A stretch of DNA of 64,000 nt, from the IMG/VR virus record IMGVR_UViG_3300044712_000810, positions 1 through 64,000 of that record; one strand, 5' to 3'. The number at the start of each line of letters is the position of its first letter. Positions within the stretch are counted from its first letter, which is position 1. The position numbers and the translations under genes are program-made. A model generated the notes under the pieces. That model saw nothing but the letters and a program-made list of their open reading frames with translations, was not told the origin of the DNA and searched no databases. This document shows, one piece after another, positions 1 through 64,000 of this stretch.

Positions 1-39
1 GTAAAAGATCAAAGTGCTAGTCCAACTTTAGCATCAAAT

Positions 40-459
40 ATGGTAACAATTTATACTGACGGCGGTGCTAGAGGAAATCCAGGTCCTGGAGGATGTGGTG
101 CTGTTATTAAAGATGGTTCCGGTAAGACTATAAAAGAAATTAGTGAGTTTCTTGGACACACCACAAATAATGTTGCCGAATATATGGGACTTGTTCGATC
201 TTTAGAGTTTATTATGCGTAATAAACCAGATAATGTAATTATTTACACTGACAGTAACCTTGTTGTAAATCAAATTCAAGGTAAGTTTAAAGTCAAAGAT
301 AGAAAAATTCAACCATTGCATAAATACTGCACCGATATGCTTAAGAAATTAAAATCATATCAAATCATGCATGTTAAACGCGAAAAGAATCGTGAAGCTG
401 ACGCACTCGCAAATAAAGCAATGGATGAAGGAATGTCGAGACTTGAAAAGAAGGAATAG
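40..459 (+). CDS. rnhA: Ribonuclease HI
   Basis: IYTDGGARGNPGPGGCG N-terminal motif, TNNVAEY, YTDSNLV and NREADALAN: the four acidic catalytic residues of RNase HI are present. Confidence 0.95.
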   Translation: MVTIYTDGGARGNPGPGGCGAVIKDGSGKTIKEISEFLGHTTNNVAEYMGLVRSLEFIMRNKPDNVIIYTDSNLVVNQIQGKFKVKDRKIQPLHKYCTDMLKKLKSYQIMHVKREKNREADALANKAMDEGMSRLEKKE

Positions 460-461
460 TT

Positions 462-779
462 GTGAATTATAAATTCTATGCAATAATTTCAGTTTGTATT
501 ATTTTTGAAATTATTGGAGACTACTTATTTAAGAAATGGACTATGACTAATAAAACGTGGGAACTTATTGTAGGAACAACAGGTTACATAATAAGTTCCC
601 TTTTATGGTTATATAGTCTAAAATATGAAGATTTATCGAAAGCATCTGTGATATTTATTGTATTGTCATTAGTTGCATTAACACTAATAGGCGTTTACTG
701 TTTCGATGAAACACTTACAACTCTTAACTGGATTGGCGTTGTTTTAGCAACAATTGCCATAATCTTGGTATCGGTATAA
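462..779 (+). CDS. Small multidrug resistance (SMR/DMT)-like four-helix membrane protein
   Basis: 105 aa, four hydrophobic segments, Glu in TM1 (FEIIGD), C-terminal FDETLTTLNWIGVVL typical of SMR/EamA. Confidence 0.7.
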   Translation: MNYKFYAIISVCIIFEIIGDYLFKKWTMTNKTWELIVGTTGYIISSLLWLYSLKYEDLSKASVIFIVLSLVALTLIGVYCFDETLTTLNWIGVVLATIAIILVSV

Positions 780-781
780 AT

Positions 782-1285
782 ATGGCAGAAGGAAAAACAA
801 ATAAAAACAAAGCTAAAGGCAACGCATATGAAAGAAAGGTTGCCAAAGAATTATCTTTGTGGATATTCGACGATGAACATATGTTAAAACGTGAGCCTAG
901 TTCAGGAGCACAAAAACATAGTTTCACCGGCGATATATTCCCATATAAACAAATACCATGGAAAAGATGGCCAATACATATTGAGACAAAGTCGGGGTAT
1001 GAAGATAGTATCCCGACTTTTCATAATTATAAAAAAGTCGAAAGTTGGTTTAGAAAAGCTCTTGAAGAATCTAAACTTAGTGGTCAACACTGCATATTAT
1101 TAATTTGTCAATTCAAACATCGCAACGCAATTGTTATTTCAAACACTTATCTAACCAACTTATTATTTTCAGTATGTTTTCCAATTAAGGTAGATAACGA
1201 TATAATGGCCGTATACGTATATGATTATAAAGAACTATTAAAATTAAACTTCGAAGACACTTTAAAATTCGAAGATTTAATTTAG
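782..1285 (+). CDS. Holliday junction resolvase-like PD-(D/E)XK nuclease
   Basis: KGNAYERKVAKEL...GDI...IETK motif pattern of Hjc-type phage resolvases. Confidence 0.75.
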   Translation: MAEGKTNKNKAKGNAYERKVAKELSLWIFDDEHMLKREPSSGAQKHSFTGDIFPYKQIPWKRWPIHIETKSGYEDSIPTFHNYKKVESWFRKALEESKLSGQHCILLICQFKHRNAIVISNTYLTNLLFSVCFPIKVDNDIMAVYVYDYKELLKLNFEDTLKFEDLI

Positions 1286-1294
1286 GAGAATATA

Positions 1295-4200
1295 ATGAAT
1301 TATTCAACAATAACACCAAATAGTGTTATACGAAATCAATTTAGAATAGACCAACCAGCAGTATTGGTCATGTTATCTGATAATGCTACTGCGCCAAATG
1401 TACTTAATAACATTCACACATCAGGACTATTACTTACAAACTGTGATGGACTAGTTATACCAAATAAAATGTTTACTATTGGACGTAAGAAATTCAATGG
1501 TAAAATACACTTACTTGATGTTAAGAAATCAATGCTACAACAGAGTACTGATTTGGCATCAATGAAAAAATTAAAGATATTAGCATCAGTACCAACAGAA
1601 AAGGTAAAAGGTAAAGTCGGTGAAGTTGAAAGTAATAAGTATTATATTTATGATGCTACTGTTATAAGTCAAGCATTTGTCGGATTACAAGAATCGTTTC
1701 CGGCGAAGATCTTATTGCATGTTCTTTTAAGTGAATTAACCAATATTTATAATGAAATTAAAAGAAGTAAACCATCATTACAAGTCGATCCTATTATATT
1801 CATCTCAAATCCACAAAGTCCACTCGCACAAATGTTAAGAAATATCAGAATGATGATTCAAGAAAAAGAATTATCTGAAATGACATTTTTTGATAATTAC
1901 TTTCTTGTTAATGTTGGAAATCAAACTACAATACCAATTTTCTTTAAAGATAAATCAGTAACACATATTAATACAAATATGTTAAATAAAGTATTTGACA
2001 TACTTGATGCACTTCCATCACCAATGGAAAATCAATCTCCAGTACAAGCAGATACTGAAAATCTTTCAATAAAAGATAAACCAGAACCTTCAACGTTCTT
2101 ACAAGGTATTGTAAAAGATATCGGACAAAAGAATTTAATTAAAACCGATATTATCGACGATGAACTCAAAGTTGAAATCGATAAACGTGAATTATCAAAA
2201 ATCTTTAAGAAATATAAAATCGAAAACCCAGATATTATTGCAAACGTTAAATCGGCTATTGATGCGTATGTACAAAATAAAGGTGAAAAACTCACACAAG
2301 ATGAAGCCGAAAGAACAGTTCTTAAAGCTATTAACTTTACAATTCACGGAACCGATGAAGTATCTGAGGAATATCTAGCCAGACCAAGATTACTATTTAA
2401 CAAACTCAATGAAATCAAAACATATCAAGTTCCACTTAAATTCCCAAACATGGCATCTTACACAGTGAATCCAGCAGATGTCATCGATATCAAACATACA
2501 TGTGGACAAAACAGACAACAATTTGAGTTTACTGAAACTATTCATGAAAACATTGCAAAACTATTTAGTTCTATCGAAAACGTATCATCAAATCCAATTA
2601 AAGTTGTTAAAATTGAACATGATGTGCGCGATAACGATCTTGATAGATATATTTTATACAAGATTACACTTCAAAATATGACTGGTGAAAACAAACAACC
2701 ATATTCGGTCGAACTCAAAGTTCCAGCACCAGTTAATGAACGTTACTTTAAGCTTCGCGGCAACCACTATATTATTTCAACACAACAATACTTCAGACCA
2801 ATTACTAAAACCGATAAAACTGAAGTTCGTATTCTTACAAACTATGCCATGATTCGTATCGGCATCAAGAATATGAAGTTTAACCCAAGTGATGTTAACG
2901 ATATTATTAACTATATGAAAATTAAGTATCCACGCTTAATGTCTGAAGTACAAGATAACTTTGTATCTTTTAAAGATAATTCAGCAGTATTCTTTGATGG
3001 TAACTTAGTTTATAAACAAGGTCCATTTGAAGTGTTTATTGATGAAGAAACAAACAGACTAAAAGATACAAATGGAAATGAAATCAAGAATGGTCGTTTC
3101 GAATATATTTATGAAATATTAGCACAAAAGATTTTAATGGCCGATCCTAACGATAAATTAACCAAAACAAAACTTAGTATCCCATACTTCCAGATTCACA
3201 TCATGGGTATTAAACTTCCATTAATATTATATCTTTGGTCACAAAAAGGTCTTCTTGGTGCTCTTAATGATTTTGGTGTTGATTATAAAATCGAAGACGA
3301 ACCAAGTGGCGGAGTATCTGTTGCCACTGCAAATAATAAGTTTTTAAATATCTCACCAAAGAATATTCGTGAAAAACTATTAGTCAATGGTATTATCGCA
3401 GCAAGAATTAAAGAAGTTATAAATGATTTAACAGATAAAGAAGCAATTTATAACCACTTAGCACAAAACTATGGTTCACGCGCAATTATCAACTTTAATC
3501 TTGCTACTGAAAACCTTATTGACCCAATTACAAAAGAATTGTTAGAATTCGAAAACTTGCCAACTAACGTTCCTGCGCTTATTACTGGTCGTGCACTCGA
3601 TATGCTTCTTAACCAAAAACAAGATAACCTTGCAGATCTTAAAATCTATCGTGCAAGAATGAGTGAGCTTATTCTTAATGCTACTTATAAACTGATTAAA
3701 CAGGCACATAACCACTACACAACTAAAATATCATACGGTGACGCCAAAGCTAAAATCGAATTCTTCGATCCTGATTATATTATTACTAACATTTTAAGTG
3801 ATATCGGTGTTCTAACAAACACGGAACCTGTTAACCCAATTGACGAAATCATGCTTGCGTCGAAAGTTATTAAAACTGGTAAAGGTGGCGTTCCTAACAG
3901 ACGTGCATTCAAACCAGAGCAAAGAAATATACATGAATCAATGTATGGAATCATTGGCGCAAACAGTACATCTGAAACAACTAACGTTGGTCTTGTTGGT
4001 CACCATACACTTACGCCAGTTATTACAAACAAGTTCGGTTCATATGGTGCAAAAGATATTACCAGTCTTTCTGGTTGGAATATCCTTGCTCTTGATGAAT
4101 TACTTACACCATTTCAAAACTCTGTTGACGCGGGCCGTATGGTAATGGCAAGAACACACGCATCACAAATCACACCAGTAAACAACGCTGAAGCACCGTT

Positions 4201-5923
4201 AGTAGGTACTGGAGCACAATTTATCGTTGGACAATTAGCTAGCCCAAGATTCGTACATAGAGCTAAACGTGATGGTGTTGTTACTGCAATTGAAAAAGAT
4301 CGTACAATGACTGTAAAATATTCTGACGGTTCAATTGAAAGTTTAGATATACTTCCAAGATTAAGTAGAACTCGTCGTGGTTCATTCATTAGTCTTGAAA
4401 TGATTCCAGTCGAAGTCGGCCAAAAGTTCTTAAAGAATCAAATCATTGCTAGAAGTAAGAGTTTTAGTGAAGATGGTATTTATTGTTCCGGTAAAAACGT
4501 CAGTATTGCTGTAATGAACTATATGGGTTATTCGCATGAAGACGCATATGTAGTTTCACAAGACTGGGCAAAAGAAACAACAACTGATGTTATTAAAGAA
4601 GTTAGTGTTATTATTCCACCAGAGACTAAAATTCTTAATATGGTTAGAGAAAATAAATCAGTAAGCAACGGTGAAACACTTGTAGAATTCGTATATGAAG
4701 AAGCACTTGAAAACTATCTTGAAATGAATAACATTGCTCTTAGCGAAGATGATGAAGAAATTTCAAACTACGCTAAAGGTGATCATACAATTAAAACCAT
4801 TGCACCTCAAGGTGAAATTGTTGATATTAAAATATTCATAAACAATAAAAATAGTGTTGATAAATCATTACTCGGATTCCATGATGACATGACAAAACGC
4901 GATAGAAAAACACTTGCAACACTTACTAAAAATAGATCAGAAAACAAAGATATTATTAGTGCATCAGATAACATGCGTTTGAGTTATTTCACCATTGGAA
5001 ATCATAAACATAAAGGCGCAGACTTCCTAGGTGCCAAGATTGTTTATTATGTAAAACAAACAAAGATCATGAGAGAAGGTGATAAAATCGCCAATAGATA
5101 TGGAGCTAAAGGTGTTATTAGTAAAATCTTAACACAAGCACCAAAAGGTGAATTTACACCACGTATTGACTGTTTCATTAGTCCTGCCGGTGTATTCTCA
5201 AGAAAGAACGTATCATTTATTAAAGAACTTTATATCGGTAAAATCTTTAAACACTTAAATGATAAAATTATCGAAATGGCTAATGATCAAACAGTTAAAA
5301 CAGAAACTATTATTAAAACGATTGTTGAAACATATAAAATAATTAGTACACAAAAAATGGTTGATGCGATTAAAAGTAATATAAATACATATAATAGTTT
5401 AAATACATTAAGAAATAATATTAAAAATGGTAAGTTTAAGTTATATTACTTAATTGAACCATTTGACAATATTGGATTTGGAAAGATTAAATTATGTGCG
5501 GAGTTTTTAAATATCCCATTAGATGAAAAAGTTTACATTCCAGAATTAGGGACATGGACTGACGTACCAGTTCCAGTTGGAGTAAGTTATTATCAAGCAC
5601 TCGAACACTATTCTGACGTATATAGTAACGTTCGTGGAAGTGAAAAATATCAAAGTCTAACAAGACAACCAACACACGGTAAAAGCCGTCAAGGTGGTCA
5701 AGCATTAGGTAACCTCGACGTTCAAGCATTACTTTCACTTGAAGCACAAAACATACTTGAAGAATTGCTTGGCCCAAGATCTGACCAACATATTCCAAAA
5801 CGTGCTATTTACAACAATATCATCGAATATGGTGAAACTCCAAATATGCCTCGCACTGGTTATGGTGGAACAAAGGACTTGTTCGATATTTATATGGTCG
5901 GACTTGGACTTGAAATGAAATAA
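1295..5923 (+). CDS. Phage multisubunit RNA polymerase beta-like subunit with long N-terminal extension
   Basis: GYSHEDA (beta metal-binding Asp region), GDKIANRYGAKGVIS, RQPTHGKSRQGGQALG and GRMVMARTHASQ resemble conserved RpoB segments. Confidence 0.9.
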   Translation: MNYSTITPNSVIRNQFRIDQPAVLVMLSDNATAPNVLNNIHTSGLLLTNCDGLVIPNKMFTIGRKKFNGKIHLLDVKKSMLQQSTDLASMKKLKILASVPTEKVKGKVGEVESNKYYIYDATVISQAFVGLQESFPAKILLHVLLSELTNIYNEIKRSKPSLQVDPIIFISNPQSPLAQMLRNIRMMIQEKELSEMTFFDNYFLVNVGNQTTIPIFFKDKSVTHINTNMLNKVFDILDALPSPMENQSPVQADTENLSIKDKPEPSTFLQGIVKDIGQKNLIKTDIIDDELKVEIDKRELSKIFKKYKIENPDIIANVKSAIDAYVQNKGEKLTQDEAERTVLKAINFTIHGTDEVSEEYLARPRLLFNKLNEIKTYQVPLKFPNMASYTVNPADVIDIKHTCGQNRQQFEFTETIHENIAKLFSSIENVSSNPIKVVKIEHDVRDNDLDRYILYKITLQNMTGENKQPYSVELKVPAPVNERYFKLRGNHYIISTQQYFRPITKTDKTEVRILTNYAMIRIGIKNMKFNPSDVNDIINYMKIKYPRLMSEVQDNFVSFKDNSAVFFDGNLVYKQGPFEVFIDEETNRLKDTNGNEIKNGRFEYIYEILAQKILMADPNDKLTKTKLSIPYFQIHIMGIKLPLILYLWSQKGLLGALNDFGVDYKIEDEPSGGVSVATANNKFLNISPKNIREKLLVNGIIAARIKEVINDLTDKEAIYNHLAQNYGSRAIINFNLATENLIDPITKELLEFENLPTNVPALITGRALDMLLNQKQDNLADLKIYRARMSELILNATYKLIKQAHNHYTTKISYGDAKAKIEFFDPDYIITNILSDIGVLTNTEPVNPIDEIMLASKVIKTGKGGVPNRRAFKPEQRNIHESMYGIIGANSTSETTNVGLVGHHTLTPVITNKFGSYGAKDITSLSGWNILALDELLTPFQNSVDAGRMVMARTHASQITPVNNAEAPLVGTGAQFIVGQLASPRFVHRAKRDGVVTAIEKDRTMTVKYSDGSIESLDILPRLSRTRRGSFISLEMIPVEVGQKFLKNQIIARSKSFSEDGIYCSGKNVSIAVMNYMGYSHEDAYVVSQDWAKETTTDVIKEVSVIIPPETKILNMVRENKSVSNGETLVEFVYEEALENYLEMNNIALSEDDEEISNYAKGDHTIKTIAPQGEIVDIKIFINNKNSVDKSLLGFHDDMTKRDRKTLATLTKNRSENKDIISASDNMRLSYFTIGNHKHKGADFLGAKIVYYVKQTKIMREGDKIANRYGAKGVISKILTQAPKGEFTPRIDCFISPAGVFSRKNVSFIKELYIGKIFKHLNDKIIEMANDQTVKTETIIKTIVETYKIISTQKMVDAIKSNINTYNSLNTLRNNIKNGKFKLYYLIEPFDNIGFGKIKLCAEFLNIPLDEKVYIPELGTWTDVPVPVGVSYYQALEHYSDVYSNVRGSEKYQSLTRQPTHGKSRQGGQALGNLDVQALLSLEAQNILEELLGPRSDQHIPKRAIYNNIIEYGETPNMPRTGYGGTKDLFDIYMVGLGLEMK

Positions 5924-6048
5924 TTTAATAATGTCTAAATTAATATAAAAATATTAACAGTATAACTCCGAAGTCGGTACATTTACTTTAGCATATTCAT
6001 AGGGCCTTTACCCCGAGGCCCTATGAAATTTTTTAATAATCTAATTTT

Positions 6049-6060
6049 TCGTATAGAAAT
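6049..6060 (+). promoter_or_regulatory. Copy of the TCRTATAGAAAT putative phage promoter motif
   Basis: TCGTATAGAAAT after a hairpin at ~6001-6023 and upstream of the GGAGG RBS of the 6113 gene; one of 14 copies. Confidence 0.7.
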
Positions 6061-6112
6061 AATAAGTGTGCCAAGACCTAATTACTTTACTCAAACCTTT
6101 GGAGGATCCATC

Positions 6113-6685
6113 ATGCAGAAGATCGTTGTTTTTCTTTGTCCCAACCAGGACCCGGACGGCAAGGTTCAGTTCAACATGAACGGCGAAGTCTTCACCCTCG
6201 CGCACACCACCGACGAAAAGGGCAAGGGCGTGAAGATCGAAAAGGATGACCAGGAAAAGACCTGGATCATCGACGCCATCCACAAGGCCGCGCGCGACCT
6301 GGTGAACGAACACACGGACAACAACGCGATTCCTCGCGTGAAGTTCCTCCCGAGCTTCGTGATCCGCAAGCGGAACCAGGAAACCGGGGAGACCCACGTT
6401 TCCATGACGTTCCATCACCGGATCGCTACCCGTTTCGAGGCGGACCTCGAATCCAAGACCCTGAACAAGATCGGCAACGTGCTGGTCAACCTCGAGGTCA
6501 TGGAAGGCAACATCGACAAGTGGGCATCCTGCGAGTACGGCAACCGTCCTCCCATGAAGACCTTCCGTCGCAACACCGGTGCCAAGGTCGCCAGCTCCGG
6601 CGGCGAAGCCACCACCAACATGGGCGACGAGATCGCCAAGGCATCCGCCAAGAAAGGCAAGAAGGCCTCCGGCGGAGACGCGTAA
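6113..6685 (+). CDS. Hypothetical protein with GC-rich codon usage
   Basis: GGAGG RBS before ATG 6113; C/G-ending codons contrast with flanking genes; Lys/Ala-rich tail. Confidence 0.8.
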   Translation: MQKIVVFLCPNQDPDGKVQFNMNGEVFTLAHTTDEKGKGVKIEKDDQEKTWIIDAIHKAARDLVNEHTDNNAIPRVKFLPSFVIRKRNQETGETHVSMTFHHRIATRFEADLESKTLNKIGNVLVNLEVMEGNIDKWASCEYGNRPPMKTFRRNTGAKVASSGGEATTNMGDEIAKASAKKGKKASGGDA

Positions 6686-6757
6686 ACAAACCTCTACAAG
6701 GTGGGGGGTTCCTTTGGGACCCCCTACCCGTTTTTATTATTACAGGAGTAAACATGA

Positions 6758-7126
6758 ATGTTAAGGTTTCCACTAAATTGCTGGATTACTTTTTTAACAG
6801 ATGGTAAATTTTTTATTGGTCGTATAATAAATGCTGGCGAAAAGTTTTTAACTATCGTCGATTTAGTCGAAAGAGTAATGACGCCAACAGGCGAGTATTT
6901 ATATACTGATAATATTCTCGGTGGAAAATGGTATTTCGACCGTAATAAAATAAGCTGTTTTAAACGTCTTGATGAAAAAAGTATGTTTGCTGAAGAAAAT
7001 GAATATAATGAAAACATGCAAAAAACATATAAAGATGCAATAGCAGAAAGTAGAAGATCCGAATTTAGAATAATAAAGAAGATAGAACCGGTATTTGATG
7101 AACAGGAGATCAATAATGGCAAATAA
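6758..7126 (+). CDS. Hypothetical protein
   Basis: ORF with upstream AGGAG, co-oriented and tightly packed. Confidence 0.7.
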   Translation: MLRFPLNCWITFLTDGKFFIGRIINAGEKFLTIVDLVERVMTPTGEYLYTDNILGGKWYFDRNKISCFKRLDEKSMFAEENEYNENMQKTYKDAIAESRRSEFRIIKKIEPVFDEQEINNGK

Positions 7127-7556
7127 GATTGTTATTGGTGCTGAAGATGGAATTAATATTAAAGATAAAAGTAATATGAATCCAGAACCACCAAGAGAAA
7201 AAGTTGAATTATTACATGAAAAATTATTCAGTCAATATGGTATAGATCCTACAGAATTATATAAAGATGGAAGAAAATTAAAAAATATTCCAAAAGATTG
7301 GATTAGAGATATTATTATTGAGAATGCGAAATCTACTGGATTTGAAATAATGAATCAAACATTTGATCCAGAAACCAGAATGGTTTCATTCGGTATTGGC
7401 CGTTTGTGTGAAGAATTCTACACACAATTTAATGTAAACTTATTTGAAAGCGTAAATAAATCACTCGAAGCAAAAGGTGAAAATCCTTACGATTACATGC
7501 GTGTAATCGTAATGAACATTACTGTCGATGAAGGTTACGTTAATATTAGATATTAA
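7116..7556 (+). CDS. Hypothetical protein
   Basis: AGGAG before ATG 7116; tightly packed. Confidence 0.7.
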   Translation: MANKIVIGAEDGINIKDKSNMNPEPPREKVELLHEKLFSQYGIDPTELYKDGRKLKNIPKDWIRDIIIENAKSTGFEIMNQTFDPETRMVSFGIGRLCEEFYTQFNVNLFESVNKSLEAKGENPYDYMRVIVMNITVDEGYVNIRY

Positions 7557-7567
7557 GGAGCTTAATA

Positions 7568-8425
7568 ATGGGTCTGGAATTGGAAAATATTTTACAACAA
7601 GCGGAATCCGTACTTGAAGCAGAAACTCCAATCGAGTCGTCTGAATCACCTCTTGATTCAGTTGCTGAAAAACCAGCTACCGTAGATGGAATGGTTGCAA
7701 AAATCTCACCTGCAAACTGGGATATGTTCAGTAAAGTACTAGGATTTCTTGAAAAATCTTCTATTATAATTAAAGATAGTGCGATTTCACAAAATATTAA
7801 TGGATCAATTGTAGTTGCCGATATCAGTAAGATTTTTGGCGGCGAAAAGATTAATCTTGAAATTATGAATCCAAAGAAAACAATTAAGTTATTTAAACAA
7901 TTTAGAAATAACTCTGATGTTTATATTTATAAAGATGATGAAAACAGTAGATTTGTTGTAACTAATGGCGAAATTCGCCTATTCATGCCACAACAAGTTG
8001 AAGCAATTACTGAAAGTGCAAAACTTCCAGAAGATCTCGCAAAATCTACATTATTGTATTCATTTACTTTGGATAAAATTCAATCTAAAGCAGTTCAAGA
8101 AATTACAAGTGATTCAAATTATATTGAATATATTGTACAAGATGATAAAGTAAAAGCTTTACATATTCCAGAAACCGCTATTTATATATTTAATGAATTC
8201 TTAAGTGATCCGAAAACCGCAAAACTAGATGAAACAAATGCCGATAAACTTTTAAGATCCGACGTATTTCTTCCAGTAAAATCCGACGAATACAAGATTA
8301 ATATCGGACAACTTCCTGATAAAACATATTTCAGTTATGTCGAATGTAATATCGGATACGAAGGCGTTAATGTTTCAATCTATGAGGACTTAAAAGATGC
8401 AACCGGCGGAAACTTGTTCGGATAA
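7568..8425 (+). CDS. Putative DNA sliding clamp (T4 gp45-like)
   Basis: SSIIIKDSAISQNINGSIVVADISKIF...RFVVTNGEIRLFMP aligns by eye with gp45 SGIMLKSG...YAEANISDVI...IKIADARSTIFWP; clamp-loader gene in the same window. Confidence 0.5.
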   Translation: MGLELENILQQAESVLEAETPIESSESPLDSVAEKPATVDGMVAKISPANWDMFSKVLGFLEKSSIIIKDSAISQNINGSIVVADISKIFGGEKINLEIMNPKKTIKLFKQFRNNSDVYIYKDDENSRFVVTNGEIRLFMPQQVEAITESAKLPEDLAKSTLLYSFTLDKIQSKAVQEITSDSNYIEYIVQDDKVKALHIPETAIYIFNEFLSDPKTAKLDETNADKLLRSDVFLPVKSDEYKINIGQLPDKTYFSYVECNIGYEGVNVSIYEDLKDATGGNLFG

Positions 8426-8558
8426 AGATATTAAAATATCCAAACGCCAATTTATTAAAATATGGGATATAGCAACTGAAGCTGAAAACTATGATAAATC
8501 GGTTTTTAGATATATTAGAGATAAACTAGTCAATCAAGGACTTCTTGAAAAAGATTAA
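8397..8558 (+). CDS. Small hypothetical protein (53 aa, not in ORF track)
   Basis: Hand translation MQPAETCSDKDIKISKRQFIKIWDIATEAENYDKSVFRYIRDKLVNQGLLEKD; GAGG upstream; fills the gap between genes. Confidence 0.5.
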   Translation: MQPAETCSDKDIKISKRQFIKIWDIATEAENYDKSVFRYIRDKLVNQGLLEKD

Positions 8559-8583
8559 TAATAATATTTATTAGGAGTAATAA

Positions 8584-9225
8584 ATGGATATTACAACATT
8601 AGATTCTGCGGAACATGCAGTTGTCCTACAAGACAATTATATGGACCGCGATTTACTTAACACTTTTGAAGACGCTTTAAAACAACAATACATTAATTTA
8701 GATAACCTTGGTATCGATCTACTTGAAAATTTCAATATTTCAAATACTGACTACAAAGTAGAAATATATCAAAACATGCTAGACTATGTGAATGAAAATT
8801 ATGCAGCTATTGTCGACTTCGACGCAGCTATGACATCAGTACAAAAATTATTTGAAGTTGGTGATTACGTTTACAAATTTATATGTGTTGATTGTTTCAA
8901 TACTGTACTCCCTAAATTTATATCTAGTATAGACTGCATTGATATTTCTACTTTTGATTCCATAATTAGAACCAAGTTTAACTACACTTATTCTACAGTT
9001 AAAGCATCTTTGCTAAAGTGTGTAAAGTCTTCTTCGGAGGAGTTAATTAAACTCCAAAAAATAGACCCCACTGTAGTAAACGATGCGAAATATTTGAGGC
9101 TGGTCAATAGATACAGCTATTACATAGAGTTAGTTGATTTCGGGGATACCGAAAGATTCTTAAATAATTACATAAGACCAGTTCTCTCAAAGAATTTCGC
9201 ACAAATTCTTTGGAGGACCATGTAA
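8584..9225 (+). CDS. Hypothetical protein
   Basis: 213 aa ORF, AGGAG RBS. Confidence 0.75.
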   Translation: MDITTLDSAEHAVVLQDNYMDRDLLNTFEDALKQQYINLDNLGIDLLENFNISNTDYKVEIYQNMLDYVNENYAAIVDFDAAMTSVQKLFEVGDYVYKFICVDCFNTVLPKFISSIDCIDISTFDSIIRTKFNYTYSTVKASLLKCVKSSSEELIKLQKIDPTVVNDAKYLRLVNRYSYYIELVDFGDTERFLNNYIRPVLSKNFAQILWRTM

Positions 9226-9366
9226 GCATGGAGACAATCCTATTTTGCGCATTAATCTTTTGTGTACTTAAATTAAGAGAAAATCATACAAGTAAAACTT
9301 ATAGTCAAGCTTCTAAATCATACAGGACATATTATAGAGACCAATTCACAAAATAACGGAGACAAC

Positions 9367-9747
9367 ATGTCAACTTTATACGATGCATTAATCAAACAAT
9401 ACATGGACCTTCGTGACCAAGAGAAAGAGTTTAAACAAAAGAAAGATGAAATACGTGAACAGATAGCCAGTTTGATGCACGATGAAGGCGTTTGTGATAA
9501 AATGCTTGAAATCGACGGTAAAGAATATTTGTGCACATACCAAGGTCGCGAAACACTCAAATGCAACTACGACGCATTACTTGAAACAGTCGGACAAAAC
9601 GTTTTCAACCAACTAGTATCCAAAAATGAAAGTGTAACACTATATATTAAAGAAGCACCGAAAGGCAAAGCTAAGGGAAAATCGTTTAGTTCACCAAAGC
9701 CATTGGATGATAACTTACCGAAACCACCCAAAGGCATTTTCAGTTAG
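9367..9747 (+). CDS. Hypothetical protein with N-terminal coiled coil
   Basis: GGAG RBS; followed by GC hairpin plus T-tract at ~9753-9778. Confidence 0.75.
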   Translation: MSTLYDALIKQYMDLRDQEKEFKQKKDEIREQIASLMHDEGVCDKMLEIDGKEYLCTYQGRETLKCNYDALLETVGQNVFNQLVSKNESVTLYIKEAPKGKAKGKSFSSPKPLDDNLPKPPKGIFS

Positions 9748-9789
9748 TATAACCGGGGGTCGAAAGGCCCCCTTTTTAAGGAGTTAAAA

Positions 9790-10242
9790 ATGCAATTCAC
9801 AGTTTATATTAGAACAACTACTGACGATTTTGTTGTTGATTTGGATGAAAAAGAAATCGGCCTAGCACTTGTTAATCAAATACGCACTCTAGTAAATTCA
9901 CCAACGGTTTCTATTGCAGATATTGAAGGAACTATTCCAAATTATTATGCAGAAACATATACAATTGAACTTACTGAAGATGAAGCCGCATTAACCGGAT
10001 TATTTAATAATTCTTGTTCAATCGATGTAATAACTAAACCACTTACACTGAATCGTTACTTTGAAGAAGCATTGAATATTGAAACAAAACCTTATGGAAT
10101 GATTCGTGTATTCAATAAAAAGAGATTCATTACTGATTGGGCAAATCAGAAATATGATACATTCTTCCGCGACCCTTCTATAATTGAAAGACGTGAAGAA
10201 TTCAACCCTATGCCAAAGAAGAACACTTACGATGGACAATAA
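9790..10242 (+). CDS. Hypothetical protein
   Basis: AAGGAG RBS, 150 aa. Confidence 0.75.
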   Translation: MQFTVYIRTTTDDFVVDLDEKEIGLALVNQIRTLVNSPTVSIADIEGTIPNYYAETYTIELTEDEAALTGLFNNSCSIDVITKPLTLNRYFEEALNIETKPYGMIRVFNKKRFITDWANQKYDTFFRDPSIIERREEFNPMPKKNTYDGQ

Positions 10243-10900
10243 ACATGTTGTAATGGCTCTCTCTGGAGGGCTTGACAGCACAGTAATGTTAGCGCATTAC
10301 TTATCTAACGGTTATACCGTTGATACTATGACATTTACATATGGAAGTAAACACAATTCTTATGAAAATGAAGCCGCAAAGAAAGTATGTGAGTATTATA
10401 ACTTGCAATTCAATCTTTGCGATTTAAGTAATATCATTGGAACATATTTTAAATCTAATTTATTAAAGTCCGGTGGAGCAATTCCTGAAGGACATTATAC
10501 AGATAAAAGTATGGAAACGACAGTAGTTCCTTCCAGAAACATCATATTCCTTAGTATATTATCGGGATTCGCTTGGTCGGTTGAAGCTAGTAAGGTTGCA
10601 ATCGGCATTCATGCAGGTGATCATGCTATATATCCTGATTGTCGTCCCGATTTTTATAAAGCGATGGACAATGCCATTTATCTTGGCACAGATCGTCGTG
10701 TAGAAATGGAAGCGCCTTTTGTCAATATTGATAAAGGTGATATATTTGATATAGGAATGAAATTAAATGCGCCGATTCATCTTACAAGAACTTGTTATAA
10801 AGATCAGCCACTTGCATGTGGCAAATGTGGTTCTTGTGTAGAACGAATTGAAGCAGCAGCAAAATTCGGACACATAGATCCGATCGAGTATGAAAAATAA
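10232..10900 (+). CDS. queC: 7-cyano-7-deazaguanine synthase
   Basis: SGGLDST ATP-pyrophosphatase motif, VPSRN, YPDCRPDF and zinc motif TRTCY...CGKCGSC. Confidence 0.95.
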   Translation: MDNKHVVMALSGGLDSTVMLAHYLSNGYTVDTMTFTYGSKHNSYENEAAKKVCEYYNLQFNLCDLSNIIGTYFKSNLLKSGGAIPEGHYTDKSMETTVVPSRNIIFLSILSGFAWSVEASKVAIGIHAGDHAIYPDCRPDFYKAMDNAIYLGTDRRVEMEAPFVNIDKGDIFDIGMKLNAPIHLTRTCYKDQPLACGKCGSCVERIEAAAKFGHIDPIEYEK

Positions 10901-11174
10901 AGTACTACTCATCGACGATTTAGTCTTTAAACTTCCACCGAAGTTTAATGGTGATATTATCGATGCACTTGAAGTATTTATTAAATACATGCGAGTAATA
11001 AAAAAGAAAGATGGTGGAAAACCAATCTTTCCAAAAGAAGGGACATTTGTAATGTCCGAATTCATAAATGACGCACTTAAAGAAATGGACGAAACACAAA
11101 AGAAAGTATTTGGACAGTTTCTAATTGCGGAACAAATCGATGATGATAAATGGAAAACTATAAATGGAGAATAA
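10890..11174 (+). CDS. Hypothetical protein
   Basis: Overlaps the stop of queC and the start region of queD. Confidence 0.7.
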   Translation: MKNKVLLIDDLVFKLPPKFNGDIIDALEVFIKYMRVIKKKDGGKPIFPKEGTFVMSEFINDALKEMDETQKKVFGQFLIAEQIDDDKWKTINGE

Positions 11175-11175
11175 T

Positions 11176-11607
11176 ATGTGTTTATATTTCATTGAAAAAA
11201 CCTTTGATTTTGAAGCATCACATAGATTGCGTGGATTGATTAAATGTCATCCATGCAGTTCACTACACGGTCACTCATACAAAGTCAAAGTATATGTTGA
11301 AAAACAACATCTGGATGCAAAAGGAATGGTTATTGATTTTGGTGATCTAAAACCATTCGGAATGTGGTTAAAAGAGAATTTTGATCATGCAGTAGTTGTA
11401 TCTCCTGATGATGACGAACTCATTGAGTTTTTAGAAAAACAAGGACAAAAAATTTTCATCATGCCTAATACACTCAATGTAACCGCTGAAAACATGGCAC
11501 GACTATTTGCAGAAAAAGTTAAAGAAATGTTTCCTGATTTACTGGAAAGAAGTATTAGAATTTCAGTTCAAGAAACTGAAAACAATATTGCGGGATATAT
11601 AATGTAA
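11176..11607 (+). CDS. queD: 6-carboxy-5,6,7,8-tetrahydropterin synthase
   Basis: FEASHRL...CSSLHGHSY, GMVIDFGDLK, FDHA, TAENMA, ETENN motifs. Confidence 0.92.
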   Translation: MCLYFIEKTFDFEASHRLRGLIKCHPCSSLHGHSYKVKVYVEKQHLDAKGMVIDFGDLKPFGMWLKENFDHAVVVSPDDDELIEFLEKQGQKIFIMPNTLNVTAENMARLFAEKVKEMFPDLLERSIRISVQETENNIAGYIM

Positions 11608-11659
11608 ATCAATTGGGGTGGGCCAAGATCTGGTTCACCCCACTTTTTAGGAGGTTACT

Positions 11660-11845
11660 ATGGATGATCAAGAAATGATGAAAACAATGGCATTAGAAAA
11701 AATCATCGACTTTCAAGCATTATATGGTACAAATGATATAATTGGATATGTTAAAGATTTAAATACTAAAATTAAAGAATTAAAAGAAAAAAATCAAGAT
11801 CTTCATGATGAAATATCATTTATGATACAAACATCTAACGACTAG
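11660..11845 (+). CDS. Hypothetical protein
   Basis: AGGAGG RBS. Confidence 0.65.
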   Translation: MDDQEMMKTMALEKIIDFQALYGTNDIIGYVKDLNTKIKELKEKNQDLHDEISFMIQTSND

Positions 11846-11854
11846 GAGGTCACA

Positions 11855-12289
11855 ATGGCATCTGAAGTTGAAAAAGTAGCAGAGTTTAAAGACGCAAATC
11901 ATTATCGCACATCTTGTAGATGTGGATCGTCAGATCATTGCCTCGATATGTATATCGAGTATGATAAAGATGCCGATTGGGTTACTGTTGATATGTCTAT
12001 TGAAATGGCACGTCATGAAGAATTTTATGATTCCTTGCCATATGTAATTTCTGATCTACTTGATCGTGATTATAAAGGTCGCACTCCAAAGCGTGAACTT
12101 CTCACTGATTGGATTTGGAATACATATCATTGTATTGCTCGTCGTATTTCAGATGCTTGTAAGATCTTATTTACTGGTCGGGTAGAAACTTCGGGAGATT
12201 TTATCTTCCGTGGAAAAGAACAAATTCAAGAACTCGTAGACGCACTTTATGAAAGCGCTAATCGAATTGAAGGACGAAATAAACGTTAA
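11855..12289 (+). CDS. Hypothetical protein
   Basis: AGGAGG RBS; followed by terminator hairpin. Confidence 0.75.
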   Translation: MASEVEKVAEFKDANHYRTSCRCGSSDHCLDMYIEYDKDADWVTVDMSIEMARHEEFYDSLPYVISDLLDRDYKGRTPKRELLTDWIWNTYHCIARRISDACKILFTGRVETSGDFIFRGKEQIQELVDALYESANRIEGRNKR

Positions 12290-12328
12290 ATTATAGGGCC
12301 GAGAGGCCCATTTTTATTATTTAACATT

Positions 12329-12340
12329 TCATATAGAAAT
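12329..12340 (+). promoter_or_regulatory. TCATATAGAAAT putative promoter
   Basis: Follows the terminator GGGCC-GAGA-GGCCC-TTTTT; precedes an RBS and ORF. Confidence 0.7.
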
Positions 12341-12369
12341 TGCATAGTAAACTACCAAAGGAGCCTTTT

Positions 12370-12771
12370 ATGTTTGAACCGCAGATGAGCAAAGAAGATA
12401 TGATGTATGTTGTTGGAGCAATGGTTACGTCTTCATGTTTGATCGACATGACTCCCGAAGAAATCGAAGCAACAACTAAGATTGCAAAAGAATTGGCAGA
12501 GAAAGAAGAATGGCAAATCGATGAAAGATTTGTCATTAATATGGATACAGGTGCAAAACATTTGATCGATAAAATCAATGCAGGTGATAGACAGCTTTTT
12601 ATTGAAATGACTGGATATAACATGGGTCATTTCATGCACAATATGTCCAAAGAAAAATGGGATACTTTTATTGAAATGTCTAAATCAATGGTTACAGATA
12701 TTACTCCGGATATGAGATTTCTTGCAATGAATGATGAATTTCTTTTAAAGCCTGAGATTGAAATAAAGTAA
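12370..12771 (+). CDS. Hypothetical protein
   Basis: AAGGAG before ATG 12370; single-gene cassette between promoter motif and terminator. Confidence 0.7.
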   Translation: MFEPQMSKEDMMYVVGAMVTSSCLIDMTPEEIEATTKIAKELAEKEEWQIDERFVINMDTGAKHLIDKINAGDRQLFIEMTGYNMGHFMHNMSKEKWDTFIEMSKSMVTDITPDMRFLAMNDEFLLKPEIEIK

Positions 12772-12808
12772 AATACAGGGCCGAAAGGCCCTTTTATTAT
12801 TGCCGATT

Positions 12809-12820
12809 TTATATAGAAAT
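12809..12820 (+). promoter_or_regulatory. TTATATAGAAAT putative promoter
   Basis: Follows the terminator GGGCC-GAAA-GGCCC-TTTT. Confidence 0.65.
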
Positions 12821-12853
12821 AGTATTACTGAGTGCATAGCTGAGAAATGGGAG

Positions 12854-13069
12854 ATGTCCGAAGCTTTCCCACACAGGCTTAGTTTATTGAAGCGGATGAA
12901 AGAAATGGGGTTTAGGCCAAACCGGTGGAGCCACCCAGAAGTGTATCATTGCGCAGAGATAAATGAAAAATATGGAGTCCGAGTCTCTCGGAAGAATTAC
13001 AAAGATTCCATATACGGGAGGGGTAGTGTCCTTTCTGCACTCAACATTTACAACAAGGAGGCAACATGA
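12854..13069 (+). CDS. Small basic protein, possible divergent HicA-like toxin
   Basis: LLKRMKEMGF-RPNRWSH resembles the HicA (L..GF...R..GSH) start; stop overlaps the start of the HicB-like gene. Confidence 0.4.
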   Translation: MSEAFPHRLSLLKRMKEMGFRPNRWSHPEVYHCAEINEKYGVRVSRKNYKDSIYGRGSVLSALNIYNKEAT

Positions 13070-13296
13070 CAAAGTATTTGGCAATAGCTGAAGAATGCGT
13101 TGATGGCGGCTATCAGATTTCGTTCCCGGATTTTCCAAATCTGGCAACGGAGTGTGATAACTTCAGAGACATTTATCCGATGGCAAAGGATTGCATCACC
13201 GGGTATCTTGAGGGTGAAGAACCCTTGTCCGATCCACAAAATAAAGAGGTGTTGGAACCTCTTCCAGGTCAACTGGTCTTCGTCGTATTTGTGTAA
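13066..13296 (+). CDS. HicB-like antitoxin (no DNA-binding domain)
   Basis: YLAIAEECVDGGYQISFPDFPNLATECD...AKDCITGYL matches the HicB N-terminal pattern. Confidence 0.75.
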   Translation: MTKYLAIAEECVDGGYQISFPDFPNLATECDNFRDIYPMAKDCITGYLEGEEPLSDPQNKEVLEPLPGQLVFVVFV

Positions 13297-13334
13297 TATA
13301 TGGGGCTTCGGCCCCATTTTAACTTTTTCTGGTT

Positions 13335-13346
13335 TCATATAGAAAT
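13335..13346 (+). promoter_or_regulatory. TCATATAGAAAT putative promoter
   Basis: Follows the terminator GGGGC-TTCG-GCCCC-ATTTT; upstream of primase. Confidence 0.7.
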
Positions 13347-13393
13347 AGTGTACATGGACCAACATATGGTCTACATATTATTTAGGAGGCATT

Positions 13394-14317
13394 ATGTTTA
13401 ATATATTGTCTTATAATGGGATAGTAAATCACTTAAACAGAATTTCTCCAAATATGTTTAAACAAACATCTGGAGAAATAGTAATACATTGTCCTTATTG
13501 TGGTGATGCAGATAGATCAAATGCAGGAAGTCATGGCCACTTATATTTGGCAAAAGATTCTCCAGTATTTCATTGTTTTAGATGTGATGAATCTGGAACT
13601 CTTGTTCGATTATTATCGGAAACAGGTTTTACAGATGCAGAAACTTTAAGTCATTTAAAGCGAACCACTAAATTTTATTATTCAAAAGATTATTATGATA
13701 TTGATAACAACAAGAAAACAAAAATTAAAGATTTTAAATTAAAGTATAATCAGAGGATCATTGAGTTTGAAAAAACTAAACCTCAAGATTATCAGTTTTT
13801 TAGTAATTACATACACTCACGTATAGGGAGAGTTGAATTCAGTGATTTCCTGTTATATCCAAATGAACATTGGAAGAAACCAATATGTGAGTTTTATAAC
13901 TTAGATGGAGAATGTTCAGTTAAAAGATATACAACTGGAGATCTTCGATATTTTGAAAAGAAAAGTATTTATTATTTTCAAAATTTTGATAATGCGAAAA
14001 AAATCGTATTAGCAGAAGGTCCTTTCGATATTATTAACTTATACTTATATAATAATAAATTTAAAGATTGCCATTTCATTTCAATAAATGGTAAATCATA
14101 CACTTCTGTATTAGAAAAACTAATACAATCAACATTATTATTAGGTGAATATGAAATACATTTAGTTTATGATACTGATAACCCTAGATATAAACAATCA
14201 ACATACGGATGTAAAGCATTAGCAAAAATATATAATAAGAATATCAGTATTAGAAGTTGGCTACCATGTTTATCAAAAGATACCGGTGACATACCATTTG
14301 TCGAGGAGACCTCATGA
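13394..14317 (+). CDS. DNA primase (Zn ribbon + TOPRIM)
   Basis: HCPYCGD...FHCFRC zinc ribbon; LAEGPFD and YDTD TOPRIM motifs. Confidence 0.8.
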   Translation: MFNILSYNGIVNHLNRISPNMFKQTSGEIVIHCPYCGDADRSNAGSHGHLYLAKDSPVFHCFRCDESGTLVRLLSETGFTDAETLSHLKRTTKFYYSKDYYDIDNNKKTKIKDFKLKYNQRIIEFEKTKPQDYQFFSNYIHSRIGRVEFSDFLLYPNEHWKKPICEFYNLDGECSVKRYTTGDLRYFEKKSIYYFQNFDNAKKIVLAEGPFDIINLYLYNNKFKDCHFISINGKSYTSVLEKLIQSTLLLGEYEIHLVYDTDNPRYKQSTYGCKALAKIYNKNISIRSWLPCLSKDTGDIPFVEETS

Positions 14318-15162
14318 TTAAATCAGTTCCGATAACGACGCCAGTATGGGGAATAGTCGGTGCATGTATTAGATGCATCGAAAAAGGTTCCGTCGTTTCT
14401 AGCGTTATTAAAACAACAGATGAATATCAAATTGAATTCGTCGATAAGACTGCCGAAATACAAAAAAGCAGATATTTAAGATTATTTCCAATTAATATAG
14501 AACATGATAAAAGTTCATATGAAATAAATGGAACAGCAAATTATATTTCATTAACAGCGAAAGGTGTAACACCTCCAGTTGAACCATGGGTTGATTTGGC
14601 AAATACATTAAGTGAATATCCATTAGATCCAGGAAGAGCAATCACATATGAATCAAGAAATGTAATTCATTCATTTTTTGACGATGAAAAAGATCATTTC
14701 GTAATTGAAGACAGTGATAACTTATTAGTTAAATTAAAATTCTTTCATGAAAATATTAACAATATGTTATCATTCTTTTCAACTATCACTAGAACACATA
14801 GTGTAAGTGACAAACACGAAGTTAAACTTAGTCAACTGTGGAAAGCAAATCGTTTTATGGGATTATTCGATCAAATCGAAAAACCATCGAAAGAGTCGCT
14901 ACACGGTTTAATTCTATTATTAAAAACCTTTTATGCATCAAGTGTGAAAAACATTAAAGTTATGAACTACAGTCTAACAAAAGAAAATCCATATATTGTT
15001 GTTAAATTTATGGGTTTCACAATAGTTCGTGAACAAATATTAGATCCGTTTAAATATTTAAACCATCCTGGTATTAATTTCATGGCATTACATTTAGAAA
15101 AATCTGGTAAATTTGTTGACTACATGATTAAAGCCAACAAAGAAATGATAAAGGTTCTCTAA
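14314..15162 (+). CDS. Hypothetical protein
   Basis: 282 aa, ATGA overlap with primase. Confidence 0.75.
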   Translation: MIKSVPITTPVWGIVGACIRCIEKGSVVSSVIKTTDEYQIEFVDKTAEIQKSRYLRLFPINIEHDKSSYEINGTANYISLTAKGVTPPVEPWVDLANTLSEYPLDPGRAITYESRNVIHSFFDDEKDHFVIEDSDNLLVKLKFFHENINNMLSFFSTITRTHSVSDKHEVKLSQLWKANRFMGLFDQIEKPSKESLHGLILLLKTFYASSVKNIKVMNYSLTKENPYIVVKFMGFTIVREQILDPFKYLNHPGINFMALHLEKSGKFVDYMIKANKEMIKVL

Positions 15163-15938
15163 TGGAAACTTCATTTAGCAGACAAGTAAGAATAAGTAAA
15201 GATCAATTAGTTCAATCTGAACTAGCAGATTTAATAACTTATACCAGAGGTTCATATTATAAACTCGATAGTATTGAAGAATTTGATGATCATCACATGA
15301 TCACATTTTCAGAAGGAAGATCGAGATTATATGAGAACAAAGATGTTAACAAGTGGTTAACTATCATAACTGGTGGAATTCGTGTTGCACATGAAATAGT
15401 TTTAAATCCATATGAATTTAAAGATGTTTTAACATTCATTGAAAGAGAAGTTCCATATATACATGAATATATTAAAGATAATAAATTATCAGATATAACA
15501 ATATATAGTGAACTAACCGCACATAGCGATATTGATCTTGTCAATTTGGTTGACAAGTTTGGACATCGTTCAGATATTTTAAATAATCATAAAGATAAAC
15601 TTGGCCATTTAGTATTAGTTAATATAATGCGTCAATTTTATCAAGGTGATAACTTTGAACCTGAAAGCAAATTAGTAGCCGGAAAATCAACATTCCATCA
15701 TGTCGAAAGACTTATTGCTGGTAACATTGATTTTGAAGGACTCATTGAATATTATTCATCTAAAATAAGAGGCAAAAACATCTATATTACAAATCAAACA
15801 ACGTTAGCTTATGAATCGACTCATGGTTCATATTTTGACTATGATGGTAATAGAATTTACACTGGTAAAAGATTTAAAAACTTCTTTAGATATGCACCAG
15901 AATTTGGAATACTTGAGACACTTAATTTAATATATTAG
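15162..15938 (+). CDS. Hypothetical protein
   Basis: 258 aa, overlaps the stop of the upstream gene. Confidence 0.75.
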   Translation: METSFSRQVRISKDQLVQSELADLITYTRGSYYKLDSIEEFDDHHMITFSEGRSRLYENKDVNKWLTIITGGIRVAHEIVLNPYEFKDVLTFIEREVPYIHEYIKDNKLSDITIYSELTAHSDIDLVNLVDKFGHRSDILNNHKDKLGHLVLVNIMRQFYQGDNFEPESKLVAGKSTFHHVERLIAGNIDFEGLIEYYSSKIRGKNIYITNQTTLAYESTHGSYFDYDGNRIYTGKRFKNFFRYAPEFGILETLNLIY

Positions 15939-15946
15939 GAGAATTC

Positions 15947-17386
15947 ATGCAAAAGATACTACCTATATTCTATGGTTCTTACGGTCGCTATATTACAAGA
16001 TTTAGAGCTATTCCATATTACATTGATTGTTTGAAACCAGTTGAAAGACGACTACTAGTTGGACTTTATGATAGAGCAAGAACAAAACTTACTAAGAATG
16101 CAACAACTGTTGGTCACGTTATGGGTACAACACACCCACACGGTGACTCTAGTTTAGCTGAATCACTGGTCAACCTAGCAAACGCCGGATACTGTGACTC
16201 TAAAGGAAACTTTGGTTCCCCTGGTCTTAATGATGCTCGCCCAGCACATATGCGTTACATTGAGTGTAAACTTAAAAAATGGGTGGCAGACTTAGCATTT
16301 GAATATATTAAATTTGTACCTTGGGACCGACTCGAACTAGAACCAGAACCACTATACTTACCTTCACCAATCCCCGTTGGACTAATCGGTTCTGGTGTTA
16401 TCTCCGGTATTGCGTTTCACAGACCATTAATTCCGAAGTATAGTTTAAAAGATTTAACTAATAGACTTAAATGGATATTAGAAAATTGGAAAGCATATCA
16501 CGAACTCGACAAGAGTAAAATCGATTATACGCAAGATATGCCAGAAAATATATATGGTCCTAAGATTGCACCTGCAACAGATGATATCTGGTGTAGATGT
16601 GATGTGGCCGAAAGTGCTAAAAACGAATATTATAAAATACTATTTACCGGCCAAGGATCTGTAACTTATATTCCGAAAGGCGAAATCAAAGGAAATAAAA
16701 TCCATATCTATGGTCGTGCACCAAACTCTTCATTTAGTAGTCTAATTAAGGATTCTAGTGAAGCAAATAAGGACAGACCATTAGAAGTAAGATTAGTAGA
16801 TATTTCCGGTGAATTTATCAATATTGAAATCATTCCAGCAAAACGCTCAGCTGATTTAAATCAACTCGCGAAAACAATCTGGAGTGAATATTTAATTAAA
16901 AATATTAACTTTACATCAATTGTTTGTACAGATGATGGTAAAGCAAATGATATTGGCATTGATGACTTATTAATAAATAGTTATAAGTTTTGGAGAGACG
17001 CTGTACTTAATAGTCGTCTCGAAGTATTTAAAAAAGCAAATGAAAATAAATTCGAAATGATTGTTGTCGGACTTGTAAGACAATTATTTGAAAAATATAA
17101 ATCTGTAAAAATCGATGATATCATCGATAAATTTAAACAAGATATACTTCCACAAAACCCAGAAGTAACACTTGAAGATTTAAATAAAGATGACTTGACG
17201 TATTCTAATTTTAAACGTCAAGTCAACGAAGAACACATCCGAAAAGTTTGTAGTCAAAAGTCTATTCAGAAACTAATTGAAATGAATGTTGAAGTTGCAT
17301 CGGCAAATCAAAAGATTCAAGATGCGAAAAACAACATCGCTACTGTTGATAATGATTGTTACGCCTTTGTAAGTAAGTTGTGTTAG
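15947..17386 (+). CDS. Type IIA topoisomerase A-type subunit (GyrA/ParC/gp52-like)
   Basis: RAIPYYIDCLKPVERRLL, HPHGDSS, GNFGSPG and HMRYIE (catalytic Tyr). Confidence 0.9.
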   Translation: MQKILPIFYGSYGRYITRFRAIPYYIDCLKPVERRLLVGLYDRARTKLTKNATTVGHVMGTTHPHGDSSLAESLVNLANAGYCDSKGNFGSPGLNDARPAHMRYIECKLKKWVADLAFEYIKFVPWDRLELEPEPLYLPSPIPVGLIGSGVISGIAFHRPLIPKYSLKDLTNRLKWILENWKAYHELDKSKIDYTQDMPENIYGPKIAPATDDIWCRCDVAESAKNEYYKILFTGQGSVTYIPKGEIKGNKIHIYGRAPNSSFSSLIKDSSEANKDRPLEVRLVDISGEFINIEIIPAKRSADLNQLAKTIWSEYLIKNINFTSIVCTDDGKANDIGIDDLLINSYKFWRDAVLNSRLEVFKKANENKFEMIVVGLVRQLFEKYKSVKIDDIIDKFKQDILPQNPEVTLEDLNKDDLTYSNFKRQVNEEHIRKVCSQKSIQKLIEMNVEVASANQKIQDAKNNIATVDNDCYAFVSKLC

Positions 17387-17543
17387 TAAAATGAAGTAAC
17401 ATTATTTTAGTAAATGTAGTACCCAATTACGAAACTATTATAAATGTCGTAAAAAATAATGTATCAATGTTGTACCCAATTATAGGATCTGTGGGGTAAG
17501 AAAATACTTACCCCACGTACTATTCTTTAATCTTGGAGGAACT

Positions 17544-18092
17544 GTGAAAGCAGTAATTAATTTTTTCGGAGGCCCAGGAACGGGCAAAAGTACACTTGCT
17601 TCAAATCTATTTGTAGAAATGAAAAAGCGAGCAATGAGTTGTGAACTCATCAATGAATATGCGAAAGAACTGACATGGGAATCAAGACATAATATTTTGA
17701 AACATGATCAGCTTTATATATTTGCAAAACAACATAGAAAAATATATCGTGTTGCAGAAAATGTTGACTATGCAATATGCGATAGTCCACTATTATTATC
17801 TGCAATGTATTATGATAAACAATACAATGTTTATGATGAAGATATATTCGATTCTTTAGTTGTTGATACATTTAACAAGTATCCCAATTTAAATTTCTAT
17901 ATTAAAAGATCTACATTATACGATCCTATTGGACGCAATCAAACTGAAGACGAAGCAAAAGAAATCGACGAACGGATTTTAAGATATCTTGACAAACATC
18001 GCATCGAGTGTAATGTTATTGGTTTAAATTTTGATTATAATATTAATCACATTTTAGACACAATAAGGAAACAAAATGTCAATAGTAGATGA
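17544..18092 (+). CDS. P-loop kinase/ATPase (NadR-like AAA_28 type)
   Basis: INFFGGPGTGKST, EYAKELTWE, ICDSPLLLS. Confidence 0.75.
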   Translation: MKAVINFFGGPGTGKSTLASNLFVEMKKRAMSCELINEYAKELTWESRHNILKHDQLYIFAKQHRKIYRVAENVDYAICDSPLLLSAMYYDKQYNVYDEDIFDSLVVDTFNKYPNLNFYIKRSTLYDPIGRNQTEDEAKEIDERILRYLDKHRIECNVIGLNFDYNINHILDTIRKQNVNSR

Positions 18093-18330
18093 TATTAATG
18101 AATTTGATATGCAAATTGAATCTCATTTAAAAGAAATTGACAGACTAAAGAAAGCAAAACAAATACTTATTGATAAGTGGCAAGAAACATGTCCACATCC
18201 ATCACAGACATCAAAAAGTACATATTATGAAGGATCTTATTTAGATAGATCCAGATCAATTGAAACGATTTATTGTGCTATATGTGGAAAAAAATTAGGT
18301 GAACAAACACATATTGGATGGTATGCATAG
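18076..18330 (+). CDS. Hypothetical protein
   Basis: Overlapping co-oriented ORF with C-P-H...CxxC. Confidence 0.65.
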   Translation: MSIVDDINEFDMQIESHLKEIDRLKKAKQILIDKWQETCPHPSQTSKSTYYEGSYLDRSRSIETIYCAICGKKLGEQTHIGWYA

Positions 18331-18338
18331 GAGGATAA

Positions 18339-19346
18339 ATGGCAGATCTTAGTCCGAATATTGCGTGGTATCAAAAATATAGACCTAAGACAATAAATGA
18401 CTTAGTTTTTGAAAATGATAACCATAAAACGTTAGTAGAGAATTGGTTAATTCAAGGTTCTATTGATGGTAACGTTTTGTTATATGGACCTCACGGCAAA
18501 GGCAAAACTACTCTTTCACGTATATTAATCACTGAAATCATTAAAAACCAAAACGACTTATATCGCATGATGTCTCGTTCTGTTAAAGAAATTGACGAAA
18601 TTGCGGTATGGATTAAAAAGAAACCCGTTGGCAGTAAAAAGAAAATAGTATATATCGAAGAATTCGATAAACTATCAGGTCAAGCATTAGGTACAATGAA
18701 AGATACTCTCATGGAAGATTATCAATCTCATGCGAGTTTTATATGTACCACAAACCACTATAATTCAATTCCTGGTGCAGTACTCGATAGATTCAATCAT
18801 CAATTAGCATTCGATGGTAAAAATATCGAAGGTGTAAAAAGAAGACTTACCAGTATTCTTGAAGCTGAAGGTGCTAAATTTGATACTGATGAATTCGATA
18901 AATTCATTACTACAAATAGTGGTAGAAGTTTTAGAAAAATCATTAGTTATTTACAAGAATCTTTTGTAAGTAATAATGGCATTATAAATTTCGCACAACT
19001 CGAAAAAGCATTAAATATTGAACAAAACGTTACAAATCTATTTGTAGGTATGATCAATCAAGTAATGCGAATGACTAATCCAAAAGATAAGAAACAATCA
19101 ATGACTTATCCATTGGAAAGTCCAATTGCAAAAGAATATCAACAGTTTGTGACGATACTTCATAATAACTATGATTTGAACTATGGAAGTATATTTGAAA
19201 AGATATATGATAACATCAAGTTCATTCCGATCAAACTAATACTATCGCATTACTTCGAAACTAGCGATCATAAGAAATGGGCACATGCTCATATGATTGG
19301 TTGTTGGTACGAATGTATGAAATGTGCAACTGAAATAACAATGTAG
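18339..19346 (+). CDS. Clamp loader ATPase subunit (RFC small / T4 gp44-like)
   Basis: WYQKYRPKTINDLV, YGPHGKGKTT, IEEFDKL, FICTTN. Confidence 0.9.
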   Translation: MADLSPNIAWYQKYRPKTINDLVFENDNHKTLVENWLIQGSIDGNVLLYGPHGKGKTTLSRILITEIIKNQNDLYRMMSRSVKEIDEIAVWIKKKPVGSKKKIVYIEEFDKLSGQALGTMKDTLMEDYQSHASFICTTNHYNSIPGAVLDRFNHQLAFDGKNIEGVKRRLTSILEAEGAKFDTDEFDKFITTNSGRSFRKIISYLQESFVSNNGIINFAQLEKALNIEQNVTNLFVGMINQVMRMTNPKDKKQSMTYPLESPIAKEYQQFVTILHNNYDLNYGSIFEKIYDNIKFIPIKLILSHYFETSDHKKWAHAHMIGCWYECMKCATEITM

Positions 19347-19353
19347 GTGAAAT

Positions 19354-19743
19354 ATGAAAATCGTTTGTGATTTAATTCAAGCAGATGTTCCAACACTAAA
19401 TGGAAGAATATATTCAAAAAAAATAATGGAACAGTGTATTGAAAATACGCAAGAAAAAATAAAAAATAGGCAGTTATTTATAACACAAACAGATAAACCA
19501 TCACCAAAAGGTATTGTAAATTTAGAAGACTGTTGTGCAGTCATTACAGAATTGAAATTAAATGAAAATAATAAATTTGAAATTACGGTAGAATCATTAT
19601 CCGGTTTCAAAGGTCCAATGTTTGATAAATTTATTAAATATTGCGATGTTAGTCCTTTTGGTATTGGTACTGTCGATCAGAACAATAATATCGGTGAAGA
19701 TTATAAATTAATTTCATTTAATCTTTATCCAAAACAAAAGTAA
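19354..19743 (+). CDS. Prohead protease (T4 gp21)-like protein, probably degenerate
   Basis: QADVPTLNGRIYS and VSPFGIG resemble gp21 motifs; the GEL-x-HP His is replaced (TQTDKP). Confidence 0.5.
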   Translation: MKIVCDLIQADVPTLNGRIYSKKIMEQCIENTQEKIKNRQLFITQTDKPSPKGIVNLEDCCAVITELKLNENNKFEITVESLSGFKGPMFDKFIKYCDVSPFGIGTVDQNNNIGEDYKLISFNLYPKQK

Positions 19744-19744
19744 T

Positions 19745-20659
19745 ATGGCATTCTTTGAAGAATTAATGGAAAAATATTATAAAATTACTTTTCCAGAAAA
19801 TGTAAAAGAAATTGCAAAAATAGGAGGCCGAGAAGCATATTACTTAGCGAATGATAAATCCGCATTTGTAAGTGCAAAAACAAAACATGATCGAAATGTA
19901 ATTGAACTCGACATGAAATCGGCATATCCTACACTTTGTAAGATTATTTACAAAGATAATCCACCGGTTCCAGAATTTGTGGAAAAAATATTCTTAATAC
20001 AAGATAAATTAGCAAGAAACGCATTTATTACAACTACACTTGCACATAATCCTGACACAGCAGACGAAATTAAAAGACTTAACCAAATGTGCAAACTAAC
20101 TATTTTCGGTTTTATGTTTGATAATATTGCGACCGGTGACGATGTTGAAATTCTTGAATTCAAGAAAGACGGCATCGTTGCCGTCGTAAATGATGAAACA
20201 AAACAGCTTTTAGAATACGCCATTAATGGCCAAGTTTTAGAACAAGAGTTTACATCATTTATCATTTCAAATGATATCAAATTTCATATCGAAACATATA
20301 ATATATATGCAAGAAGTAACAGAACTTCAATTTTTGTTACAGATGATAAAATTAAACTCAAAGGGCAACATACAAAAATTCCACCATATCTTCATAAATG
20401 TTTGGATGATGTTGCCCGTGGTAATGAATTAAGTACAGATATATATAAATATTATAATAAGACATACTTTGAAATACTAAGATATAATAATTTATCAAAT
20501 GAATTACATGATAAATATATAACATTTGAAAATAAAGTTTTAAATTCAGAAGGACAGTATGAATTACTTACACATCGTACTGTCGTTGATCCTAAGTTAT
20601 ATATCAAAACATTTTTATATCCAACAATCTTAGCACATAAAATTGGAGACTTATCTTGA
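19745..20659 (+). CDS. Small divergent family-B polymerase palm-like protein
   Basis: ELDMKSAYP (motif A-like), KRLNQMCKLTIFG (motif B-like), FKKDGI (motif C-like). Confidence 0.5.
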   Translation: MAFFEELMEKYYKITFPENVKEIAKIGGREAYYLANDKSAFVSAKTKHDRNVIELDMKSAYPTLCKIIYKDNPPVPEFVEKIFLIQDKLARNAFITTTLAHNPDTADEIKRLNQMCKLTIFGFMFDNIATGDDVEILEFKKDGIVAVVNDETKQLLEYAINGQVLEQEFTSFIISNDIKFHIETYNIYARSNRTSIFVTDDKIKLKGQHTKIPPYLHKCLDDVARGNELSTDIYKYYNKTYFEILRYNNLSNELHDKYITFENKVLNSEGQYELLTHRTVVDPKLYIKTFLYPTILAHKIGDLS

Positions 20660-20880
20660 AGTTAAATATATCTAAAGAAAAATATATGGCCGCTATTACT
20701 TACTTTACTATAATGGAAGAAAGGCGACCTGACGAAAGAGAATTACTATCAAAAGCAATGGCAATGACAGATGAAGATGTCGAAAGTGTTAAATCATTTG
20801 CTGAAAATTTCACAAAAGATGAAATTGAAGAAATGGTAAAAAGAGCAAAGAAAAATATAACAACGAGTACAACACAATGA
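20656..20880 (+). CDS. Hypothetical protein
   Basis: TTG start overlapping upstream stop, GGAG RBS. Confidence 0.55.
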   Translation: MKLNISKEKYMAAITYFTIMEERRPDERELLSKAMAMTDEDVESVKSFAENFTKDEIEEMVKRAKKNITTSTTQ

Positions 20881-21431
20881 CAGAATACTATTTAGAAACG
20901 TATTCAGGAATTAAGTTTTATTATAATGATATTAAACTTGAATATATTAACATTGTTGATATTGCCCATGCTATTGCAATGCAAGCAAGATGTAATGGAC
21001 ACACCGAAAGATTTTATGGAATCGCTGAACATTGTTTAAATGTTTCAGAAATCGTTCCTGATTATTTAAAACTTCCGGCACTCTTACATGATGCTGCTGA
21101 AGCATATGTTGGTGACCTTGTCGGACCTGTTAAATATCAACCCGGACTAGAACGATACCGGGAAATTGAAGATAGAATAACAGGTGCAATATATAAAAAA
21201 TTCGACATAACTGTTTCGGCCGAAGATCGCAAGATTATTAAACTTGCTGATTTACGAATGTTAAAAACTGAAGGTTTGCAGTTATTTAAATATCCAAAAG
21301 AATGGTCATTAATTGCGCCTGATATCACTCCTATTGAAGGTTTTCAGATTCTTGGACTTAATTGGGAACGGGCAAAAGAGTATTATTTAGATGAATTCAA
21401 TCGTCTTATGAGTCTACGAACAAAAATTTAA
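20877..21431 (+). CDS. HD-domain phosphohydrolase (YfbR/5'-deoxynucleotidase-like)
   Basis: DIAHAIA...RCNGH...YGIAEHC...ALLHDAAEAYVGD...ADLRML. Confidence 0.85.
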   Translation: MTEYYLETYSGIKFYYNDIKLEYINIVDIAHAIAMQARCNGHTERFYGIAEHCLNVSEIVPDYLKLPALLHDAAEAYVGDLVGPVKYQPGLERYREIEDRITGAIYKKFDITVSAEDRKIIKLADLRMLKTEGLQLFKYPKEWSLIAPDITPIEGFQILGLNWERAKEYYLDEFNRLMSLRTKI

Positions 21432-21529
21432 TTTTGTCTAAGTTTATATAAATATAATACCCGTGTTCGGGAGTACATTTGGGAACCAACCCAACCCCGA
21501 AAACGTCGAAATTTTAATATTCTCTAATT

Positions 21530-21541
21530 TCATATAGAAAT
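21530..21541 (+). promoter_or_regulatory. TCATATAGAAAT putative promoter
   Basis: Exact motif copy upstream of topoisomerase B. Confidence 0.65.
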
Positions 21542-21596
21542 ATTAGAAGTACGCGAAACGCGTTTATTTTCTTCTTCAATGTTTTTTGGAGGATTG

Positions 21597-23408
21597 ATGG
21601 AATCATCATATCAAGCATTAGATTCGATTACGATGGTTCGTACACGACCCGGCATGTTTATCGGTGATACTTCAACTCCAAACCATTTGGTAGAAGAAGT
21701 AGTCGACAACATGTTCGACGAAGTTGCGAACGGATTTGCCAGCATTGGATCAGTTTATTTTAATGAAGATGATGGTTCTGTTTGGATCACGGACAATGGA
21801 CGTGGTATCAAAGTAGAATCTATGAAAATCCCATCTGGCGAAATCAAAGATTCTATTGAAGTTTTGTGTACAAAACTTTTCTCAGGATCTAAATTCGATT
21901 TAAAAGATTATGAAACATTAATTGGTATGCACGGCGTTGGTCTGGTAGCTGTTAACGCACTATCAGATTGGCTGTCAATTAGAACTAGAGATAGAACTAA
22001 TAAAAATCAAGTACATGTTTATAATTTTGTTGATGCAAAGTTAGTATCGAAAGAGACAGTCGAAGACAATGACTTAACTAAATCCACAATCGTAGGATTT
22101 AAACCTAGTAATAGGTATTTTGATGACGTTGAGTTCAACGTCAGGTATTTTGCGTCTAGACTTTTATTAACGCAGTCTCAGTTCGAAAATTGTCAATTTT
22201 ATTTTAACAATAAAGAGATCCCAAAAATTTCTTTTGACCAATATGTTAAACGCATGTTAGGTCTTAAGGATGATCATAAAATATATCAATTAAAACATGA
22301 TAAATCAAAGAATGAATCGATTAAAGTATTTATTACTTATGTTGATGACGTTGATACTAATATCTTGAGTGATGTTAATCTAAGATCCTGCGAAGGAACT
22401 TTTATGACATCATTTCAAACACTATTAAAAAATACTTTAAAAGAAAAAATTGACAAAAAATTTAAAAACATTAACTTAAATGATCTATTAACTGGACTAC
22501 GTTTATACGTCTCATTAAGAGTTCCCGAACCTAAGTTTGACTCTCAAACTAAAGTTCGAATGGTTCTCGATGTGAGAAAAAGTCTGATTAAACCTTTAGA
22601 GCAACAAGTTGAATGGTTTTGTTCTCAAAAGGAGATTGTGGATTTAGTTAATCAATTACTTGAACGAAAACTCAATAAGAAATTTACAGCTAAATCAGAT
22701 AAAACAAAGAAATATGTAGATGCCGAAAATAAATTGCGCGACTGTGAAAAGAAACCTGGAGATGTACTATACATCTGTGAAGGTGATAGCGCTGACGGTA
22801 CTCTCAAAAAAATCAAAAATCATCAAGTAGAAGCATCATATCCACTTCGTGGTAAGATGTTAAATATTGAAAAAGCATCATTTGAGAAAATCGAGAAGAA
22901 CAAAGAAATAACCGATCTTAAAGAAGCTTTAGGATCCAAAAACAATAGACGATATCAGAAAATCAAAGTCTTGGCAGACGCAGATTTAGACGGTGCTCAC
23001 ATCGTGACACTATGTCTATTAGTTCTTCAAAAATTAGCTCCGGATATGATACAAGAAGGTAGAGTAAGCGTAATTTTACCACCACTCTACGGTGCCACTA
23101 AAGGCAAACAATTTTATCCGATATATGATGTGAAACATGTTGATTATTATATTAACAATGGCTTTGAAGTATCACGCTTCAAAGGTTTGGGGGAAATGGA
23201 CCCCCATGAATTATCTGCAACAGTCCGATCTGGTGTTGAATATGTCGTTCAATATCCTCAAGATGCAAAAGTTCGTGAAAATCTCGTAAGAATGATAACT
23301 GATACTCAAATCAAACGGGCAATCATGAACGATGACCGTTGCCAAATGGATAGAATACTGCAAGAAGTCTTGCAAAACTTACAACAAAAATCAAAAAACC
23401 CTGATTAG
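21597..23408 (+). CDS. Type IIA topoisomerase B-type subunit (GyrB/ParE-like)
   Basis: VRTRPGMFIG, EVVDNMFDE, DNGRGI, GMHGVG, EGDSA, PLRGK, ADADLDG, RFKGLGEM. Confidence 0.95.
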   Translation: MESSYQALDSITMVRTRPGMFIGDTSTPNHLVEEVVDNMFDEVANGFASIGSVYFNEDDGSVWITDNGRGIKVESMKIPSGEIKDSIEVLCTKLFSGSKFDLKDYETLIGMHGVGLVAVNALSDWLSIRTRDRTNKNQVHVYNFVDAKLVSKETVEDNDLTKSTIVGFKPSNRYFDDVEFNVRYFASRLLLTQSQFENCQFYFNNKEIPKISFDQYVKRMLGLKDDHKIYQLKHDKSKNESIKVFITYVDDVDTNILSDVNLRSCEGTFMTSFQTLLKNTLKEKIDKKFKNINLNDLLTGLRLYVSLRVPEPKFDSQTKVRMVLDVRKSLIKPLEQQVEWFCSQKEIVDLVNQLLERKLNKKFTAKSDKTKKYVDAENKLRDCEKKPGDVLYICEGDSADGTLKKIKNHQVEASYPLRGKMLNIEKASFEKIEKNKEITDLKEALGSKNNRRYQKIKVLADADLDGAHIVTLCLLVLQKLAPDMIQEGRVSVILPPLYGATKGKQFYPIYDVKHVDYYINNGFEVSRFKGLGEMDPHELSATVRSGVEYVVQYPQDAKVRENLVRMITDTQIKRAIMNDDRCQMDRILQEVLQNLQQKSKNPD

Positions 23409-23418
23409 GAGAATTATT

Positions 23419-23841
23419 ATGTCTAATGCACCTTTCGTTCCTCCATTCGCCGGTGGTCCCGTTACTGCTCCTGAAACCCCTTCTGTTGAAGGTGTTGAAA
23501 AGAAAGCCCGCAAGAAAGGCGGAGAGCGTAAGACCCCCAATGCCCCAATGAGCAAGGAAGACATTCAGTTCGTAGTTAAGAATGTAAAGACTATGTCTTA
23601 CAAAGAAATCGCTGATGCCCGTAATCTTACTAAGCATCAAGTTAACCGTGCACTCATGGAAGCCAAGAAAATGCTTCGTGATGGCGCTGGTGAAGATGAA
23701 GCAAAGAAAGCAAAGGTTGAAGCATACATTAAAGATTATCTTAGCCGTCCTGAAGATACCCTTCCTGGCGCTGGCGGACGTAAGTCTGAAGTTAAAGCCG
23801 CTATCAATGACGTTGTTGGTGACATCCTAAGCAGCCTTTAA
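23419..23841 (+). CDS. Hypothetical protein with HTH-like segment
   Basis: AGGAG RBS; MSYKEIADARNLTKHQVNRAL resembles a sigma region-4-type HTH. Confidence 0.6.
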   Translation: MSNAPFVPPFAGGPVTAPETPSVEGVEKKARKKGGERKTPNAPMSKEDIQFVVKNVKTMSYKEIADARNLTKHQVNRALMEAKKMLRDGAGEDEAKKAKVEAYIKDYLSRPEDTLPGAGGRKSEVKAAINDVVGDILSSL

Positions 23842-23980
23842 TCAATAGTTTGACGATACACAAATATTAGCTTTTTTCTCAAACTTAATATTCGACGAGA
23901 GTCTTTTCCCAAGGTCCGGTCGAAAGACCGGCCTTGGATATTTTATTTCACACTCAAAGATATTATGCAAGGAGCTTAGA

Positions 23981-24358
23981 ATGTCTTTCACACTAAACGA
24001 AGTCACTTTAGTCGGACGAATTGGTAAGAAGCCCGAACTAAATAAGACTAAGACTGATATCCCCGTAACAAACTTTTATATTGCTACCGACGAACTCTTA
24101 GCTGAAACCGACGCCAATGGCAGAAAGATGAAGAAAACAGAATGGCACCGTATCGTTGCATGGAAGAAAACTGCCGAGTTTGTTGCAAATCATTTGTCAA
24201 CTGGAACTCTAATCTGTGTCAAAGGCAAGCTCAAATCCCGCGAATGGAAAGACCAAACTGGTCAAGACCGTCGCGTTGTTGAAATTGTTGCAGACAAGAT
24301 TGATGTAGTAACCTGGCCGCCTAAGAAGGACGAAGTTCCTTCTGCAGCCAGCGCTTAA
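23981..24358 (+). CDS. ssb: Single-stranded DNA-binding protein (copy 1)
   Basis: LNEVTLVGRIGKKPE, TEWHRIVAW, VKGKLKSREW. Confidence 0.9.
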   Translation: MSFTLNEVTLVGRIGKKPELNKTKTDIPVTNFYIATDELLAETDANGRKMKKTEWHRIVAWKKTAEFVANHLSTGTLICVKGKLKSREWKDQTGQDRRVVEIVADKIDVVTWPPKKDEVPSAASA

Positions 24359-24426
24359 ATCCATCCCCCGTATTAACTTGGGCCTGATTGTCAGGCCCAT
24401 TTTTAGTTTTTTTACATGAGGAATAC

Positions 24427-24630
24427 ATGGCTAATAAACCAGGAAACGAATATACAAAACATGAATATATAAAAGCTGAATGTAATAAAAGTGATTGTAT
24501 CCATCACAGCACTGGAATATTCTCTGCAAGATGGGGACATACATACGGAACAGTATTACAACCTTGTATTGCATGTATTCACTTCAACAAAATTGATCTA
24601 TATGTGAAAAAGGAAGAAACGGATGGCTAA
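24427..24630 (+). CDS. Small Cys/His-rich hypothetical protein
   Basis: GAGG RBS before ATG 24427. Confidence 0.6.
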   Translation: MANKPGNEYTKHEYIKAECNKSDCIHHSTGIFSARWGHTYGTVLQPCIACIHFNKIDLYVKKEETDG

Positions 24631-25423
24631 AGCATTAGTTCCTATTTATGAATGTGATCTTTGTGGACATATATCAAAGAATCCATTTGATGTTCGTGTA
24701 TTTAACGGATTAGTATCTGATGGTGAAAATTATATTTTCTCTGACGATTCAATCATGGTAGGTGTGCCTTGTGGATGTATTATAGGACACTTACAGCTTG
24801 GTGAAAAACCAAAACAAAAACAAATCCAGATTCGTAAACCGGCACCAAAACCGGAACCGGAAACCATTTCGGAACACGAAATTTTGGAACCACCTGTCGA
24901 AGTTGTGGAAGATGATCCTATCTACCCCGACTTAGATGCGCCAGATATCGACGACCCAGTTGATACTGGTGAAAGTTTAGGTCTAACAAATCCGGATGAT
25001 ATTTTCGATAGAATTATCGAAGAAAAACAAGAAGATTTAAAACCAGTCCTTCGTGAAGACCAAGAAGGCAAATATTTTGTGTTAAGAAAAATTAATACAG
25101 AAAATGATGAATCTGAATTGATTGCTTCATTAGGTCACGTATCTATTGAATCATTCAAAAAGAATGCATATGACAAATCTTTAGTTGGCGTTTATGTAGC
25201 AGTAATGCTATCCGCCGATGAAATTATAGAAAAAGTTAGAAAGAAAACTGTATCATTTATTGATAACATTATCATGGGTGGAATTCCACATATCACTGAA
25301 AGTGAACTTGATGTATCATTAGATGGTCAACGTGCATATATAACACAGGATGATTATAACAACGCAAGACGTTATTTTACAAAACCTAAATCTTTACAGG
25401 ATATTCTGAAAGAAAAAGAATGA
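24623..25423 (+). CDS. Hypothetical protein (N-terminal CxxC, acidic linker)
   Basis: 266 aa, overlapping neighbours. Confidence 0.75.
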   Translation: MAKALVPIYECDLCGHISKNPFDVRVFNGLVSDGENYIFSDDSIMVGVPCGCIIGHLQLGEKPKQKQIQIRKPAPKPEPETISEHEILEPPVEVVEDDPIYPDLDAPDIDDPVDTGESLGLTNPDDIFDRIIEEKQEDLKPVLREDQEGKYFVLRKINTENDESELIASLGHVSIESFKKNAYDKSLVGVYVAVMLSADEIIEKVRKKTVSFIDNIIMGGIPHITESELDVSLDGQRAYITQDDYNNARRYFTKPKSLQDILKEKE

Positions 25424-25686
25424 ATAACATATTAGTAGAGTTGCTAGGATTTATAGCTGGTTCATTAACAACATTCTCAGCAATACCACAAGTACTACGA
25501 GTATATAAAACTAAATCGACAAAAGATCTTAGTGCATTAACATATTTATCAATATGTATCGGCGCGATACTATGGGTAATATATGGAGCAATTGTAGGCT
25601 CATTATCTGTAACTATCATGAGTATTATAAGCGCCATATTAAATGGTTCTATTCTAATCATGAAGTTAAAAGACCTTCAAAAGTAG
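25420..25686 (+). CDS. SemiSWEET / PQ-loop membrane transporter
   Basis: LGFIAGSLTTFSAIPQVLRVYKTKSTKDLS...LWVIYG, three TM helices. Confidence 0.9.
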   Translation: MNNILVELLGFIAGSLTTFSAIPQVLRVYKTKSTKDLSALTYLSICIGAILWVIYGAIVGSLSVTIMSIISAILNGSILIMKLKDLQK

Positions 25687-25735
25687 TAGGTCGGGGACGT
25701 TTAAAGCGTCCCCAAAATTTTTATTTTTAACTGAA

Positions 25736-25747
25736 TCATATAGAAAT
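25736..25747 (+). promoter_or_regulatory. TCATATAGAAAT putative promoter
   Basis: Follows the hairpin GGGGACG-TTTAAAG-CGTCCCC. Confidence 0.7.
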
Positions 25748-25770
25748 AATATGATCGGGAGGTTAACCTT

Positions 25771-26046
25771 ATGTGGGCACTAGTTGAATTTCTTGTTTTC
25801 GTTATGGCGTGTGCTTTTGTTGTTACGCAACTTTTGTTGCCAGCAATAAGAAACACACCATATTTTCCGGTTTTCAGAAAAACTGGAAAACAGGTGACAA
25901 AGACCGAATGTGAAATCAAAACACTCAACGAACTCGAACAAATACAAACACTGGAGGAGACACGCGATGAACTTGCTGGACGAATTGAAAGAAAGGTTCG
26001 AAAAGGATCCGAGGAGATCGTCGATGGGACAGTCGATGGAAAGTAA
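25771..26046 (+). CDS. Small membrane-anchored hypothetical protein
   Basis: N-terminal hydrophobic helix, GGGAGG RBS. Confidence 0.65.
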   Translation: MWALVEFLVFVMACAFVVTQLLLPAIRNTPYFPVFRKTGKQVTKTECEIKTLNELEQIQTLEETRDELAGRIERKVRKGSEEIVDGTVDGK

Positions 26047-27382
26047 CACGCCCAAAACCGGGGGAATCAAACGTTGGTTCGTGATCCTCGGCAGCATCAT
26101 TCTTCTGATCGTTCTTCTGCAAATGTCTTCACGTCTCATCGAGATCGTGGACGCCGAAGAATACGCCGTCGTGCAGTACCCCAACGGCACGTTGGAAGTG
26201 TGGCATGAACCCGGCCTGCACCTGCAGTGGCTCGGCAAAGTCACCGCCTACAAGAAATCCAACCAGTTCTGGTTCAGCAGACACAAAGACCAGGGCAAAA
26301 CCGGCGATGAAAGCATCGACACCAGATTCAACGACGCCGGTACAGCGAAAGTTTCCGGCGGCATTCGTTACGATCTGCCTGTTCCCAAGGGTCACGAAAA
26401 GAAAGATCTTGAAGCATTTCAACAGCAAATCATCAACATCCACACCAGATACGGATCAACGGCAAGAATCGAGTCGGAACTCATCCGCCCGATCATGCAG
26501 CGTTCCGTCTTTCTGTCCGGCCAGTTGAAATCTTCCAAGGAAGTCTTCTCAACCGCCGCTGGCAGATTCCAACAGGATATCGAAGACCAGGCAACCAACG
26601 GCATCTATCGTACCATCACCGAGAATGTTCGCGTAAAAGACGAACTCACCGGCGAGACAAAGATGATGACCCTCGAAAAGGTCGTTGCAGACAAAGAAGG
26701 TCCGAACGGCATCGCCCGTATCGACGTTTCTCCTGTCGCATATTTCGGTATGCGTCTGTACAGTCTGTCCATCGACAGCATCGAACCTGACGGGGCTGTG
26801 AAAGGCCAGATTGCCGAACAGCAAAAGATTACCATGGAAGTTCAGACCTCCATGGCTCGCGCTAAACAGGCAGAACAGCAAGCTTTGACTGCGGTCAAAG
26901 AAGGCGAAGCCAAAGCAGCGGCAACCAAATGGGAACAGGAAGCGATCAAGGCTCGCGAAGTTACCAAGGCCCAACAGGAAAAACAGGTTGCTGAAACCAA
27001 CGCCGAAAAGGACAAGAAAGTTGCTGAAACCAAAGCAGAGCAGATGAAACAGGTTGCAATGCTTGGTGCCGAAGCAGCAAAGTTCTACAAACAGGAACAA
27101 GACTTGCGTGCTGAAGCTGACGCTAACTACAAAACCAAAATCTTGTACGCCGACGGCGCTCTTGCGCAGAAACTCGACGCATACGTGAAGGTAAGCCAGA
27201 TGTATGCCGATGCAATGCGCGACTACAAGGGCGCCTGGGTTCCGCAACTCGTCATGGGCGGCGGACAAAGTGGATCGAATTCCAGTGTTCAGGACTTGAT
27301 GTCTTTGCTTTCCGCAAAGGCAGCCAAGGATCTGTCGTTGGATCTGTCGATCACCGGACCTCAAGGCAAAAAGAACAACTAA
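25967..27382 (+). CDS. SPFH / Band-7 / flotillin-like membrane protein with long coiled coil
   Basis: One TM segment, VVQYPNG...EPGLHLQW, Ala/Glu/Lys coiled coil, VPQLVMGGG tail; start may instead be 26036. Confidence 0.8.
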   Translation: MNLLDELKERFEKDPRRSSMGQSMESNTPKTGGIKRWFVILGSIILLIVLLQMSSRLIEIVDAEEYAVVQYPNGTLEVWHEPGLHLQWLGKVTAYKKSNQFWFSRHKDQGKTGDESIDTRFNDAGTAKVSGGIRYDLPVPKGHEKKDLEAFQQQIINIHTRYGSTARIESELIRPIMQRSVFLSGQLKSSKEVFSTAAGRFQQDIEDQATNGIYRTITENVRVKDELTGETKMMTLEKVVADKEGPNGIARIDVSPVAYFGMRLYSLSIDSIEPDGAVKGQIAEQQKITMEVQTSMARAKQAEQQALTAVKEGEAKAAATKWEQEAIKAREVTKAQQEKQVAETNAEKDKKVAETKAEQMKQVAMLGAEAAKFYKQEQDLRAEADANYKTKILYADGALAQKLDAYVKVSQMYADAMRDYKGAWVPQLVMGGGQSGSNSSVQDLMSLLSAKAAKDLSLDLSITGPQGKKNN

Positions 27383-27482
27383 CAAAAGAGGGGGACTTCG
27401 GTCCCCCGATTTTAAATATTTTTTCTAATGTTATAAAAAAATTATTAACATGTGACGAAAATTAAAAAAGGAGATCTAGCTA

Positions 27483-29021
27483 GTGGCAAGAAAAACAACT
27501 AGCAATATCAAGAAAAAACAAAAGAATTTTATGGATTTCCTTAAGTCAATAACCAAATGGCTTGGAAATAAATCTAGATCAGCAAATCAATTGGATTATC
27601 TTATTAATGCATATGATGTTGATAAGATGGTATTTAAAAGACTTTTGAGTTATGTTTATTCATTTCCTCATTTGATTTACTATTATAATAAATATATGAA
27701 CAAATTATTTGACTATAATAGTATGGATATTAAAGAGTGGATTTATTCATTAGCATTCTTAATTGATGCAAATAATGTCCAACAAAAGAAATTCATGTAT
27801 ATTAAGTCAAATGAATTCAAAGAAGAAACACAAAAACAGATTACTGATTTACTACGTGAATATTTTAATACTGTATATGATCAACAAATGAATGATGAAG
27901 ATCTCGAAGTATACTATCGTCTTTTCAACTTAAATGTTATAAAAGACGAAGATATTATGATGGCAGATAAATTAATAAATAATGAATCTACCATTAAAAT
28001 TGAGCGCGATGATTTTATTGATACTTCACCTGAAGAGGATGATGTGGCAAGAAAACAACCTAGTTTTGAAATCACGAAATTAAGTCAATCATTAATTGAT
28101 TTAAGTAATGAAATTAAGCTCTCTGCCCAAAGTCGGGATGAATGTAAAAGTTGTCCAATGTTTGGTAAACCTATTGTTACATTCGATAGTAATATTGAAG
28201 AACCTGGAGAAGTCGATGTCATTTTCATAGGACTGAATCCGGGGACAGATGAAGCATTAGTTGATAGACCATTTGTTGGAGATTCTGGTAAACAATTAAG
28301 ACGTGAATTGATACATCCAATGACAATGGCAGGAAAGACTTGGACTATATTCAATTCAATATTATGTAGTAGTGCAAACAAAGAAAACATTCCAGAATTT
28401 GATAAAGTCAGTGCAAACTGTAAAGGATTAGTTTGGAATTTGGCCGGAAAGTTTCCAACGAAATTATATATTCCAGTTGGAAGTGATGCATTAGCATTAT
28501 TTGGTATTAAAGATAAGATTACAAAAGCATCCGGAAATGAATATGATATGGGTAATGGAATTAAAGTTATTCCGCTTGTTCATCCATCGGCAGTAGCAAA
28601 AGCTAGAACAAAGATGGAACCAATATATAAAGAATCATGTGAAAAGATTCTAAAATATATGAATATTACAAAACAAGCAATTCAACCAGTTCCACCAAAA
28701 GCGCAAGAAAAGAAACAATATAACAAAGATAACTTTAATATACCAGAACATCTATTAATCAAAGAAGTTACAACAAACTTAACATTCTTTGATGTTAAAG
28801 AATTAAACGCATATAAAGTTCTTATGATATTTATTGATGAAAATGGTGATAAGAAATATTTAATAAAAGATCATCAACTTCCAATTTACATCAAACAAAA
28901 AGAATTTAATGAACTTGATAATATCAATGGCAACTTTGAAGCAATGTCGTTAATCCCAGGTGGAAGACGATATCAAGTAACTAAATTAATCAGAGAAAAA
29001 TTAAACGAGATGAGAGGATAA
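27483..29021 (+). CDS. Multidomain protein with central family-4 uracil-DNA glycosylase domain
   Basis: CKSCPM...VIFIGLNPGTDE...RPFVGDSGKQL...VHPS; the C-terminal ~100 aa resemble the PolB N-terminal domain (FIDENGDK). Confidence 0.75.
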   Translation: MARKTTSNIKKKQKNFMDFLKSITKWLGNKSRSANQLDYLINAYDVDKMVFKRLLSYVYSFPHLIYYYNKYMNKLFDYNSMDIKEWIYSLAFLIDANNVQQKKFMYIKSNEFKEETQKQITDLLREYFNTVYDQQMNDEDLEVYYRLFNLNVIKDEDIMMADKLINNESTIKIERDDFIDTSPEEDDVARKQPSFEITKLSQSLIDLSNEIKLSAQSRDECKSCPMFGKPIVTFDSNIEEPGEVDVIFIGLNPGTDEALVDRPFVGDSGKQLRRELIHPMTMAGKTWTIFNSILCSSANKENIPEFDKVSANCKGLVWNLAGKFPTKLYIPVGSDALALFGIKDKITKASGNEYDMGNGIKVIPLVHPSAVAKARTKMEPIYKESCEKILKYMNITKQAIQPVPPKAQEKKQYNKDNFNIPEHLLIKEVTTNLTFFDVKELNAYKVLMIFIDENGDKKYLIKDHQLPIYIKQKEFNELDNINGNFEAMSLIPGGRRYQVTKLIREKLNEMRG

Positions 29022-29022
29022 T

Positions 29023-29346
29023 ATGAGCACAGTATATAAAAAAGTTGAAACCGATGCAACAGAAGCAGAAAGATCTGTAACTGCAATACAACTCCCAGTA
29101 GATGAATTAGTCAATGGCTATTTTGCTAAATTGAAAGAAGAAGGCATGAATGAAAAGTTAGAACGACTTAAAATGGCTAATGAATACCTTCTTGATGAAA
29201 ATCGCAGACTTACAAATGAACTAAGTAAATTTAAAGTAAAAGCAAATCGTGGATCTATTGGTTTATGGTTAATGAAACATGTTACAGAACTAACTGATAA
29301 AGTTTCTAATAAACTTAAAAACAAATTAAATAAAATGGAGAAATAA
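29023..29346 (+). CDS. Hypothetical coiled-coil protein
   Basis: GAGG RBS, tightly packed. Confidence 0.7.
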   Translation: MSTVYKKVETDATEAERSVTAIQLPVDELVNGYFAKLKEEGMNEKLERLKMANEYLLDENRRLTNELSKFKVKANRGSIGLWLMKHVTELTDKVSNKLKNKLNKMEK

Positions 29347-29347
29347 T

Positions 29348-29884
29348 ATGTCAATCGCTTATAGTAATTGGGTCAATAACAAAAGTTTAAAAACAGCAGA
29401 TGTTCTAATTACAGAAATGATGTATGAAAAAGAACTAATCACTCAACATAATTTTGAACTTAAGAAGATTAATAAACAACTCGAAGATGAAAACATTCGA
29501 ATTAATGCTAGAATTAGTATTGTCGAATCAAAAATTAATAAGTTCATTAGTCAAATGCAAGGTTCTGATAGTTTTAAAAATATAATTTCAATGTTAGAAA
29601 AACAACTTGCTGAAATTCAAAAGATTAAAGAATTTATTGAAACTGGTTTTGACGATATTGATCTCAAATCAGAAGAAGAAAAAGAAGTTATTAAGCGTAG
29701 AACTGCTGGTAGTTTAAAGAAAAAAGCACCAAACATTGATCAAAAGATGACAGAATGTCAAAATGAAATCATTGAAAGTATGCGTCCAGGAATGATGGTA
29801 AGAAATATTGCCACTGGTAAAATGCTTACTATTAATGAGTTTCGTGAACTGTTAGAACAACAGCTCGATAAAATGGATGAGTAA
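29348..29884 (+). CDS. Hypothetical coiled-coil protein
   Basis: GGAG RBS, tightly packed. Confidence 0.7.
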   Translation: MSIAYSNWVNNKSLKTADVLITEMMYEKELITQHNFELKKINKQLEDENIRINARISIVESKINKFISQMQGSDSFKNIISMLEKQLAEIQKIKEFIETGFDDIDLKSEEEKEVIKRRTAGSLKKKAPNIDQKMTECQNEIIESMRPGMMVRNIATGKMLTINEFRELLEQQLDKMDE

Positions 29885-31218
29885 TGTGGGTTTATCTAAA
29901 TAAAGAACACATTGACGAGTATTTAAATAAGTATACGGATTTGGCCGAAGGTTTTAATTCTTATATTTTAGTCGAGACTAAGGACGCCGTGTTTTTACCA
30001 CGACTATTTTATAAAAATTATCCTGATAATAACTTAAAGATTCATTACGGCCAAAAACAGGTAACACCAGAAGAAGTACAATTTAAGTTTACCGGAAAAC
30101 TAAGACCAGATCAAGTTCCAATCGTTAATACAATTATCGATGAATTTAAAAGAACTGGAAAAGTTAATGGTATTATAAAAGCAAGACCTGGAATTGGCAA
30201 AACCGTAATGTCCGTTTATATTGCATCAAAACTTGGTCTAAAACCATGTGTTGTTGTAGATAATGATAATCTGATGAAACAATGGATAAGAGCATTTCTA
30301 GATTTTACAGATTTAGAAATTGGTGATATCGGAATTGGTCGTCAAAAATCATTCGGAATTGATAAGAAAGTATGTATCTTCATGGTTCAAACTTTACTTG
30401 GCCGCATTAAAAAAGACACTACACAAGCTTTCGCAACAGTTGATAGTGGCAGATTCGGAGTAGTATTCTACGACGAAGTTCACAACACAAGCGCATCCGA
30501 GAAATATTCAAAATCTTCCGTTCTCTTTAGAACACTAAACATTCTCGGACTATCTGCCACACCATTTCATTGCGGCCCCGCAGAAATTCTCATGAAGAAC
30601 ACCATTGGTGAAATACTTTATGAAACCAATGTTTATGATCTTAAACCTAAATTTAAATTGATTTATTATAATTCGGGATTAAGTAAATACACATACATGA
30701 TTGGTAAAGTCGGTGACTATTTACGCAAAAAAGCAATGTACAATTCAATTGTGCAAAAGAGTCAAGTATATCTTGATCTCATCACTGACACTACCAAAAA
30801 ACTATTAGAAGAAAAACATAAAACGATGATATTATGCTTTACTGAAAAACAAGTACAAGCAATATCAGAAGCATTAACTAAAGCGGGTATTGAAAACTTA
30901 CGATTCTATGGTAAAGAACGTGAGATTCAATATACTGAAGATGTAATCGTTGCAACCTATTCCTTTTGCGGAAAAGGTTTCGATTATAAAGATCTAAGTG
31001 CATTAATACTCGCATGTCCACTTGCTGGTAAAAAGAGTTTAATACAAAGTTGTGGAAGAATTGTAAGACTAGCAGAAAATAAGATGACTCCAATAGTCAT
31101 AAGTCTAGTTGATCTTTGCTTCCCGACAATGTTTGTTCCTGATATACAGAAACAAAAGAAAATAATCAAAGAAGAATTTAACTGCGACATAGAAGAAATC
31201 AAGTGGGGAATTGAATAA
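29884..31218 (+). CDS. Superfamily 2 DNA helicase (UvsW-like)
   Basis: LRPDQ, ARPGIGKT, YDEVH, LGLSATP, GKGFD, QSCGRIVR. Confidence 0.9.
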   Translation: MWVYLNKEHIDEYLNKYTDLAEGFNSYILVETKDAVFLPRLFYKNYPDNNLKIHYGQKQVTPEEVQFKFTGKLRPDQVPIVNTIIDEFKRTGKVNGIIKARPGIGKTVMSVYIASKLGLKPCVVVDNDNLMKQWIRAFLDFTDLEIGDIGIGRQKSFGIDKKVCIFMVQTLLGRIKKDTTQAFATVDSGRFGVVFYDEVHNTSASEKYSKSSVLFRTLNILGLSATPFHCGPAEILMKNTIGEILYETNVYDLKPKFKLIYYNSGLSKYTYMIGKVGDYLRKKAMYNSIVQKSQVYLDLITDTTKKLLEEKHKTMILCFTEKQVQAISEALTKAGIENLRFYGKEREIQYTEDVIVATYSFCGKGFDYKDLSALILACPLAGKKSLIQSCGRIVRLAENKMTPIVISLVDLCFPTMFVPDIQKQKKIIKEEFNCDIEEIKWGIE

Positions 31219-31493
31219 TGGGTTGGTTACGGTACGAATTCTATGACGACAACACAATGTTTAAAGCATTTTATTATACAAATGATGAAAAACAAGCAGA
31301 AATACTAAAAGAACTTTATTTAATGTTAAAAGATTGCAGTGAATGTAAAATACTTTTCATTGATTGTAATCCACTAGAATATAAATATATGTTCAAATAT
31401 AAAAGTGCCGTTAACCAACAATCTGAAATGATCAGAAGAATCTTAGAAAAACTAGTTGTAAATAATCTTCCGGAGCAAGATCATGTCGAATGA
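31218..31493 (+). CDS. Hypothetical protein
   Basis: Coupled to the helicase stop. Confidence 0.65.
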   Translation: MGWLRYEFYDDNTMFKAFYYTNDEKQAEILKELYLMLKDCSECKILFIDCNPLEYKYMFKYKSAVNQQSEMIRRILEKLVVNNLPEQDHVE

Positions 31494-31737
31494 TAATCGT
31501 CCAAAAGATTATCCAAAGGTTTCAATGCAAATTGAAATCAAAATGTCTGACAAAAAATTTTATAAACCACTAATCGATTATCTTTATGCTCATGATTATT
31601 GGCCTGAATTTGAAGTCGAAACTATCATGCGAGATAATTATACTGCGGTTATTATAAATTTATATCCGAGATATGATGAAATGATTTATATCCATAAAAT
31701 ACTTATGGATATCCACGCCGAGTTAGAACAAAACTAA
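31483..31737 (+). CDS. Hypothetical protein
   Basis: GGAG RBS, overlap with upstream gene. Confidence 0.65.
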   Translation: MSNDNRPKDYPKVSMQIEIKMSDKKFYKPLIDYLYAHDYWPEFEVETIMRDNYTAVIINLYPRYDEMIYIHKILMDIHAELEQN

Positions 31738-31747
31738 GAGGACTAAA

Positions 31748-32530
31748 ATGGCTGATACAGAGCTGTCAAAGTACCTGGACGTTAGTCATCCACTCATGGA
31801 GCTTTTCAAAAAGACTGCTCCGGGTACACAGAAGCATTGTCTTAACGTGGCCGCTTTTTGCGAAAGTATCGCAAGAGATTTGAATTTAAAAAATCCAGAT
31901 ATGTTAAAGTGTGCAGCACTGTATCATGATATCGGTAAAACCGTCAATCCGATGTATTTTACCGAAAATCAATCCGGTGTTAATCCACATGATGATATTA
32001 AGAATCCACATTTAAGTTTTCAATTGATATCGCGACATATCCCAGATACTGTATTCATATTACATCAATACAAATTTCCAATAGAAATTATTGATATAGC
32101 CAGTGAACACCACGGTGATTCTGTCTTATCATACTTCTATAATATTGCAAAGAAACAACAGTCAAACGATTTACATCCAACAGAATTGATTAAACAATTC
32201 AGATATAGATCGCCGCGTCCAAAAACTGCGGAAAGTGCAATACTCATGATTTGTGATCGTGTGGAAGCAACCGCTAGAAGCAAATTCATGAATGCACCAA
32301 AAGATGTTCAAGTCGATTTTGCAGAGTTTGTTCATGGAATCATCAACGAACTTAAAGAAGATGGTCAATTAGACAATATGAAGATTGGTACTTGTCGCAA
32401 AGTTGAAATAATACTTTCGCGTGAACTTGCATCAATCTATCATAGTCGAATTGCATATCCGGCTGAACCGGAAGATGAAGATGACCAAACAATTGGTGAA
32501 ACAAGACCCAAAGACGTGACAGACGCGTAG
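31748..32530 (+). CDS. Stand-alone HD (HDIG) phosphodiesterase domain, PgpH/7TM-HD-like
   Basis: APGTQKH, YHDIGK...YFTENQ...NPHD, EHHG, FRY.SPRPKTAESAILMICDRVEATARS as in PgpH-type cytoplasmic HD domains. Confidence 0.8.
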   Translation: MADTELSKYLDVSHPLMELFKKTAPGTQKHCLNVAAFCESIARDLNLKNPDMLKCAALYHDIGKTVNPMYFTENQSGVNPHDDIKNPHLSFQLISRHIPDTVFILHQYKFPIEIIDIASEHHGDSVLSYFYNIAKKQQSNDLHPTELIKQFRYRSPRPKTAESAILMICDRVEATARSKFMNAPKDVQVDFAEFVHGIINELKEDGQLDNMKIGTCRKVEIILSRELASIYHSRIAYPAEPEDEDDQTIGETRPKDVTDA

Positions 32531-32575
32531 TAACAATGGGCGGGGAAACCCGCCCTTTTTAAAGGAGACTCAAAC

Positions 32576-32764
32576 ATGCTAATTACAATTTTAACTGGAA
32601 TCGCAACATTTCTATGGGCATTCTGTGGTGGAATGGGTCTAGCAATAGAAGAAATTGCATTTAAACGAAATATAAGATTAATCGATTATGTTGGTGCATA
32701 TATATGTGGACCGATAGCCCTACTAATAACAGTATTAAGATTGAGAGATAAATACAATGGATGA
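32576..32764 (+). CDS. Small membrane hypothetical protein
   Basis: AAGGAG RBS, two hydrophobic segments. Confidence 0.6.
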   Translation: MLITILTGIATFLWAFCGGMGLAIEEIAFKRNIRLIDYVGAYICGPIALLITVLRLRDKYNG

Positions 32765-33059
32765 ATTAGAAATAGAACAAATAAATGAACAAAAAGAAGA
32801 TCTACAAGAACCACCAAGATTCAAAGTAATATTCTTTAACGATGACTTTACAACAACTGATTTTGTAACTGACGTTGTTCAAAGTGTTTTCAAAAGAACA
32901 ATCGAAGAAGCAGAAAGAATAACAAATGTTATTCATACAACAGGTCATGCAGTTGTCGGAACATATACAAAAGAAATAGCTGAAACAAAAAGAGCACAAG
33001 TAATAAACAAAGCAAGAGCACAGGAGTTCCCGCTTCGGGTTGAATGTGAACTAGATTAA
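32757..33059 (+). CDS. clpS: ATP-dependent Clp protease adaptor
   Basis: EPPRFKVIFFNDDFTTTDFV, IHTTGHAVVGTYTKEIAETK, FPLRVECE. Confidence 0.92.
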   Translation: MDELEIEQINEQKEDLQEPPRFKVIFFNDDFTTTDFVTDVVQSVFKRTIEEAERITNVIHTTGHAVVGTYTKEIAETKRAQVINKARAQEFPLRVECELD

Positions 33060-33072
33060 ATGAGGATATTCT

Positions 33073-33963
33073 ATGCTTAATGATGGATTTTATAAAAAAG
33101 TTGAAGATCCAAAATATTTAAAAAACATACTTTACGGCGATACAGACTCTTTGTTCCTTTGTATCCCAACTAAAACATCAGCAAAACAAATGTCAATTGA
33201 CGAAATTATTAAAATTTCAAAAGATACTGGTAAGAATATAAATGATTTAATTCAACAGTATATGGTTAAATATTTGTTTCCAAAAGCAAATATTGATCCT
33301 AATTTTAATAAGACTCAATTTAAAAACGAAATGATTATGTCGAGTATCATGTTCCTCGACGTTAAAAAACAGTATGCATATAAACTACTAGTAAAAGAAG
33401 GTGTTGTACTAACAGAACCTGAAACCAAATATACCGGTATTCAGATTGTTAGAACCAATACTGCAAAAATTACTAGTAAACTTTTAAGAGAAATGATTGA
33501 GGATGTTATTCTTAATCCACAAATTACAAGAAAACAACGTATTCCAAAACTTATTGAACTCGTTGATGCAAAACACAAAGTATTTAATGATTTTGCAGAC
33601 GCATGTGATTTTACCGAAATAGGTATTCCATGTAAATGGCAAAAACAAGATCAACATATTATGGGAATGAAATTATATAATTTCATAATGGAGAAAGAGA
33701 CATTTAACTTAGGATCTTCCGGAAGATTCATCTATTGCAAATTTCATGATACTAGAACATTAAATCTTTCCGGTATAGATACTGATAAATTAAACGGTAT
33801 AGTCGTACCATATTCATATGATAAAGATAAACTTCGTGATGCAATGGCTAAATATAAAATCATCATCGATAGACAAACACAATGGGACACACTGTACTCC
33901 AAGACTTGTCAACGCTTAACTGAACTAGTAAAACTGATCGATAAGAGATCAGAAGGGAAGTAA
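33073..33963 (+). CDS. Family-B DNA polymerase, C-terminal part (palm motif C + thumb)
   Basis: ILYGDTDSLF, KKQYAY, KYTGIQIVRTNT. Confidence 0.9.
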   Translation: MLNDGFYKKVEDPKYLKNILYGDTDSLFLCIPTKTSAKQMSIDEIIKISKDTGKNINDLIQQYMVKYLFPKANIDPNFNKTQFKNEMIMSSIMFLDVKKQYAYKLLVKEGVVLTEPETKYTGIQIVRTNTAKITSKLLREMIEDVILNPQITRKQRIPKLIELVDAKHKVFNDFADACDFTEIGIPCKWQKQDQHIMGMKLYNFIMEKETFNLGSSGRFIYCKFHDTRTLNLSGIDTDKLNGIVVPYSYDKDKLRDAMAKYKIIIDRQTQWDTLYSKTCQRLTELVKLIDKRSEGK

Positions 33964-33964
33964 G

Positions 33965-34450
33965 ATGAATTTTTACGTAGTATTCAAGTGCAAAAACGAA
34001 AACGATTGTGTTCTTAATAGAAAATGTAATAAATTCGGTCTTAATGACTATGATGATGCAGTAAAAGAATTTGGTCCATTTGATATTTATCATTTTGAAA
34101 ATTCATGCAATGTATGTCAATCAAAAGTATCAATTCATTTCACTCCAGACGAAGCAAGACAAGTTGGAGTATTTAAAGAAGAATGTTATTTGGAAATTAT
34201 TGTTCCGGCTAATTACTTAAATAAATACTTAGTGAAAAAATTTACTGCAAATTTATATGATGAGCGCGAAGATGTAGAAATTGATATTACTCCATGGTGG
34301 CATTTCGGATTATGCAAGAAGTATAAAACCGAAAGAAGAACCGTCAAAGAAAATTTATTATATGGAGTAACAATGCGTTATTCATATGATGATGACGAAA
34401 TTAAAAAAGATTGGATTGAAATGGGTTGTCCATTAGAAATCAAAGAGTAA
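33965..34450 (+). CDS. Hypothetical protein
   Basis: 161 aa co-oriented ORF. Confidence 0.7.
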   Translation: MNFYVVFKCKNENDCVLNRKCNKFGLNDYDDAVKEFGPFDIYHFENSCNVCQSKVSIHFTPDEARQVGVFKEECYLEIIVPANYLNKYLVKKFTANLYDEREDVEIDITPWWHFGLCKKYKTERRTVKENLLYGVTMRYSYDDDEIKKDWIEMGCPLEIKE

Positions 34451-34534
34451 GATAAAAATTGAATTTTGTCTTAAGTTATAAAAAAATAGTACCATTGTCG
34501 TCGGGACGGACGGCAATTTTAATAATCTCAAAAA

Positions 34535-34546
34535 TCGTATAGAAAT
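34535..34546 (+). promoter_or_regulatory. TCGTATAGAAAT putative promoter driving tRNA-Asn
   Basis: Motif copy ~80 nt upstream of the tRNA. Confidence 0.65.
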
Positions 34547-34626
34547 ATTGAAAATATAGGGTCCATAGTAGGTACCCTGACCTGAGGGCTCATTCGAGCC
34601 CTCTGGTTTCAATTTACTTTTAGTAC

Positions 34627-34701
34627 TCTGGGTTAGTTCAGTGGCAGAACGTCTGGCTGTTAACCAGAATGTCGGGAGTTCGAACCTCTCACCCAGAGCC
34701 A
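34627..34701 (+). tRNA. tRNA-Asn(GTT)
   Basis: Cloverleaf: TCTGGGT/ACCCAGA, anticodon arm TCTGG-CTGTTAA-CCAGA, T arm GGGAG-TTCGAAC-CTCTC, G73, encoded CCA. Confidence 0.95.
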
Positions 34702-34720
34702 TTTTTATTTTGGAGAATTC

Positions 34721-34906
34721 ATGGAAAATAAACAAGACCATGCAACAATCTCAATCGGATTTAATTCCGACGTAGAATTTTTTGTTATGAAAAACAATGG
34801 AAGAATACTAACAACACTTTCATCCAAAGACAACCATTTACTCAAAATTGAATTACCCGTCGAGGTAATGCGACAGTTAGTTGAAGAATACAAGCACTAC
34901 CTGTAG
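34721..34906 (+). CDS. Hypothetical protein
   Basis: GGAG RBS. Confidence 0.6.
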   Translation: MENKQDHATISIGFNSDVEFFVMKNNGRILTTLSSKDNHLLKIELPVEVMRQLVEEYKHYL

Positions 34907-34927
34907 TACCAATTTTTTAATTTGATT

Positions 34928-35410
34928 ATGAACACATACATTATAGCAGATACACATTTTGGACATGCCAACATTATCAAATACTGTAATAGACCATTTA
35001 CCGATTTTATCGAAATGGACTATATCCTAAAACGAAACTGGAATTCAACAGTAGGAATTAATGATACTGTATGGCATCTTGGCGATTTTGCAATGTTACC
35101 AAAACAAAACATTCAACAGCTTATTCCTCAGCTTAATGGTAGGAAAAAAATAGTACTCGGAAATCATGATAGATATGAGAAACAATTCTATTTAGATTCC
35201 GGATTTGAAGAAGTATATGAACACAATGAAGTATTCTTTGAGAAGTACTCAATGTCTCATCATCCTCTCCCGAATCCTACGATCCTAAATATTCACGGTC
35301 ACGTTCACAATACAAGTTTCGACTTTAAAAGTGAATTGCACGTCTGTGTATGTGTCGAACTACATGATTACAAACCGATACTACTCAACAGTATAATACC
35401 GCAAATTTAA
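34928..35410 (+). CDS. Calcineurin-like metallophosphoesterase
   Basis: ADTHFGH, HLGDF, GNHD, SHHP, HGHVH. Confidence 0.9.
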   Translation: MNTYIIADTHFGHANIIKYCNRPFTDFIEMDYILKRNWNSTVGINDTVWHLGDFAMLPKQNIQQLIPQLNGRKKIVLGNHDRYEKQFYLDSGFEEVYEHNEVFFEKYSMSHHPLPNPTILNIHGHVHNTSFDFKSELHVCVCVELHDYKPILLNSIIPQI

Positions 35411-35452
35411 CATCGCGGTCATTATAGAATAAGAATATGGGAGATTGGATTT

Positions 35453-35653
35453 ATGGAAAGTGGTACAGTTAAGTGGTTTGATGAGAAGAAAGGTTACGGT
35501 TTTATTAGCAGCAATGGTGATGATCTATTCGTGCATTTCAGTGATATCCAAGCAAAGGGATTCAGAAAGCTCACAGAAGGTCAGGAAGTAAAGTTCAAAG
35601 TAGCTAAAGGACAAAACGGAAAGAAAAAGGCAGTCGAAGTAACTGCTGCTTAA
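35453..35653 (+). CDS. Cold-shock domain RNA chaperone
   Basis: [33 protein letters not shown]. Confidence 0.95.
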
Positions 35654-35826
35654 TTTTAAGATTTACGGCCTTGATTAATTAAGATTCTAAAAATTTAAAA
35701 TGTCGTACCCAAATTATATTAAAAATGTCGTGCAAAAATTATAAATTATTTATTAGATAATTCTAACGATGGGACACTCGCTGTGTCCCATTTTTTAGTT
35801 TTTTTTTATTTTAATATTCAATTTAC

Positions 35827-35838
35827 TCATATAGAAAT
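35827..35838 (+). promoter_or_regulatory. TCATATAGAAAT putative promoter
   Basis: Follows the hairpin ATGGGACAC...GTGTCCCAT-TTTTT. Confidence 0.7.
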
Positions 35839-35879
35839 ATTATAATAGGCACTAACGCCTAAACATACAAGGAGGCATT

Positions 35880-36317
35880 ATGAAACGCAAAGACAAAGAT
35901 GACTTGAGGCTCATCGTCAAAGACGGTGAGATACATGTGAACGCCGATCTGACCATCCGCATGTTCGACAGAACTCGCGGAGGAAAGGCTGATCCTCTGT
36001 TCCCGCTGTGCGATATCGCACACTGGCTGAACAAGAATCGGCACAGCACACCACAGTTAGCAAGAGCAATCGAACGACTGGCAGAAGATCATCGGTGCAA
36101 GTCCAAAGTGTTCTGTGACAAGAACACAATGGGCATGTACTGCACCAACCTCGCCGGTTTGAAGTTGTTGAATGCGACGGATCACAGCACCGAGGTTTTC
36201 AGTAATCTCCTGCTGAAGATGATGTTGCACTTCGACGCCGATTTCGCCGCGAACTTCAAAGCGGCTGCAGGCATCAACAACAACAAGAGCGGAAAAGTCG
36301 TGCAAATGGCCGGCTAA
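35880..36317 (+). CDS. Hypothetical protein, weak BRO-N-like resemblance, GC-rich codons
   Basis: AAGGAGG RBS; PLFPLCDIAHWL...AIERL...TNLAGLKLL pattern loosely BRO-like. Confidence 0.65.
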   Translation: MKRKDKDDLRLIVKDGEIHVNADLTIRMFDRTRGGKADPLFPLCDIAHWLNKNRHSTPQLARAIERLAEDHRCKSKVFCDKNTMGMYCTNLAGLKLLNATDHSTEVFSNLLLKMMLHFDADFAANFKAAAGINNNKSGKVVQMAG

Positions 36318-36361
36318 CAAGCGGGGGCTTCGGCCCCCGTTTCTACTCATAGGAGAAACAT

Positions 36362-37174
36362 ATGGAAATGCCTTCTGAAGTACAAGACATGGTTGACAAT
36401 CTTCTTAAATTCGATGGCATTGACATTGCCGAAAGGATAACTGGAAAAACATGCAACAACGATGAAGCAACCGAAGCACTTGGTGTTGCATTATCAATTG
36501 AACATAACCATCACAAGAACGAACAACTGAAAAAAATCAATGATACCTACATGGGTATTTCATTTGATGATTTTTTAATAATTGCTAAAAATCTCGGATT
36601 CGAAGCAATCTATGAATACGAATTCGAGTACACATCGCAAGAATACGAGTTCCGCGATGAAAAACAAATCGAGATGTTCAATTACGAACACTCGATACTC
36701 TTGATCGCCAACAGTTTCAGTGGACGGTTAAACCGCGCTGAGATGTATTACAACTGGAAGCCACATGTTTTAAAAGGTACTTTCGGAATTGCGTCGTCCG
36801 GCGGAATGATTTCCAAATACAAAGTGCCACAACACTTAATTGACTTGGATCTCAAAGAAGAAACATACAAATATTTCCGTGGCTATATGCCATGGGATAT
36901 CTGGTGCGGGCATCATGATGTTCGCGAAGCATTTATGTTCAAATTTAACAGATTGCTCGAACATGGTAAGTTTGTCAAGTTATGGTTGGAAAAACCATTT
37001 CTATGGCTTCATGACTATGTCGAACAAACAATATTTGCAGGTTCATATTCAAATGAAAGTGAATACCTGCGTAATAAACTAACACAGATCAATCACATTG
37101 ATCACTGGCCGGATGAAGTTAAGATGAGAGTTATTCCAATAGTCGATCAACGCGACTATTTTCGTCAAGTGTAA
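36362..37174 (+). CDS. Hypothetical protein
   Basis: AGGAG RBS, 270 aa, followed by terminator. Confidence 0.75.
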   Translation: MEMPSEVQDMVDNLLKFDGIDIAERITGKTCNNDEATEALGVALSIEHNHHKNEQLKKINDTYMGISFDDFLIIAKNLGFEAIYEYEFEYTSQEYEFRDEKQIEMFNYEHSILLIANSFSGRLNRAEMYYNWKPHVLKGTFGIASSGGMISKYKVPQHLIDLDLKEETYKYFRGYMPWDIWCGHHDVREAFMFKFNRLLEHGKFVKLWLEKPFLWLHDYVEQTIFAGSYSNESEYLRNKLTQINHIDHWPDEVKMRVIPIVDQRDYFRQV

Positions 37175-37221
37175 CACAAGAATGGGGGTGGAAACACCCC
37201 CATTTTTAATATTCTCTTTTT

Positions 37222-37233
37222 TCATATAGAAAT
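37222..37233 (+). promoter_or_regulatory. TCATATAGAAAT putative promoter of the Ro60/ncRNA operon
   Basis: Follows the terminator GGGGGTG-GAAA-CACCCC-ATTTTT. Confidence 0.7.
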
Positions 37234-37359
37234 AATACCAATGCGCGAGTAACCGTGTCGCCAACTTTTGGTTACATGCGTAAACCATTGATGTGCAAAC
37301 ATCGATGGTTTTATTGCACAGTCCTCCTGTTTAATTTTAACAACCTTTGGGAGGTTTAA

Positions 37360-38982
37360 ATGAAGAAAGTCGTAAAATCAGTGGAAAAGGCAATTTACAA
37401 AAACCCAACAGCGACAGCAGACACTGTCAACAAACACGGCACAAAAGCTTGGACTCAGTCCGATAGCACTCGTGTCGATCAGATCATGATGACAGGTACA
37501 TTTGGAAACTCGTTCTACGCCTCCGGCGACGAACTTGTGAAAGATGCTATCGAAGTCATCGAACGCGTGGCAAAGAAAGATCCTGCGCTGCTTGCATCAA
37601 CCATCGTGAAGGGTCGTAATGACGGCTTCATCAGAACTGCACCGTTAATCGGTCTAACAGTTCTATCGATGCACGCTCCAGCTGAATTTCGTAAAATCTT
37701 CAACGATACCGTGAAAACCGGTAACGACCTTGAAGACTTCATGAAGTTCGCATCAACCATGCGTAAAGGATTCGGAACTGCAATCAAGAAAGCTATGTGG
37801 GGATGGCTGTTTGAAAAGGTAACACCTTTCTACGCAACCAAATACACAAAGCAAATCGCGAACGCAATTTCCGTTTCGCATCCAAGAACACTCGATCCTA
37901 TCTTCGATTACATCATGCAGCACACTGCTGGTAAATCGAGAAACTATGCGGCTGCTCTCAAAAAGTATCCTGCCCTTCGTGGTATGGAAGAAGCAAAGGT
38001 AGCAGTTCAAAACAAAGACTGGAAGAAAGCCCAGAAACTAATCGACGAGCACAGACTCGATCCGACTACTTTTCTTGGCATGGGAACAATGACAAAAGAT
38101 GTGTGGAAATCACTTTCTGCACAATTTGGTGTCATGGCATATCTCAAATACCTTAACAAGATCGTCCGCGAGGATGCTCTTGATCCTAAGGTAATGAGAG
38201 AAAAGCTAAAACCTGAAGTCCTGAACAAGGCAAAGGTTTTCCCATTCCGTCTTTACATCGCAAGAGAAAACATCCAGAACGCAACAGTTCGTGATCATCT
38301 CGCCCAAGTCCTCGACGACTACGGCAAGATTTACAACTGGGAATCTTGGGGTGACAAGCAATTTGTCATCGCACCAGACGTTTCTGGATCAATGGTTCAA
38401 GCTGTACGTGGATCTAAACTAACTCCAGCCACAGTTGCTGGTATGTTCAGTGGATTCCTGTACAAATTCATTCCAGGAAGTATTCTTCTTCCTTGGAGCA
38501 CTGAAGTTCGTCCGAACCTCGTGCGTCCTCGTCAGGACTCTGTTCTGACACATATCGAAAGTATTGCCCGTGCAAACGGCGGTGGAACAGCAATGGCTTC
38601 ACCGATCGATCACATGATCCGCAATAAGATCAAGTGTGACTACTTCATCGGAATCACCGATTCTGAAGAATGGTCTGCACCTGTGACCAGATATGCTTGG
38701 GGCGGACGTAGATCCGATGAAAGACAGTGGATTGATGCTTGGACTGAATACAGAAATAAAGTCAACAAGAATGCGAAAGCAATTCTTCTTCGTGTGGATG
38801 GATACCCAACACAGCCATTCGATGACAAAACAGCTAAAGAAAATGGAATTTACCAGATCTTCGGTTGGTCCGACAACGTACTCAAATACGTTGATTACGT
38901 GATCAATTCTGAAAAATATGTGGTAAAAGAAAAAGAAAAGAAAGTTGAAAAACTTGATAAATATGTAACTATCGAAAGATAG
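37360..38982 (+). CDS. Ro60/Rsr ortholog (TROVE + C-terminal vWA)
   Basis: TGTFGNSFYA, RNDGFIRTAP, FPFRLYIA, vWA MIDAS-like APDVSGSM, GGGTAMASP, ITDSEEW. Confidence 0.9.
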   Translation: MKKVVKSVEKAIYKNPTATADTVNKHGTKAWTQSDSTRVDQIMMTGTFGNSFYASGDELVKDAIEVIERVAKKDPALLASTIVKGRNDGFIRTAPLIGLTVLSMHAPAEFRKIFNDTVKTGNDLEDFMKFASTMRKGFGTAIKKAMWGWLFEKVTPFYATKYTKQIANAISVSHPRTLDPIFDYIMQHTAGKSRNYAAALKKYPALRGMEEAKVAVQNKDWKKAQKLIDEHRLDPTTFLGMGTMTKDVWKSLSAQFGVMAYLKYLNKIVREDALDPKVMREKLKPEVLNKAKVFPFRLYIARENIQNATVRDHLAQVLDDYGKIYNWESWGDKQFVIAPDVSGSMVQAVRGSKLTPATVAGMFSGFLYKFIPGSILLPWSTEVRPNLVRPRQDSVLTHIESIARANGGGTAMASPIDHMIRNKIKCDYFIGITDSEEWSAPVTRYAWGGRRSDERQWIDAWTEYRNKVNKNAKAILLRVDGYPTQPFDDKTAKENGIYQIFGWSDNVLKYVDYVINSEKYVVKEKEKKVEKLDKYVTIER

Positions 38983-39031
38983 TTTTCAGGTGGGAGTTAT
39001 TACACTCCCACCAACTACAAATTTCTAAATT

Positions 39032-39100
39032 TGCAAGGTATCAGTAATAAGTTTCAACGCACTGTTAAAGCCAAAAAGGCTTATTACATTAGTCCTTGCG
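39032..39100 (+). ncRNA. Scaffold RNA unit 1 (Asn GUU anticodon-loop cargo)
   Basis: GCAAGG/CCTTGC closing stem; GTAATAAGTTT/AGGCTTATTAC inner stem; CAAC-GC-A-CTGTTAA-A-GC. Confidence 0.8.
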
Positions 39101-39115
39101 CTTCTTTCAAATTTT

Positions 39116-39338
39116 GGAAGGTATCAGAAAAACGTTCAACGCACATGAAATGCACCCGAGTTAACACTCGTGTAGGTTCGAGTCCTACCCTTGGCACCAA
39201 TCATGGGGACCATCTAGAGAGAAAGTCGAAAGACCGCTTCAAAAGATAGCAATTAAATTTGCAGGTACCCTCCAAATTTTGCCGAGGTGGCGGAATTGGT
39301 AGACGCAGGTAAAAACAATGTTTTTCATCAGTCCTTCC
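39116..39338 (+). ncRNA. Scaffold RNA unit 2 enclosing a circularly permuted tRNA-Leu-like body
   Basis: GGAAGG/CCTTCC; 3' half 39154-39199 (variable arm, T arm, CCTTGGC-A-CCA) precedes 5' half 39281-39310 (GCCGAGGTGGCGGAATTGGTAGACGCA). Confidence 0.85.
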
Positions 39339-39347
39339 GACTTATTT

Positions 39348-39425
39348 TGTGGAGTAGAGTAGTCTGGTCTAACTCGTAGGTCTCATAAGCCTAGTACACA
39401 GGTTCAAATCCTGTCTCCGCAACCA
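39348..39425 (+). tRNA. tRNA-Met(CAT), initiator-like sequence
   Basis: TGTGGAG/CTCCGCA, D stem GAGT/ACTC, TAGGT-CTCATAA-GCCTA, ACAGG-TTCAAAT-CCTGT, ACCA end. Confidence 0.9.
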
Positions 39426-39429
39426 CTTT

Positions 39430-39523
39430 TGAAAGGTAATCCGACAAGATTCAACGTTACCATTATACGTCTATCGGGCAACTCGACGCCCGATCGAAAC
39501 CGTCTTGTCATCTAGTCCTTTCA
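39430..39523 (+). ncRNA. Scaffold RNA unit 3
   Basis: TGAAAGG/CCTTTCA; GACAAGAT/GTCTTGTC; TTCAACG; insert hairpin ATCGGGC/GCCCGAT. Confidence 0.8.
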
Positions 39524-39529
39524 CCCTTT

Positions 39530-39592
39530 TGCAAGGTAAATGAATCTGGATTCAACGGAAAACTGAAAACACCAGATTTAACAGTCCTTGCA
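39530..39592 (+). ncRNA. Scaffold RNA unit 4 (minimal; possible Phe GAA loop CTGAAAA)
   Basis: TGCAAGG/CCTTGCA; AATCTGG/CCAGATT; TTCAACG. Confidence 0.8.
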
Positions 39593-39612
39593 CTTAAAAT
39601 TTCTCACAACTT

Positions 39613-39757
39613 TTGAGAGGTAACCCCGAGTAGGTTCAACGCTATATGGAAGCCGGTGTCATCGGTTCGAATCCGATCTCCTCCATCACAAATCTTTTGG
39701 GGGAGTAGCTCAGTCTGGTAGAGCACGAAAAACAATCTGCTCAATTAGTCCTCTCAA
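39613..39757 (+). ncRNA. Scaffold RNA unit 5 enclosing a circularly permuted tRNA-Ala-like body
   Basis: TTGAGAGG/CCTCTCAA; T arm ATCGG-TTCGAAT-CCGAT and CTCCTCC-A (39661-39685) precede GGGGGAGTAGCTCAGTCTGGTAGAGCAC (from 39699); G3:U70. Confidence 0.85.
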
Positions 39758-39771
39758 CTTTTAAAAATTTT

Positions 39772-39846
39772 GGTCTAGTAGCTTAATGGTAGAGCACCTG
39801 CCTGTCGAGCAGCAAGATGTCGGTTCAAATCCGATCTAGATCGCCA
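39772..39846 (+). tRNA. tRNA-Asp(GTC), atypical anticodon arm
   Basis: GGTCTAG/CTAGATC, loop CTGTCGA, GTCGG-TTCAAAT-CCGAT, G73 and CCA. Confidence 0.85.
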
Positions 39847-39851
39847 TCTTT

Positions 39852-39970
39852 TGCAAGGTAACCCCGTGTGGTTTCAACGGAAACTAACAAGTCATCAAAA
39901 CTGGTTACAGTAGGATTCGAAGCCTACAACACCTTCGGGTGAAACGAGCCACACAAACCATGTCCTTGCA
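39852..39970 (+). ncRNA. Scaffold RNA unit 6 (T-arm-like and UUCG hairpins)
   Basis: TGCAAGG/CCTTGCA; GTGTGGTTT/GAGCCACAC; GTAGG-ATTCGAAG-CCTAC; CACC-TTCG-GGTG. Confidence 0.8.
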
Positions 39971-39981
39971 CTTAAAATTTT

Positions 39982-40067
39982 GGGGATGTTACACAAGCGG
40001 CAACGTGACCTGGCTGTAACCCAGGTGCCTTCGGGCTTCAGAGGTTCGAGTCCTCTCTTCCCCACCA
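39982..40067 (+). tRNA. tRNA-Tyr(GTA)
   Basis: GGGGATG/CTTCCCC, CCTGG-CTGTAAC-CCAGG, long variable arm, AGAGG-TTCGAGT-CCTCT, ACCA. Confidence 0.92.
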
Positions 40068-40085
40068 TTATAATTTGGAGATATT

Positions 40086-40481
40086 ATGTTTGATTTCAAT
40101 AAATGCGACAATCCAAAAAAGCAAGGTAATATTGGAATTGGTATCGCAATCGCATGGTTCGTAAAAAATGGTTGTACCGTATCTATTCCATTAACAGATT
40201 GTCAAGAATATGATCTTGTCATCGATGATATTAATGGAAAATTATACAAAGTTCAAGTTAAAACTACAACATTTAAAGAATTTAATACTTATAAAATTAA
40301 CTTAAAAACCTGTGGTGGCAATCAAAGTTTTAATACAATTAAAAAATTCGATAAAACGAAAGTAGATTTATTATTCATTGTTACCTGTGAAGGTGATATG
40401 TATTTAATTCCAACAAATAAAATAACACAAACAAATTGTTTAAAACTTGGTGAAAAATATCAAGACTGTAAAGTTACTTAA
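40086..40481 (+). CDS. Free-standing PD-(D/E)XK endonuclease (I-Ssp6803I/PDDEXK_5-like)
   Basis: KQGNIG...VSIPL.D...YDLVID...LYKVQVKT...KVDLLFI. Confidence 0.8.
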   Translation: MFDFNKCDNPKKQGNIGIGIAIAWFVKNGCTVSIPLTDCQEYDLVIDDINGKLYKVQVKTTTFKEFNTYKINLKTCGGNQSFNTIKKFDKTKVDLLFIVTCEGDMYLIPTNKITQTNCLKLGEKYQDCKVT

Positions 40482-40494
40482 AATTTCCACTTAT

Positions 40495-40577
40495 TTGAAG
40501 GGTAAACCGACAAGTTTCAACGCTCATAACGTATTCGCGCCATCTTGCGAATCTAACTTGTCACGCAGTCCCTTCAA
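40495..40577 (+). ncRNA. Scaffold RNA unit 7 (Met CAU anticodon-loop cargo)
   Basis: TTGAAGGG/CCCTTCAA; GACAAGTT/AACTTGTC; CAAC-G-CTCATAA-C. Confidence 0.8.
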
Positions 40578-40583
40578 CTTTTT

Positions 40584-40654
40584 TGTGAGGTATCAGTAAT
40601 AAGTTTCAACGCCCCTTGCACGAGCCTAAAACGCTTATTACACAAGTCCTCACA
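40584..40654 (+). ncRNA. Scaffold RNA unit 8 (Ala UGC anticodon-loop cargo)
   Basis: TGTGAGG/CCTCACA; same inner stem as unit 1; GCCC-CTTGCAC-GAGC. Confidence 0.8.
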
Positions 40655-40671
40655 TTTAAATTTCCAAATTT

Positions 40672-40805
40672 TGGAAGGTATCAAGAAACATCCAACGTTA
40701 ACTCCAAACCGGGGGTTATGGTTCAAGTCCATACATTTTGCCAAATAAGGCAGTGTAATGTAATGTAGCATACCGGTTCAACGCAGTTTCTTAAAAGTCC
40801 TTCCA
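40672..40805 (+). ncRNA. Scaffold RNA unit 9 enclosing a permuted tRNA-Trp-like body
   Basis: TGGAAGG/CCTTCCA; CTCCAAA-CCGG, T arm TATGG-TTCAAGT-CCATA, closed acceptor hairpin, then D arm ATGT/GCAT and CCGGT. Confidence 0.75.
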
Positions 40806-40812
40806 CATTTTT

Positions 40813-40880
40813 TGCGAGGTATTCTTCCAGGATTCAACGATCCTCTAAATCGAAAACGACCCTGGATATCAGTCCTCGCG
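40813..40880 (+). ncRNA. Scaffold RNA unit 10 (CGAT-CCTCTAA-ATCG stem-loop, Arg UCU-like)
   Basis: TGCGAGG/CCTCGCG; TCCAGG/CCTGGA; TTCAACG. Confidence 0.8.
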
Positions 40881-40900
40881 ACTTTTTTAAGGAGAACCAC

Positions 40901-41077
40901 ATGTGTAAAGATGAATGCACTTGCGAAGTCAAGTGTCCAATCTGTCAAGAATTGATAGATAAACATGGTGGATTATATCCAAACCAAGAAACAATCAAAG
41001 CCATCGAAGAAGTTCGAAACGGCAAAACAAAAACATTTAATTCAGTTGAAGAGTTATTTAACGAATTACACAAATAA
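40901..41077 (+). CDS. 58-aa protein: Cys-rich N-terminus plus DinJ/RelB-type C-terminal toxin-binding segment (not in ORF track)
   Basis: AAGGAG RBS; hand translation MCKDECTCEVKCPICQELIDKHGGLYPNQETIKAIEEVRNGKTKTFNSVEELFNELHK; followed by terminator CGGGTC-TTCG-GACCC. Confidence 0.75.
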   Translation: MCKDECTCEVKCPICQELIDKHGGLYPNQETIKAIEEVRNGKTKTFNSVEELFNELHK

Positions 41078-41114
41078 CCGGGTCTTCGGACCCAATTTTT
41101 ATTTTTACCTAAAG

Positions 41115-41126
41115 TCATATAGAAAT
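41115..41126 (+). promoter_or_regulatory. TCATATAGAAAT putative promoter
   Basis: Follows the terminator at ~41079-41100. Confidence 0.65.
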
Positions 41127-41282
41127 AGTACAAATACCGAACTTTTTGTTTTTAATATTTGCAGTTTTTACATAGAAATATTTTATTAGAAGTATTGATT
41201 TATCAATACGACAAGATATGTAGTTCTTTGGATTTTGGCTCTCTCAAGGCGCATATCTTGTTGTTTTACTTTAGGAGGATTC

Positions 41283-41552
41283 ATGTCAATTACGCGTAGA
41301 GAAGTAACAAAAACTGTTATTGAGATGACGGATGTAACTTGTGATATTTGTGGTAAAACATATACTTTTGATGCAGATAAAAAACATGAAAATGATGATT
41401 GGATTGAAACGCAAGAATTTCATTATATAAGTTTTCGAGGCGGCTACGGCTCCATATTTGGAGACGGTGATACTGTAACCTGTGATATCTGTCAACATTG
41501 TTTAAAAGACAAGTTGGGAGAATATCTCAAAATCAATGAGGGAGATCTTTAA
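41283..41552 (+). CDS. Small zinc-finger-like hypothetical protein
   Basis: AGGAGG RBS; CDICG...CDICQHC. Confidence 0.7.
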   Translation: MSITRREVTKTVIEMTDVTCDICGKTYTFDADKKHENDDWIETQEFHYISFRGGYGSIFGDGDTVTCDICQHCLKDKLGEYLKINEGDL

Positions 41553-41645
41553 TTGAAAAAACTAAACCTGCCAGATCCCGGAGTCTAGGTCCTATCAGGA
41601 CAGGACTCCTCTGCGTCCAACAACTCAGATAGGAGATACCGTCCT

Positions 41646-42173
41646 ATGAATTTCGTAATTGTATTAAACGCTAACTACGAAATACACCAGAAGGTTAGCG
41701 TAAAACAATGTCTAAGTATGATCAGGCGTCAAGTTGTTGAAGTTATTAAATACTCTGACAAAGTTATTACTACATGCAAAGAGAAGATTCAAATTCCTCT
41801 TATAGTACGTTTAATAACTGTAGTTAGAAAAGTATTTAAAAACAAGATACAATTCACAAAGAAAAACCTTTTTGTACGCGACCAATACATGTGTGCGTAC
41901 TGTGCCCAAAAATTCGAAAGTAAACAACTTTCGGTCGATCATATCCTTCCGGAATCGAGAGGAGGTCCGACTTCTTGGGAAAACTGTGTAACAGCCTGTG
42001 TCAAGTGTAACAACAAGAAAGACAACAAGACACCAAGAGAAGCCGGAATGTTTCTCAAATTCAAACCATTCGAACCAACCATAGCCGAATTCGTGAAACT
42101 AAAAGTAACACAAGACGGACTTGAAAAGTTTGTTAAAGAAATATTTGACCAACTTATGGACGAATGCAAATAA
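41646..42173 (+). CDS. HNH endonuclease (McrA-like)
   Basis: RDQYMCAYC...VDHILPESRGG...WENCVTACVKCNNKK. Confidence 0.92.
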   Translation: MNFVIVLNANYEIHQKVSVKQCLSMIRRQVVEVIKYSDKVITTCKEKIQIPLIVRLITVVRKVFKNKIQFTKKNLFVRDQYMCAYCAQKFESKQLSVDHILPESRGGPTSWENCVTACVKCNNKKDNKTPREAGMFLKFKPFEPTIAEFVKLKVTQDGLEKFVKEIFDQLMDECK

Positions 42174-42217
42174 CAACGTGGGGGCGAAAGCCCCCATTTT
42201 TAGCTGGAGACAAAATC

Positions 42218-42511
42218 ATGTCAAAAACACTAAGTTTTAACAAACCCGAAGATTCAATTTACATTGATGATGTAAAAAGTGAAGATTTTATAACATGTCA
42301 TAATTATGTATTATGCATACAGGATGACACTAAAAAATATATATGGTTTGATGTAGAATCAGCATCTGTTAGTCCTAGAACATTTAATACTATCGAAGAT
42401 GCCGTAATATTTTTAAAAAATAAACATGTTGATGATGAAGAAAAAGTTCTCGTGCATAATAAGCATGATGAATATTTCAGCGAATTAATAAGAATTATAG
42501 AATCACTATAA
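42218..42511 (+). CDS. Hypothetical protein
   Basis: GGAG RBS before ATG 42218. Confidence 0.65.
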   Translation: MSKTLSFNKPEDSIYIDDVKSEDFITCHNYVLCIQDDTKKYIWFDVESASVSPRTFNTIEDAVIFLKNKHVDDEEKVLVHNKHDEYFSELIRIIESL

Positions 42512-42525
42512 ACTTGGAGTCAACC

Positions 42526-43629
42526 ATGTCGTGTCTGGATAAATGCGCATTTCTTATTCCATATACTCAAATAGAGGCAGGTGCACAAACACAATTGTGC
42601 AACTATTTAAAAGAACCATTTTGCCTCCGCGCAGCTGTAATGCCAGACATCCATACCGGATATGCGTTACCAGTTGGTGCGGTTGTATTGCTCGAAGGAG
42701 TAATATCACCAGCAGCAGTTGGTGTTGATATAGGTTGCGGAATGTGTTGTATTCGTACAGATGTTCCGATCAAACATATCAAAGGAAAAGAAGAAAAACT
42801 ATTTAAACAAATATATTCTACTATTCCAGTTGGATTTGGTAGTCATGCAAAAAAAAGAGACTATCCTGATTTCAAATCAGCAATACTGGATAAAAAACTG
42901 GATGCAGCAATAAATTTAAAATTAAAAGAACAACTTGGAACTCTCGGTGGTGGGAATCACTTTATTGAAATTGGTGAAACACGAGAAGGAAATATAGGAA
43001 TTACTATTCATAGTGGATCACGTAATGCTGGAAAGCAAATATGTGATCATTACTGTGCATTAGCTAAAAAAATTCATACTGAATTAAAAGGTGACTTTCT
43101 ATTCTTCGATCGTGATGAAGGAAAGGCATACTTTCAAGATATGAACTTTATGTTATCATATGCATTAGAAAATCGTTTAAATATGATGGTTGACATTCTT
43201 GATATACTTGGGTTGGATCAAAATCTACTCAAGGAAATCATTAATGAGAATCATAATCATGCCGAAGATCTAGATGGAAAGATTCTGCATCGTAAAGGTG
43301 CAACACCAGCAGCAAAAGACCAATTGGGTGTTATCCCAGGTAATATGCGCGACGGTGTATATATAACTAAAGGTCTTGGCAACGACAAATATCTGTCAAG
43401 TGCAAGTCATGGAGCCGGTCGTAAAGGTTCTAGAACTTGGGCAAAACAAAAAGATACAGTCGAAACATTTGCAAAACTAATGAATGGTATTGTCGCGAAA
43501 GTTGACAAACATACATTGGATGAAGCACCTTGGGCATATAAAAAGATCGAGGATGTAATTAAAGCACAAGAAGGAATTGTGGTTGATATTATCGATCACA
43601 TTAGACCAATCATTAACATCAAAGGATAG
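42526..43629 (+). CDS. rtcB: RtcB 2',3'-cyclic-phosphate/5'-OH RNA ligase
   Basis: MPDIHTG, VGVDIGCG, LGTLGGGNHFIE, IHSGSR, NENHNH, HRKGATP, SASHGAGR, DEAPWAYK. Confidence 0.95.
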   Translation: MSCLDKCAFLIPYTQIEAGAQTQLCNYLKEPFCLRAAVMPDIHTGYALPVGAVVLLEGVISPAAVGVDIGCGMCCIRTDVPIKHIKGKEEKLFKQIYSTIPVGFGSHAKKRDYPDFKSAILDKKLDAAINLKLKEQLGTLGGGNHFIEIGETREGNIGITIHSGSRNAGKQICDHYCALAKKIHTELKGDFLFFDRDEGKAYFQDMNFMLSYALENRLNMMVDILDILGLDQNLLKEIINENHNHAEDLDGKILHRKGATPAAKDQLGVIPGNMRDGVYITKGLGNDKYLSSASHGAGRKGSRTWAKQKDTVETFAKLMNGIVAKVDKHTLDEAPWAYKKIEDVIKAQEGIVVDIIDHIRPIINIKG

Positions 43630-43632
43630 CAT

Positions 43633-43947
43633 ATGATTCTCTACTTTGACAGTAATGAGTTTAATGAAGTTAAAAAGATTTGGGCAAGAGAAGCAATCGA
43701 ACTTGATAAGTTTGATTACGATATTGAAAATCCAAAATATGATGAAGTTATTGCAAAATCTCTTTATGATGTTGCAAAGATTTGTCCTGAACTCGGTGAT
43801 CGTCAAATTTGGGAAGATTTCGTTACTGAAATGTTTGAGAATTGTAACGATTGTGAACCTGAAGATGTCGAAGGTATTGATGTGACAAAATTTATTGCAT
43901 CGTATGATGACATTGATATTGATCCTCTTATCAAACGCGCAGCTTAA
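43633..43947 (+). CDS. Hypothetical acidic protein
   Basis: Tightly packed between rtcB and the AAA gene. Confidence 0.7.
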   Translation: MILYFDSNEFNEVKKIWAREAIELDKFDYDIENPKYDEVIAKSLYDVAKICPELGDRQIWEDFVTEMFENCNDCEPEDVEGIDVTKFIASYDDIDIDPLIKRAA

Positions 43948-43950
43948 AAT

Positions 43951-45204
43951 ATGAAGAAACTATCGAAATCTAAATTGAAAAATAGGGCATCAAGATTGAA
44001 AGCAGTAGTAGGCAGTCCAATGTCTATTGATATGGAATATTATGAGGACACTGTAAAATATCAAGGAGACAAAATGGATCAGGGCGAAGATCTGAATGTT
44101 GGTCTTACGTTTGGCGCTGACTTCGGTTATCCTGTTTATGGCGTTGTTGCCAAAGGTAAAACTGAAGAACTTCTGCGTCATGCAAACAAGACCGGTCTTT
44201 CCGAACACGAAGAATTCAACATGGTCATTGATGGAAAGAAACGTAGTGACGTATTTGAGATTTTTCGCAAATATGGTCGTTGCATGGACTTCCAAAAAAG
44301 AACTTTCGTCTGTATGGCGGAAGATGCTTACATCGGTGTTAACTTCACCGATCGTGATTCCTATAGTGGAATCTATGTTTCCTTTGACGGAAACGATAAA
44401 AACAAATTGATTGAACTTCGCAATCAAATTTATGCAGAACTTAAAGAATTTAAAAAAGTGTGCATTAACTGTGAAGTCAATTGGTATTATGCCAAAGGAT
44501 GCAATCAAGAACTTCAGTCTCAACAGATTCAGGAAGTTCTTGATGATAATGTTTATCCCGAAGCATATCCTTATATTGAAAATCTTGATGAATTCATCAA
44601 TGATTATCTTGCCGGTGATGAACAAGTTCTCATCTTCCTGGGTCCTCCCGGAACCGGTAAAACTCGTTTGATCCGCTACATTCTTAATCGTATGGTCGTC
44701 AAACAAATTGAAAAACAAGGAGTAGGTCTTAGCCGTTATGGCGATGCCTATTTCGAAGATGACGATGATGTAAATATCATGTATACTACCGATGCGAAAG
44801 TATTGGAACATGAAGAGTTCATTGTGGATTTCCTTACCAATAGGCACTCCGCAATGGTTCTTGAAGATATTGACTTTAACCTTCGTCCTCGCATGGATAA
44901 CAACACTTCCATGTATAAACTTCTTGCCTCCAGTGATGGTCTTCTGACCAACCGTGGACGTAAGATGATTATTAGTACCAACGTTGATAGCGTTGCGAAA
45001 ATCGACGAAGCTCTTATTCGTCCCGGACGTTGCTACGGCATCGTTCAATTCCAGAAACTTAATCCCGAACAGGCAAATACGTTTCTGAAAGTTATTGGCA
45101 GTGACGAAACTGTTACTGTTGAAAAAACCATTGCCGAACTTTACGCTATGAAGAAACATACTCGTAGCGGTTCTGGCAACAATATTCGCAAAATCGGATT
45201 CTAG
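43951..45204 (+). CDS. AAA+ ATPase
   Basis: GPPGTGKT, VLEDID, STN, IDEALIRPGRC. Confidence 0.9.
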   Translation: MKKLSKSKLKNRASRLKAVVGSPMSIDMEYYEDTVKYQGDKMDQGEDLNVGLTFGADFGYPVYGVVAKGKTEELLRHANKTGLSEHEEFNMVIDGKKRSDVFEIFRKYGRCMDFQKRTFVCMAEDAYIGVNFTDRDSYSGIYVSFDGNDKNKLIELRNQIYAELKEFKKVCINCEVNWYYAKGCNQELQSQQIQEVLDDNVYPEAYPYIENLDEFINDYLAGDEQVLIFLGPPGTGKTRLIRYILNRMVVKQIEKQGVGLSRYGDAYFEDDDDVNIMYTTDAKVLEHEEFIVDFLTNRHSAMVLEDIDFNLRPRMDNNTSMYKLLASSDGLLTNRGRKMIISTNVDSVAKIDEALIRPGRCYGIVQFQKLNPEQANTFLKVIGSDETVTVEKTIAELYAMKKHTRSGSGNNIRKIGF

Positions 45205-45250
45205 ATTATAGCGGCCCATATACTGGGCCGCATTTTTATTTTTATATGTT

Positions 45251-45262
45251 TCATATAGAAAT
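45251..45262 (+). promoter_or_regulatory. TCATATAGAAAT putative promoter
   Basis: Follows the terminator GCGGCCCA...TGGGCCGC-ATTTTT. Confidence 0.7.
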
Positions 45263-45284
45263 AATCATGTTATGAGGAGGCATT

Positions 45285-45497
45285 ATGAGAACAATAACCA
45301 TGGAAAATGGAAGCATGTACTATGATGAAGAATTTAATTCACTAATCATAGCCAAAAATCTTGAAAATGGCAATGTTTCCGTTTTTACACCATGTACAGA
45401 CTGGGATATAACGTTTAGGTTAGGGCGTCCACAATTTTTTACAACTGTAATAACACGAGAACAATTTAACACGTACATTAGCATGGAGGACTCATGA
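45285..45497 (+). CDS. Hypothetical protein
   Basis: GAGGAGG RBS; ATGA overlap with the vWA gene. Confidence 0.65.
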   Translation: MRTITMENGSMYYDEEFNSLIIAKNLENGNVSVFTPCTDWDITFRLGRPQFFTTVITREQFNTYISMEDS

Positions 45498-46903
45498 CAG
45501 CAAGAGACTGGATTGACGTTTGCATCTCGTTTGACACAACAGGAAGCATGTATCCCTGCCTGGGCGAAGTTCGCTCCAAGATCACCAAAATGGTGGACAC
45601 CCTGTTTTCGAAGATCCCGAATCTTCGTATCGCAATCATCGCTCATGGCGACTACTGCGATGCAGGCCGTCCTTACACCGTTAAGGTGATGGATTTCACC
45701 AACGAAAAGAACACCATCGTCAACTTCGTGAACAAGGTCGAACCGACCGGCGGCGGTGATGCACCTGAATGCTACGAACTGGTTCTCAAAACTGCGAGAA
45801 CTCTTCTCTCGTGGCGTTCCGGCACCTCCAAGTCCATCGTCATGATTGGCGACGACAATCCGCACGGACCTACCTATCCGCAGAACGTCGACAAGATCGA
45901 CTGGCAGAACGAATGCGGCCTGCTGAAAGAAGCCAACGTCAAGGTCTATGGCATTCATGCCATGCCTGGTTGCCGTCGTCACAGCGAAACCTTTTACAGG
46001 GCAATCGCTGCAAGAACCGAAGGCACCTATCTGACCCTGGACCAGTTCGCAGCGATCGAACAGCTCATTCTCGGCATCTGCTACAAACAGGACAGCGTCG
46101 AGAAACTCAACGAATACGTCGAAGTCATCAAGGTCGGTGCCGGTCGTAGCACCCTGCGTAACATCGCAGCACTCACCGGAACCACCTTCGACGAGGCCGA
46201 CTATTCAAAGAAGCACATGCCCAAGGGCCTCGTGCCGGTTCCTTCCGGCCGCTTCCAGGTCTTCACCGTTCCATCGAAGATGGCAATCAAACAGTTCGTC
46301 GTCGATCGCGGAATCCTTTTCAAGAAGGGCCGTGGCTTCTACGAGCTCACCAAGTCCGAAACCGTCCAGCAGTACAAAGAAGTCATTCTGCAGGACAAGA
46401 TCACTGGCGAATTCTACGCCGGTGCTGCCGCTCGCGAAATGCTCGGCCTGCGCCCGCAGATCGAAGGAACTTCTGGTGGCATCCACGAGAAGCTTCGTCC
46501 TGTCGATCTGGACAAATACCGCGTGTTCATCCAGAGCACCTCGGTAAACCGCGCTCTCGTCGCCGGATCTGGCTTCCTTTACGAAGTCGAAGACTGGGAC
46601 AAGAAGGGAGAGACTCTCGAAGTCAAGGAAACCATTCCTGTCGTGGTCGGAAAAACTGCCAAAGCAACCGCCAAGGCTCCGACCAAGGCGACCACCAAGA
46701 CCCCTGCCAAGGCCCCGGCCAAAAGCAGAACGAAACCCACCGTGGTTCACGCCAAGATCACCGGCTTCGTGGTCAAGATCGAAGACGACGGCAAGATCAA
46801 CATCGCAAACGCCTCCGGCGAAAAGCCTTTCATGACCATCGCCGCCGAACACAACTTGGCATCCGCTCTGCGCAAGATCGCAGAAGTCGGAGAATTCAAG
46901 TAA
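45494..46903 (+). CDS. von Willebrand factor A domain protein with Lys/Ala/Thr-rich linker
   Basis: SFDTTGSM MIDAS, TGGGDAPECYE, MIGDDNPH; GC-rich codons. Confidence 0.85.
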   Translation: MTARDWIDVCISFDTTGSMYPCLGEVRSKITKMVDTLFSKIPNLRIAIIAHGDYCDAGRPYTVKVMDFTNEKNTIVNFVNKVEPTGGGDAPECYELVLKTARTLLSWRSGTSKSIVMIGDDNPHGPTYPQNVDKIDWQNECGLLKEANVKVYGIHAMPGCRRHSETFYRAIAARTEGTYLTLDQFAAIEQLILGICYKQDSVEKLNEYVEVIKVGAGRSTLRNIAALTGTTFDEADYSKKHMPKGLVPVPSGRFQVFTVPSKMAIKQFVVDRGILFKKGRGFYELTKSETVQQYKEVILQDKITGEFYAGAAAREMLGLRPQIEGTSGGIHEKLRPVDLDKYRVFIQSTSVNRALVAGSGFLYEVEDWDKKGETLEVKETIPVVVGKTAKATAKAPTKATTKTPAKAPAKSRTKPTVVHAKITGFVVKIEDDGKINIANASGEKPFMTIAAEHNLASALRKIAEVGEFK

Positions 46904-46951
46904 ACCCAACGGGCGGGCCGAAAGGTCCGCCCAATTTTATTTTCTCTTAAC

Positions 46952-46963
46952 TTATATAGAAAT
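46952..46963 (+). promoter_or_regulatory. TTATATAGAAAT putative promoter
   Basis: Follows the terminator GGGCGGGCC-GAAA-GGTCCGCCC. Confidence 0.65.
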
Positions 46964-46991
46964 AGTACAATAACAAACAAAGGAGGCAAAC

Positions 46992-47468
46992 ATGTCTTTA
47001 AAAGGAGTTGTTCCACCTGTTGAAGTAAGAAACAAGATTATAAGAGCCATTAAACTGGCTCTCATCGTGATTGCCGGAATCTTATCATTCCTTTTAGGAG
47101 TGACATATTCCATCACTCATGCAGCAGTTGCTGACAAAATGTCAAAAAAGTACAACGTTGAACTAACATTGAACAATCTAACTGAAAACATCATCAGGTT
47201 CGAAAAGTCGGACATCGTTCCAAACATCGCAGTAATGCGTAAACAAATTCCGACATTTGACAAGACTTACGAAACCTACATCAAATCGCAACCTGTACAA
47301 AGTCGACTTCGCATGGTCGTTGACTGGATGTTGACGAACTTGTCAGAGTCGCAACTCAAAAAACTAGAAGACCCAAATGAAGATTTTGGCAATATGTTGC
47401 CAAAAAGATTTCAAGAAGAAATCATCGAGATTATTAGCACGGGTCTTCAACTGGCGAAAAACCAATGA
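46992..47468 (+). CDS. Membrane-anchored hypothetical protein
   Basis: AAGGAGG RBS, one TM helix. Confidence 0.7.
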   Translation: MSLKGVVPPVEVRNKIIRAIKLALIVIAGILSFLLGVTYSITHAAVADKMSKKYNVELTLNNLTENIIRFEKSDIVPNIAVMRKQIPTFDKTYETYIKSQPVQSRLRMVVDWMLTNLSESQLKKLEDPNEDFGNMLPKRFQEEIIEIISTGLQLAKNQ

Positions 47469-47578
47469 CAAAAATTAAAGTGGGGGATGGCTTACGTCCC
47501 CCACGCAATTTGATTTCCCTTCTAAAGTTATAAAGAAATAGTTTTATAGTATAAAATCCTTGGGAATTGGGGGTAAGA

Positions 47579-49681
47579 GTGCAACAAATCCAATGTGACG
47601 ATTTAATTGACATGATTAAGTCCGACAAAATTTCTCCCTATCAATTTTATTCTACGGATATTGATTATCCACAGTATTACAGTGTTGAATATTTTTTAAA
47701 TCATCCTCATGATACTATTGAAAAAAATCAAAAGCTTAAAATCCTGTTTTTAGACATCGAAGTTTATATGCAAGGATCTACGAAATTCCCAAAACCAGAA
47801 GAAGGGGAATTTCCAGTAAGCGCAATTACAACATATTTAAATACAAAAAACAAGTTTACATCTTATTTTTTATTATTGAATAAAAACATACAAAAATTTC
47901 CAGTAGAAGATCTTGAAAAACAAAAACAAGATTATTTAAACACACTGTTACAAAATAAATATATAACAGACAAAGATACACTGGAAATTAAAATTTTTAC
48001 GAATGAAACAGAACTGTTAAAAACATTTTGGGAAGATGTAAAAACAGATGATCCAGCATGTTTAACAGGATGGAACAGCGATCAATTCGACTTACCGTAT
48101 CTATATTACAGAACGGTTAATGTATTAAATGGTGATGAAAAACGTGCTCATAAGTTAATGTCTAAATTTGGACAAGTTAAAGTTAGAGCATATGGTGGAA
48201 AAATAGTAATAGATTTTCCAGAATTTATTAATATGGATTTATATTACTTATATAAACCACGAGCAGAAGGTGGACTTGCACAAGGTAAAACTATGGCAAG
48301 TTATTCACTAGATTTCGTGTCAGAACAAATTTTAAAATTAAAGAAATTAGAATATAAAAATGAAGGTATGAGTCTGGATATGTTTTATGAAGCAGATCCA
48401 GTTGGATACTTATTATATAACATAATGGACTGTTGCCTAGTTAATTTACTTAACAATAAACTAGGACACCCAGACCGATATAACATGTTACGTCGTCTTA
48501 TGAAGACACCATTAGGTATTGCACTAAGAGGTCCTTCCGCATTATTTGATACATTCGTTTTACATGAATTGACAAGAAATGGTCAGGGCCCAAGATTTGG
48601 AATACTAGACGAAACAAGTGTAGAAATTCCAGAACATGAGATTAGACAAATACCTACACAAAAAACAAGTAAGAAAATTAAATGGGGAATTACTGAAATT
48701 TCCCAAGAAACTTATAGAGCGATAACTTGTAGATATCCTGGCGCATATGTTAAGGATTCTCCAGGTTTAATTTATGACTTGGATGATGGAATTCTAATTG
48801 ACTTAGATGCAACATCACTGTATCCAAGTATGATCTGTCAATATAATATCAGTTTCGATACATTCCATGGAAGAGTAATTGATCCTATTGTAACTAAATC
48901 ATTAGTAACAATTGATAATATTATTAAATCAAATGGACCAATTGCAGATAATATCTATATTGGTCTTTGTGACATGGCATCAAAATATGTATATAGAGAA
49001 GAATTTACAAATAAAAACGATTATACACAACAAGTGTATTATATCACATGTTATCTTATTAAGAAAATAAAAGAACATGGAAAAGAACTTGATAAGTTAT
49101 TTCATCCAAAAGACTATAAAGATTATATCGTACTTAAACGTTACTTGTTACCACTTATTGACTTACTTGAAGACTTATCATCAAACTCTGAAGAATATAA
49201 TACATTCGCCCATGACTATTTATTAATGGACAAAACTGATCCAGAAGTAAAAAGTTTATTAATAGTTGAAAATATAACGAAACCAACAATATGTGTTAAT
49301 CGTATTTTGGTCGAAGATTTTCCAAATTATCTAAAACAACAAAAACTAGTATTTACTCTAACCGGATGTTTATTCAATGAACACAATGACAAAATAAGTA
49401 TCTTTTATGAATTCCTTACAAACATGAAAAATATGCGCGATCAATATAAAAGAGATCGCGACAGTAATGAAGAAGGAAGCGAAAAGTATCGTTATTTTGA
49501 CATGATGCAGAATGCCACCAAAGTAACAATGAACTCAACATATGGTCTATATGGCATGAGTTTATTCAGATATAGTAATAAATGGTTGGCGAAAACTATT
49601 ACAATTTCCGGAAGATTAACACTAAAACTAGCACAAAGATTATCTGATGTATATATAAGTTCTCTCAAGGAAAATAATTAA
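47579..49681 (+). CDS. Family-B DNA polymerase, N-terminal part (3'-5' exonuclease, motifs A and B)
   Basis: FLDIEV (ExoI), GWNSDQFDLPYL (ExoII), YNIMD (ExoIII), DLDATSLYPS, KVTMNSTYG; lacks YGDTDS. Confidence 0.9.
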   Translation: MQQIQCDDLIDMIKSDKISPYQFYSTDIDYPQYYSVEYFLNHPHDTIEKNQKLKILFLDIEVYMQGSTKFPKPEEGEFPVSAITTYLNTKNKFTSYFLLLNKNIQKFPVEDLEKQKQDYLNTLLQNKYITDKDTLEIKIFTNETELLKTFWEDVKTDDPACLTGWNSDQFDLPYLYYRTVNVLNGDEKRAHKLMSKFGQVKVRAYGGKIVIDFPEFINMDLYYLYKPRAEGGLAQGKTMASYSLDFVSEQILKLKKLEYKNEGMSLDMFYEADPVGYLLYNIMDCCLVNLLNNKLGHPDRYNMLRRLMKTPLGIALRGPSALFDTFVLHELTRNGQGPRFGILDETSVEIPEHEIRQIPTQKTSKKIKWGITEISQETYRAITCRYPGAYVKDSPGLIYDLDDGILIDLDATSLYPSMICQYNISFDTFHGRVIDPIVTKSLVTIDNIIKSNGPIADNIYIGLCDMASKYVYREEFTNKNDYTQQVYYITCYLIKKIKEHGKELDKLFHPKDYKDYIVLKRYLLPLIDLLEDLSSNSEEYNTFAHDYLLMDKTDPEVKSLLIVENITKPTICVNRILVEDFPNYLKQQKLVFTLTGCLFNEHNDKISIFYEFLTNMKNMRDQYKRDRDSNEEGSEKYRYFDMMQNATKVTMNSTYGLYGMSLFRYSNKWLAKTITISGRLTLKLAQRLSDVYISSLKENN

Positions 49682-50409
49682 TGTATGAACAAGAAAATAT
49701 ACCTCTTGCGAATTTGTTCCAATTAGGAAGTAGAAAACCAATATATCAAATAAGAGACGGTGGAACAATAATGGAGAAACCAGCTTTAGTAAATCTGGAT
49801 GGTCATGCAATGTTTGGTGGTTCTGATATTGAAAACATGGAAATAACACCAGAAGAACCAAAGATTGAACCTGTAGAACTTGTTGGTGAAATTGAAGAAG
49901 AACCAACATTAACACAAACAAAGAAAGGTTATAATATTATCAATCTGTTTTGGTTATATAATCAAAAACTATTTGATAAAAAACCATTACTCGATAATGA
50001 AACACATTTTGCAACAATTAGTTTTAATTGTAATTTTGGAAATCTCCGAGTTGACTTATTTGAAATACCACCTGAAGCCATAAAAGGACACGTAGTATTT
50101 CTTAATTTGTTAAAACGAAAGATCTCCGGCACAATATATCCTGGATCATTATTTCGCTTATTATACGAACCATCAATCAATATGACTTGTATGGAACAAT
50201 TAGTTACATACACTGGTGAAGACTGGCAAAGTCAAAGACCCGTATGTAAGTTTATGAAAAATGATCATGGTATATTACTAACTATAGACGATCATATGAA
50301 AAATAGTCACTTATACAACTTTACCGGATGGCAACGTGAAGCATTTATATATGCAGCAAAGTTTGCTTTAAATCAAGGATTTCAATTAGTAGCACAAAAT
50401 AACATGTAA
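49681..50409 (+). CDS. Hypothetical protein
   Basis: 242 aa, coupled to the polymerase stop. Confidence 0.75.
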   Translation: MYEQENIPLANLFQLGSRKPIYQIRDGGTIMEKPALVNLDGHAMFGGSDIENMEITPEEPKIEPVELVGEIEEEPTLTQTKKGYNIINLFWLYNQKLFDKKPLLDNETHFATISFNCNFGNLRVDLFEIPPEAIKGHVVFLNLLKRKISGTIYPGSLFRLLYEPSINMTCMEQLVTYTGEDWQSQRPVCKFMKNDHGILLTIDDHMKNSHLYNFTGWQREAFIYAAKFALNQGFQLVAQNNM

Positions 50410-50481
50410 TTAAGTTTCTTAAAAAATAAAAAAATTATAACCATGAACCCGAATTGTATTGATTTTTAAGGAGAAAGTATC

Positions 50482-50853
50482 ATGCGTAATTTAAACAAAG
50501 TAATTCTTATCGGTAATGTTGGAAACACACCAGAGCTTAGACAAACAAAGAATAACATTCCAGTTACTAACTTTAATTTGGCTACTACTGATTATTGGAA
50601 AGATCGTAACACAGGTGAAAGTAAGAAAAACACAAAATGGCACAAAATCGTACTTTGGGGCGATGCGGCCGAAAGAGCTTGTAACTTTGTTAAAAAAGGA
50701 ATGTTAGTACTAGTTGAAGGCAGTATTTCATATCGTGAACATACTGATGATGCTGGTGTAAAACGTACGATTGCAGAAATCAAAGCAGAAAAAGTAAGAA
50801 AGCAATCATCCCCAAGATTTAGACAGAATGAGGATGATGCTTCCGATGAGTAA
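50482..50853 (+). CDS. ssb: Single-stranded DNA-binding protein (copy 2)
   Basis: LNKVILIGNVGNTPELR, TKWHKIVLWG, VEGSISYRE. Confidence 0.9.
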   Translation: MRNLNKVILIGNVGNTPELRQTKNNIPVTNFNLATTDYWKDRNTGESKKNTKWHKIVLWGDAAERACNFVKKGMLVLVEGSISYREHTDDAGVKRTIAEIKAEKVRKQSSPRFRQNEDDASDE

Positions 50854-51628
50854 TTTACCTGATATCCAAAATAGTTGTCCCGATATTAAAGTAAAACTTA
50901 ATCGAGTTGGTATTGAAGACTTTAGACTTCCAATCACTATTCTCGAAAAAGAAAATGGATATCAGAAAACAGTTGCAAGTATTAACTGTTATGTTGATTT
51001 AGATTGTAATAACAGAGGAGTCAATATGTCTAGACTCCCATTAGTATTACATGAATATAATGAAAAAATATTTAATATGAATTTACTTGCAGAAATTGCA
51101 AAAACAATTCGCGAGAATTGTGAAGCAGAAGAATCTCAAGTAATTTATAAATTTCCATATTTCATTAAAAAGAAAGCGCCAGTTACAGGATATGAAGGAT
51201 ATGTATTCTATGATGTAACTTTTGACATGACATCAAATAAGACTGGTCAAACATTCAAATTTCAAGTTAAAACTTACGCAACCAGTCTCTGTCCTTGTAG
51301 CAAAGAAATATCTGAAGATGGCGCACATAATCAGAAATGCCTCATTCAAATCGATGTAGTTCCAAAGAAAGACTCATGGATTTGGATTGAAGATATTATT
51401 AAAGTCGCTGAAAGTTCTGCATCTTGTGAAATTTTCAGCGTACTAAAACGCCCAGATGAAAAGTATGTTACAGAAAATGCATATAATAATGCGGCGTTTG
51501 TTGAAGATATAACTCGAAATGTATATGAAAAATTAACAAATATCGAAGGTATTGATACATTCAATATTGTTGTTATCTCGGATGAAAGTATTCATCTACA
51601 TAAAGCATATGCTAGATTGCATGTTTAA
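50846..51628 (+). CDS. folE2: GTP cyclohydrolase IB
   Basis: LPDIQ, RGVNMSR, SLCPCSKEIS...GAHNQ, VLKRPDEKYVTE, FVEDITR, ESIHLHKAYA. Confidence 0.92.
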   Translation: MSNLPDIQNSCPDIKVKLNRVGIEDFRLPITILEKENGYQKTVASINCYVDLDCNNRGVNMSRLPLVLHEYNEKIFNMNLLAEIAKTIRENCEAEESQVIYKFPYFIKKKAPVTGYEGYVFYDVTFDMTSNKTGQTFKFQVKTYATSLCPCSKEISEDGAHNQKCLIQIDVVPKKDSWIWIEDIIKVAESSASCEIFSVLKRPDEKYVTENAYNNAAFVEDITRNVYEKLTNIEGIDTFNIVVISDESIHLHKAYARLHV

Positions 51629-51643
51629 TACGGAGTTTAAAAC

Positions 51644-51838
51644 ATGCATCGTGATCCCAATAGCACATTTGTAGAAATATATGAAACTTGCACTTGGTGC
51701 AAAGGACGAGGACATTTCTCTAAAGATGAAAGTCCAGATGAAAGTCAATATTGTCCAGTATGTAATGGTCTTGGAAAAATTGGTGAACACATATCACTAA
51801 AAGACTTTAGAGAATTACTAATAAATATGAAAAGGTAA
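51644..51838 (+). CDS. Small CxxCxGxG zinc-finger protein
   Basis: CTWCKGRG and CPVCNGLG. Confidence 0.7.
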   Translation: MHRDPNSTFVEIYETCTWCKGRGHFSKDESPDESQYCPVCNGLGKIGEHISLKDFRELLINMKR

Positions 51839-51841
51839 AGT

Positions 51842-52144
51842 ATGAGCGAACCAAAAACATATAATTTAGAAGAATTTCTAAATTCAAAACAAGATAAACT
51901 AGCAGTAATAGATGATCATAGATTACGTATTACAGATCACGTACTAGCTATTATCAGAAAAGCAACAGACAGAGATCAAATGCTAACGGATGTTGAAGCG
52001 TATCTAGAAATTGAAAAAACGAAAAGCGTTTTGTTCTGGCACTCTGTTGATTATGATGAAGTTTGTTTCGAAGGTGAAAATGTAGTTTTCACTAGATTGG
52101 GCTTATCCATGCCCGTAGAAGAAACGTCGGAAGAAAATAATTAA
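51842..52144 (+). CDS. Hypothetical protein
   Basis: Co-oriented, followed by terminator. Confidence 0.7.
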   Translation: MSEPKTYNLEEFLNSKQDKLAVIDDHRLRITDHVLAIIRKATDRDQMLTDVEAYLEIEKTKSVLFWHSVDYDEVCFEGENVVFTRLGLSMPVEETSEENN

Positions 52145-52198
52145 AATAAGGGTGGGAGAAATCCCACCCAGTTTTAAGAATCATGTACGAGGAAAAAG

Positions 52199-52534
52199 AT
52201 GCATATAGAAAACATAAAATTCGATGAAGACAGTTTAACTATCGATTTCATGTACGAAGACAATATCATATACCAGCTCGATTTAGAAAGATGTAAAACT
52301 TCAAGTGAATTACTCGACTGGATTCTCCAAATCAATGACAAATCTTGGTGTACTCCGAACGTATTAAAAGAATTATTTCGAATATTAGATGAAGCAAGTA
52401 ACATTGTCTTTTATGATAGTATTCAGATGATTTATTGTCCCTTTGGAAATAATAAACATGTAGATTGGACAAATGGAAAAGTCGAGGATTTAATATGCAA
52501 GTCAAAATCATCTCAGGAACAACAGATCCAATAA
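52199..52534 (+). CDS. Hypothetical protein
   Basis: GAGG RBS. Confidence 0.65.
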   Translation: MHIENIKFDEDSLTIDFMYEDNIIYQLDLERCKTSSELLDWILQINDKSWCTPNVLKELFRILDEASNIVFYDSIQMIYCPFGNNKHVDWTNGKVEDLICKSKSSQEQQIQ

Positions 52535-53247
52535 ATTTACTTTATATCTCTGCTAGACAATGCTATAGTCCTGGTTCAATTGTTGATTGTTTTGACGAAC
52601 TAATGCTAATTAGTAAAAATGATAAACTCAAACTAATTAACCATGTAATGTCATCAGGACATCTGAGTGTTCTTGAACACGCGTCATTCACGTTTGCGAT
52701 TAAAGAAATATCAAGAGCGTGTAGTCACCAACTGGTACGTCATCGTATAGCCAGTTATTCACATCAATCTCAAAGATATGCTGGTGCCGGCGATGAAGGC
52801 GTTTTCACCGACAGGTATGTCATTCCAAAAACAATGTATAATCCAGAAATTACATGTTCTGGAAAATATTTTGCAACACTCGAGAAAATCGAGGAATGTT
52901 ACAAAGAAATGGTAAAAGAAATTCCTAAAGAAGATGCACGATTTATATTACCTAATGCAACAAAAACAAATATCATAGTCACAATGAACTTTAGAAGTTT
53001 ATTTCACTTCTTCGAAGAACGTTGTTGTAACTGTGCACAATGGGAAATTCGAAACATGGCAAATACTATGTTACAACTATGTAAAGAAAAAGAACCCGAA
53101 TTATTTGCCAATTCTGGCGCAAAATGTTTGCGTTTAGGTTATTGCAACGAATCGATAAAAAGATCTTGTGGCCGTAGACCAACAAGGGATTTAATATATA
53201 AGAAAGTTGGTGAAAATTATGTTCCATTATTTATTAAAAAGTCTTAA
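52495..53247 (+). CDS. thyX: FAD-dependent thymidylate synthase
   Basis: GHLSVLEH, SRACSHQLVRHRIASYSHQSQRY, EDARFILPN, AQWEIR. Confidence 0.93.
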   Translation: MQVKIISGTTDPINLLYISARQCYSPGSIVDCFDELMLISKNDKLKLINHVMSSGHLSVLEHASFTFAIKEISRACSHQLVRHRIASYSHQSQRYAGAGDEGVFTDRYVIPKTMYNPEITCSGKYFATLEKIEECYKEMVKEIPKEDARFILPNATKTNIIVTMNFRSLFHFFEERCCNCAQWEIRNMANTMLQLCKEKEPELFANSGAKCLRLGYCNESIKRSCGRRPTRDLIYKKVGENYVPLFIKKS

Positions 53248-53884
53248 AGGATTAGCAGATAGAGTATTAACAAACTGCGTTTATTTACCCGATGAAGAAG
53301 AATACGAAGACCTTTCATATTGGAGAAAAAAAGACATGTTGACTGTGATTGATGAAAATACACCGCCTGATGAGTTCGAAGTAATTGATGCCACCAAGTC
53401 CATAGTTATGGTTGTCAAATCTGATGGACATTTTATCAGGTCAAAAGAAGATGGTTCATTTGATCTTGTTGCCGATCAAAATTATTCCTTGAATGGCGCA
53501 AGAGTTGTTGGAAATTTCATAGAGTTTCCATATAAACCAAGAATTAAAATGACAATTCCAAAAGGACTTAAAATTCATTTTGATTCGCCATTTGATAATC
53601 AAACAATAAATAAAATCTATACTGATTTTGATGTACAATGTAAAGAAGAAGAGAGAAACATTGTCGCATCATACATCATGTATAATAAAATGCACTTTTA
53701 TCTGCATTTAGATAACACGCGAGTTATGACACTAAGTAAACCTTTCTCATACCCACTTGGAACTCCAATACTCAACTTCCACTTTCAGTATATTTATGTG
53801 GCCGAAGAGCTTCCAACTTATAACAAAATATACTTAGTCAAAAACGACGAAGTTTTTAACAACTTCGAAAACTATTACAAATAA
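53207..53884 (+). CDS. Hypothetical protein
   Basis: 225 aa ORF overlapping the thyX end; exact start uncertain. Confidence 0.65.
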   Translation: MVKIMFHYLLKSLKGLADRVLTNCVYLPDEEEYEDLSYWRKKDMLTVIDENTPPDEFEVIDATKSIVMVVKSDGHFIRSKEDGSFDLVADQNYSLNGARVVGNFIEFPYKPRIKMTIPKGLKIHFDSPFDNQTINKIYTDFDVQCKEEERNIVASYIMYNKMHFYLHLDNTRVMTLSKPFSYPLGTPILNFHFQYIYVAEELPTYNKIYLVKNDEVFNNFENYYK

Positions 53885-53892
53885 GGACTAAA

Positions 53893-54168
53893 ATGGCAAC
53901 ACGCGAAATAACAGTTTGTGATGTTTGCGGTAAAGAAATATTCGGTTCCGAACTTCATGTAATAAAAGTAAACATTGGCCATTCTAGTGATGGTCATCGC
54001 AACTCCGATGATTATGAACATCTGGATTTGTGTACTGAGCATTGTAATCAAATGCAATGGGATATAGATAAAATTACTAGAAAACATGCACAGGCATATA
54101 GTCATGTGAATGAACAACAAGCTGCTATTGCTTGGGTAATTATTCATAAAGATAAATACAAAAAATAA
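53893..54168 (+). CDS. Small zinc-finger-like hypothetical protein
   Basis: CDVCG...DLCTEHC; AAGGA RBS. Confidence 0.7.
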   Translation: MATREITVCDVCGKEIFGSELHVIKVNIGHSSDGHRNSDDYEHLDLCTEHCNQMQWDIDKITRKHAQAYSHVNEQQAAIAWVIIHKDKYKK

Positions 54169-54210
54169 CAACACAGGCCCTTCGGGGCCTATTTTTTATT
54201 TATACGTTTT

Positions 54211-54222
54211 TCATATAGAAAT
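54211..54222 (+). promoter_or_regulatory. TCATATAGAAAT putative promoter
   Basis: Follows the terminator AGGCCC-TTCG-GGGCCT-ATTTTTT. Confidence 0.7.
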
Positions 54223-54242
54223 AGTGTTGTTGGAGGACATTT

Positions 54243-54761
54243 ATGGCAAAACGTCAGTATGTTTTATCAGATCGATTTTTTATATCTGTTAACGTTTTTG
54301 ATAATGGGCACCAAACAACGTCAAGAATAAATGGAACTAAAATATTTCACCATGAATCATTAAGAATAAATGAATCTGGTGATGTTTTTTATAATTTTAC
54401 ACCAAAACAAATATATCAACTATATAAAAAGCACTGTGATTGTCCTTCTGGTAACCTTATTGGATGGAAATTCGCTGGAATTGGTGGAAGAATAAAAATG
54501 AAAATACTAATTCCAAATAGTGCACAAAGACTAAACGTTATGTTTACAAATGAATGCAGAGCTGATAAAATTCAAATAATAAGTATGTGGGATCAAAAAT
54601 TTAGAAAAATAACAGAATGCACAAGTTGGTTCGACAAAAAAATTAAATACAAATGTGGAAATTCATATTACTGTAATGATTTTAACAATAACCCATTAAA
54701 TCAATATTATGCAAAAGGATTTCACTTCTATTTAACATTAAGAGATCTTTTGGAGGCATAG
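54243..54761 (+). CDS. Hypothetical protein
   Basis: GGAGG RBS. Confidence 0.7.
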   Translation: MAKRQYVLSDRFFISVNVFDNGHQTTSRINGTKIFHHESLRINESGDVFYNFTPKQIYQLYKKHCDCPSGNLIGWKFAGIGGRIKMKILIPNSAQRLNVMFTNECRADKIQIISMWDQKFRKITECTSWFDKKIKYKCGNSYYCNDFNNNPLNQYYAKGFHFYLTLRDLLEA

Positions 54762-55102
54762 TGTCTTATTTAATGTTTCTCGATGATGAAAGATTTCCAA
54801 AGACAGATCGAGATTGGATACTTGCTCGATCTTTTAAAGATGCCATATATTATATGGAACGAAAAGGTTGTCCTTCTTACATTTCATTTGATAATGATCT
54901 TGGAGAAGGCAAATTTGAAGGGATTCATTTAGCACATTGGATGGTTGAAAAAGACATGAATGAGAATCAAACATTTTTTCCTCCAGATTTCGACTTCAAC
55001 GTCCATTCGGCCAACACTCAGGCCGGACCCAGAATTGAATCACTGCTTCGTCAATATTTGACGTATAGAAAACAACTGCTTCATCCGGAGGACCCAAAAT
55101 GA
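54761..55102 (+). CDS. Cyclic-phosphate-processing receiver-like domain (cREC)
   Basis: LFLDDER-like start, ISFDNDLG...EG, VHSAN pattern. Confidence 0.75.
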   Translation: MSYLMFLDDERFPKTDRDWILARSFKDAIYYMERKGCPSYISFDNDLGEGKFEGIHLAHWMVEKDMNENQTFFPPDFDFNVHSANTQAGPRIESLLRQYLTYRKQLLHPEDPK

Positions 55103-55293
55103 TCGGGGATTTTATAATTTTTATAAAAAATATGATCAAATGGTTAAAAGAAATAATTCCACAAATAATCAAACAAGACATAATGTGTCTTAATCATAAT
55201 TATATATCCGCCGAAGATTACACAGGCGATGCTGATGGTGCAAAAAAAATATGTACAAAATGTAAAAAGAAAAAATATGCTTATTATATGTAG
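55099..55293 (+). CDS. Hypothetical protein
   Basis: GGAGG RBS, ATGA overlap. Confidence 0.6.
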   Translation: MIGDFIIFIKNMIKWLKEIIPQIIKQDIMCLNHNYISAEDYTGDADGAKKICTKCKKKKYAYYM

Positions 55294-55342
55294 CTAAAAA
55301 AGCCCCTGGTATATCCAGGGGCAATTTTTATTTATAGACTTT

Positions 55343-55354
55343 TGATATAGAAAT
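55343..55354 (+). promoter_or_regulatory. TGATATAGAAAT putative promoter
   Basis: Follows the hairpin GCCCCTGG-TATAT-CCAGGGGC. Confidence 0.6.
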
Positions 55355-55375
55355 TGTATATGCAGGAGGATAAAA

Positions 55376-55678
55376 ATGAGAAGAAGACTACAACCAAAGC
55401 GTTCAAATTTCTTGTCGTATGATGACCATAAACAATTTCACAAAGAAATCGATGCACTCGAAGAGAGATTAACACGATTAATCTCTAATCAATTCGAAGC
55501 AGAGTGTCATGGGAAAGACTGTTTTAATCGTGTCATCTGGGGTATTCGTTTCTGGCCAGGAAGCAATCCTGCAATTCCATTTCCTTTCATTGAAGGCGAC
55601 TTTGAAGAGCTTAATGCTCTTTGCGACTACATTGAAGGAAAGCGATATACCGTAAAGATGGAAACACCAAAAAGCTAA
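55376..55678 (+). CDS. Hypothetical protein
   Basis: AGGAGG RBS; last + strand gene. Confidence 0.7.
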   Translation: MRRRLQPKRSNFLSYDDHKQFHKEIDALEERLTRLISNQFEAECHGKDCFNRVIWGIRFWPGSNPAIPFPFIEGDFEELNALCDYIEGKRYTVKMETPKS

Positions 55679-55709
55679 AAAGAGGGTCCCCGAAGGGACC
55701 CCTTTTTTT
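55677..55709. terminator. Bidirectional intrinsic terminator at the strand switch
   Basis: A-tract, GGGTCCC-CGAA-GGGACCC, T-tract, between convergent gene blocks. Confidence 0.85.
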
Positions 55710-56454
55710 ATTTTACAAAAGCAGCATACTTGTCGAAAGTATCAAGATACTTCATGTTATTAAACATTTGTAATACACGTTCTTTAACACGATCTTCGGC
55801 ACTTGTTAATGGAGCACCGTCGAAACTCCAAGTTACAGATAATTGTGCAACATCATTTGCTGTTACATCACTGCTAAATGTATCAATTGGTACTGACTTT
55901 GGAAATACACCTTGATAGATATAACATTCTTCAATGTCATCTAATTGCAATGGATTTCCAACTCTGGCACCCGTTGGCTTTGTCTGAATAACTGCTGCCC
56001 AACCTTTATAGCTGGTAGGAATCATTTCAGCACCTTTAAATGGACTTACTCCAACAAACTCATCGAAGAATCCAGACCAAAGACGAATGATATTAATCAA
56101 TGGTAAGTTTTGATATTCACGATGCGCTGTTGTAAACTCACGAGTAATGGTCTTTGATGTTGGGAATGTTGCACCCACACCACCTTGACCGATTACATCA
56201 GCTGTGTTAATAGTAATACCGTGAGGTTGAAAACTTTCACAGCTACTATGTAACCAAGTTACTGCCGTTGATGCTTCCTGTTTGAAAATCTTATCAGGAA
56301 CACCAAACATTACTTGGAAGTAACCACTGATGTAAGGTTGGTTTGTTCTAAAGTGACCACCAATGTCGCGAGTGAGATAATCCGGGTTTTCACGATCTTT
56401 ATAAGCATTGCCAAATCTATTAATTAATCTACTGATGATATCAGTTGTAGCCAT
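55708..56454 (-). CDS. Tail tube protein (T4 gp19-like)
   Basis: Downstream of sheath; YQGVFPKSV, VAQLSVTWSFD pattern. Confidence 0.75.
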   Translation of the reverse strand: MATTDIISRLINRFGNAYKDRENPDYLTRDIGGHFRTNQPYISGYFQVMFGVPDKIFKQEASTAVTWLHSSCESFQPHGITINTADVIGQGGVGATFPTSKTITREFTTAHREYQNLPLINIIRLWSGFFDEFVGVSPFKGAEMIPTSYKGWAAVIQTKPTGARVGNPLQLDDIEECYIYQGVFPKSVPIDTFSSDVTANDVAQLSVTWSFDGAPLTSAEDRVKERVLQMFNNMKYLDTFDKYAAFVK

Positions 56455-56472
56455 TTTCTATATCCCCCTCGA

Positions 56473-58473
56473 TTAGTGGACGATGATAAATACGTTAATG
56501 CGTTCGATGGCTCTGATTGGTGTAATGTCAATGTATACGTTTAATTCAGAACGAACATCATCGAACTTAACGTTTGTTGTAAATGATTTAAGTACAGAAT
56601 ATCTTTCAAGAGCAGGGTTTTCAAGGAATGCTGCAAGGAAGTTATCAACACGGAATTTAGCTTGATTGATCCAGTATTGTGTTGCCTTTCTTTGTAAGAT
56701 ATCTTTAAGTAATGTTGGAATTACTTTACGAATATAAGCAACGAATTTAGCAACGTGAGCACGTTTCAGAATAGACAGACGTTTCCATGTTGTAAGTTGT
56801 GTAAGGAAGTATTTACCTTGTGGTTCAACGATTGTGAAGTTAAGTTCACGATCTTGTAAATCACCACGTTCTGTATGGTTCGCACGATATGCGAGTTCAA
56901 TTGGCTCTTGAATTGCACCTTTTTCGATACCTGCAACTGGTTCAGCAATAAAGTATGCGCCGTCACAATATAAGTGTCTTTCAATAGCATGATAGATAGG
57001 AGTCATGTAAATGTATTCACCAGTGTAAATATCGAAAATCTTTCTATATTGAACATATAACATAGATGTCCAAACGTTCCAATCGTACTCATTTAAACGA
57101 GCATCAAGGTCTTGTTTGTATTTCTTGTGCATTGGATAAATGTCACCAAGATGAATACAATCTTGACGATAGTCAGCTAATGCTCTAGCTGAATTTTGTA
57201 CTGCTGGTGGGAAACCACCGGATACAATATAGTCTGGTTCATACCATGGGTATACGGCTTCACCAAGCTGTTCGATAGAACCGTCAATACTTGTACCATC
57301 AGAATATGGACCAACACCTTGATATGCTTGTGCAACAAGTTTAAATACAGTATCACTTGGAGCATATGTACCAGAACCTGACATATAAAGTCCAGTACCA
57401 TCGGTACCATTTTCAAGTTGTACTCCACCTTTAGCAACGTTGTTTGTTCCTAATGGAGAAACTGTACTAAGGGCAAGCATAACTTGTAAACGACGATCTT
57501 CGGCATCTGTACTTGTAATAAGTTCATCAGCCGCAGCAGCGGACTTACAACGCATAAGTTCTGATTCTTCATTAATAACATCTTCGATATAAAGAATACG
57601 TCCAGAACTAATGTCACGAATGACTTCGTTCTTTGGTGTTCTACGAATTAATGATACTTCCCATGGACCTTCAACTAATGATTCAGTTCCATCATCATTG
57701 ATTTGGGAAACCCAAATATCCATGAAACAGTACTTATAAAGGACTTCACCTTTGTCATCTGTAAACATTCTTTCAAGTTGAGTGTTACGAACACCCTTAA
57801 CTTTAAGTCTGTTATAATATGCACCAGCACCATTTGCATAGAAATAGTAAACAACGTTTTGTTCAATTTCTGGCAAATCTTGATCTGGTTGATCGATATG
57901 TAATCCCCATGGTAATGCTTGATAAGGAACTACTTTGTTAATTGGTGAAGTTGTTGATGGATTAGTATATTTACGATCAAGAGTAAGTATATAACCTGAA
58001 GTATCATCCTTTGAAACTACTTGGACTGCTTCTGCCATACTTACAGTTGGTGGGTAAATCCAATCACCAATGTCAACTGCACTATAACCGTTAAAAGTTT
58101 GACAATTCACGGTGTTACTATTTTGTGTGAAAATGAAATCTTCTGTAACTGTTTGGAAGTTTGTATTCTTTTGAATTGCGGTATTAGCTAAATAAGAGTC
58201 TTCTGGAGTAATACGAATAGCAAGAACTTTTCCAGTATATTCTAACGCTTTGTCCAAACAATAATGTGAAGGACTTGTACGTCTATAGTTTGGTTTACCA
58301 AACAGTTTTTGGAATTGTGCTCTTGAATTTACTTGAACGACTCTATTATGTGGACCTCTATCGCAAAGAATAACACCAAAAACAGTACGACCGATTTCTA
58401 AAGTAGGAGCAACATAAGAAGCATCTTCAATAGTAACATATACTGCCGGTTCTCTTCTATCTGTTACTGGCAT
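56473..58473 (-). CDS. Contractile tail sheath protein
   Basis: EPAVYVTIED N-terminus, FQKLFGKP, APVAGIEKG-like segment, ELNFTIVE, IDITPIRAIERINVFI C-terminus. Confidence 0.85.
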   Translation of the reverse strand: MPVTDRREPAVYVTIEDASYVAPTLEIGRTVFGVILCDRGPHNRVVQVNSRAQFQKLFGKPNYRRTSPSHYCLDKALEYTGKVLAIRITPEDSYLANTAIQKNTNFQTVTEDFIFTQNSNTVNCQTFNGYSAVDIGDWIYPPTVSMAEAVQVVSKDDTSGYILTLDRKYTNPSTTSPINKVVPYQALPWGLHIDQPDQDLPEIEQNVVYYFYANGAGAYYNRLKVKGVRNTQLERMFTDDKGEVLYKYCFMDIWVSQINDDGTESLVEGPWEVSLIRRTPKNEVIRDISSGRILYIEDVINEESELMRCKSAAAADELITSTDAEDRRLQVMLALSTVSPLGTNNVAKGGVQLENGTDGTGLYMSGSGTYAPSDTVFKLVAQAYQGVGPYSDGTSIDGSIEQLGEAVYPWYEPDYIVSGGFPPAVQNSARALADYRQDCIHLGDIYPMHKKYKQDLDARLNEYDWNVWTSMLYVQYRKIFDIYTGEYIYMTPIYHAIERHLYCDGAYFIAEPVAGIEKGAIQEPIELAYRANHTERGDLQDRELNFTIVEPQGKYFLTQLTTWKRLSILKRAHVAKFVAYIRKVIPTLLKDILQRKATQYWINQAKFRVDNFLAAFLENPALERYSVLKSFTTNVKFDDVRSELNVYIDITPIRAIERINVFIIVH

Positions 58474-58500
58474 ATTTTATCTCCTATCATTGTAAATAAT

Positions 58501-58983
58501 TTATACGTAATAATTATCATCACTATCAATGTTTGTTGGGCTTGTATTACCATTATTTAGCTGATACCATTCTATTAAACGATTACGCTTTATTTCTGCT
58601 TCTTCATATGTATCTGAATAATTTGAAAAGAATATCGATGTGGTTCCCATCATTACTTGAAATCCATAAAATCTTCCGGATTCTACTATTGGAAATATCA
58701 TCGAAATCAATGGAATTGACATATGACCTTCAAACATTTCAAAAAGTGGATGTGGAACATTTAAAGCAGCACCTAATCGTTGTAGTAATTCAGCTCTTTT
58801 TTGTTCTACAAGTGTTAGATTTTCATCCGAATACATAAAAACAGTGCCGTTTGCAACAGTTATAAAAAATCTGTATTCGGCACCATTTTCTTCAATAACA
58901 CCAACACATGTGATTTGATTTAAACATAAAAGTCCTTCATGTACAGTATCGATAAATAATGAAGGATCAATTGTTAGTGGCAT
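58501..58983 (-). CDS. Hypothetical protein
   Basis: 160 aa in the structural block. Confidence 0.7.
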   Translation of the reverse strand: MPLTIDPSLFIDTVHEGLLCLNQITCVGVIEENGAEYRFFITVANGTVFMYSDENLTLVEQKRAELLQRLGAALNVPHPLFEMFEGHMSIPLISMIFPIVESGRFYGFQVMMGTTSIFFSNYSDTYEEAEIKRNRLIEWYQLNNGNTSPTNIDSDDNYYV

Positions 58984-58984
58984 A

Positions 58985-60619
58985 TTACACCACCTTTGTA
59001 TAATCTTTGAAGTAATTAGATGTTAAGAGTTCTTCAAGTCCAAGGACTTTTAAACATCCAGTTGCTTCTGGTCTAAATAATTCCATTGTTTTTCTGGATC
59101 TAAAATTAATTCGTCTTACTGAATCTGTTACTTCTTCCAGTGTGTATAATGGTTTATAAATAATATTTGCTAATACTGAATTTTCAAGTTTTTCATCATC
59201 TGGTTTATAAATGACATAAATCTTATCATCATGAATAGCAGGACAAGTTAAAATCATTTGTTTTAAGAAAACGTTAACTTGAATATTCATAGCATGTAAA
59301 TTATCAAAACCTGCAATACCTTCACGGAAAGTTGGTAAACTTGTAGCGTATTCTTGTAAGTTTTCAAGTAAACATGCAGTTCTAATACCTGTCAGAAGAT
59401 ATTGTGGGACTGCACGATAATTTAAATAAATATAACGGTTTATAACTGATATACGTGGTACTATTGATTGATAGATCGCAGAAACGAATCCAGATGATAC
59501 AATACTCATTTCGTCACGGAATAATTGTAAATTAATTGTTTCATATGTATTGTATTCTTTCATCTTCTTTTCATTATTAGAAAGAAGATATGCAATGTCA
59601 TGATCTTTATTTAACAGAATTTGATTCTTAATACCTTCACTGATCATTTGAACCAGTTTAATATTATAAATAGAATTGAAATCTTGAAGGATTTCTGCTG
59701 TTAATTCAAAATCAAAATCGTCTCTTGGATCGATATCAATATCCCAACCAGATTGTTCAACCGATACTCTTACACGTCCAACTTCACCACTTTTCGGTCT
59801 AAACACAACACTGATTTTTAAAGATTCAACTTTATAATCTTTAGTAGGATCGCCATCGGTTATCACGCCTGAATATTGGAAGAAACCACTATCCAAATCA
59901 AGAAAACCGTTTAATTTCAAAGCGGGTTCATAATTGCCGTCTGTCCAAGTCTCTTCAATTAATATCTGTCTTCTCGCGTCAGGTTTAATTGCAACTGGAA
60001 TTTTAACAGTTGTTATATTACTACTAGAATCTGTTACTTTAATAGTTACTTCTTCAGCAATAAAATATCGTCTATTAATAGTTGCAAGTTTATCATTAAT
60101 ATGTTCCGGATAACTTACACTCTTACTAAAGACATTTTCTGCTTTGTTTGGAAGTAATATAAAATACTCAGGCTTTGTACGGATAAGGGCGCGAGGTCTA
60201 GGAATTGGAAGGACTTCCTTAGTACCATCAGTATTATTAATATGTGCTTTTAATCCAATTTTTGGAACAGTTAGAATTGGAGTATCAACAAAATAATTAG
60301 TAATAGCTTTACTAAGGATATCACTTGTATAAATATCAGTTAAAATTGGAAATGAAATAATAGCATAACCAATAGCATTACCAGTCTGACTGATATTTGC
60401 ACTTTCTTCAAGAATTGAAGCTCGTTGACGTTTAAATATATCTTCGAGTAATGTTAATGTTTCTTTATCATCAATTCCTTCTAATAAATATGATTTATAT
60501 TTATTAAAAAGTTCTGTATCGAAGATAACAGGCTCGGCGGCTTTCGGACCACTTTTCATTGGCGCATGATCATTAATAAAACGAGAGTAGTTTGCAAAAA
60601 TTCTATCTTGTAATCTCAT
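58985..60619 (-). CDS. Capsid-like (T4 gp23/gp24-type HK97 fold) protein
   Basis: LEGID...RQRASILEES...FPILT..Y...I and DIDPRDDFDFELTAEILQDFNSIYN resemble T4-type capsid segments. Confidence 0.55.
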   Translation of the reverse strand: MRLQDRIFANYSRFINDHAPMKSGPKAAEPVIFDTELFNKYKSYLLEGIDDKETLTLLEDIFKRQRASILEESANISQTGNAIGYAIISFPILTDIYTSDILSKAITNYFVDTPILTVPKIGLKAHINNTDGTKEVLPIPRPRALIRTKPEYFILLPNKAENVFSKSVSYPEHINDKLATINRRYFIAEEVTIKVTDSSSNITTVKIPVAIKPDARRQILIEETWTDGNYEPALKLNGFLDLDSGFFQYSGVITDGDPTKDYKVESLKISVVFRPKSGEVGRVRVSVEQSGWDIDIDPRDDFDFELTAEILQDFNSIYNIKLVQMISEGIKNQILLNKDHDIAYLLSNNEKKMKEYNTYETINLQLFRDEMSIVSSGFVSAIYQSIVPRISVINRYIYLNYRAVPQYLLTGIRTACLLENLQEYATSLPTFREGIAGFDNLHAMNIQVNVFLKQMILTCPAIHDDKIYVIYKPDDEKLENSVLANIIYKPLYTLEEVTDSVRRINFRSRKTMELFRPEATGCLKVLGLEELLTSNYFKDYTKVV

Positions 60620-60634
60620 AGTCCGACCCTATAT

Positions 60635-60985
60635 TTAAAGGATTTTTTCACCAAATACTTTATTAAAACTTTGTATCGATTCTTTTCTTTGTTTTATTTG
60701 TTCACCGGTTGATGGGACATCTTTTTGTTGCGGTCTTCCAACTGCGCCAGCAATACCACCAACACTTTGTGAAGTTTTATCAAGAGCAGCAGCCATACCA
60801 GCAGGCATAGCTTTAGATCTTGCAATATGCTTCATTGTTGATGTTGTTGCTTTATCCATACTGTCTTCATCTGCATTCTTTATAATATTCAAAACTTTAG
60901 AATCACTTTTAATTTCATTAAACTCTGTTAGAACATTAAGTATACTAATCATTACACTCTCCTTAACAGAGAATGTACCAAACAA
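60635..60985 (-). CDS. Hypothetical protein
   Basis: 116 aa in the structural block. Confidence 0.65.
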   Translation of the reverse strand: MFGTFSVKESVMISILNVLTEFNEIKSDSKVLNIIKNADEDSMDKATTSTMKHIARSKAMPAGMAAALDKTSQSVGGIAGAVGRPQQKDVPSTGEQIKQRKESIQSFNKVFGEKIL

Positions 60986-61664
60986 TAATTAGCTCACTCT
61001 CTTTCTCTTTAAACTTAGGAGAAAAACAAATGTGTGAAAACATTTGTACGTTCTGACCACTAGTAAAATATAAACCAGCTTCAGAAATTTGTACACTTGC
61101 ACCACTTTGCAAACCTGACGGTTCACCTTGTGGAACCACACATTGGCATTTAACTTTTGTATATGCAGTACAATCAGGTGTTGGATCACCTTCAGGATAT
61201 TGTACTGACTCTAATGTAATTGATCCATCAATTGTAATCGGTTTAACGGCATCAACATATCTATAAAGACTTGTTTCGCCTGAATCATAACCAGATGTAT
61301 CATTTAAATATGCATTGTTACCAAGTGTGATTGGTCTATACATACCAGCATCACAAATGGCAGGACCTTGTAATGTGAATAAATCACCATCAGCAACAGC
61401 GCCACCTCCACCAACACCGAAGTGCGATATAGTATATCCTCTCCAGTCTGGTCTTACACCTGATGAAAATGTATTAACATTGAATATTTTTTGTGCGACG
61501 AATTCACGACCTTTTGCTACAACAAGGTTGAACTTTTCTTCAACTAATTGGCGGTTCATATAAAGTTGAACAAATCCAACCGGACCATAATTCAATTTAC
61601 GTTTCGCTGTTTCTTGTTGTAATTTATCCCAAATCTTATATTCATCATTCATTTCAATTAACAC
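60963..61664 (-). CDS. Putative tail/baseplate structural protein
   Basis: NLVVAKGREFVAQ, ISEAGLY, MFSHICF, ELIIVWYI pattern seen in myovirus tail-associated proteins. Confidence 0.55.
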   Translation of the reverse strand: MLIEMNDEYKIWDKLQQETAKRKLNYGPVGFVQLYMNRQLVEEKFNLVVAKGREFVAQKIFNVNTFSSGVRPDWRGYTISHFGVGGGGAVADGDLFTLQGPAICDAGMYRPITLGNNAYLNDTSGYDSGETSLYRYVDAVKPITIDGSITLESVQYPEGDPTPDCTAYTKVKCQCVVPQGEPSGLQSGASVQISEAGLYFTSGQNVQMFSHICFSPKFKEKESELIIVWYILC

Positions 61665-61679
61665 GCTGAACCTCCATTT

Positions 61680-63536
61680 CTATGGATAAAGTACTTCATA
61701 AGTTTCACCTAATGAATAAGTATCGCCATATTTACTAGCTTTTATTTGAGAGTTAGTTGGTACGGGAGCTCCAAATGAAGAACTAGAAAACACGGGTCTA
61801 GATACCATTTCAATACTATCAAATTTGTCTAATTTTGGTTTATATTCATAATTATCAGAAACAGATTTAAGACTTGCAAATACTCGACGTATATTTGTTG
61901 CAAGTTCATCTTTTATTTTACTACTATCTTTATTATTAAATGACTTTTGATATGTTGAAAATATACTTAATAATGTAGCATCGGATTCTTTATCAAGATA
62001 CAGTTTAAATCTATCAATATCAGATAAATTAATAACTGAACCCCAACTTGTTCTCATAAAGATTTTATGAGTATCTCTACCGACTAATCCTAATGCTAAT
62101 TGATCCGAAATAATATGTTTAATTATACAACGTACATATGATAATAATTGCGCATTATCAGAATATTTGGAAGTCATTTTAAATAAATAATCTATACCCA
62201 TATCAACAAAATCAAATCTGAATAATGTAAAGATGAAACTGTAAGGATCATCAATCATTACGTCATTAAATTTATCGTCAACAATTATGGATGATGTTGA
62301 CTTTGTTACAAGTTCGACGTGATATGGTTTTAAATTATAAATGATTTTATAAGTAACTGTATCTTCCACATGTAATGTTAATTTAGGTAAGAAATCCATA
62401 AAATAAGAAAAATACTTTTTAAAGTGAATATCAGTTGTTGTATGTTCATACAACATTAATGAATTATAAATATCATTCATTATTTGTCTGTAGTCTTCTT
62501 TTACATTTGAACTGTTTCCAATACGTTGTTGTAAATAATAAAAGAATACAGGGTCAATTATTTCAATAATATCAAGCATATTATCCGGAGTATAATCTTT
62601 ATCAGTTGAATAAAACTGATTGAAAAATATAGATATCTTTTCATTAAAGAACTTATCAAGTGCTGTTCTTGTTTTGATTTCATTGTATTCACTAATAAGT
62701 CCATCTAAATCTGATACAGAATATGGATTATTATAATCTATCCAACTTAATATACGTTTAAGATCAAAATGTTCCCAACTAATATTATGATAAACAGATG
62801 CCAAATAAACCCATATGTAAACTATATTTCCCAGTGTCATCGAAAAGTTTTGACCATCGCTGAAATACATAGTGAAAAGATTATCTCTATATTCTTTAAT
62901 AAATGTGCATGTTATTAAATCACGCATTAAAGATACTTTGGTTGTAATATTATAATCAAGTAATAACATGTTAGTCTTACTTGGTAATATAATATTTTCA
63001 GAGTCTTTTAATTCGGACAAATGTTCCGGACTAATAAGTAATGTAGGAACTTGATTGTAAATTTGAAGATAATCAAGTGGAGTATCTTTTATATCTACTT
63101 GATCATTCTTATAAATTAAAACAGGTTTTAAAACCCATTTCGATTGATTATTATCCCAGTCCGCATATAATTCATAAATGTTCATTTGATCATCAAACGA
63201 GTTACCGACTTTATCAAGGAATTGAATAGTTCCTTTATAACGCATAAAATCAGATAACGCTTTTAGAAAAATAACTTTTGAATTGTATGTAAACTCATCT
63301 GCTAATTCTTGTGGTACACCAACCGCGACTAATAACTGATCGTAAATGTTTTCAAGTATATCACTATTTTCATATAGTGTCTTTAATTCAATAGGATCAA
63401 TATTATATGCATTATTAAAATATGTATTTTCTAAAGTTGTAAGTATGGCTTGATATAAATTTTCATCTTTAAAAGGTGTATACGTTTTCAAATAATCATT
63501 AAAATACGTTTTAAGTTGATCAATTGTGATCGCCAT
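61680..63536 (-). CDS. Putative baseplate wedge-like structural protein
   Basis: 618 aa; FMRYKGTIQFL and NLKPYHV segments typical of baseplate wedge proteins; structural context. Confidence 0.5.
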   Translation of the reverse strand: MAITIDQLKTYFNDYLKTYTPFKDENLYQAILTTLENTYFNNAYNIDPIELKTLYENSDILENIYDQLLVAVGVPQELADEFTYNSKVIFLKALSDFMRYKGTIQFLDKVGNSFDDQMNIYELYADWDNNQSKWVLKPVLIYKNDQVDIKDTPLDYLQIYNQVPTLLISPEHLSELKDSENIILPSKTNMLLLDYNITTKVSLMRDLITCTFIKEYRDNLFTMYFSDGQNFSMTLGNIVYIWVYLASVYHNISWEHFDLKRILSWIDYNNPYSVSDLDGLISEYNEIKTRTALDKFFNEKISIFFNQFYSTDKDYTPDNMLDIIEIIDPVFFYYLQQRIGNSSNVKEDYRQIMNDIYNSLMLYEHTTTDIHFKKYFSYFMDFLPKLTLHVEDTVTYKIIYNLKPYHVELVTKSTSSIIVDDKFNDVMIDDPYSFIFTLFRFDFVDMGIDYLFKMTSKYSDNAQLLSYVRCIIKHIISDQLALGLVGRDTHKIFMRTSWGSVINLSDIDRFKLYLDKESDATLLSIFSTYQKSFNNKDSSKIKDELATNIRRVFASLKSVSDNYEYKPKLDKFDSIEMVSRPVFSSSSFGAPVPTNSQIKASKYGDTYSLGETYEVLYP

Positions 63537-63933
63537 TTTTTACTATCTCCGTATAAAACTCATGTGCCAAAGTAATTAGTTTATTAATGCCATAACTATT
63601 ATTGTCGTGATGTATATTAAACTTACAAATATCGATACGTTTAGATTTCAAATTTAAACATTCATATTCATACGTCTTTAAAATATCAAATGGGATTTCA
63701 CCTATTGTTTGATATTTTAAGTTTGGAAAGTTATCTATGTATCCGTATGGACTTGGATAACTTTCAAAAATACGAACGAATTCTTTATTAAATTTACGTT
63801 TAAAAAGAATTACTAGTTCATTGACGATGATTGGCGCGAGATCTCCAACTTTATAGAAATCGTTGTATGGTTCATAAAACTCAAAGAGTTGTTTTAAGAA
63901 ATCCTCATATCTAGCATACTTTTCCATTTGCAA
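63520..63933 (-). CDS. Hypothetical protein
   Basis: 137 aa, overlaps the start of the next - strand gene. Confidence 0.65.
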   Translation of the reverse strand: MQMEKYARYEDFLKQLFEFYEPYNDFYKVGDLAPIIVNELVILFKRKFNKEFVRIFESYPSPYGYIDNFPNLKYQTIGEIPFDILKTYEYECLNLKSKRIDICKFNIHHDNNSYGINKLITLAHEFYTEIVKNGDHN

Positions 63934-64000
63934 TTTATAATCATTGTATTCTAAATATTTTTCAACGGATAAATCATATATAAAGTGTTTAAATATTTTA

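What the first reader, a model, noticed from the sequence alone, without database searches (positions are those of the whole stretch)
39056..40852. The variable insert right after CAAC is often a canonical tRNA anticodon loop: a possible decoy panel for anticodon nucleases
Seen: unit 1 GC-A-CTGTTAA-A-GC (Asn loop, identical to that of the phage tRNA-Asn); unit 7 G-CTCATAA-C (Met loop, identical to that of the phage tRNA-Met); unit 8 GCCC-CTTGCAC-GAGC (Ala UGC); unit 9 CTCCAAA (Trp); unit 4 CTGAAAA (Phe, weaker because the A-run is shared); unit 10 CGAT-CCTCTAA-ATCG (Arg UCU-like, C33). Units 1 and 8 share the identical 25-nt AGGTATCAGTAATAAGTTTCAACGC and GCTTATTACA but differ in the loop, as expected for duplication plus cargo swap. 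Inference: Ro60-protected anticodon mimics that titrate tRNA-specific toxins and are re-sealed by RtcB, or specificity tags that direct Ro60-RtcB to particular damaged tRNAs.
Basis: partly seen in the sequence, partly recalled or inferred. Interest (0 to 1): 0.9.

Follow-up and report, generated by a model that had tools for sequence, protein, structure and literature searches.

The report
Phage Y-RNA array with anticodon-like loops
Right after its Ro60 gene, a giant phage carries ten small RNA genes that share one Ro60-type handle but have different tRNA-like tips, some ending in loops shaped like tRNA anticodon loops; this is an unusually large variant of a known bacterial system, and the idea that the loops are decoys for tRNA-cutting enzymes is untested.

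Summary
The quoted sequences are real. They lie in ten repeated units (39033-40879, + strand) that start 50 nt after a Ro60/TROVE gene and end 1.6 kb before RtcB, with three real tRNA genes between them.

The units are Y-RNA-like (Yrl) genes. Each has two covarying stems around a conserved internal loop, a conserved TYCAAC motif, then a variable tip. U2 and U5 carry full tRNA-like bodies (divergent YrlA). The others are short hairpins (YrlB-like).

The same frame recurs next to Ro60 in 21 further phage, metagenome and PVC-bacterial loci (64 units).

The anticodon-loop claim is partly right:
- In the window only U1, U7 and U8 put a Y-U-NNN-R-N heptamer in a weak 2-4 bp hairpin. U10 has C33. The U4 and U9 heptamers are not closed by stems.
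- Taking any such 7-mer near CAAC is close to chance.
- Across the family, 7-nt hairpin loops are enriched for that pattern (13 of 54 against about 3 expected). Orthologous hairpins keep U33, A37 and A38 while the triplet varies.
- In tRNA-like units the hairpin sits where the anticodon arm would be.

A decoy role is not shown; a related idea was already published for YrlA. Verdict: a new variant of a known kind, of moderate interest.

The parts
37360..38982 (+). Ro60/Rsr homologue (540 aa; TROVE plus Ro60-type vWA domains)
   Evidence: Pfam PF25045 at 3e-13 and PF05731 at 1.6e-6. 1982 relatives found, the best at 51% identity.
38989..39012 (+). Short hairpin between the Ro60 stop codon and the first unit
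   Evidence: Read from the sequence. It is not followed by a T-run, so it is not a clear terminator.
39033..39099 (+). U1, a short Yrl unit. Handle GCAAGG/CCTTGC; CAAC at 39055-39058; tip GC-A-[CTGTTAA]-A-GC with the loop at 39062-39068.
   Evidence: Found full-length by model R1, which was built only from relatives (30.5 bits, E = 7e-5). The loop equals the tRNA-Asn loop.
39116..39338 (+). U2, a tRNA-Leu-like (class II) YrlA-type unit. Hairpin GCA[CATGAAA]TGC at 39141-39153; variable arm; T arm 39172-39188; acceptor 3' strand plus ACCA 39189-39199; 81-nt linker 39200-39280; acceptor 5' strand plus D arm 39281-39306.
   Evidence: After in-silico un-permutation, ARAGORN at default settings calls a tRNA with the hairpin as its anticodon arm.
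39348..39425 (+). tRNA-Met (CAU), a real tRNA inside the array
   Evidence: ARAGORN and Rfam, 59.5 bits.
39431..39522 (+). U3, a unit with two distal hairpins (ACGT[9-nt loop]ACGT, then a 7-bp hairpin); paralogue of U7
   Evidence: R1 with filters off finds it full-length at E = 0.03.
39531..39591 (+). U4, a minimal unit whose second stem closes a 22-nt loop that starts with TTCAACG; no distal hairpin
   Evidence: R1 gives 24.2 bits, E = 0.002.
39615..39755 (+). U5, a YrlA-type tRNA-like unit. Hairpin GCT[ATATGGA]AGC at 39641-39653; T arm 39661-39677; 7-bp acceptor closed by a loop; D arm within 39699-39724.
   Evidence: Rfam YrlA RF02553 at 36.2 bits, E = 2e-5, covering the full model but below the gathering score of 69. 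Un-permuted, it is called a tRNA.
39772..39846 (+). tRNA-Asp (GUC)
39853..39969 (+). U6, a unit with three distal hairpins, one of them T-arm-like (39910-39927, 8-nt loop); its handle is paralogous to that of U5
39982..40067 (+). tRNA-Tyr (GUA)
40086..40481 (+). PD-(D/E)XK endonuclease ORF inserted in the array; probably a mobile or homing element rather than part of the system
   Evidence: Pfam PF11645 at 6e-18. tblastn found no homologue in the 112 related loci held at that point, L002-L115.
40497..40575 (+). U7, with ACG[CTCATAA]CGT (loop 40523-40529) followed by a second 7-bp hairpin
   Evidence: The loop equals the tRNA-Met loop.
40585..40653 (+). U8, a paralogue of U1 with the same handle and tip GCCC[CTTGCAC]GAGC (loop 40615-40621)
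   Evidence: R1 gives 25.8 bits.
40673..40804 (+). U9, a long unit with a T arm (40717-40733) and further hairpins, and a second CAACG near its 3' side
40814..40879 (+). U10, a short unit with CGAT[CCTCTAA]ATCG (loop 40842-40848, C at position 33)
   Evidence: R1 gives 30.5 bits, E = 7e-5.
42514..43629 (+). RtcB RNA ligase, 1.6 kb downstream of the last unit
   Evidence: Pfam PF01139 at 3e-80. RtcB homologues lie beside Ro60 in 28 related loci.

Best explanation
The region is an array of ten Y-RNA-like (Yrl) genes, probably co-transcribed with the phage's Ro60 gene and three tRNAs.

Anatomy of each RNA:
- A constant 'handle': a 6-8 bp terminal stem, an asymmetric internal loop (5' GGUA / 3' AGUCC), and a 7-11 bp second stem. 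By analogy with Y RNAs, the handle docks on Ro60.
- A conserved UUCAAC / A-rich internal loop.
- A variable tip that mimics all or part of a tRNA.

The tips:
- U2 and U5 (less clearly U6 and U9) carry T arm, D arm and a closed acceptor stem, which is the YrlA type.
- In them the small hairpin after CAAC sits where the anticodon arm would be. They are four-armed tRNA mimics with the Ro60 handle inserted at the junction of positions 26 and 27.
- The short units (U1, U7, U8, U10) keep only that anticodon-arm-like hairpin.

Inferred steps:
- RNase P and 3' processing of the interleaved tRNAs, and of the 7-bp acceptor stems of U2 and U5, release the units.
- The resulting Ro60 RNPs use the tRNA-like tips to engage tRNA-handling proteins.
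- This happens within a phage RNA-damage and repair island (RtcB, a phosphoesterase, a cyclic-phosphate-processing REC protein).

Shown: the anatomy, covariation, linkage to Ro60 and RtcB, and an enrichment of U-turn heptaloops. Inferred: Ro60 binding, processing, partners. Which anticodon a loop imitates is not shown to matter.
For: **Position**
- The array starts 50 nt after a TROVE/vWA ORF and lies upstream of RtcB.

**Repeat family**
- 10 pattern hits against 0 expected.

**Covariation**
- Terminal stem: 100% paired, with 4 of 6 pairs showing compensatory changes.
- Second stem: a unit's own partner gives a mean of 8.5 bp, mismatched partners 5.4 bp.
- U1 against U8 shows two compensatory pairs.

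**YrlA similarity**
- Full-model YrlA matches below the gathering score in U5 (36 bits) and in relatives: L013 at 41.7 and 30.9 bits, L038 at 37.1 bits.

**Independent homology**
- Model R1, built only from relatives, finds U1, U10, U8 and U4 full-length with exact ends and nothing else significant in 64 kb. With filters off it also finds U3 and U7.

**Same frame beside Ro60 elsewhere**
- Seen in L011, L013, L036-L046, L054 and L117-L123.
- RtcB is linked in 28 loci.

**Hairpin as anticodon arm**
- Un-permuted U2 and U5 are called tRNAs, with the hairpin as the anticodon arm.
- L038:7018-7148 has a 5-bp/7-nt hairpin, then AGGTC, then a T arm.

**Precedents**
- Phage phiLo Ro60 binds two Yrls and host PNPase (PMC12135203).
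Against: - The canonical bacterial Ro60-binding motif (GNCGAAN0-1G, or 'CGAA') is absent from the handle, which has GGUR / A(G/U)UCC instead.
- Rfam YrlA scores are about half the gathering score.
- No expression, end-mapping or binding data exist for this uncultured phage.
- Hairpin stems after CAAC in the window are only 2-4 bp and are marginal in MFE folds. The U5 hairpin is not in the MFE fold.
- Related units were collected with a pattern that requires the frame, and their 3' ends were assigned by complementarity. This inflates the apparent pairing in relatives.
Confidence: 0.72

Rival explanations
1. The tips are a panel of anticodon stem-loop decoys, held on Ro60. They titrate host anticodon nucleases (or mark particular damaged tRNAs) and are resealed by the phage RtcB.
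For: - Y-U-NNN-R-N heptaloops are enriched family-wide.
- Orthologous series A keeps a covarying 5-bp stem with U33, A37 and A38 invariant while the triplet varies: GAU, GAA, GAA, CCU.
- Series B has triplets UGA, CGA and GCA.
- U1 and U8 have identical handles with a replaced loop.
- The U1 and U7 loops are identical to the phage's own tRNA-Asn and tRNA-Met loops (P about 7e-4).
- The context fits: RtcB, tRNA genes, phosphoesterase, cREC protein.
- A competitive-inhibitor role for YrlA has been proposed in the literature (PMC7790460).
Against: - Window stems are 2-4 bp.
- U2 and U10 lack U33, and U4 and U9 have no hairpin.
- About half of all units lack such loops.
- The same kind of loop caps acceptor-like stems (L040:2171, L121:7444).
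- In L038, which encodes eight tRNAs, no unit loop matches them.
- An ortholog of the CTGTTAA loop reads CTAGTTA in L120.
- Salmonella YrlA was not cleaved by the SOS-induced nuclease.
- There is no biochemical evidence.
Confidence: 0.15
2. The heptaloops are generic U-turn caps. A 7-nt U-turn loop is simply a stable, protein-friendly way to close a short helix, and its resemblance to anticodon loops is incidental. The tips differ because they bind different partners or have drifted.
For: - Y-U-NNN-R-N loops also close acceptor-like stems.
- T loops fit the same pattern.
- In the window, the loose criterion is met at chance level.
- Loops vary even between close orthologs without keeping any 'anticodon'.
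Against: - In tRNA-like units the hairpin sits exactly at the anticodon-arm position.
- 5-bp/7-nt geometry with A37 and A38 recurs (L037, L040, L123).
- Two exact matches to the phage's own tRNA loops are unexpected under this model.
Confidence: 0.3
3. U2 and U5 are permuted tRNA genes. They would be matured into working tRNAs by cutting out the handle and ligating with RtcB, as happens for permuted tRNA genes in a red alga.
For: - The 3'-half-before-5'-half order, the encoded ACCA in U2 and the 7-bp acceptor stems.
- RtcB and a PD-(D/E)XK nuclease are nearby.
- Un-permuted sequences pass ARAGORN.
Against: - The handle has no bulge-helix-bulge geometry.
- The resulting anticodon stems would be 3 bp plus a mismatch, with A33 (U2) or A32 (U5).
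- Eight of the ten units have no tRNA body to mature.
- The nuclease ORF is absent from all related loci.
- The linkage to Ro60 would be unexplained.
Confidence: 0.03

Closest known systems
YrlA (Rfam RF02553), the tRNA-like Y RNA of Salmonella, Mycobacterium smegmatis and mycobacteriophages (PMC4201824)
   Same: - Encoded next to Ro60/Rsr.
- The 5' and 3' ends form a long stem.
- The distal domain has a T arm, a D arm and a closed acceptor stem.
[quoted passage not shown]
- Often linked to RtcB.
   Different: - The handle lacks the GNCGAA motif and has GGUR / A(G/U)UCC.
- An extra small hairpin sits at the anticodon-arm position, seen as an 8-nt insertion against the Rfam model.
- Scores are about half the gathering score.
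- There are ten units rather than one or two.
- U2 is a class II (Leu-like) mimic with an encoded CCA and an 81-nt linker.
YrlB / Yrn2-type short Y RNAs (PMC4201824)
   Same: They are short, rod-like hairpin RNAs co-encoded with a YrlA and Ro60, and they lack a tRNA body.
   Different: Here the tip is often a 3-5 bp stem with a 7-nt U-turn loop, set off by a conserved UUCAAC / A-rich internal loop. Several paralogues share a handle but differ in the tip.
Thermus phage phiLo Ro60 with Yrl1 and Yrl2 (PMC12135203)
   Same: A phage-encoded Ro60 with adjacent Y-RNA-like genes. Binding to Ro60 and to host PNPase was shown experimentally in that system.
   Different: - phiLo has two RNAs that carry the CGAA motif, no tRNA-like tips were described, and RtcB is not mentioned in the paper.
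- Its Ro60 is only about 22% identical to this one.
rsr-yrlBA-rtcBA RNA repair operon of Salmonella (PMC7790460)
   Same: The gene set Ro60 + Y RNAs + RtcB, and a link to tRNA cleavage. The authors suggested that YrlA may competitively inhibit an anticodon nuclease.
   Different: - No RtcA or RtcR was seen among the ORFs scanned here.
- This locus is phage-borne.
- tRNA genes are interleaved with the units.
- The RNA set is far larger.
tRNA anticodon stem-loop
   Same: A 7-nt loop with U33 and purine 37 in U1, U7 and U8. Relatives have 5-bp stems with C-U-NNN-A-A loops.
   Different: Window stems are 2-4 bp, with mismatches. Several loops break the U33 or Y32 rule. No anticodon arm is recognised without artificially rearranging the sequence.

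Membership tests
Y RNA / YrlA (Rfam RF02553) | Encoded within about 2 kb of a Ro60/Rsr gene, on the same strand | tested here: met
   The Ro60 ORF ends at 38982 and U1 starts at 39033. The same arrangement is seen in 21 related loci.
Y RNA / YrlA (Rfam RF02553) | The 5' and 3' ends pair into a long stem interrupted by an internal loop or bulge | tested here: met
   MFE folds and covariation.
Y RNA / YrlA (Rfam RF02553) | Conserved Ro60-binding motif GNCGAAN0-1G (bacteria) or GGUCCGA (metazoa) on the 5' strand | tested here: not met
   The handle instead has NNNNGG-U-R on the 5' side and A-(G/U)-UCC on the 3' side. The only GUCGAAAG lies in the U2 linker, where one chance hit is expected.
Y RNA / YrlA (Rfam RF02553) | tRNA-like domain with a T arm, a D arm and an acceptor-like stem | tested here: met
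   Met for U2 and U5. U6 and U9 have a T arm only. U1, U3, U4, U7, U8 and U10 have none.
Y RNA / YrlA (Rfam RF02553) | Score at or above the Rfam gathering threshold (69 bits) | tested here: not met
   The best score in the window is 36.2 bits. Relatives score 31-42 bits.
Y RNA / YrlA (Rfam RF02553) | Physical binding to Ro60 | not testable with these tools
   This needs immunoprecipitation or a gel-shift assay.
tRNA anticodon stem-loop mimic | A 5-bp stem closing a 7-nt loop | tested here: not met
   In the window the stems are 2-4 bp: U1 2 bp plus A-A, U2/U5/U7 3 bp, U8 3 bp plus a C-A mismatch, U10 4 bp. The feature is met in relatives L037, L038, L040, L041, L121 and L123.
tRNA anticodon stem-loop mimic | Y32-U33 ... 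R37 in the loop | tested here: inconclusive
   In the window, 3 of 6 heptaloops fit (U1, U7, U8). Family-wide, 13 of 54 fit against 3.6 expected. The same pattern also caps other stems.
tRNA anticodon stem-loop mimic | Recognised or cleaved by anticodon-specific enzymes | not testable with these tools
   This needs biochemical assays.
Permuted tRNA gene | 3' half before 5' half, with a processing motif that restores a normal anticodon arm | tested here: not met
   The half order is met in U2 and U5. There is no bulge-helix-bulge motif, and the restored arm would be defective, with A33 or A32.
rsr-yrl-rtcBA repair operon | Ro60, Y RNA(s) and RtcB together, usually with RtcA and the regulator RtcR | tested here: inconclusive
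   Ro60, the Yrls and RtcB are present. No RtcA or RtcR was found among the ORFs scanned, but not every ORF in the window was scanned.

The most novel reading that the evidence does not exclude
Ro60-bound Y RNAs of this phage and PVC-bacterial clade display anticodon-arm mimics whose three central loop bases are a fast-evolving specificity element. In this reading they act as decoys or competitive inhibitors of host tRNA-anticodon nucleases, or as address tags that bring Ro60 and RtcB to particular damaged tRNAs. That would be an RNA-based, multi-specificity counter-defence.
Probability: 0.15. Interest if true: 0.85.

Novelty: new variant of a known kind. Interest (0 to 1): 0.55.

Why it matters
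**What the finding adds**
- Y RNAs are known as Ro60 partners and tRNA mimics, but what the bacterial and phage versions do is largely unknown.
- This locus gives a ten-member set with one handle and many tips, plus a wider clade in PVC-bacterial MAGs and phage-like contigs. The clade is not captured by the Rfam model at its threshold.
- The layout suggests a modular design: a Ro60 dock plus an exchangeable tRNA-like or anticodon-arm-like module.

**Why it could interest the phage-defence field**
- The locus sits with RtcB and other RNA-end-processing genes.
- tRNA-cutting defences and phage tRNA countermeasures are an active research topic.
- If the tips engage anticodon-directed enzymes, this would be a new RNA-based way for a phage to blunt such defences.
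- It would also give the Ro60 field a testable function.

**If the decoy idea is wrong**
- The array still extends the known architecture: a four-armed mimic with the handle inserted at positions 26/27, and a different handle motif.

Tried and rejected
1. **Exact-frame scan of IMG/VR.** It found only the source contig (IMGVR_UViG_3300044712_000810). The six other hits were single, array-less and judged random.
2. **blastn against GenBank phages.** No close relative. It matched only tRNAs and a YrlA-like stretch in Rhizobium phages.
3. **The search for homologous proteins.** It timed out and was then switched off. I replaced it with the search of protein representatives and alignment-driven locus scans.
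4. **A general nested-stem scanner.** It gave nearly as many hits on the wrong strand (70 against 93) and was dropped in favour of a signature-based scan.
5. **Automatic 3'-end assignment.** It mis-set a few long units, so I used it only for the own-versus-cross stem control.
6. **Permuted-tRNA / RtcB-splicing idea.** Rejected: no bulge-helix-bulge motif, defective loops, and the nuclease ORF is unique to this phage.
7. **Loops matching co-encoded tRNAs in relatives.** Only L038 has tRNAs, and there is no match.
8. **Queuosine link** (the UGU in the U1 loop, and FolE2 at 50828-51628). No Que or Tgt genes were found among the neighbouring ORFs scanned, so this was dropped.
9. **Rhizobium phage array as a replicate.** It has the same overall design, but only one weak heptaloop, GC[ATTGTAA]GC, so it adds little.
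10. **Two reviews could not be read**.


Full report
**Where the finding sits**

- The window is the first 64 kb of a 314,837-bp IMG/VR contig, so this is a jumbo-phage-sized genome.
- The finding lies between a 540-aa ORF with Ro60-type TROVE and vWA domains (37360-38982) and an RtcB RNA ligase (42514-43629).
- ARAGORN and Rfam find real tRNAs inside the region: Met 39348, Asp 39772 and Tyr 39982. A tRNA-Asn lies at 34627.
- A terminator-like hairpin precedes the Ro60 gene and another follows a small ORF at about 41080. None lies between them, so Ro60 and the array may form one transcription unit. This is an inference.

**The observation**

- The pattern TTTGNNRGGTAN{9,16}TYCAACG hits ten times in 64 kb, all between 39030 and 40839 on the + strand, against zero in shuffles.
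- The ten units are U1 39033-39099, U2 39116-39338, U3 39431-39522, U4 39531-39591, U5 39615-39755, U6 39853-39969, U7 40497-40575, U8 40585-40653, U9 40673-40804 and U10 40814-40879.
- The U1 and U7 heptamers equal the anticodon loops of the phage tRNA-Asn and tRNA-Met.
- U1 and U8 share the 25-nt and 10-nt handle pieces. They differ by two compensatory pairs in the terminal stem and by a replaced loop.

**Anatomy**

- Each unit folds into four parts:
  - a 6-8 bp terminal stem;
  - an asymmetric internal loop (5' GGUA..., 3' ...AGUCC);
  - a 7-11 bp second stem;
  - a distal part that always begins with (U)UCAAC and often ends with an A-rich stretch.
- The terminal stem is 100% paired in 12 short units, with compensatory changes at 4 of 6 pairs.
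- The second stem has a different sequence in nearly every unit, yet it pairs with its own partner (mean 8.5 bp) far better than with partners from other units (5.4 bp).
- U5 matches the whole Rfam YrlA model at 36 bits (E = 2e-5, below the gathering score of 69). The match shows an 8-nt insertion just after the position aligned to CAAC.
- U2 has a class II, tRNA-Leu-like body, laid out in this order: hairpin, long variable arm, T arm, acceptor 3' strand with A-CCA, an 81-nt linker, then acceptor 5' strand and D arm.
- U6 and U9 have T-arm-like hairpins.
- The remaining units are short rods.

**Relatives**

- GenBank phages hold no close relative, and an exact-pattern scan of IMG/VR found only the source contig.
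- A full HMMER search found Ro60 relatives up to 51% identical.
- An alignment of 24 of them drove locus scans of viral, metagenome and genome collections.
- The same frame lies beside Ro60, on its strand, in L011, L013, L036-L046, L054 and L117-L123. In these relatives it reads 5' GAGGUG, 3' AUUCC, with UUUCAAC.
  - That makes 64 units, of which 56 are non-redundant.
  - The units usually lie just upstream of Ro60.
  - They lie downstream of it in the window and in L038, a 220-kb contig that also carries tRNAs and a tmRNA.
- The closest genome hits are MAGs of Lentisphaerae, Victivallaceae and Kiritimatiellae from rumen and gut. This hints at the host group.
- tRNA-like units in relatives also give full-model YrlA matches below threshold.
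- A covariance model built only from ten short units of relatives finds U1, U10, U8 and U4 full-length with exact ends and nothing else significant in the window. With filters off it also finds U3 and U7.
- RtcB lies beside Ro60 in 28 of the fetched loci.
- An unrelated example is Rhizobium phage RHph_TM30. It has about eight unannotated Yrl-like units with the canonical GUUGCGA-type motif upstream of its TROVE gene, including a Leu-like permuted unit resembling U2.

**The anticodon-loop claim, tested**

*In the window*
- Y-T-NNN-R-N occurs at 7-9% of positions, so a match somewhere in the first ten positions after CAAC is roughly a coin flip.
- Six units (U1, U2, U5, U7, U8, U10) have a short hairpin with a 7-nt loop right after CAAC.
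  - Only U1, U7 and U8 have canonical loops, and their stems are 2-4 bp.
- Two exact matches to the four in-window tRNA loops are unexpected for random sequence (expected 0.039, P about 7e-4).
  - The test is post hoc.
  - By my estimate it weakens to about 0.01 if the loops are assumed to be CUNNNAA-type.

*In the family*

| Test | Observed | Expected | P or shuffle result |
|---|---|---|---|
| First hairpin within 8 nt of CAAC, at least 3 bp stem, 7-nt loop (23 of 43 units have one): canonical loops | 5 | 1.5 | P about 0.015 |
| Same hairpins: U at position 33 | 11 of 23 | by composition | 0.017 |
| Same hairpins: purine at position 37 | 19 of 23 | by composition | 0.0007 |
| 56 non-redundant units, non-T-loop hairpins, at least 4 bp stem, 7-nt loop: canonical loops | 13 of 54 | 3.6 by composition; 2.5 in shuffles | 4e-5; 0 of 2000 shuffles reach 13 |

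*Orthologous series*
- Series A has a covarying 5-bp stem, invariant U33, A37 and A38, and loops CTGATAA, CTGAAAA, GTGAAAA and CTCCTAA.
- Series B has (A)ATGA/TCAT(T) stems with loops CTTGAAA, TTCGAAG and CTGCAAA.
- Series C has ACGT[CTGTTAA]ACGT in two loci and CTAGTTA in a third. U7 looks homologous to it.

*Counterpoints*
- Two of the 13 canonical loops cap acceptor-like stems.
- T loops fit the same pattern.
- About half of the units have no such loop.
- I chose the thresholds after seeing the data, and some orthologs remain in the set.

**What the hairpin is**

- I joined the acceptor-5'/D-arm half of U2 or U5 to the stretch that starts right after CAAC.
- ARAGORN at default settings calls the result a tRNA, with the hairpin as its anticodon arm.
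- In L038:7018-7148 the hairpin (5 bp, 7-nt loop) is followed by AGGTC and a T arm, as in a real tRNA.
- So in this clade the Ro60 handle is inserted between the D arm and an anticodon-arm equivalent. In classical YrlA the handle replaces the anticodon arm (PMC4201824).
- The short units keep only that arm.
- This explains why the tips look like anticodon loops without requiring that a particular anticodon matters.

**Mechanism**

- Shown: a conserved, covarying RNA frame; tight linkage to Ro60 and frequent linkage to RtcB; modular evolution of the tips; enrichment of U-turn heptaloops.
- Inferred from the Y RNA literature (PMC4201824, PMC12135203, PMC7790460):
  - The handle docks on Ro60.
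  - tRNA processing releases the units and may split U2 and U5 at the acceptor, as in M. smegmatis YrlA.
  - The tRNA-like tips tether or compete for tRNA-handling proteins during infection.
- The decoy reading is possible and extends a published suggestion. Nothing here shows cleavage, titration or resealing.

**Verdict**

- This is a real and unusually large Y-RNA-like gene array, and a new architectural variant of a known family.
- The anticodon-loop resemblance is partly real at the family level and weak in the window itself.
- The decoy function is unproven.

Noticed in passing
window 39116-39338 (linker 39200-39280): U2 encodes a Leu-like class II tRNA mimic with discriminator A plus CCA and a 7-bp acceptor stem. 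RNase P and 3' processing could therefore split it into two pieces with a tRNA-like open end. The 81-nt linker folds on its own and contains a GUCGAAAG string that fits the canonical Rsr-binding motif, but one such hit is expected by chance.
   Followed up: partly
window 40086-40481: A PD-(D/E)XK endonuclease ORF (PF11645) sits inside the RNA array, just after tRNA-Tyr. No homologue was found in any of the related loci held at that point (L002-L115), so it looks like a mobile insertion.
   Followed up: partly
window 40901-41077: A 58-aa ORF right after U10 has two CxxC pairs and a C-terminal stretch resembling RelB-type antitoxins (E = 3e-4, below the Pfam cutoff). It could be a stand-alone antitoxin-like counter-defence protein.
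   Followed up: no
window 34922-35410: A calcineurin-like phosphoesterase ORF lies upstream of Ro60. Homologues lie beside Ro60 in eight other fetched loci (L022, L077, L083, L099, L104, L107, L111, L112). It may be an RNA end-healing enzyme belonging to the same island.
   Followed up: partly
window 43951-45204 and 45494-46903: An AAA+ ATPase and a separate vWA-domain protein lie directly downstream of RtcB. Ro60 itself carries a vWA domain.
   Followed up: no
window 54243-55102: A DUF5758 protein is followed by a 113-aa protein with a cyclic-phosphate-processing receiver domain (PF20274, 8e-20). This is further RNA-end-processing content in the same genome region.
   Followed up: no
window 33073-33963 and 47567-49681: Family B DNA polymerase matches are split between two ORFs 13.6 kb apart on the same strand. 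The piece matching later profile positions lies upstream of the exonuclease/N-terminal piece, and the Ro60-Yrl-RtcB island lies between them.
   Followed up: no
window 57729-57824 (- strand): ARAGORN calls a 96-nt tRNA-Thr here. It lies inside a 666-aa ORF and Rfam does not support it, so it is probably a false positive.
   Followed up: partly
window 39100-40890, spacers between units: Every unit is preceded by TTTTG and followed, after 3-4 nt, by a T-run. These may be leaky terminators or processing or protein-binding tails. The flanks are not conserved in relatives.
   Followed up: no
L009 4590-5770 (Rhizobium phage RHph_TM30, MN988521.1, about 139.2-140.4 kb): About eight unannotated Y-RNA-like units with a GTTGCGA...ATCTC frame lie upstream of the annotated TROVE gene. 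They include YrlA-like, Leu-like permuted and non-permuted tRNA-like versions.
   Followed up: partly
L116-L124 (genome contigs) and L038: The closest Ro60 relatives come from Lentisphaerae, Victivallaceae and Kiritimatiellae MAGs from rumen and gut, and L117-L123 among them carry the same RNA frame. This suggests the phage's host group. L038 (a 220-kb contig) pairs six units with seven tRNAs and a tmRNA.
   Followed up: partly

What the first reader, a model, noticed from the sequence alone, without database searches (positions are those of the whole stretch)
39116..39338. Circularly permuted tRNA-Leu body with intact A73-CCA inside scaffold unit 2
Seen: the 3' half (ACC, variable arm CGAGT-TAAC-ACTCG, T arm, CCTTGGC-A-CCA; 39154-39199) lies upstream of the 5' half (GCCGAGGTGGCGGAATTGGTAGACGCA-GGT; 39281-39310). 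The acceptor strands pair 7/7. The anticodon stem is cut to GGT/ACC and replaced by the scaffold, and an 81-nt linker joins CCA to position 1. Known: YrlA RNAs are permuted tRNA mimics with a closed acceptor stem, bacterial LeuRS largely ignores the anticodon, and permuted tmRNA genes mature into two-piece RNAs. Inference: RNase P and 3' trimming could give a two-piece, leucylatable Ro-bound tRNA mimic.
Basis: partly seen in the sequence, partly recalled or inferred. Interest (0 to 1): 0.85.

Follow-up and report, generated by a model that had tools for sequence, protein, structure and literature searches.

The report
Phage Y RNA with tRNA-Leu body
This is a phage-encoded Y RNA, the small RNA partner of the Ro60/Rsr protein. 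Its tRNA-like part is a leucine-tRNA body that carries its own CCA end and a removable 81-base spacer, which makes it a good natural candidate for testing whether a Y RNA can be opened and charged like a real tRNA.

Summary
At 39154-39199 lie ACC, a 5-bp variable arm, a T arm, the acceptor 3' strand and A73-CCA. An 81-nt linker follows. At 39281-39310 lie the acceptor 5' strand, a tRNA-Leu D arm and GGT.

The unit sits 134 nt downstream of a Ro60/Rsr gene. It is unit 2 of ten covarying scaffold units interleaved with three real tRNAs, in a 315-kb phage contig. The 3'-half-before-5'-half order is the normal architecture of YrlA-class Y RNAs. A covariance model built mainly from units of related contigs hits unit 2 (30 bits, E 4.5e-7) with a 79-nt insertion in the acceptor loop.

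The two-piece idea has a published precedent: M. smegmatis YrlA is cut by RNase P and gains CCA. An encoded NCCA after a 7-bp acceptor stem proved common near rsr: 13 of 61 phage or metagenome modules and 33 of 79 bacterial ones. Some bacterial ones carry inserts of 22-94 nt.

What is unusual here is the class-II tRNA-Leu body with the E. coli-type LeuRS identity set, plus a linker that ends in the same leader as the neighbouring tRNAs. Opening by RNase P is likely (about 0.55). Leucylation is plausible but untested (about 0.2). This is a new variant of a known kind.

The parts
37360..38982 (+). Ro60/Rsr ortholog gene (540 aa), immediately upstream of the array
   Evidence: Pfam vWA_Ro60 3.2e-13 and TROVE 1.6e-6. 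177 homologues, the nearest 48% identical.
39033..40879 (+). Array of ten Y-RNA-like scaffold units (U1-U10) interleaved with tRNA-Met, tRNA-Asp, tRNA-Tyr and one PD-(D/E)XK gene
   Evidence: All ten units have a 6/6 basal stem with compensatory changes at positions 2-4. All ten carry an AGGTA motif followed by a TTCAACG motif, with two single-base variants: GGGTA in U7 and TCCAACG in U9. All are hit by model R1. tRNAs.
39116..39121 (+). Unit 2 basal stem, 5' strand (GGAAGG); presumed Rsr-binding module together with the GGTA motif
   Evidence: Pairs 6/6 with 39333-39338.
39128..39133 (+). Unit 2 second stem, 5' strand (AAAAAC)
   Evidence: Pairs with GTTTTT at 39320-39325. The equivalent stem covaries in relatives.
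39135..39141 (+). TTCAACG motif, invariant in this clade's units
   Evidence: Invariant columns in alignments A2 and A3.
39154..39156 (+). ACC, the 3' strand of the 3-bp remnant of the anticodon stem (positions 41-43)
   Evidence: Pairs with GGT at 39308-39310. The same ACC/GGT junction is present in the relative L003a.
39157..39170 (+). Long variable arm, 5-bp stem with a TAAC loop (class II tRNA feature)
   Evidence: The relative L042a also has a variable-arm hairpin.
39172..39188 (+). T arm (GTAGG-TTCGAGT-CCTAC)
   Evidence: An 18-base stretch that includes the whole T arm is identical to the L015:8898 unit.
39189..39195 (+). Acceptor stem, 3' strand (positions 66-72)
   Evidence: 7/7 pairing with 39281-39287.
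39196..39199 (+). Encoded discriminator A73 and CCA; predicted mature 3' end of the upstream piece at 39199
   Evidence: NCCA is enriched at this place in related modules.
39200..39280 (+). 81-nt linker: trailer-like start, weakly structured middle, and a 3' end AAATTTT identical to the leaders of tRNA-Asp and tRNA-Tyr and of units in the array; predicted to be removed
   Evidence: No homologue. No Rfam family at E up to 10. No promoter. Fold z -1.5. Modelled as a 79-nt insertion by R1.
39281..39287 (+). Acceptor stem, 5' strand (positions 1-7); predicted RNase P site between 39280 (U-1) and 39281 (G+1)
   Evidence: The cleavage itself is inferred from the M. smegmatis precedent.
39288..39307 (+). 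U8 G9, tRNA-Leu-type D arm (3-bp stem, 11-nt loop with G18G19) and A26
   Evidence: 25 of 28 bases identical to E. coli tRNA-Leu genes. The 21-mer spanning the last two acceptor bases, U8-G9 and the whole D arm lies in normal-order tRNAs in IMG/VR; where ARAGORN calls them, 33 of 39 are tRNA-Leu.
39308..39310 (+). GGT, the 5' strand of the anticodon-stem remnant (positions 27-29)
39311..39319 (+). A-rich joint (AAAAACAAT) between the tRNA-like module and the scaffold, shared with U5 and relatives
   Evidence: Alignment A2. R1 alignment.
39320..39325 (+). Unit 2 second stem, 3' strand (GTTTTT)
39330..39338 (+). AGTCC motif and basal stem 3' strand (CCTTCC, 39333-39338); end of unit 2
39615..39755 (+). 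Unit 5, the sister YrlA-like unit: 7-bp acceptor stem, A73-UCA, 14-nt loop, class I D arm
   Evidence: Rfam YrlA 36.2 bits, E 8.7e-6, below the gathering score of 69. Scanner result.
42514..43629 (+). RtcB RNA ligase gene, the usual operon partner of rsr and Y RNAs in bacteria
   Evidence: Pfam RtcB 3.4e-80.

Best explanation
Unit 2 (39116-39338) is a YrlA-class Y RNA gene in the rsr operon of a jumbo phage.

Anatomy. Its two ends pair into the clade's conserved scaffold, which is the presumed Rsr-binding module. Its effector module is a tRNA body in the order variable arm, T arm, acceptor, D arm, which is the standard order for YrlA. Three things are unusual:
1. The body is a class-II tRNA-Leu.
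2. The acceptor 3' strand is followed by an encoded A73-CCA.
3. The acceptor loop is an 81-nt spacer that begins like a tRNA trailer and ends in the same AAATTTT leader as the real tRNAs of the array.

Most likely course (inferred):
- The operon transcript is cut up by the host tRNA-processing enzymes.
- RNase P cuts between 39280 and 39281.
- The spacer is trimmed back to CCA at 39199.
- The result is a two-piece RNA of about 84 and 58 nt, held together by the acceptor, D-T and scaffold helices, and bound by the phage Rsr.
- It would expose a free tRNA-Leu-like acceptor end, as M. smegmatis YrlA does.

Whether that end is charged by LeuRS is open.

What is shown: the sequence anatomy, membership of the clade, the genomic context and the recurrence of NCCA. 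What is inferred: Rsr binding, the cleavage, the trimming and the charging.
For: - Context: the unit lies 134 nt downstream of rsr on the same strand, and RtcB is nearby.
- Scaffold: all ten units have covarying basal stems.
- Collinearity: unit 2 aligns with YrlA-like units of other rsr contigs. The closest, L003a, shares both junctions. Unit 2 differs only by its variable arm and the acceptor-loop insertion.
- Structure of relatives: RNAalifold on the relatives gives a T arm, a 7-bp acceptor stem and a D arm, with compensatory changes in 16 of 21 pairs.
- Model hit: R1 matches unit 2 at 30.1 bits, E 4.5e-7.
- Precedent for opening: M. smegmatis YrlA has a 7-bp acceptor stem, is cleaved by RNase P in vivo and in vitro, and gains CCA, giving Rsr-bound pieces of 82 and 65 nt (PMC4201824; bioRxiv 10.1101/312249).
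- Substrate features in unit 2: 7-bp stem, U at -1, A73 and an encoded CCA.
- Shared punctuation: all three neighbouring tRNAs also encode CCA, and tRNA-Asp and tRNA-Tyr share the AAATTTT leader.
- NCCA follows 7-bp acceptor stems in 13 of 61 phage or metagenome modules (P about 1e-11) and in 33 of 79 bacterial modules. Counting distinct acceptor strands in the bacterial set gives 15 of 55 (P about 5e-15).
- Canonical bacterial YrlAs carry GCCA followed by structured inserts of 22-94 nt.
- Leucine identity: the 5' half is 25 of 28 identical to E. coli tRNA-Leu. A73, A15:U48, G18G19, A20a, U8:A14, the T-loop U54, U55, C56 and A58, and C2-G71 are all present. These match the published E. coli identity set, for which the anticodon arm and the variable arm are dispensable (PMC9976931).
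Against: - There is no expression or end-mapping data.
- No close relative exists (nearest Rsr 48% identical), so conservation of the linker and of the CCA cannot be tested.
- Related Leu-like units close the acceptor stem with short loops, one with a GCAA tetraloop (L042a) and others with ACTAAATAA or ACTCAT and no CCA. An open end is therefore not required for the subfamily.
- The published view is that most YrlAs stay closed.
- Unit 2 gets no hit from Rfam YrlA, and the clade lacks the GNCGAAN0-1G motif.
- The 3' half has no E. coli match.
- The host, and therefore its LeuRS and RNase P type, is unknown.
Confidence: 0.6

Rival explanations
1. Unit 2 is a one-piece YrlA. The 81-nt linker is an expansion segment of a closed acceptor stem-loop, for example an extra protein-binding module. 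The RNA is never opened, and the CCA is only a leftover of its tRNA ancestry.
For: - S. Typhimurium YrlA and D. radiodurans Yrn1 are not cleaved, and most YrlAs are thought to stay closed.
- Acceptor-loop length varies widely in the family, from 4 to 98 nt.
- Some long forms are plain helix extensions, such as L010:6449.
- The linker is predicted to fold.
Against: - In unit 2 the linker does not extend the acceptor helix. About 8 unpaired bases flank it on each side, like a trailer and a leader.
- The linker fold is no better than that of shuffled sequence (z -1.5).
- The 7-bp stem, U-1 and ACCA are the known RNase P determinants. The one YrlA with a 7-bp stem that has been tested is cleaved.
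- The enrichment of NCCA across the family argues for selection rather than a leftover.
Confidence: 0.3
2. Unit 2 is an evolutionary accident. It would be a Y-scaffold unit that recombined with, or was converted by, a tandem pair of phage tRNA-Leu genes, capturing their intergenic spacer. It would have no function of its own.
For: - The arrangement T arm, acceptor 3' strand, ACCA, spacer, acceptor 5' strand, D arm is exactly what the junction of two tandem tRNA-Leu genes looks like. Such tandems were picked up by the same scanner (L049, L102).
- The linker ends in the array's usual leader.
- The linker has no homologue.
Against: - Every helix is intact: 6/6, 6/6, 3/3, 5/5, 5/5, 7/7 and 3/3.
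- All invariant tRNA and scaffold positions are kept.
- The junctions on both sides of the tRNA body are shared with a unit on a contig whose Rsr is only 47% identical (L003a). The body was therefore not recently pasted in.
Confidence: 0.07
3. It is a true circularly permuted tRNA-Leu gene, as in Cyanidioschyzon. Its ends would be cut and ligated, for example by the nearby RtcB, to give a translating tRNA.
For: - Permuted order, encoded CCA and an RtcB gene 3 kb downstream.
- The YrlA literature raises this possibility in general terms.
Against: - There is no anticodon loop anywhere in the unit, only a 3-bp stem remnant.
- The place of the anticodon arm is taken by a scaffold shared with nine units, most of which have no tRNA body.
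- No bulge-helix-bulge motif is evident in the sequence as read (no dedicated search was run). No splicing endonuclease gene was looked for, and none has been reported in bacteria.
- ARAGORN and the Rfam tRNA model give no call.
Confidence: 0.02

Closest known systems
Mycobacterium smegmatis YrlA (Chen et al. 2014, PMC4201824)
   Same: - Rsr-linked Y RNA with a permuted tRNA-like module.
- 7-bp acceptor stem.
- Shown to be cut by RNase P and to end in CCA, giving two Rsr-bound pieces of 82 and 65 nt. The pieces predicted here are about 84 and 58 nt.
   Different: - In M. smegmatis only part of the CCA is encoded and the CA is added afterwards, and no long acceptor-loop insert is described for it. 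Here the full ACCA is encoded and an 81-nt spacer must be removed.
- The body here is class II, of tRNA-Leu type.
- The gene is phage-borne and is one of ten units.
- The Rsr-binding motif differs.
Salmonella Typhimurium YrlA (Rfam RF02553; structure in Wang et al. 2018, bioRxiv 10.1101/312249)
   Same: - Same module order (variable arm, T arm, acceptor, D arm).
- Same genomic logic, with rsr, Y RNAs and rtcB together.
- tRNA tertiary positions are kept.
   Different: - The Salmonella acceptor stem is 6 bp, closed, and not cleaved.
- It has the GNCGAAN0-1G motif, which this clade replaces with AGGUA and UUCAACG motifs.
- Unit 2 does not score against RF02553.
Bacterial YrlA-like RNAs with an encoded GCCA and a long insert (for example a Rhizobiales bacterium, L225:5647, and Rhodomicrobium, L240:5290; found here)
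   Same: A 7-bp acceptor stem, then NCCA, then a structured insert of 22-94 nt, then an AU-rich leader, then the acceptor 5' strand.
   Different: - They have the canonical YrlA Rsr-binding motif and a class I D arm.
- Their discriminator is G73.
- They are chromosomal and are single or double copies, not a ten-unit array.
Two-piece (circularly permuted) tmRNA
   Same: The gene order is permuted, and processing gives two base-paired pieces with a chargeable CCA end.
   Different: - Unit 2 has no tag reading frame and no pseudoknots.
- Nothing links it to SmpB, although no smpB gene was looked for.
- Rfam tmRNA_permuted does not hit unit 2.
- tmRNA carries alanine identity, not leucine.
Permuted tRNA genes of Cyanidioschyzon merolae and some archaea
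   Same: The 3' half lies upstream of the 5' half, and the linker between CCA and position 1 is removed by RNase P and a 3' processing enzyme.
   Different: Those genes carry a full anticodon arm and are circularised at a bulge-helix-bulge motif to give translating tRNAs. Unit 2 has no anticodon loop.

Membership tests
YrlA-class Y RNA (Chen et al. 2014; Rfam RF02553) | Encoded within about 4 kb of a Ro60/Rsr (TROVE) gene, on the same strand | tested here: met
   rsr is at 37360-38982 (+) and unit 2 at 39116-39338 (+).
YrlA-class Y RNA (Chen et al. 2014; Rfam RF02553) | tRNA-like module in the order V, T arm, acceptor stem(-loop), D arm, with tRNA-invariant nucleotides | tested here: met
   Model R1 gives 30.1 bits, E 4.5e-7, across T arm, acceptor and D arm.
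YrlA-class Y RNA (Chen et al. 2014; Rfam RF02553) | The 5' and 3' ends pair into a long stem that carries the Ro60-binding site | tested here: met
   Two stems of 6 bp each, covarying across the ten units and across relatives. Binding itself was not tested.
YrlA-class Y RNA (Chen et al. 2014; Rfam RF02553) | GNCGAAN0-1G motif near the 5' end | tested here: not met
   This clade has AGGUA and UUCAACG motifs instead. The canonical motif is seen in more distant loci.
YrlA-class Y RNA (Chen et al. 2014; Rfam RF02553) | Reaches the Rfam gathering score (69 bits) | tested here: not met
   Unit 2 gets no hit at E up to 10. Sister unit 5 reaches 36.2 bits.
YrlA-class Y RNA (Chen et al. 2014; Rfam RF02553) | Bound by Rsr in vivo | not testable with these tools
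   Needs immunoprecipitation.
RNase P-opened YrlA (M. smegmatis type) | Seven-base-pair acceptor stem stacked on the T arm | tested here: met
   7/7 pairing including one G-U pair.
RNase P-opened YrlA (M. smegmatis type) | Cleavage at +1 and a CCA 3' end in vivo | not testable with these tools
   Only the determinants can be read: U-1, A73 and the encoded CCA.
Functional tRNA-Leu | Anticodon arm with a leucine anticodon; collinear gene | tested here: not met
   No anticodon loop, and the order is permuted. ARAGORN and Rfam tRNA make no call.
Functional tRNA-Leu | E. coli-type LeuRS identity set: A73, A15:U48, G18G19, A20a and the D/T-loop tertiary pairs | tested here: met
   Read at 39196, 39295 with 39171, 39298-39299, 39301 and the T loop. 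The identity set is taken from PMC9976931. The D arm matches tRNA-Leu genes.
Permuted tRNA gene (Cyanidioschyzon type) | Complete anticodon arm formed after circularisation at a bulge-helix-bulge motif | tested here: not met
   Only a 3-bp stem remnant leads into a shared Y scaffold. This rests on reading the sequence. No dedicated bulge-helix-bulge search was run.
Two-piece tmRNA | Tag reading frame, pseudoknots, and a match to the tmRNA models | tested here: not met
   ARAGORN finds no tmRNA. The only Rfam tmRNA match in unit 2 is a 6-bit T-loop match.

The most novel reading that the evidence does not exclude
After RNase P opening, the Rsr-bound two-piece RNA is leucylated by the host LeuRS. 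A phage Y RNA would then carry an aminoacyl end and act through it. It could engage EF-Tu, the ribosome or the Leu/Phe-tRNA protein transferase, or it could serve as a decoy or sponge for host defence toxins that attack tRNA acceptor ends. This would be the first aminoacylated Y RNA.
Probability: 0.15. Interest if true: 0.85.

Novelty: new variant of a known kind. Interest (0 to 1): 0.5.

Why it matters
Since 2014 it has been an open question whether any Y RNA is aminoacylated and what the tRNA-like module of YrlA does. Unit 2 is the cleanest natural test case I could find. It has a full LeuRS identity set, an encoded ACCA and a pre-tRNA-like leader and trailer. It also sits in a compact phage operon that could be expressed in a laboratory strain.

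The survey made along the way also bears on the field. An encoded NCCA after a 7-bp acceptor stem was found in about a fifth of the 7-bp phage or metagenome modules and about two fifths of the 7-bp bacterial ones. RNase P opening of YrlA RNAs may therefore be much more common than the current view that most stay closed.

Finally, a ten-unit Y RNA array mixed with tRNAs, Rsr and RtcB in a jumbo phage points to phage manipulation of host RNA quality control or tRNA-damage responses.

Tried and rejected
- Close relatives: only the window's own contig was found in IMG/VR. The nearest Rsr is 48% identical, so conservation of the linker cannot be tested.
- Junction-specific DNA pattern in IMG/VR: 57 hits. 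All were chance matches in coding DNA except the window's own contig and the L015 contig.
- D-arm 21-mer in IMG/VR: 110 or more loci. These are normal-order or tandem tRNA genes, called tRNA-Leu in 33 of 39 ARAGORN calls. None was another permuted-only module. One apparent case, L290, is cut off by the end of the locus.
- Linker: no similarity to anything fetched. No Rfam family, ribozymes included, at E up to 10. No promoter-like site. Its fold is not better than that of shuffled sequence.
- 3' half against E. coli genomes: no match.
- Reading the region as coding: the only ORF (39031-39249, TTG start, 72 aa) runs across two RNA units, so I dismissed it.
- Tandem tRNA genes gave false positives in my scanner. 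I removed them by dropping any module whose T arm or D arm lies inside an ARAGORN-called tRNA.

Full report
**1. Observation**

| Element | Coordinates |
|---|---|
| ACC | 39154-39156 |
| Variable arm, 5-bp stem with TAAC loop | 39157-39170 |
| U48 | 39171 |
| T arm GTAGG-TTCGAGT-CCTAC | 39172-39188 |
| Acceptor 3' strand CCTTGGC | 39189-39195 |
| A73 | 39196 |
| CCA | 39197-39199 |
| Linker (81 nt) | 39200-39280 |
| Acceptor 5' strand GCCGAGG | 39281-39287 |
| U8 G9 | 39288-39289 |
| D arm (3-bp stem, 11-nt loop) | 39290-39306 |
| A26 | 39307 |
| GGT | 39308-39310 |

The acceptor pairs 7/7, with one G-U pair. Two outer helices close the unit: GGAAGG with CCTTCC at 39116-21 and 39333-38, and AAAAAC with GTTTTT at 39128-33 and 39320-25. 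The minimum-free-energy fold of 39112-39340 contains all of these helices (-63.7 kcal/mol, z -2.4). ARAGORN and the Rfam tRNA model do not call it, as expected for a permuted body without an anticodon arm.

**2. Context**

The window is part of IMG/VR contig UViG_3300044712_000810, 314,837 bp, a jumbo-phage-sized contig.

- The ORF at 37360-38982 is a Ro60/Rsr ortholog, with Pfam vWA_Ro60 and TROVE hits.
- RtcB lies at 42514-43629.
- Terminator-like hairpins at 37178-37207 and 41080-41093 bracket rsr and everything up to a small RelB-like ORF.
- Between 39033 and 40879 there are ten units with the same scaffold: a basal 6-bp stem, a GGUA motif, a second stem, a UUCAACG motif, a variable insert, the second stem's return strand, AGUCC, and the basal stem's return strand.
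- All ten basal stems pair 6/6, and positions 2-4 change in a compensatory way: C-G, G-C, A-U, U-A.
- Real tRNA-Met, tRNA-Asp and tRNA-Tyr genes, all with an encoded CCA, and one PD-(D/E)XK gene are interleaved.
- Most genes of the array are preceded by a U-rich spacer. The 5' half of unit 2 has the same AAATTTT leader as tRNA-Asp and tRNA-Tyr.

**3. What it is**

The order variable arm, T arm, acceptor, D arm, closed by a stem made from the RNA's two ends, next to rsr on the same strand, is the definition of YrlA-class Y RNAs (PMC4201824). The structural paper itself describes them as circularly permuted tRNAs (bioRxiv 10.1101/312249).

- Sister unit 5 (39615-39755) matches Rfam YrlA at 36 bits, E 8.7e-6, below the gathering score.
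- Contigs that encode Rsr proteins 36-48% identical to this one carry the same kind of array with the same UUCAACG and AGUCC scaffold: L003, L006, L010, L033, L037, L042.
- Unit 2 aligns with these units end to end. L003a shares both junctions around the tRNA body: UUCAACG-N2-AUGAAA...ACC on one side and GGUAAAAA on the other.
- The only differences are the long variable arm, which L042a also has, and about 72-79 extra bases in the acceptor loop.
- RNAalifold on nine units, without unit 2, predicts the T arm, a 7-bp acceptor stem, the D arm and the second scaffold stem. Compensatory changes occur in 16 of 21 pairs.
- The covariance model built from that alignment hits unit 2 at 30.1 bits, E 4.5e-7, with a 79-nt insertion in the acceptor loop. 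It also hits every other unit of the array.

Two formal YrlA criteria fail. The GNCGAAN0-1G motif is replaced in this clade, and RF02553 does not score unit 2. I therefore file it as a divergent phage clade of the YrlA kind, not as an RF02553 member.

**4. Leucine identity**

- The 5' half matches annotated tRNA-Leu genes in all 5,426 complete E. coli genomes at 25 of 28 bases.
- Its D-arm 21-mer occurs in at least 110 IMG/VR loci, in normal-order tRNA genes. Where ARAGORN calls a gene there, it is tRNA-Leu in 33 of 39 cases.
- By reading, unit 2 has A73, A15:U48, G18G19, A20a, U8:A14, the T-loop U54, U55, C56 and A58, and C2-G71.
- This is the published E. coli set. Minimal tRNA-Leu molecules without the anticodon arm and the variable arm are still charged (PMC9976931).
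- The 3' half has no E. coli match, which is unsurprising because variable arms diverge.

**5. How unusual are the CCA and the linker?**

I wrote a scanner that looks for a T arm, then seven bases, then a loop, then a 7/7 complement, then a D arm. It drops anything that lies inside an ARAGORN-called tRNA.

| Set of rsr loci | Modules | With NCCA after the acceptor stem | P against chance |
|---|---|---|---|
| 112 phage and metagenome loci | 61 distinct | 13 | about 1e-11 |
| 80 bacterial genome loci | 79 | 33 | about 2e-38 |
| Same bacterial loci, distinct acceptor strands | 55 | 15 | about 5e-15 |

In the phage and metagenome set the median loop is 7 nt. Unit 2 is the longest at 85, counting A73 and CCA; the next longest is 38.

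Canonical bacterial YrlAs also exist with GCCA followed by structured inserts: 94 nt in a Rhizobiales bacterium, 44 nt in Rhodomicrobium and 22 nt in a Hyphomicrobiaceae genome.

The combination of encoded NCCA and a long insert is therefore a recurrent YrlA subclass, although I did not find it described in the papers I read. Leu-like (class II) D arms also recur, for example at L003:264, L015:8898, L042:44 and L186:3166. In those units the acceptor stem is closed by 4-9-nt loops.

**6. Mechanism**

M. smegmatis YrlA is the one tested YrlA with a 7-bp acceptor stem. It is cut by RNase P in vivo and in vitro and ends in CCA, giving Rsr-bound pieces of 82 and 65 nt. The 6-bp Salmonella RNA is not cut.

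Unit 2 has the same determinants in stronger form: a 7-bp stem, U-1, A73 and an encoded CCA. Its linker leaves about 8 unpaired bases on each side of the acceptor stem instead of extending the helix. RNase P must act on this transcript anyway, to release the three tRNAs.

I therefore think opening at 39280/39281 and trimming to 39199 is more likely than not, about 0.55. This would give pieces of about 84 and 58 nt. Rsr binding is inferred from position and scaffold only. Leucylation is possible, about 0.2, but nothing here tests it.

**7. Rivals**

- A closed one-piece YrlA with an expansion segment (0.3).
- A functionless chimera made from tandem tRNA-Leu genes (0.07).
- A true permuted tRNA-Leu gene (0.02). 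This is nearly excluded because there is no anticodon loop.
- Chance. This is excluded.

**8. Verdict**

The permuted order and the two-piece outcome are already known for YrlA RNAs. What is new is the tRNA-Leu class II body with a full ACCA and an 81-nt spacer flanked like a pre-tRNA, inside a ten-unit phage array. I rate it a new variant of a known kind, of moderate interest, mainly as a test case for aminoacylation of a Y RNA.

Noticed in passing
window 39033-40879: Ten Y-RNA-like scaffold units follow the rsr gene of a jumbo phage. They form two blocks split by a PD-(D/E)XK endonuclease gene (40086-40481) and are interleaved with tRNA-Met, tRNA-Asp and tRNA-Tyr. Bacterial rsr loci described in the papers I read have one to a few Y RNAs. 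U1 and U8 are near-duplicates, and U2 and U9 share their first 15 bases.
   Followed up: partly
window 39615-39755 (unit 5): A second YrlA-like unit with a 7-bp acceptor stem, A73 followed by UCA, a 14-nt loop and U at -1. By the M. smegmatis precedent it too could be an RNase P substrate. It is the only unit with a sub-threshold Rfam YrlA hit.
   Followed up: partly
window 39853-39969 (unit 6) and 40673-40804 (unit 9): These are reduced tRNA-like modules. Unit 6 keeps a T-like arm with an 8-nt loop and a UUCG-capped hairpin but has no D arm. Unit 9 keeps a good T arm, a 5-bp closed acceptor stem and a poor D arm, and it carries a second TTCAACG copy at 40777.
   Followed up: no
rsr loci from bacterial genomes, L170-L249 (for example L225:5647, L240:5290, L226:5650, L223:3632): An encoded NCCA directly after a 7-bp acceptor stem occurs in 33 of 79 YrlA-like modules, sometimes followed by structured inserts of 22-94 nt. 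This suggests that RNase P opening of YrlA RNAs is commoner than the literature assumes.
   Followed up: partly
L006:8438-9296: A scaffold unit of the unit 2 type (UUCAACG-UCUAUGAAA junction) appears to be interrupted by about 700 bp that carry a reverse-strand gene with a faint zf-FCS hit. The 5' strand of the unit's T stem is missing.
   Followed up: no
IMG/VR loci L250-L359 (for example L255, L285, L297): Many phage tRNA-Leu-like genes with acceptor strand AGTCAGG have 70-110 nt between the D arm and the T arm, and ARAGORN's default tRNA search, run without its intron option, does not call them. They may carry inserts or introns.
   Followed up: no
window 40901-41077: A small ORF (58 aa) at the end of the array has a weak RelB-antitoxin Pfam hit (E 3e-4, just below the cut-off). 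A clean intrinsic terminator follows at 41080-41093.
   Followed up: no
window 57729-57824 (-): ARAGORN calls a 96-nt tRNA-Thr(CGT) here. Rfam finds nothing, and I did not check whether the stretch lies inside an ORF. It is probably a false positive.
   Followed up: partly

What the first reader, a model, noticed from the sequence alone, without database searches (positions are those of the whole stretch)
39613..39757. Permuted tRNA-Ala body retaining the G3:U70 identity pair in scaffold unit 5
Seen: acceptor GGGGGAG/CTCCTCC gives G1-C72, G2-C71, G3:U70 and A73, followed by TCA rather than CCA. D and T arms are intact (GCTC/GAGC with GG; ATCGG-TTCGAAT-CCGAT), and a 13-nt loop links the ends. 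Known: G3:U70 with A73 is the AlaRS determinant and is anticodon-independent, as in tmRNA. Inference: both well-preserved permuted bodies (Leu, Ala) belong to synthetases that do not need the anticodon, which suggests selection for aminoacylation or synthetase binding rather than random capture.
Basis: partly seen in the sequence, partly recalled or inferred. Interest (0 to 1): 0.8.

Follow-up and report, generated by a model that had tools for sequence, protein, structure and literature searches.

The report
Phage Y RNA with alanine-type tRNA mimic
The flagged stretch is one of ten small structured RNA genes next to a phage Ro60 protein gene; it carries a rearranged tRNA look-alike, a known kind of RNA, but here with the exact end that the alanine-charging enzyme recognises, which makes the old question of whether such RNAs are charged directly testable.

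Summary
The element at 39615-39755 (+) is not a captured tRNA-Ala. It is the fifth of ten tandem Y-RNA-like genes lying between a Ro60/Rsr gene (37360-38982) and an RtcB RNA ligase gene (42514-43629) on a 315-kb jumbo-phage contig. Its two ends pair into a strongly covarying stem with an invariant UUCAACG motif, the presumed Rsr-binding module. Its core is a circularly permuted tRNA-like module of the YrlA type (Chen et al. 2014). The scaffold is a new variant: it is absent from Rfam, and 74 copies lie beside the same Rsr clade, all on the Rsr strand. The tRNA body is generic and closest to phage tRNA-Phe. Only G1-C72, G2-C71, G3:U70 and A73 are alanine-like. Those 25 bases (T arm, acceptor 3' strand, A73) are identical to the 3' end of a phage tmRNA. 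The same alanine set recurs in Rsr-linked modules of several phyla, and 18 of 73 modules encode N73-CCA in the closing loop. However, the same-scaffold homologues examined have G:C or C:G at 3:70, most have short closed acceptor hairpins, and no Ala/Leu/Ser bias is seen. Processing and charging are plausible but untested.

The parts
37360..38982 (+). Ro60/Rsr orthologue (540 aa, TROVE ring plus vWA domain)
   Evidence: Pfam vWA_Ro60 3.2e-13 and TROVE 1.6e-6. PDB sequence hits to human and Xenopus Ro60 and D. radiodurans Rsr, E 1e-14 to 1e-16.
39033..39099 (+). Y-like unit 1 (scaffold with a small hairpin insert)
   Evidence: Scaffold scan; alignment A2.
39116..39338 (+). Y-like unit 2: permuted tRNA-Leu-like module. 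It has a long variable arm, T arm 39172-39188, acceptor 3' strand CCTTGGC followed by A73 and CCA (39189-39199), an ~71-nt structured insert, acceptor 5' strand GCCGAGG (39271-39277), and a class II D arm.
   Evidence: The MFE fold recovers P1, P2, variable arm, T arm, acceptor and D arm, z = -2.6.
39348..39425 (+). tRNA-Met(CAT), CCA encoded
   Evidence: ARAGORN; Rfam 59.5 bits.
39431..39522 (+). Y-like unit 3
39531..39591 (+). Y-like unit 4 (minimal unit)
39615..39755 (+). Y-like unit 5, the finding: scaffold plus a permuted tRNA-like module carrying the alanine-type acceptor
39615..39620 (+). P1 5' strand GAGAGG; pairs with 39750-39755 (CCTCTC)
   Evidence: P1 is paired in 100% of 30 aligned units, and 5 of 6 pairs show compensatory changes.
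39628..39641 (+). P2 5' strand GAGTAG (pairs with CTGCTC, 39737-39742), followed by the invariant TTCAACG (39635-39641)
   Evidence: TTCAAC is invariant in alignment A2. P2 pairing was required and found in all 10 units.
39661..39677 (+). T arm (ATCGG / TTCGAAT / CCGAT)
39678..39685 (+). Acceptor 3' strand CTCCTCC (U70 = 39682) plus discriminator A73 (39685)
   Evidence: Together with the T arm it forms a 25-mer identical to the 3' end of the tmRNA in viral contig L147.
39686..39698 (+). 13-nt loop TCACAAATCTTTT closing the acceptor; predicted site of RNase P cleavage (between 39698 and 39699) and 3' trimming
   Evidence: The loop resembles the inter-gene spacers and the U-rich leaders that precede every tRNA and unit in the array. 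Cleavage is inferred from M. smegmatis YrlA (PMC4201824).
39699..39724 (+). Acceptor 5' strand GGGGGAG (G3 = 39701), U8A9, and D arm GCTC/AGTCTGGTA/GAGC
   Evidence: The same 5' half occurs in phage tRNA-Phe(GAA) and in many permuted modules.
39737..39755 (+). P2 3' strand, 3' internal loop AATTAGT, and P1 3' strand CCTCTC
39772..39846 (+). tRNA-Asp(GTC), CCA encoded
39853..39969 (+). Y-like unit 6
39982..40067 (+). tRNA-Tyr(GTA), CCA encoded
40086..40481 (+). PD-(D/E)XK endonuclease ORF interrupting the array
   Evidence: Pfam PDDEXK_5, 6e-18.
40497..40879 (+). Y-like units 7-10 (40497-40575, 40585-40653, 40673-40804, 40814-40879). Unit 9 keeps a T arm and a degenerate acceptor.
42514..43629 (+). 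RtcB RNA ligase
   Evidence: Pfam RtcB, 3.4e-80.

Best explanation
Window 39615-39755 (+) is a Y RNA gene, that is, a non-coding RNA partner of the Ro60/Rsr protein encoded just upstream. It is the fifth of ten tandem paralogues in a phage rsr / Y RNA + tRNA / rtcB RNA-repair locus.

Shown:
- The 5' and 3' ends pair (P1, internal loop, P2, invariant UUCAACG) into a scaffold that covaries.
- The scaffold is found only beside this Rsr clade and only on the Rsr strand.
- The interior is a circularly permuted tRNA-like module (T arm, acceptor 3' strand, loop, acceptor 5' strand, D arm) of the YrlA type.

Inferred:
- The scaffold is the Rsr-binding handle.
- The L-shaped tRNA mimic is the effector end. 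It either brings tRNA-recognising proteins to the Rsr ring or serves as a decoy for them.

Further inference, about 0.3 likely: the acceptor is exactly 7 bp, has U at -1 and G at +1, has A73, and is closed by a spacer-like 13-nt loop. On that basis the loop would be opened by RNase P and the 3' end trimmed and given CCA, as shown for M. smegmatis YrlA. The result would be a two-piece RNA with a free acceptor end carrying the full AlaRS identity set. Whether G3:U70 is used by AlaRS is open.
For: - Rsr identity.
- RtcB downstream. This is the same gene set as the Salmonella rsr-yrlBA-rtcBA operon (PMC7790460).
- Sub-threshold but specific Rfam YrlA hit across the module.
- Ten units share the scaffold.
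- P1 is paired in 100% of 30 sequences, with compensatory changes at 5 of 6 pairs; 0 of 500 shuffles reach the observed covariation score.
- 74 strict-scaffold units lie on the Rsr strand in 84 loci of the same Rsr clade. None lies on the opposite strand, none in 58 outgroup Rsr loci, and none elsewhere in the 64-kb window.
- Arrays of 2-8 units occur in relatives.
- An independent seven-unit array with permuted tRNA-like modules lies upstream of the TROVE gene of Rhizobium phage RHph_TM30.
- Published properties of YrlA: tRNA-like D, T and acceptor arms in permuted order, encoded within 4 kb of Rsr on the same strand, present in phages (PMC4201824; 10.1101/312249).
- For processing: the 7-bp acceptor; a loop and leader like the tRNA leaders of the same array; the M. 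smegmatis precedent (PMC4201824); N73-CCA in 18 of 73 closing loops.
Against: - Rsr binding is not shown.
- The published Ro-binding motif GNCGAAN0-1G is absent, and the Rfam YrlA score (36.2) is below gathering (69). It is therefore not a member of that family as curated.
- No RNA data show that the units are expressed or where they are cut. The only RNA-labelled run is held as contigs.
- Unit 5 has UCA, not CCA, after A73.
- Most same-scaffold relatives have closed short acceptor hairpins, so an open acceptor end is not a general requirement of the family.
Confidence: 0.8

Rival explanations
1. One reading: unit 5 is selected to be a substrate or ligand of alanyl-tRNA synthetase. After RNase P cleavage, 3' trimming and CCA addition, the Y RNA is alanylated (or binds AlaRS), as the tmRNA tRNA-like domain is. 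This is compatible with the Y RNA identity; it is a claim about what the module does.
For: - The full acceptor identity set (G1-C72, G2-C71, G3:U70, A73) is present.
- The 25-nt T-arm/acceptor/A73 stretch is identical to the end of a phage tmRNA.
- G:U is enriched at 3:70 relative to 2:71 and 1:72 in GGG-start modules, and is linked to A73.
- G3:U70 is kept while other acceptor pairs, T stems and loops change: L064 versus L066, L071 versus L073, L160 versus L163, and window versus L150 versus L161.
- The set is scattered over the Rsr tree.
- Herpetosiphonaceae carry the same acceptor on standard-order units with open ends.
- Established knowledge: G3:U70 transplanted into other tRNAs or into minihelices confers alanine acceptance (Hou & Schimmel 1988; McClain & Foss 1988; Francklyn & Schimmel 1989).
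Against: - There are no charging or processing data.
- UCA, not CCA, follows A73.
- The same-scaffold homologues examined have G:C or C:G at 3:70, and most have closed hairpins. The TM30 homologue is G3-C70/U73.
- Some G3:U70 modules are closed by 3-4-nt loops (L160, L163, L168, Massilia).
- G:U is a common intermediate of compensatory change: L054 (A3:U70) and L071 (G3:U70) share the same 3' strand.
- The statistics are not phylogenetically corrected, and 15 of the 73 modules come from a search that fixed the 5' strand.
- A naive clustering removed the signal.
Confidence: 0.25
2. G3:U70 is incidental. The module derives from a generic or tRNA-Phe-like body, and the wobble is a neutral or transitional state. 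What is selected is only the tRNA L-shape and elbow, for modification enzymes, nuclease resistance or protein tethering, as proposed for closed-loop YrlA.
For: - The body and the whole 5' half match phage tRNA-Phe(GAA), whose acceptor differs only by C70.
- CTCCCCC and CTCCTCC variants coexist, even within one contig (L150).
- G:U pairs also occur at 1:72 and 4:69 (10 each of 73).
- Most family members have closed acceptors (10.1101/312249).
Against: - The enrichment is position-specific and linked to A73.
- The 25-mer is identical to a tmRNA end.
- Encoded CCA is frequent in closing loops, which argues that the acceptor end matters in many lineages.
Confidence: 0.4
3. Unit 5 is the tRNA-like part of a two-piece (circularly permuted) tmRNA gene.
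For: Weak Rfam hits to tmRNA_permuted (28.8 bits) and cyano_tmRNA (27.2 bits) over 39661-39707. The end is identical to that of a phage tmRNA. The gene order (T arm, acceptor 3' strand, spacer, acceptor 5' strand) matches permuted ssrA.
Against: - ARAGORN, which searches for permuted tmRNA, finds none.
- The Rfam hits cover only the tRNA-like domain and are below gathering (47 and 70).
- Only ~30 nt follow the D arm before the scaffold closes, so there is no room for a resume codon, tag frame or pseudoknots.
- A full canonical D arm is present, which tmRNAs lack.
- The unit shares its scaffold with nine paralogues that have no tRNA part.
Confidence: 0.02
4. Unit 5 is a permuted tRNA gene that matures into a decoding tRNA through a circular intermediate (as in Cyanidioschyzon merolae), with RtcB as the ligase; or it is recombination debris in a tRNA array.
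For: RtcB is encoded 2.8 kb downstream. tRNA arrays with homing endonuclease genes (PD-(D/E)XK, HNH) are prone to rearrangement.
Against: - No anticodon stem-loop can be formed from the flanks; the position is occupied by P2/P1.
- There is no bulge-helix-bulge motif.
- All helices are intact, and the architecture recurs in dozens of loci with covariation, which debris would not show.
Confidence: 0.03

Closest known systems
YrlA-class bacterial and phage Y RNAs (Rfam RF02553; Chen et al. 2014, PMC4201824; structure in 10.1101/312249)
   Same: Encoded next to Rsr on the same strand. Modular: a terminal stem plus an internal tRNA-like domain with T arm, acceptor-like stem and D arm in permuted order. 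Reported in phages. In Salmonella it is linked to RtcB. M. smegmatis YrlA has a 7-bp acceptor, is cut by RNase P and receives CCA.
   Different: - The scaffold sequence differs: RGG-UR...UUCAACG...AKU-CCY instead of GNCGAAN0-1G.
- Rfam score is 36 against a gathering score of 69.
- Ten paralogues per locus instead of two, most of them without any tRNA part.
- The acceptor carries the complete alanine identity set.
- Unit 2 is a near-complete tRNA-Leu mimic with an encoded CCA.
tmRNA tRNA-like domain, including two-piece permuted tmRNA
   Same: G1-C72, G2-C71, G3:U70, A73, and a T arm with a TTCGAAT loop. 25 nt are identical to the 3' end of the tmRNA of viral contig L147. The gene order is the same as in permuted ssrA.
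   Different: No tag reading frame and no pseudoknots. A canonical D arm is present. The long-range stem is the Y scaffold rather than tmRNA helix 2. No CCA is encoded.
tRNA-Ala and tRNA-Phe
   Same: Acceptor identity set of tRNA-Ala. The D arm, A26-C27-G28, the GGUGUC variable loop and the GGGGGAG 5' strand match phage tRNA-Phe(GAA).
   Different: No anticodon arm, permuted order, no free ends in the primary transcript, and UCA at positions 74-76.
D. radiodurans Yrn1, and the standard-order Y/tRNA chimeras seen here in Herpetosiphonaceae
   Same: Ro60-linked RNAs in which tRNA-like arms occur in the other orientation relative to the RNA ends. L045 3211-3332 has the same GGGGGAG/CTCCTCC-A acceptor.
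   Different: In those RNAs the acceptor is open and the Y-type arm is closed. In unit 5 the Y stem is open and the acceptor is closed by a loop.
Permuted tRNA genes of Cyanidioschyzon merolae
   Same: The 3' half is encoded upstream of the 5' half, joined by a short intervening sequence at the acceptor.
   Different: Those genes keep a complete anticodon arm and mature into decoding tRNAs through a circular intermediate. Unit 5 has no anticodon arm.

Membership tests
Y RNA (Ro60/Rsr partner RNA) | Bound by Ro60/Rsr | not testable with these tools
   Indirect only. The unit lies 633 nt downstream of the Rsr stop codon on the same strand. The scaffold is confined to this Rsr clade and to the Rsr strand (74 units versus 0).
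Y RNA (Ro60/Rsr partner RNA) | The 5' and 3' ends pair into a conserved stem that carries the Ro-binding site, with a variable effector module in the interior | tested here: met
   P1 is paired in 100% of 30 sequences, with compensatory changes at 5 of 6 pairs. The interior varies from 20 to about 180 nt among the ten units.
YrlA (Rfam RF02553) | Score at or above the curated gathering threshold (69 bits) | tested here: not met
   36.2 bits, E 1.2e-5, model positions 1-114.
YrlA (Rfam RF02553) | GNCGAAN0-1G motif near the 5' end (Chen et al. 2014) | tested here: not met
   The 5' strand reads GAGAGGUAACCCCGAGUAGGUUCAACG and lacks the motif. A different invariant motif, UUCAAC, is present.
YrlA (Rfam RF02553) | Internal tRNA-like domain: T arm, acceptor-like stem-loop and D arm in that order, with tRNA spacing | tested here: met
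YrlA (Rfam RF02553) | Encoded within about 4 kb of Rsr on the same strand | tested here: met
tRNA-Ala | G3:U70 with A73 and G2:C71 | tested here: met
tRNA-Ala | Anticodon arm with an NGC anticodon; standard 5'-to-3' order; 3' CCA end | tested here: not met
   There is no anticodon arm, the order is permuted, and UCA follows A73. ARAGORN and the Rfam tRNA model do not call it.
tRNA-Ala | Body (D arm, variable loop, T arm) closest to tRNA-Ala | tested here: not met
   The best match is tRNA-Phe(GAA); Ala ranks ninth among isotypes by best score.
tmRNA (one- or two-piece) | tRNA-like domain with G3:U70 | tested here: met
   25 of 25 nt identical to the 3' end of the L147 tmRNA.
tmRNA (one- or two-piece) | Resume codon, tag reading frame and pseudoknots | tested here: not met
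   ARAGORN finds no tmRNA in the window. Rfam tmRNA_permuted gives 28.8 bits against a gathering score of 47 and covers the tRNA-like domain only.
RNase P / CCA-adding / AlaRS substrate | Cleavage at G+1, CCA addition and alanylation | not testable with these tools
   The sequence prerequisites are present: a 7-bp acceptor plus 5-bp T stem, U at -1, G at +1, A73 and G3:U70. Only contig-level data for an RNA-labelled run could be laid.

The most novel reading that the evidence does not exclude
A subclass of Ro60-associated Y RNAs, including unit 5, are split tRNA mimics that become aminoacylated. The acceptor-closing loop is opened by RNase P, the 3' end is matured to ACCA, and AlaRS charges the RNA (LeuRS for unit 2). 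Ro60/Rsr would then carry an aminoacylated, anticodon-less tRNA mimic. Its role could be as a tmRNA-like ribosome or EF-Tu ligand, or as a decoy or sensor for host defences that attack charged tRNAs or acceptor ends. In that case the ten-unit phage array would be a panel of such baits.
Probability: 0.15. Interest if true: 0.85.

Novelty: new variant of a known kind. Interest (0 to 1): 0.55.

Why it matters
What the tRNA-like domain of bacterial Y RNAs is for has been open since 2014. Aminoacylation was raised then only as a possibility for one species.

This locus and its relatives give concrete, testable candidates:
- Y RNAs with a 7-bp acceptor.
- An alanine identity set identical to that of a tmRNA.
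- Frequently an encoded CCA.

Two are in cultured phages. Rhizobium phage RHph_TM30 has a 7-unit array. Streptomyces phage Comrade has a G3:U70/A73 module beside its Ro-like gene.

The analysis also defines a scaffold family that Rfam lacks. It shows that Y RNA genes can form arrays of up to ten paralogues with different effector modules, interleaved with tRNAs and next to RtcB in a jumbo phage. It shows too that the same architecture exists in both circular permutations, which points to tandem duplication as the route to the permuted form.

Tried and rejected
- Rfam at gathering thresholds finds only the tRNAs in the window. Among 15 related loci, YrlA reaches gathering only in L063, so the Rfam model is too narrow for a survey.
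- A single-protein scan of viral contigs found only the source contig; an alignment query was needed.
- Clustering modules at 85% identity merged unrelated modules, because the T and D arms are nearly invariant, and erased the G3:U70 signal. I do not rely on it, but it shows that the statistics are sensitive to how independence is defined.
- My 'permuted' reading of L043/L045 (54-61-nt 'loops') was wrong. These are tandem standard-order units. G3:U70 survives in one of them under the correct reading.
- Jumbo-phage hits in Serratia phage BF and Pectobacterium phage CBB had no TROVE gene within 5 kb and were not pursued.
- Supplementary alignments of Chen et al. 2014 and the 2020 Annual Review are not held, so I could not check the M. 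smegmatis acceptor sequence.
- Read laying gave only Logan contigs, with no read ends, so processing sites could not be seen.
- The tmRNA, decoding permuted tRNA and debris readings were considered and rejected (see rivals).
Full report
**1. The observation**

In 5'-to-3' order:
- T arm ATCGG/TTCGAAT/CCGAT (39661-39677).
- Acceptor 3' strand CTCCTCC (39678-39684).
- A73 (39685), then UCA.
- A 13-nt loop (39686-39698).
- Acceptor 5' strand GGGGGAG (39699-39705).
- U8A9.
- A canonical D arm GCTC/AGTCTGGTA/GAGC (39708-39724).

All seven acceptor pairs form, and G3:U70 (39701:39682) is the only wobble.

The arrangement is not a chance assembly:
- A strict scan for 'T arm, 7/7 acceptor, D arm' in permuted order finds two hits on both strands of the whole 64-kb window, and both lie in this array.
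- Rfam's Y-RNA-like model YrlA aligns over 39627-39746 (36.2 bits, E 1.2e-5; gathering 69).
- Two tmRNA models touch the T-arm/acceptor part.
- ARAGORN and the Rfam tRNA model do not call the element.
- The MFE fold recovers the two outer helices, the acceptor and the D arm (z = -2.7).

**2. The surroundings**

The ORF ending 633 nt upstream (37360-38982, 540 aa) is a Ro60/Rsr orthologue. Pfam gives vWA_Ro60 3.2e-13 and TROVE 1.6e-6. PDB sequence hits are to human and Xenopus Ro60 and to D. radiodurans Rsr.

Ten units with one scaffold follow between 39033 and 40879. They are interleaved with tRNA-Met, tRNA-Asp and tRNA-Tyr and with a PD-(D/E)XK endonuclease ORF. An HNH endonuclease gene and an RtcB RNA ligase gene (42514-43629, Pfam 3.4e-80) lie just beyond.

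The gene set Rsr, Y RNAs, RtcB is that of the Salmonella rsr-yrlBA-rtcBA RNA-repair operon (PMC7790460). The window comes from a 314,837-bp viral contig with 34.7% G+C. Its source appears to be a rhizosphere metagenome.

**3. The scaffold**

Each unit starts with a 6-nt strand NNNRGG and ends with its complement CCYNNN (P1). Inside P1 the layout is:
- A 5' internal loop starting UA.
- A 6-8-bp helix P2.
- The invariant UUCAACG.
- The variable module.
- The P2 partner strand.
- A 3' internal loop ending AGU.

In an alignment of 30 short units from the window and from relatives, P1 is paired in 100% of cells. Five of its six pairs show compensatory changes, and 0 of 500 shuffles reach the observed covariation.

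The same scaffold (RGG-UG/UA ... UUUCAAC[G/A] ... AUU/AGU-CCY) occurs beside Rsr genes of the same clade, which share 35-48% identity. That clade includes Lentisphaeria, Kiritimatiellae and Victivallaceae MAGs and viral and metagenome contigs. Counts:
- 74 strict units on the Rsr strand in 84 clade loci.
- 0 on the opposite strand.
- 0 in 58 loci with more distant Rsr genes.
- In the window, 9 strict units plus unit 6 (detected separately), and none outside the array.
- Arrays reach eight units in L119.

Rhizobium phage RHph_TM30 has an analogous seven-unit array with a second scaffold type (GUUGCGA ... CUUCG ... AUCUC) directly upstream of its annotated TROVE gene. None of it is annotated.

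I conclude that these units are Y RNAs, that is, Rsr partner RNAs, of a scaffold variant that Rfam does not hold. Rsr binding itself is inferred, not shown.

**4. The module**

A tRNA-like domain in exactly this permuted order is the hallmark of YrlA RNAs. These were reported near Rsr in more than 250 bacteria and 22 phages (PMC4201824), and the crystal structure shows a tRNA L-shape (10.1101/312249).

Most YrlA RNAs have closed acceptor stem-loops. M. smegmatis YrlA has a 7-bp acceptor, is cut by RNase P in vitro, and is cut and given CCA in vivo. Its authors noted that it 'could potentially be aminoacylated' (PMC4201824). I found no later test of this.

Unit 5 is therefore a new member or variant of a known kind, not a new kind.

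**5. Whether the body is tRNA-Ala**

It is not, once the acceptor is set aside.
- With the acceptor strands excluded, the best match among 272 tRNAs from the fetched loci is a phage tRNA-Phe(GAA), followed by Gly, Trp and Thr. Ala ranks mid-field.
- That tRNA-Phe shares the whole 5' half (GGGGGAG-UA-GCUC...GAGC-A-CG) and the GGUGUC variable loop. Its acceptor differs only by C70.
- Unit 2, by contrast, is a convincing tRNA-Leu mimic. It has a class II D arm identical in type to bacterial tRNA-Leu, a long variable arm, A73 and an encoded CCA.

**6. Evidence that the alanine set is meaningful**

(a) The 25-mer 'T arm + CTCCTCC + A' occurs in only one other viral contig. There it is the 3' end of an ARAGORN-called tmRNA whose 5' end is GGGGGAG. 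A tmRNA must be alanylated through G3:U70 to function, so this exact minihelix is presumably an AlaRS substrate in some host.

(b) I surveyed 73 unique permuted modules with acceptors of at least 7 bp near Rsr genes or in phage tRNA arrays. G:U is most frequent at 3:70, with 19 cases against 2-10 at the other positions. Among the 27 modules that start GGG, U pairs with G3 in 15, but with G2 or G1 in 5 of 54 cells (p 1e-5). U70 goes with A73 in 14 of 15, against 5 of 12 for C70.

(c) The full set (G1-C72, G2-C71, G3:U70, A73) appears in several lineages, and none of these modules overlaps a called tRNA:
- Pirellula: GGGGCCG.
- Two alphaproteobacteria: GGGCCCG and GGGCCUG, both with encoded CCA.
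- A Polyangiaceae contig: GGGACCG.
- Streptomyces phage Comrade.
- Several uncultured phages: GGGGGAG.

The wobble is kept while the other acceptor pairs, T stems and loops differ.

(d) On a FastTree tree of 141 Rsr proteins, the 9 Ala-type rows among 44 rows with a module need 7 state changes. The set is therefore not one clade's heirloom.

(e) N73-CCA is encoded in the acceptor-closing loop of 18 of 73 modules, where about 1 is expected (p 7e-17). A CCA inside a loop is useful only if the loop is opened.

(f) In this window, the unit 5 loop and the leader of the unit 2 5' half look like the U-rich leaders in front of the three tRNAs and of each unit.

**7. Evidence against a general aminoacylation or isotype-bias reading**

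- The nearest DNA homologue of unit 5, in Rhizobium phage TM30 (about 80% identity over the module), has CGGAGGA/UCCUCCG, that is G3-C70, with U73-CCA.
- In arrays with the same scaffold, the modules mostly have closed acceptor hairpins of 4-7 bp with short loops. Those with 7 bp have G:C or C:G at 3:70 (L095 GGGGGAA/UUCCCCC; L087; L106).
- Several G3:U70 modules are closed by 3-4-nt loops (L160, L163, L168, Massilia).
- D arms of Glu/Asp type (UC-GUCU...GGAC) and discriminators G73 or U73 are about as common as Leu-type arms. I see no Ala/Leu/Ser bias.
- G:U can be a transitional state. L054 and L071 share the same 3' strand with A3 and G3 respectively.
- The statistics are not phylogenetically corrected, and 15 of the 73 modules come from a search that fixed the 5' strand. 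A naive clustering abolished the signal.
- No expression, cleavage or charging data exist for this element. The laid runs are contigs only.

**8. A structural side result**

In Herpetosiphonaceae (L043, L045) the same architecture exists in the other circular permutation. These are standard-order tRNA-like RNAs with open acceptor ends, whose anticodon arm is replaced by a closed Y-type arm. One of them has the very acceptor of unit 5 (GGGGGAG ... CUCCUCC-A, L045 3211-3332), and the units stand in tandem.

Tandem arrays of such units give an obvious route to the permuted form: the 3' half of one unit joined to the 5' half of the next. This fits the spacer-like acceptor loop of unit 5. It is an inference.

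**9. Mechanism**

Most likely (0.8): unit 5 is an Rsr-bound Y RNA. Its scaffold is the protein handle. Its tRNA-shaped module is the effector end, which recruits or titrates tRNA-recognising proteins within a phage RNA-repair or anti-defence module together with RtcB. A competitive-inhibitor role against anticodon nucleases has been suggested for YrlA (PMC7790460).

Less certain (about 0.3): the acceptor loop is opened by RNase P and the 3' end is matured.

Least certain (about 0.15-0.25): the product is alanylated or binds AlaRS.

The tmRNA, decoding permuted tRNA and debris readings fail on tested features.

**10. Verdict**

- The element is a new variant of a known kind (tRNA-mimicking Y RNA).
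- Interest is moderate. The alanine/tmRNA-type acceptor, the frequent encoded CCA and the ten-unit array are new, testable leads on an open question. The basic phenomenon has been published since 2014.

Noticed in passing
window 39597-39794: Contigs with zero differences to unit 5, its downstream spacer and the start of tRNA-Asp occur in freshwater, wastewater (library labelled RNA-seq) and soil runs. Partial matches occur in two more runs. The rest of 38900-40950 is not held by these runs. Either this piece is far better conserved than its neighbours, or it travels separately.
   Followed up: partly
L045 2282-3677 and L043 2505-3908: Herpetosiphonaceae Rsr loci carry tandem standard-order tRNA-like RNAs whose anticodon arm is replaced by a closed Y-type arm. 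This is the other circular permutation of the window's units. One element has the arm inside the D loop (L045, about 2826-2950). Rfam's tRNA model calls some of them as 122-130-nt 'tRNAs'.
   Followed up: partly
L001 3590-4740 (Rhizobium phage RHph_TM30, MN988521.1 139226-140376): An unannotated seven-unit array of a second Y-like scaffold (GUUGCGA...CUUCG...AUCUC) lies directly upstream of the annotated TROVE gene. It includes permuted Leu-like and generic tRNA-like modules with encoded CCA, and one non-permuted tRNA body without an acceptor.
   Followed up: partly
all fetched loci: 18 of 73 unique permuted tRNA-like modules encode N73-CCA inside the loop that closes the acceptor stem. About one is expected by chance.
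   Followed up: yes
L147 4776-5201; L152 1633-2041; L169 4415-4816: Phage-encoded tmRNA genes sit in tRNA arrays. In L152 and in Gordonia phage Mareelih (L169) they lie close to a Ro-like gene.
   Followed up: no
window 33073-33963 and 47567-49681: The family B DNA polymerase appears split into two ORFs 14 kb apart. The upstream ORF matches Pfam positions 218-345. The downstream ORF holds the exonuclease domain plus positions 102-198.
   Followed up: no
window 39200-39270: The ~71-nt insert inside the acceptor loop of unit 2 folds into its own branched hairpin. It contains a fragment (AAATTTGCAGGTA) that resembles the 5' start of a scaffold unit.
   Followed up: no
window 57729-57824 (-): ARAGORN calls a 96-nt tRNA-Thr(CGT). 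This is unusually long for a class I tRNA, and Rfam does not report it at gathering.
   Followed up: no
L145 6213-6334; L146 5032-5150: The 'tRNA-Pseudo' of Serratia phage BF and the 119-nt 'tRNA-Ser(AGA)' of Pectobacterium phage CBB are tRNA-like RNAs with a 69-72-nt insert where the anticodon arm should be. No TROVE gene lies within 5 kb.
   Followed up: no
window 32757-33059, 31748-32530, 34922-35410, 40901-41077: Neighbouring ORFs: a ClpS adaptor homologue (8e-28), an HD phosphohydrolase, a calcineurin-like phosphoesterase, and a 58-aa ORF with a weak RelB-antitoxin match (3e-4, below the Pfam cut-off) right after unit 10.
   Followed up: no
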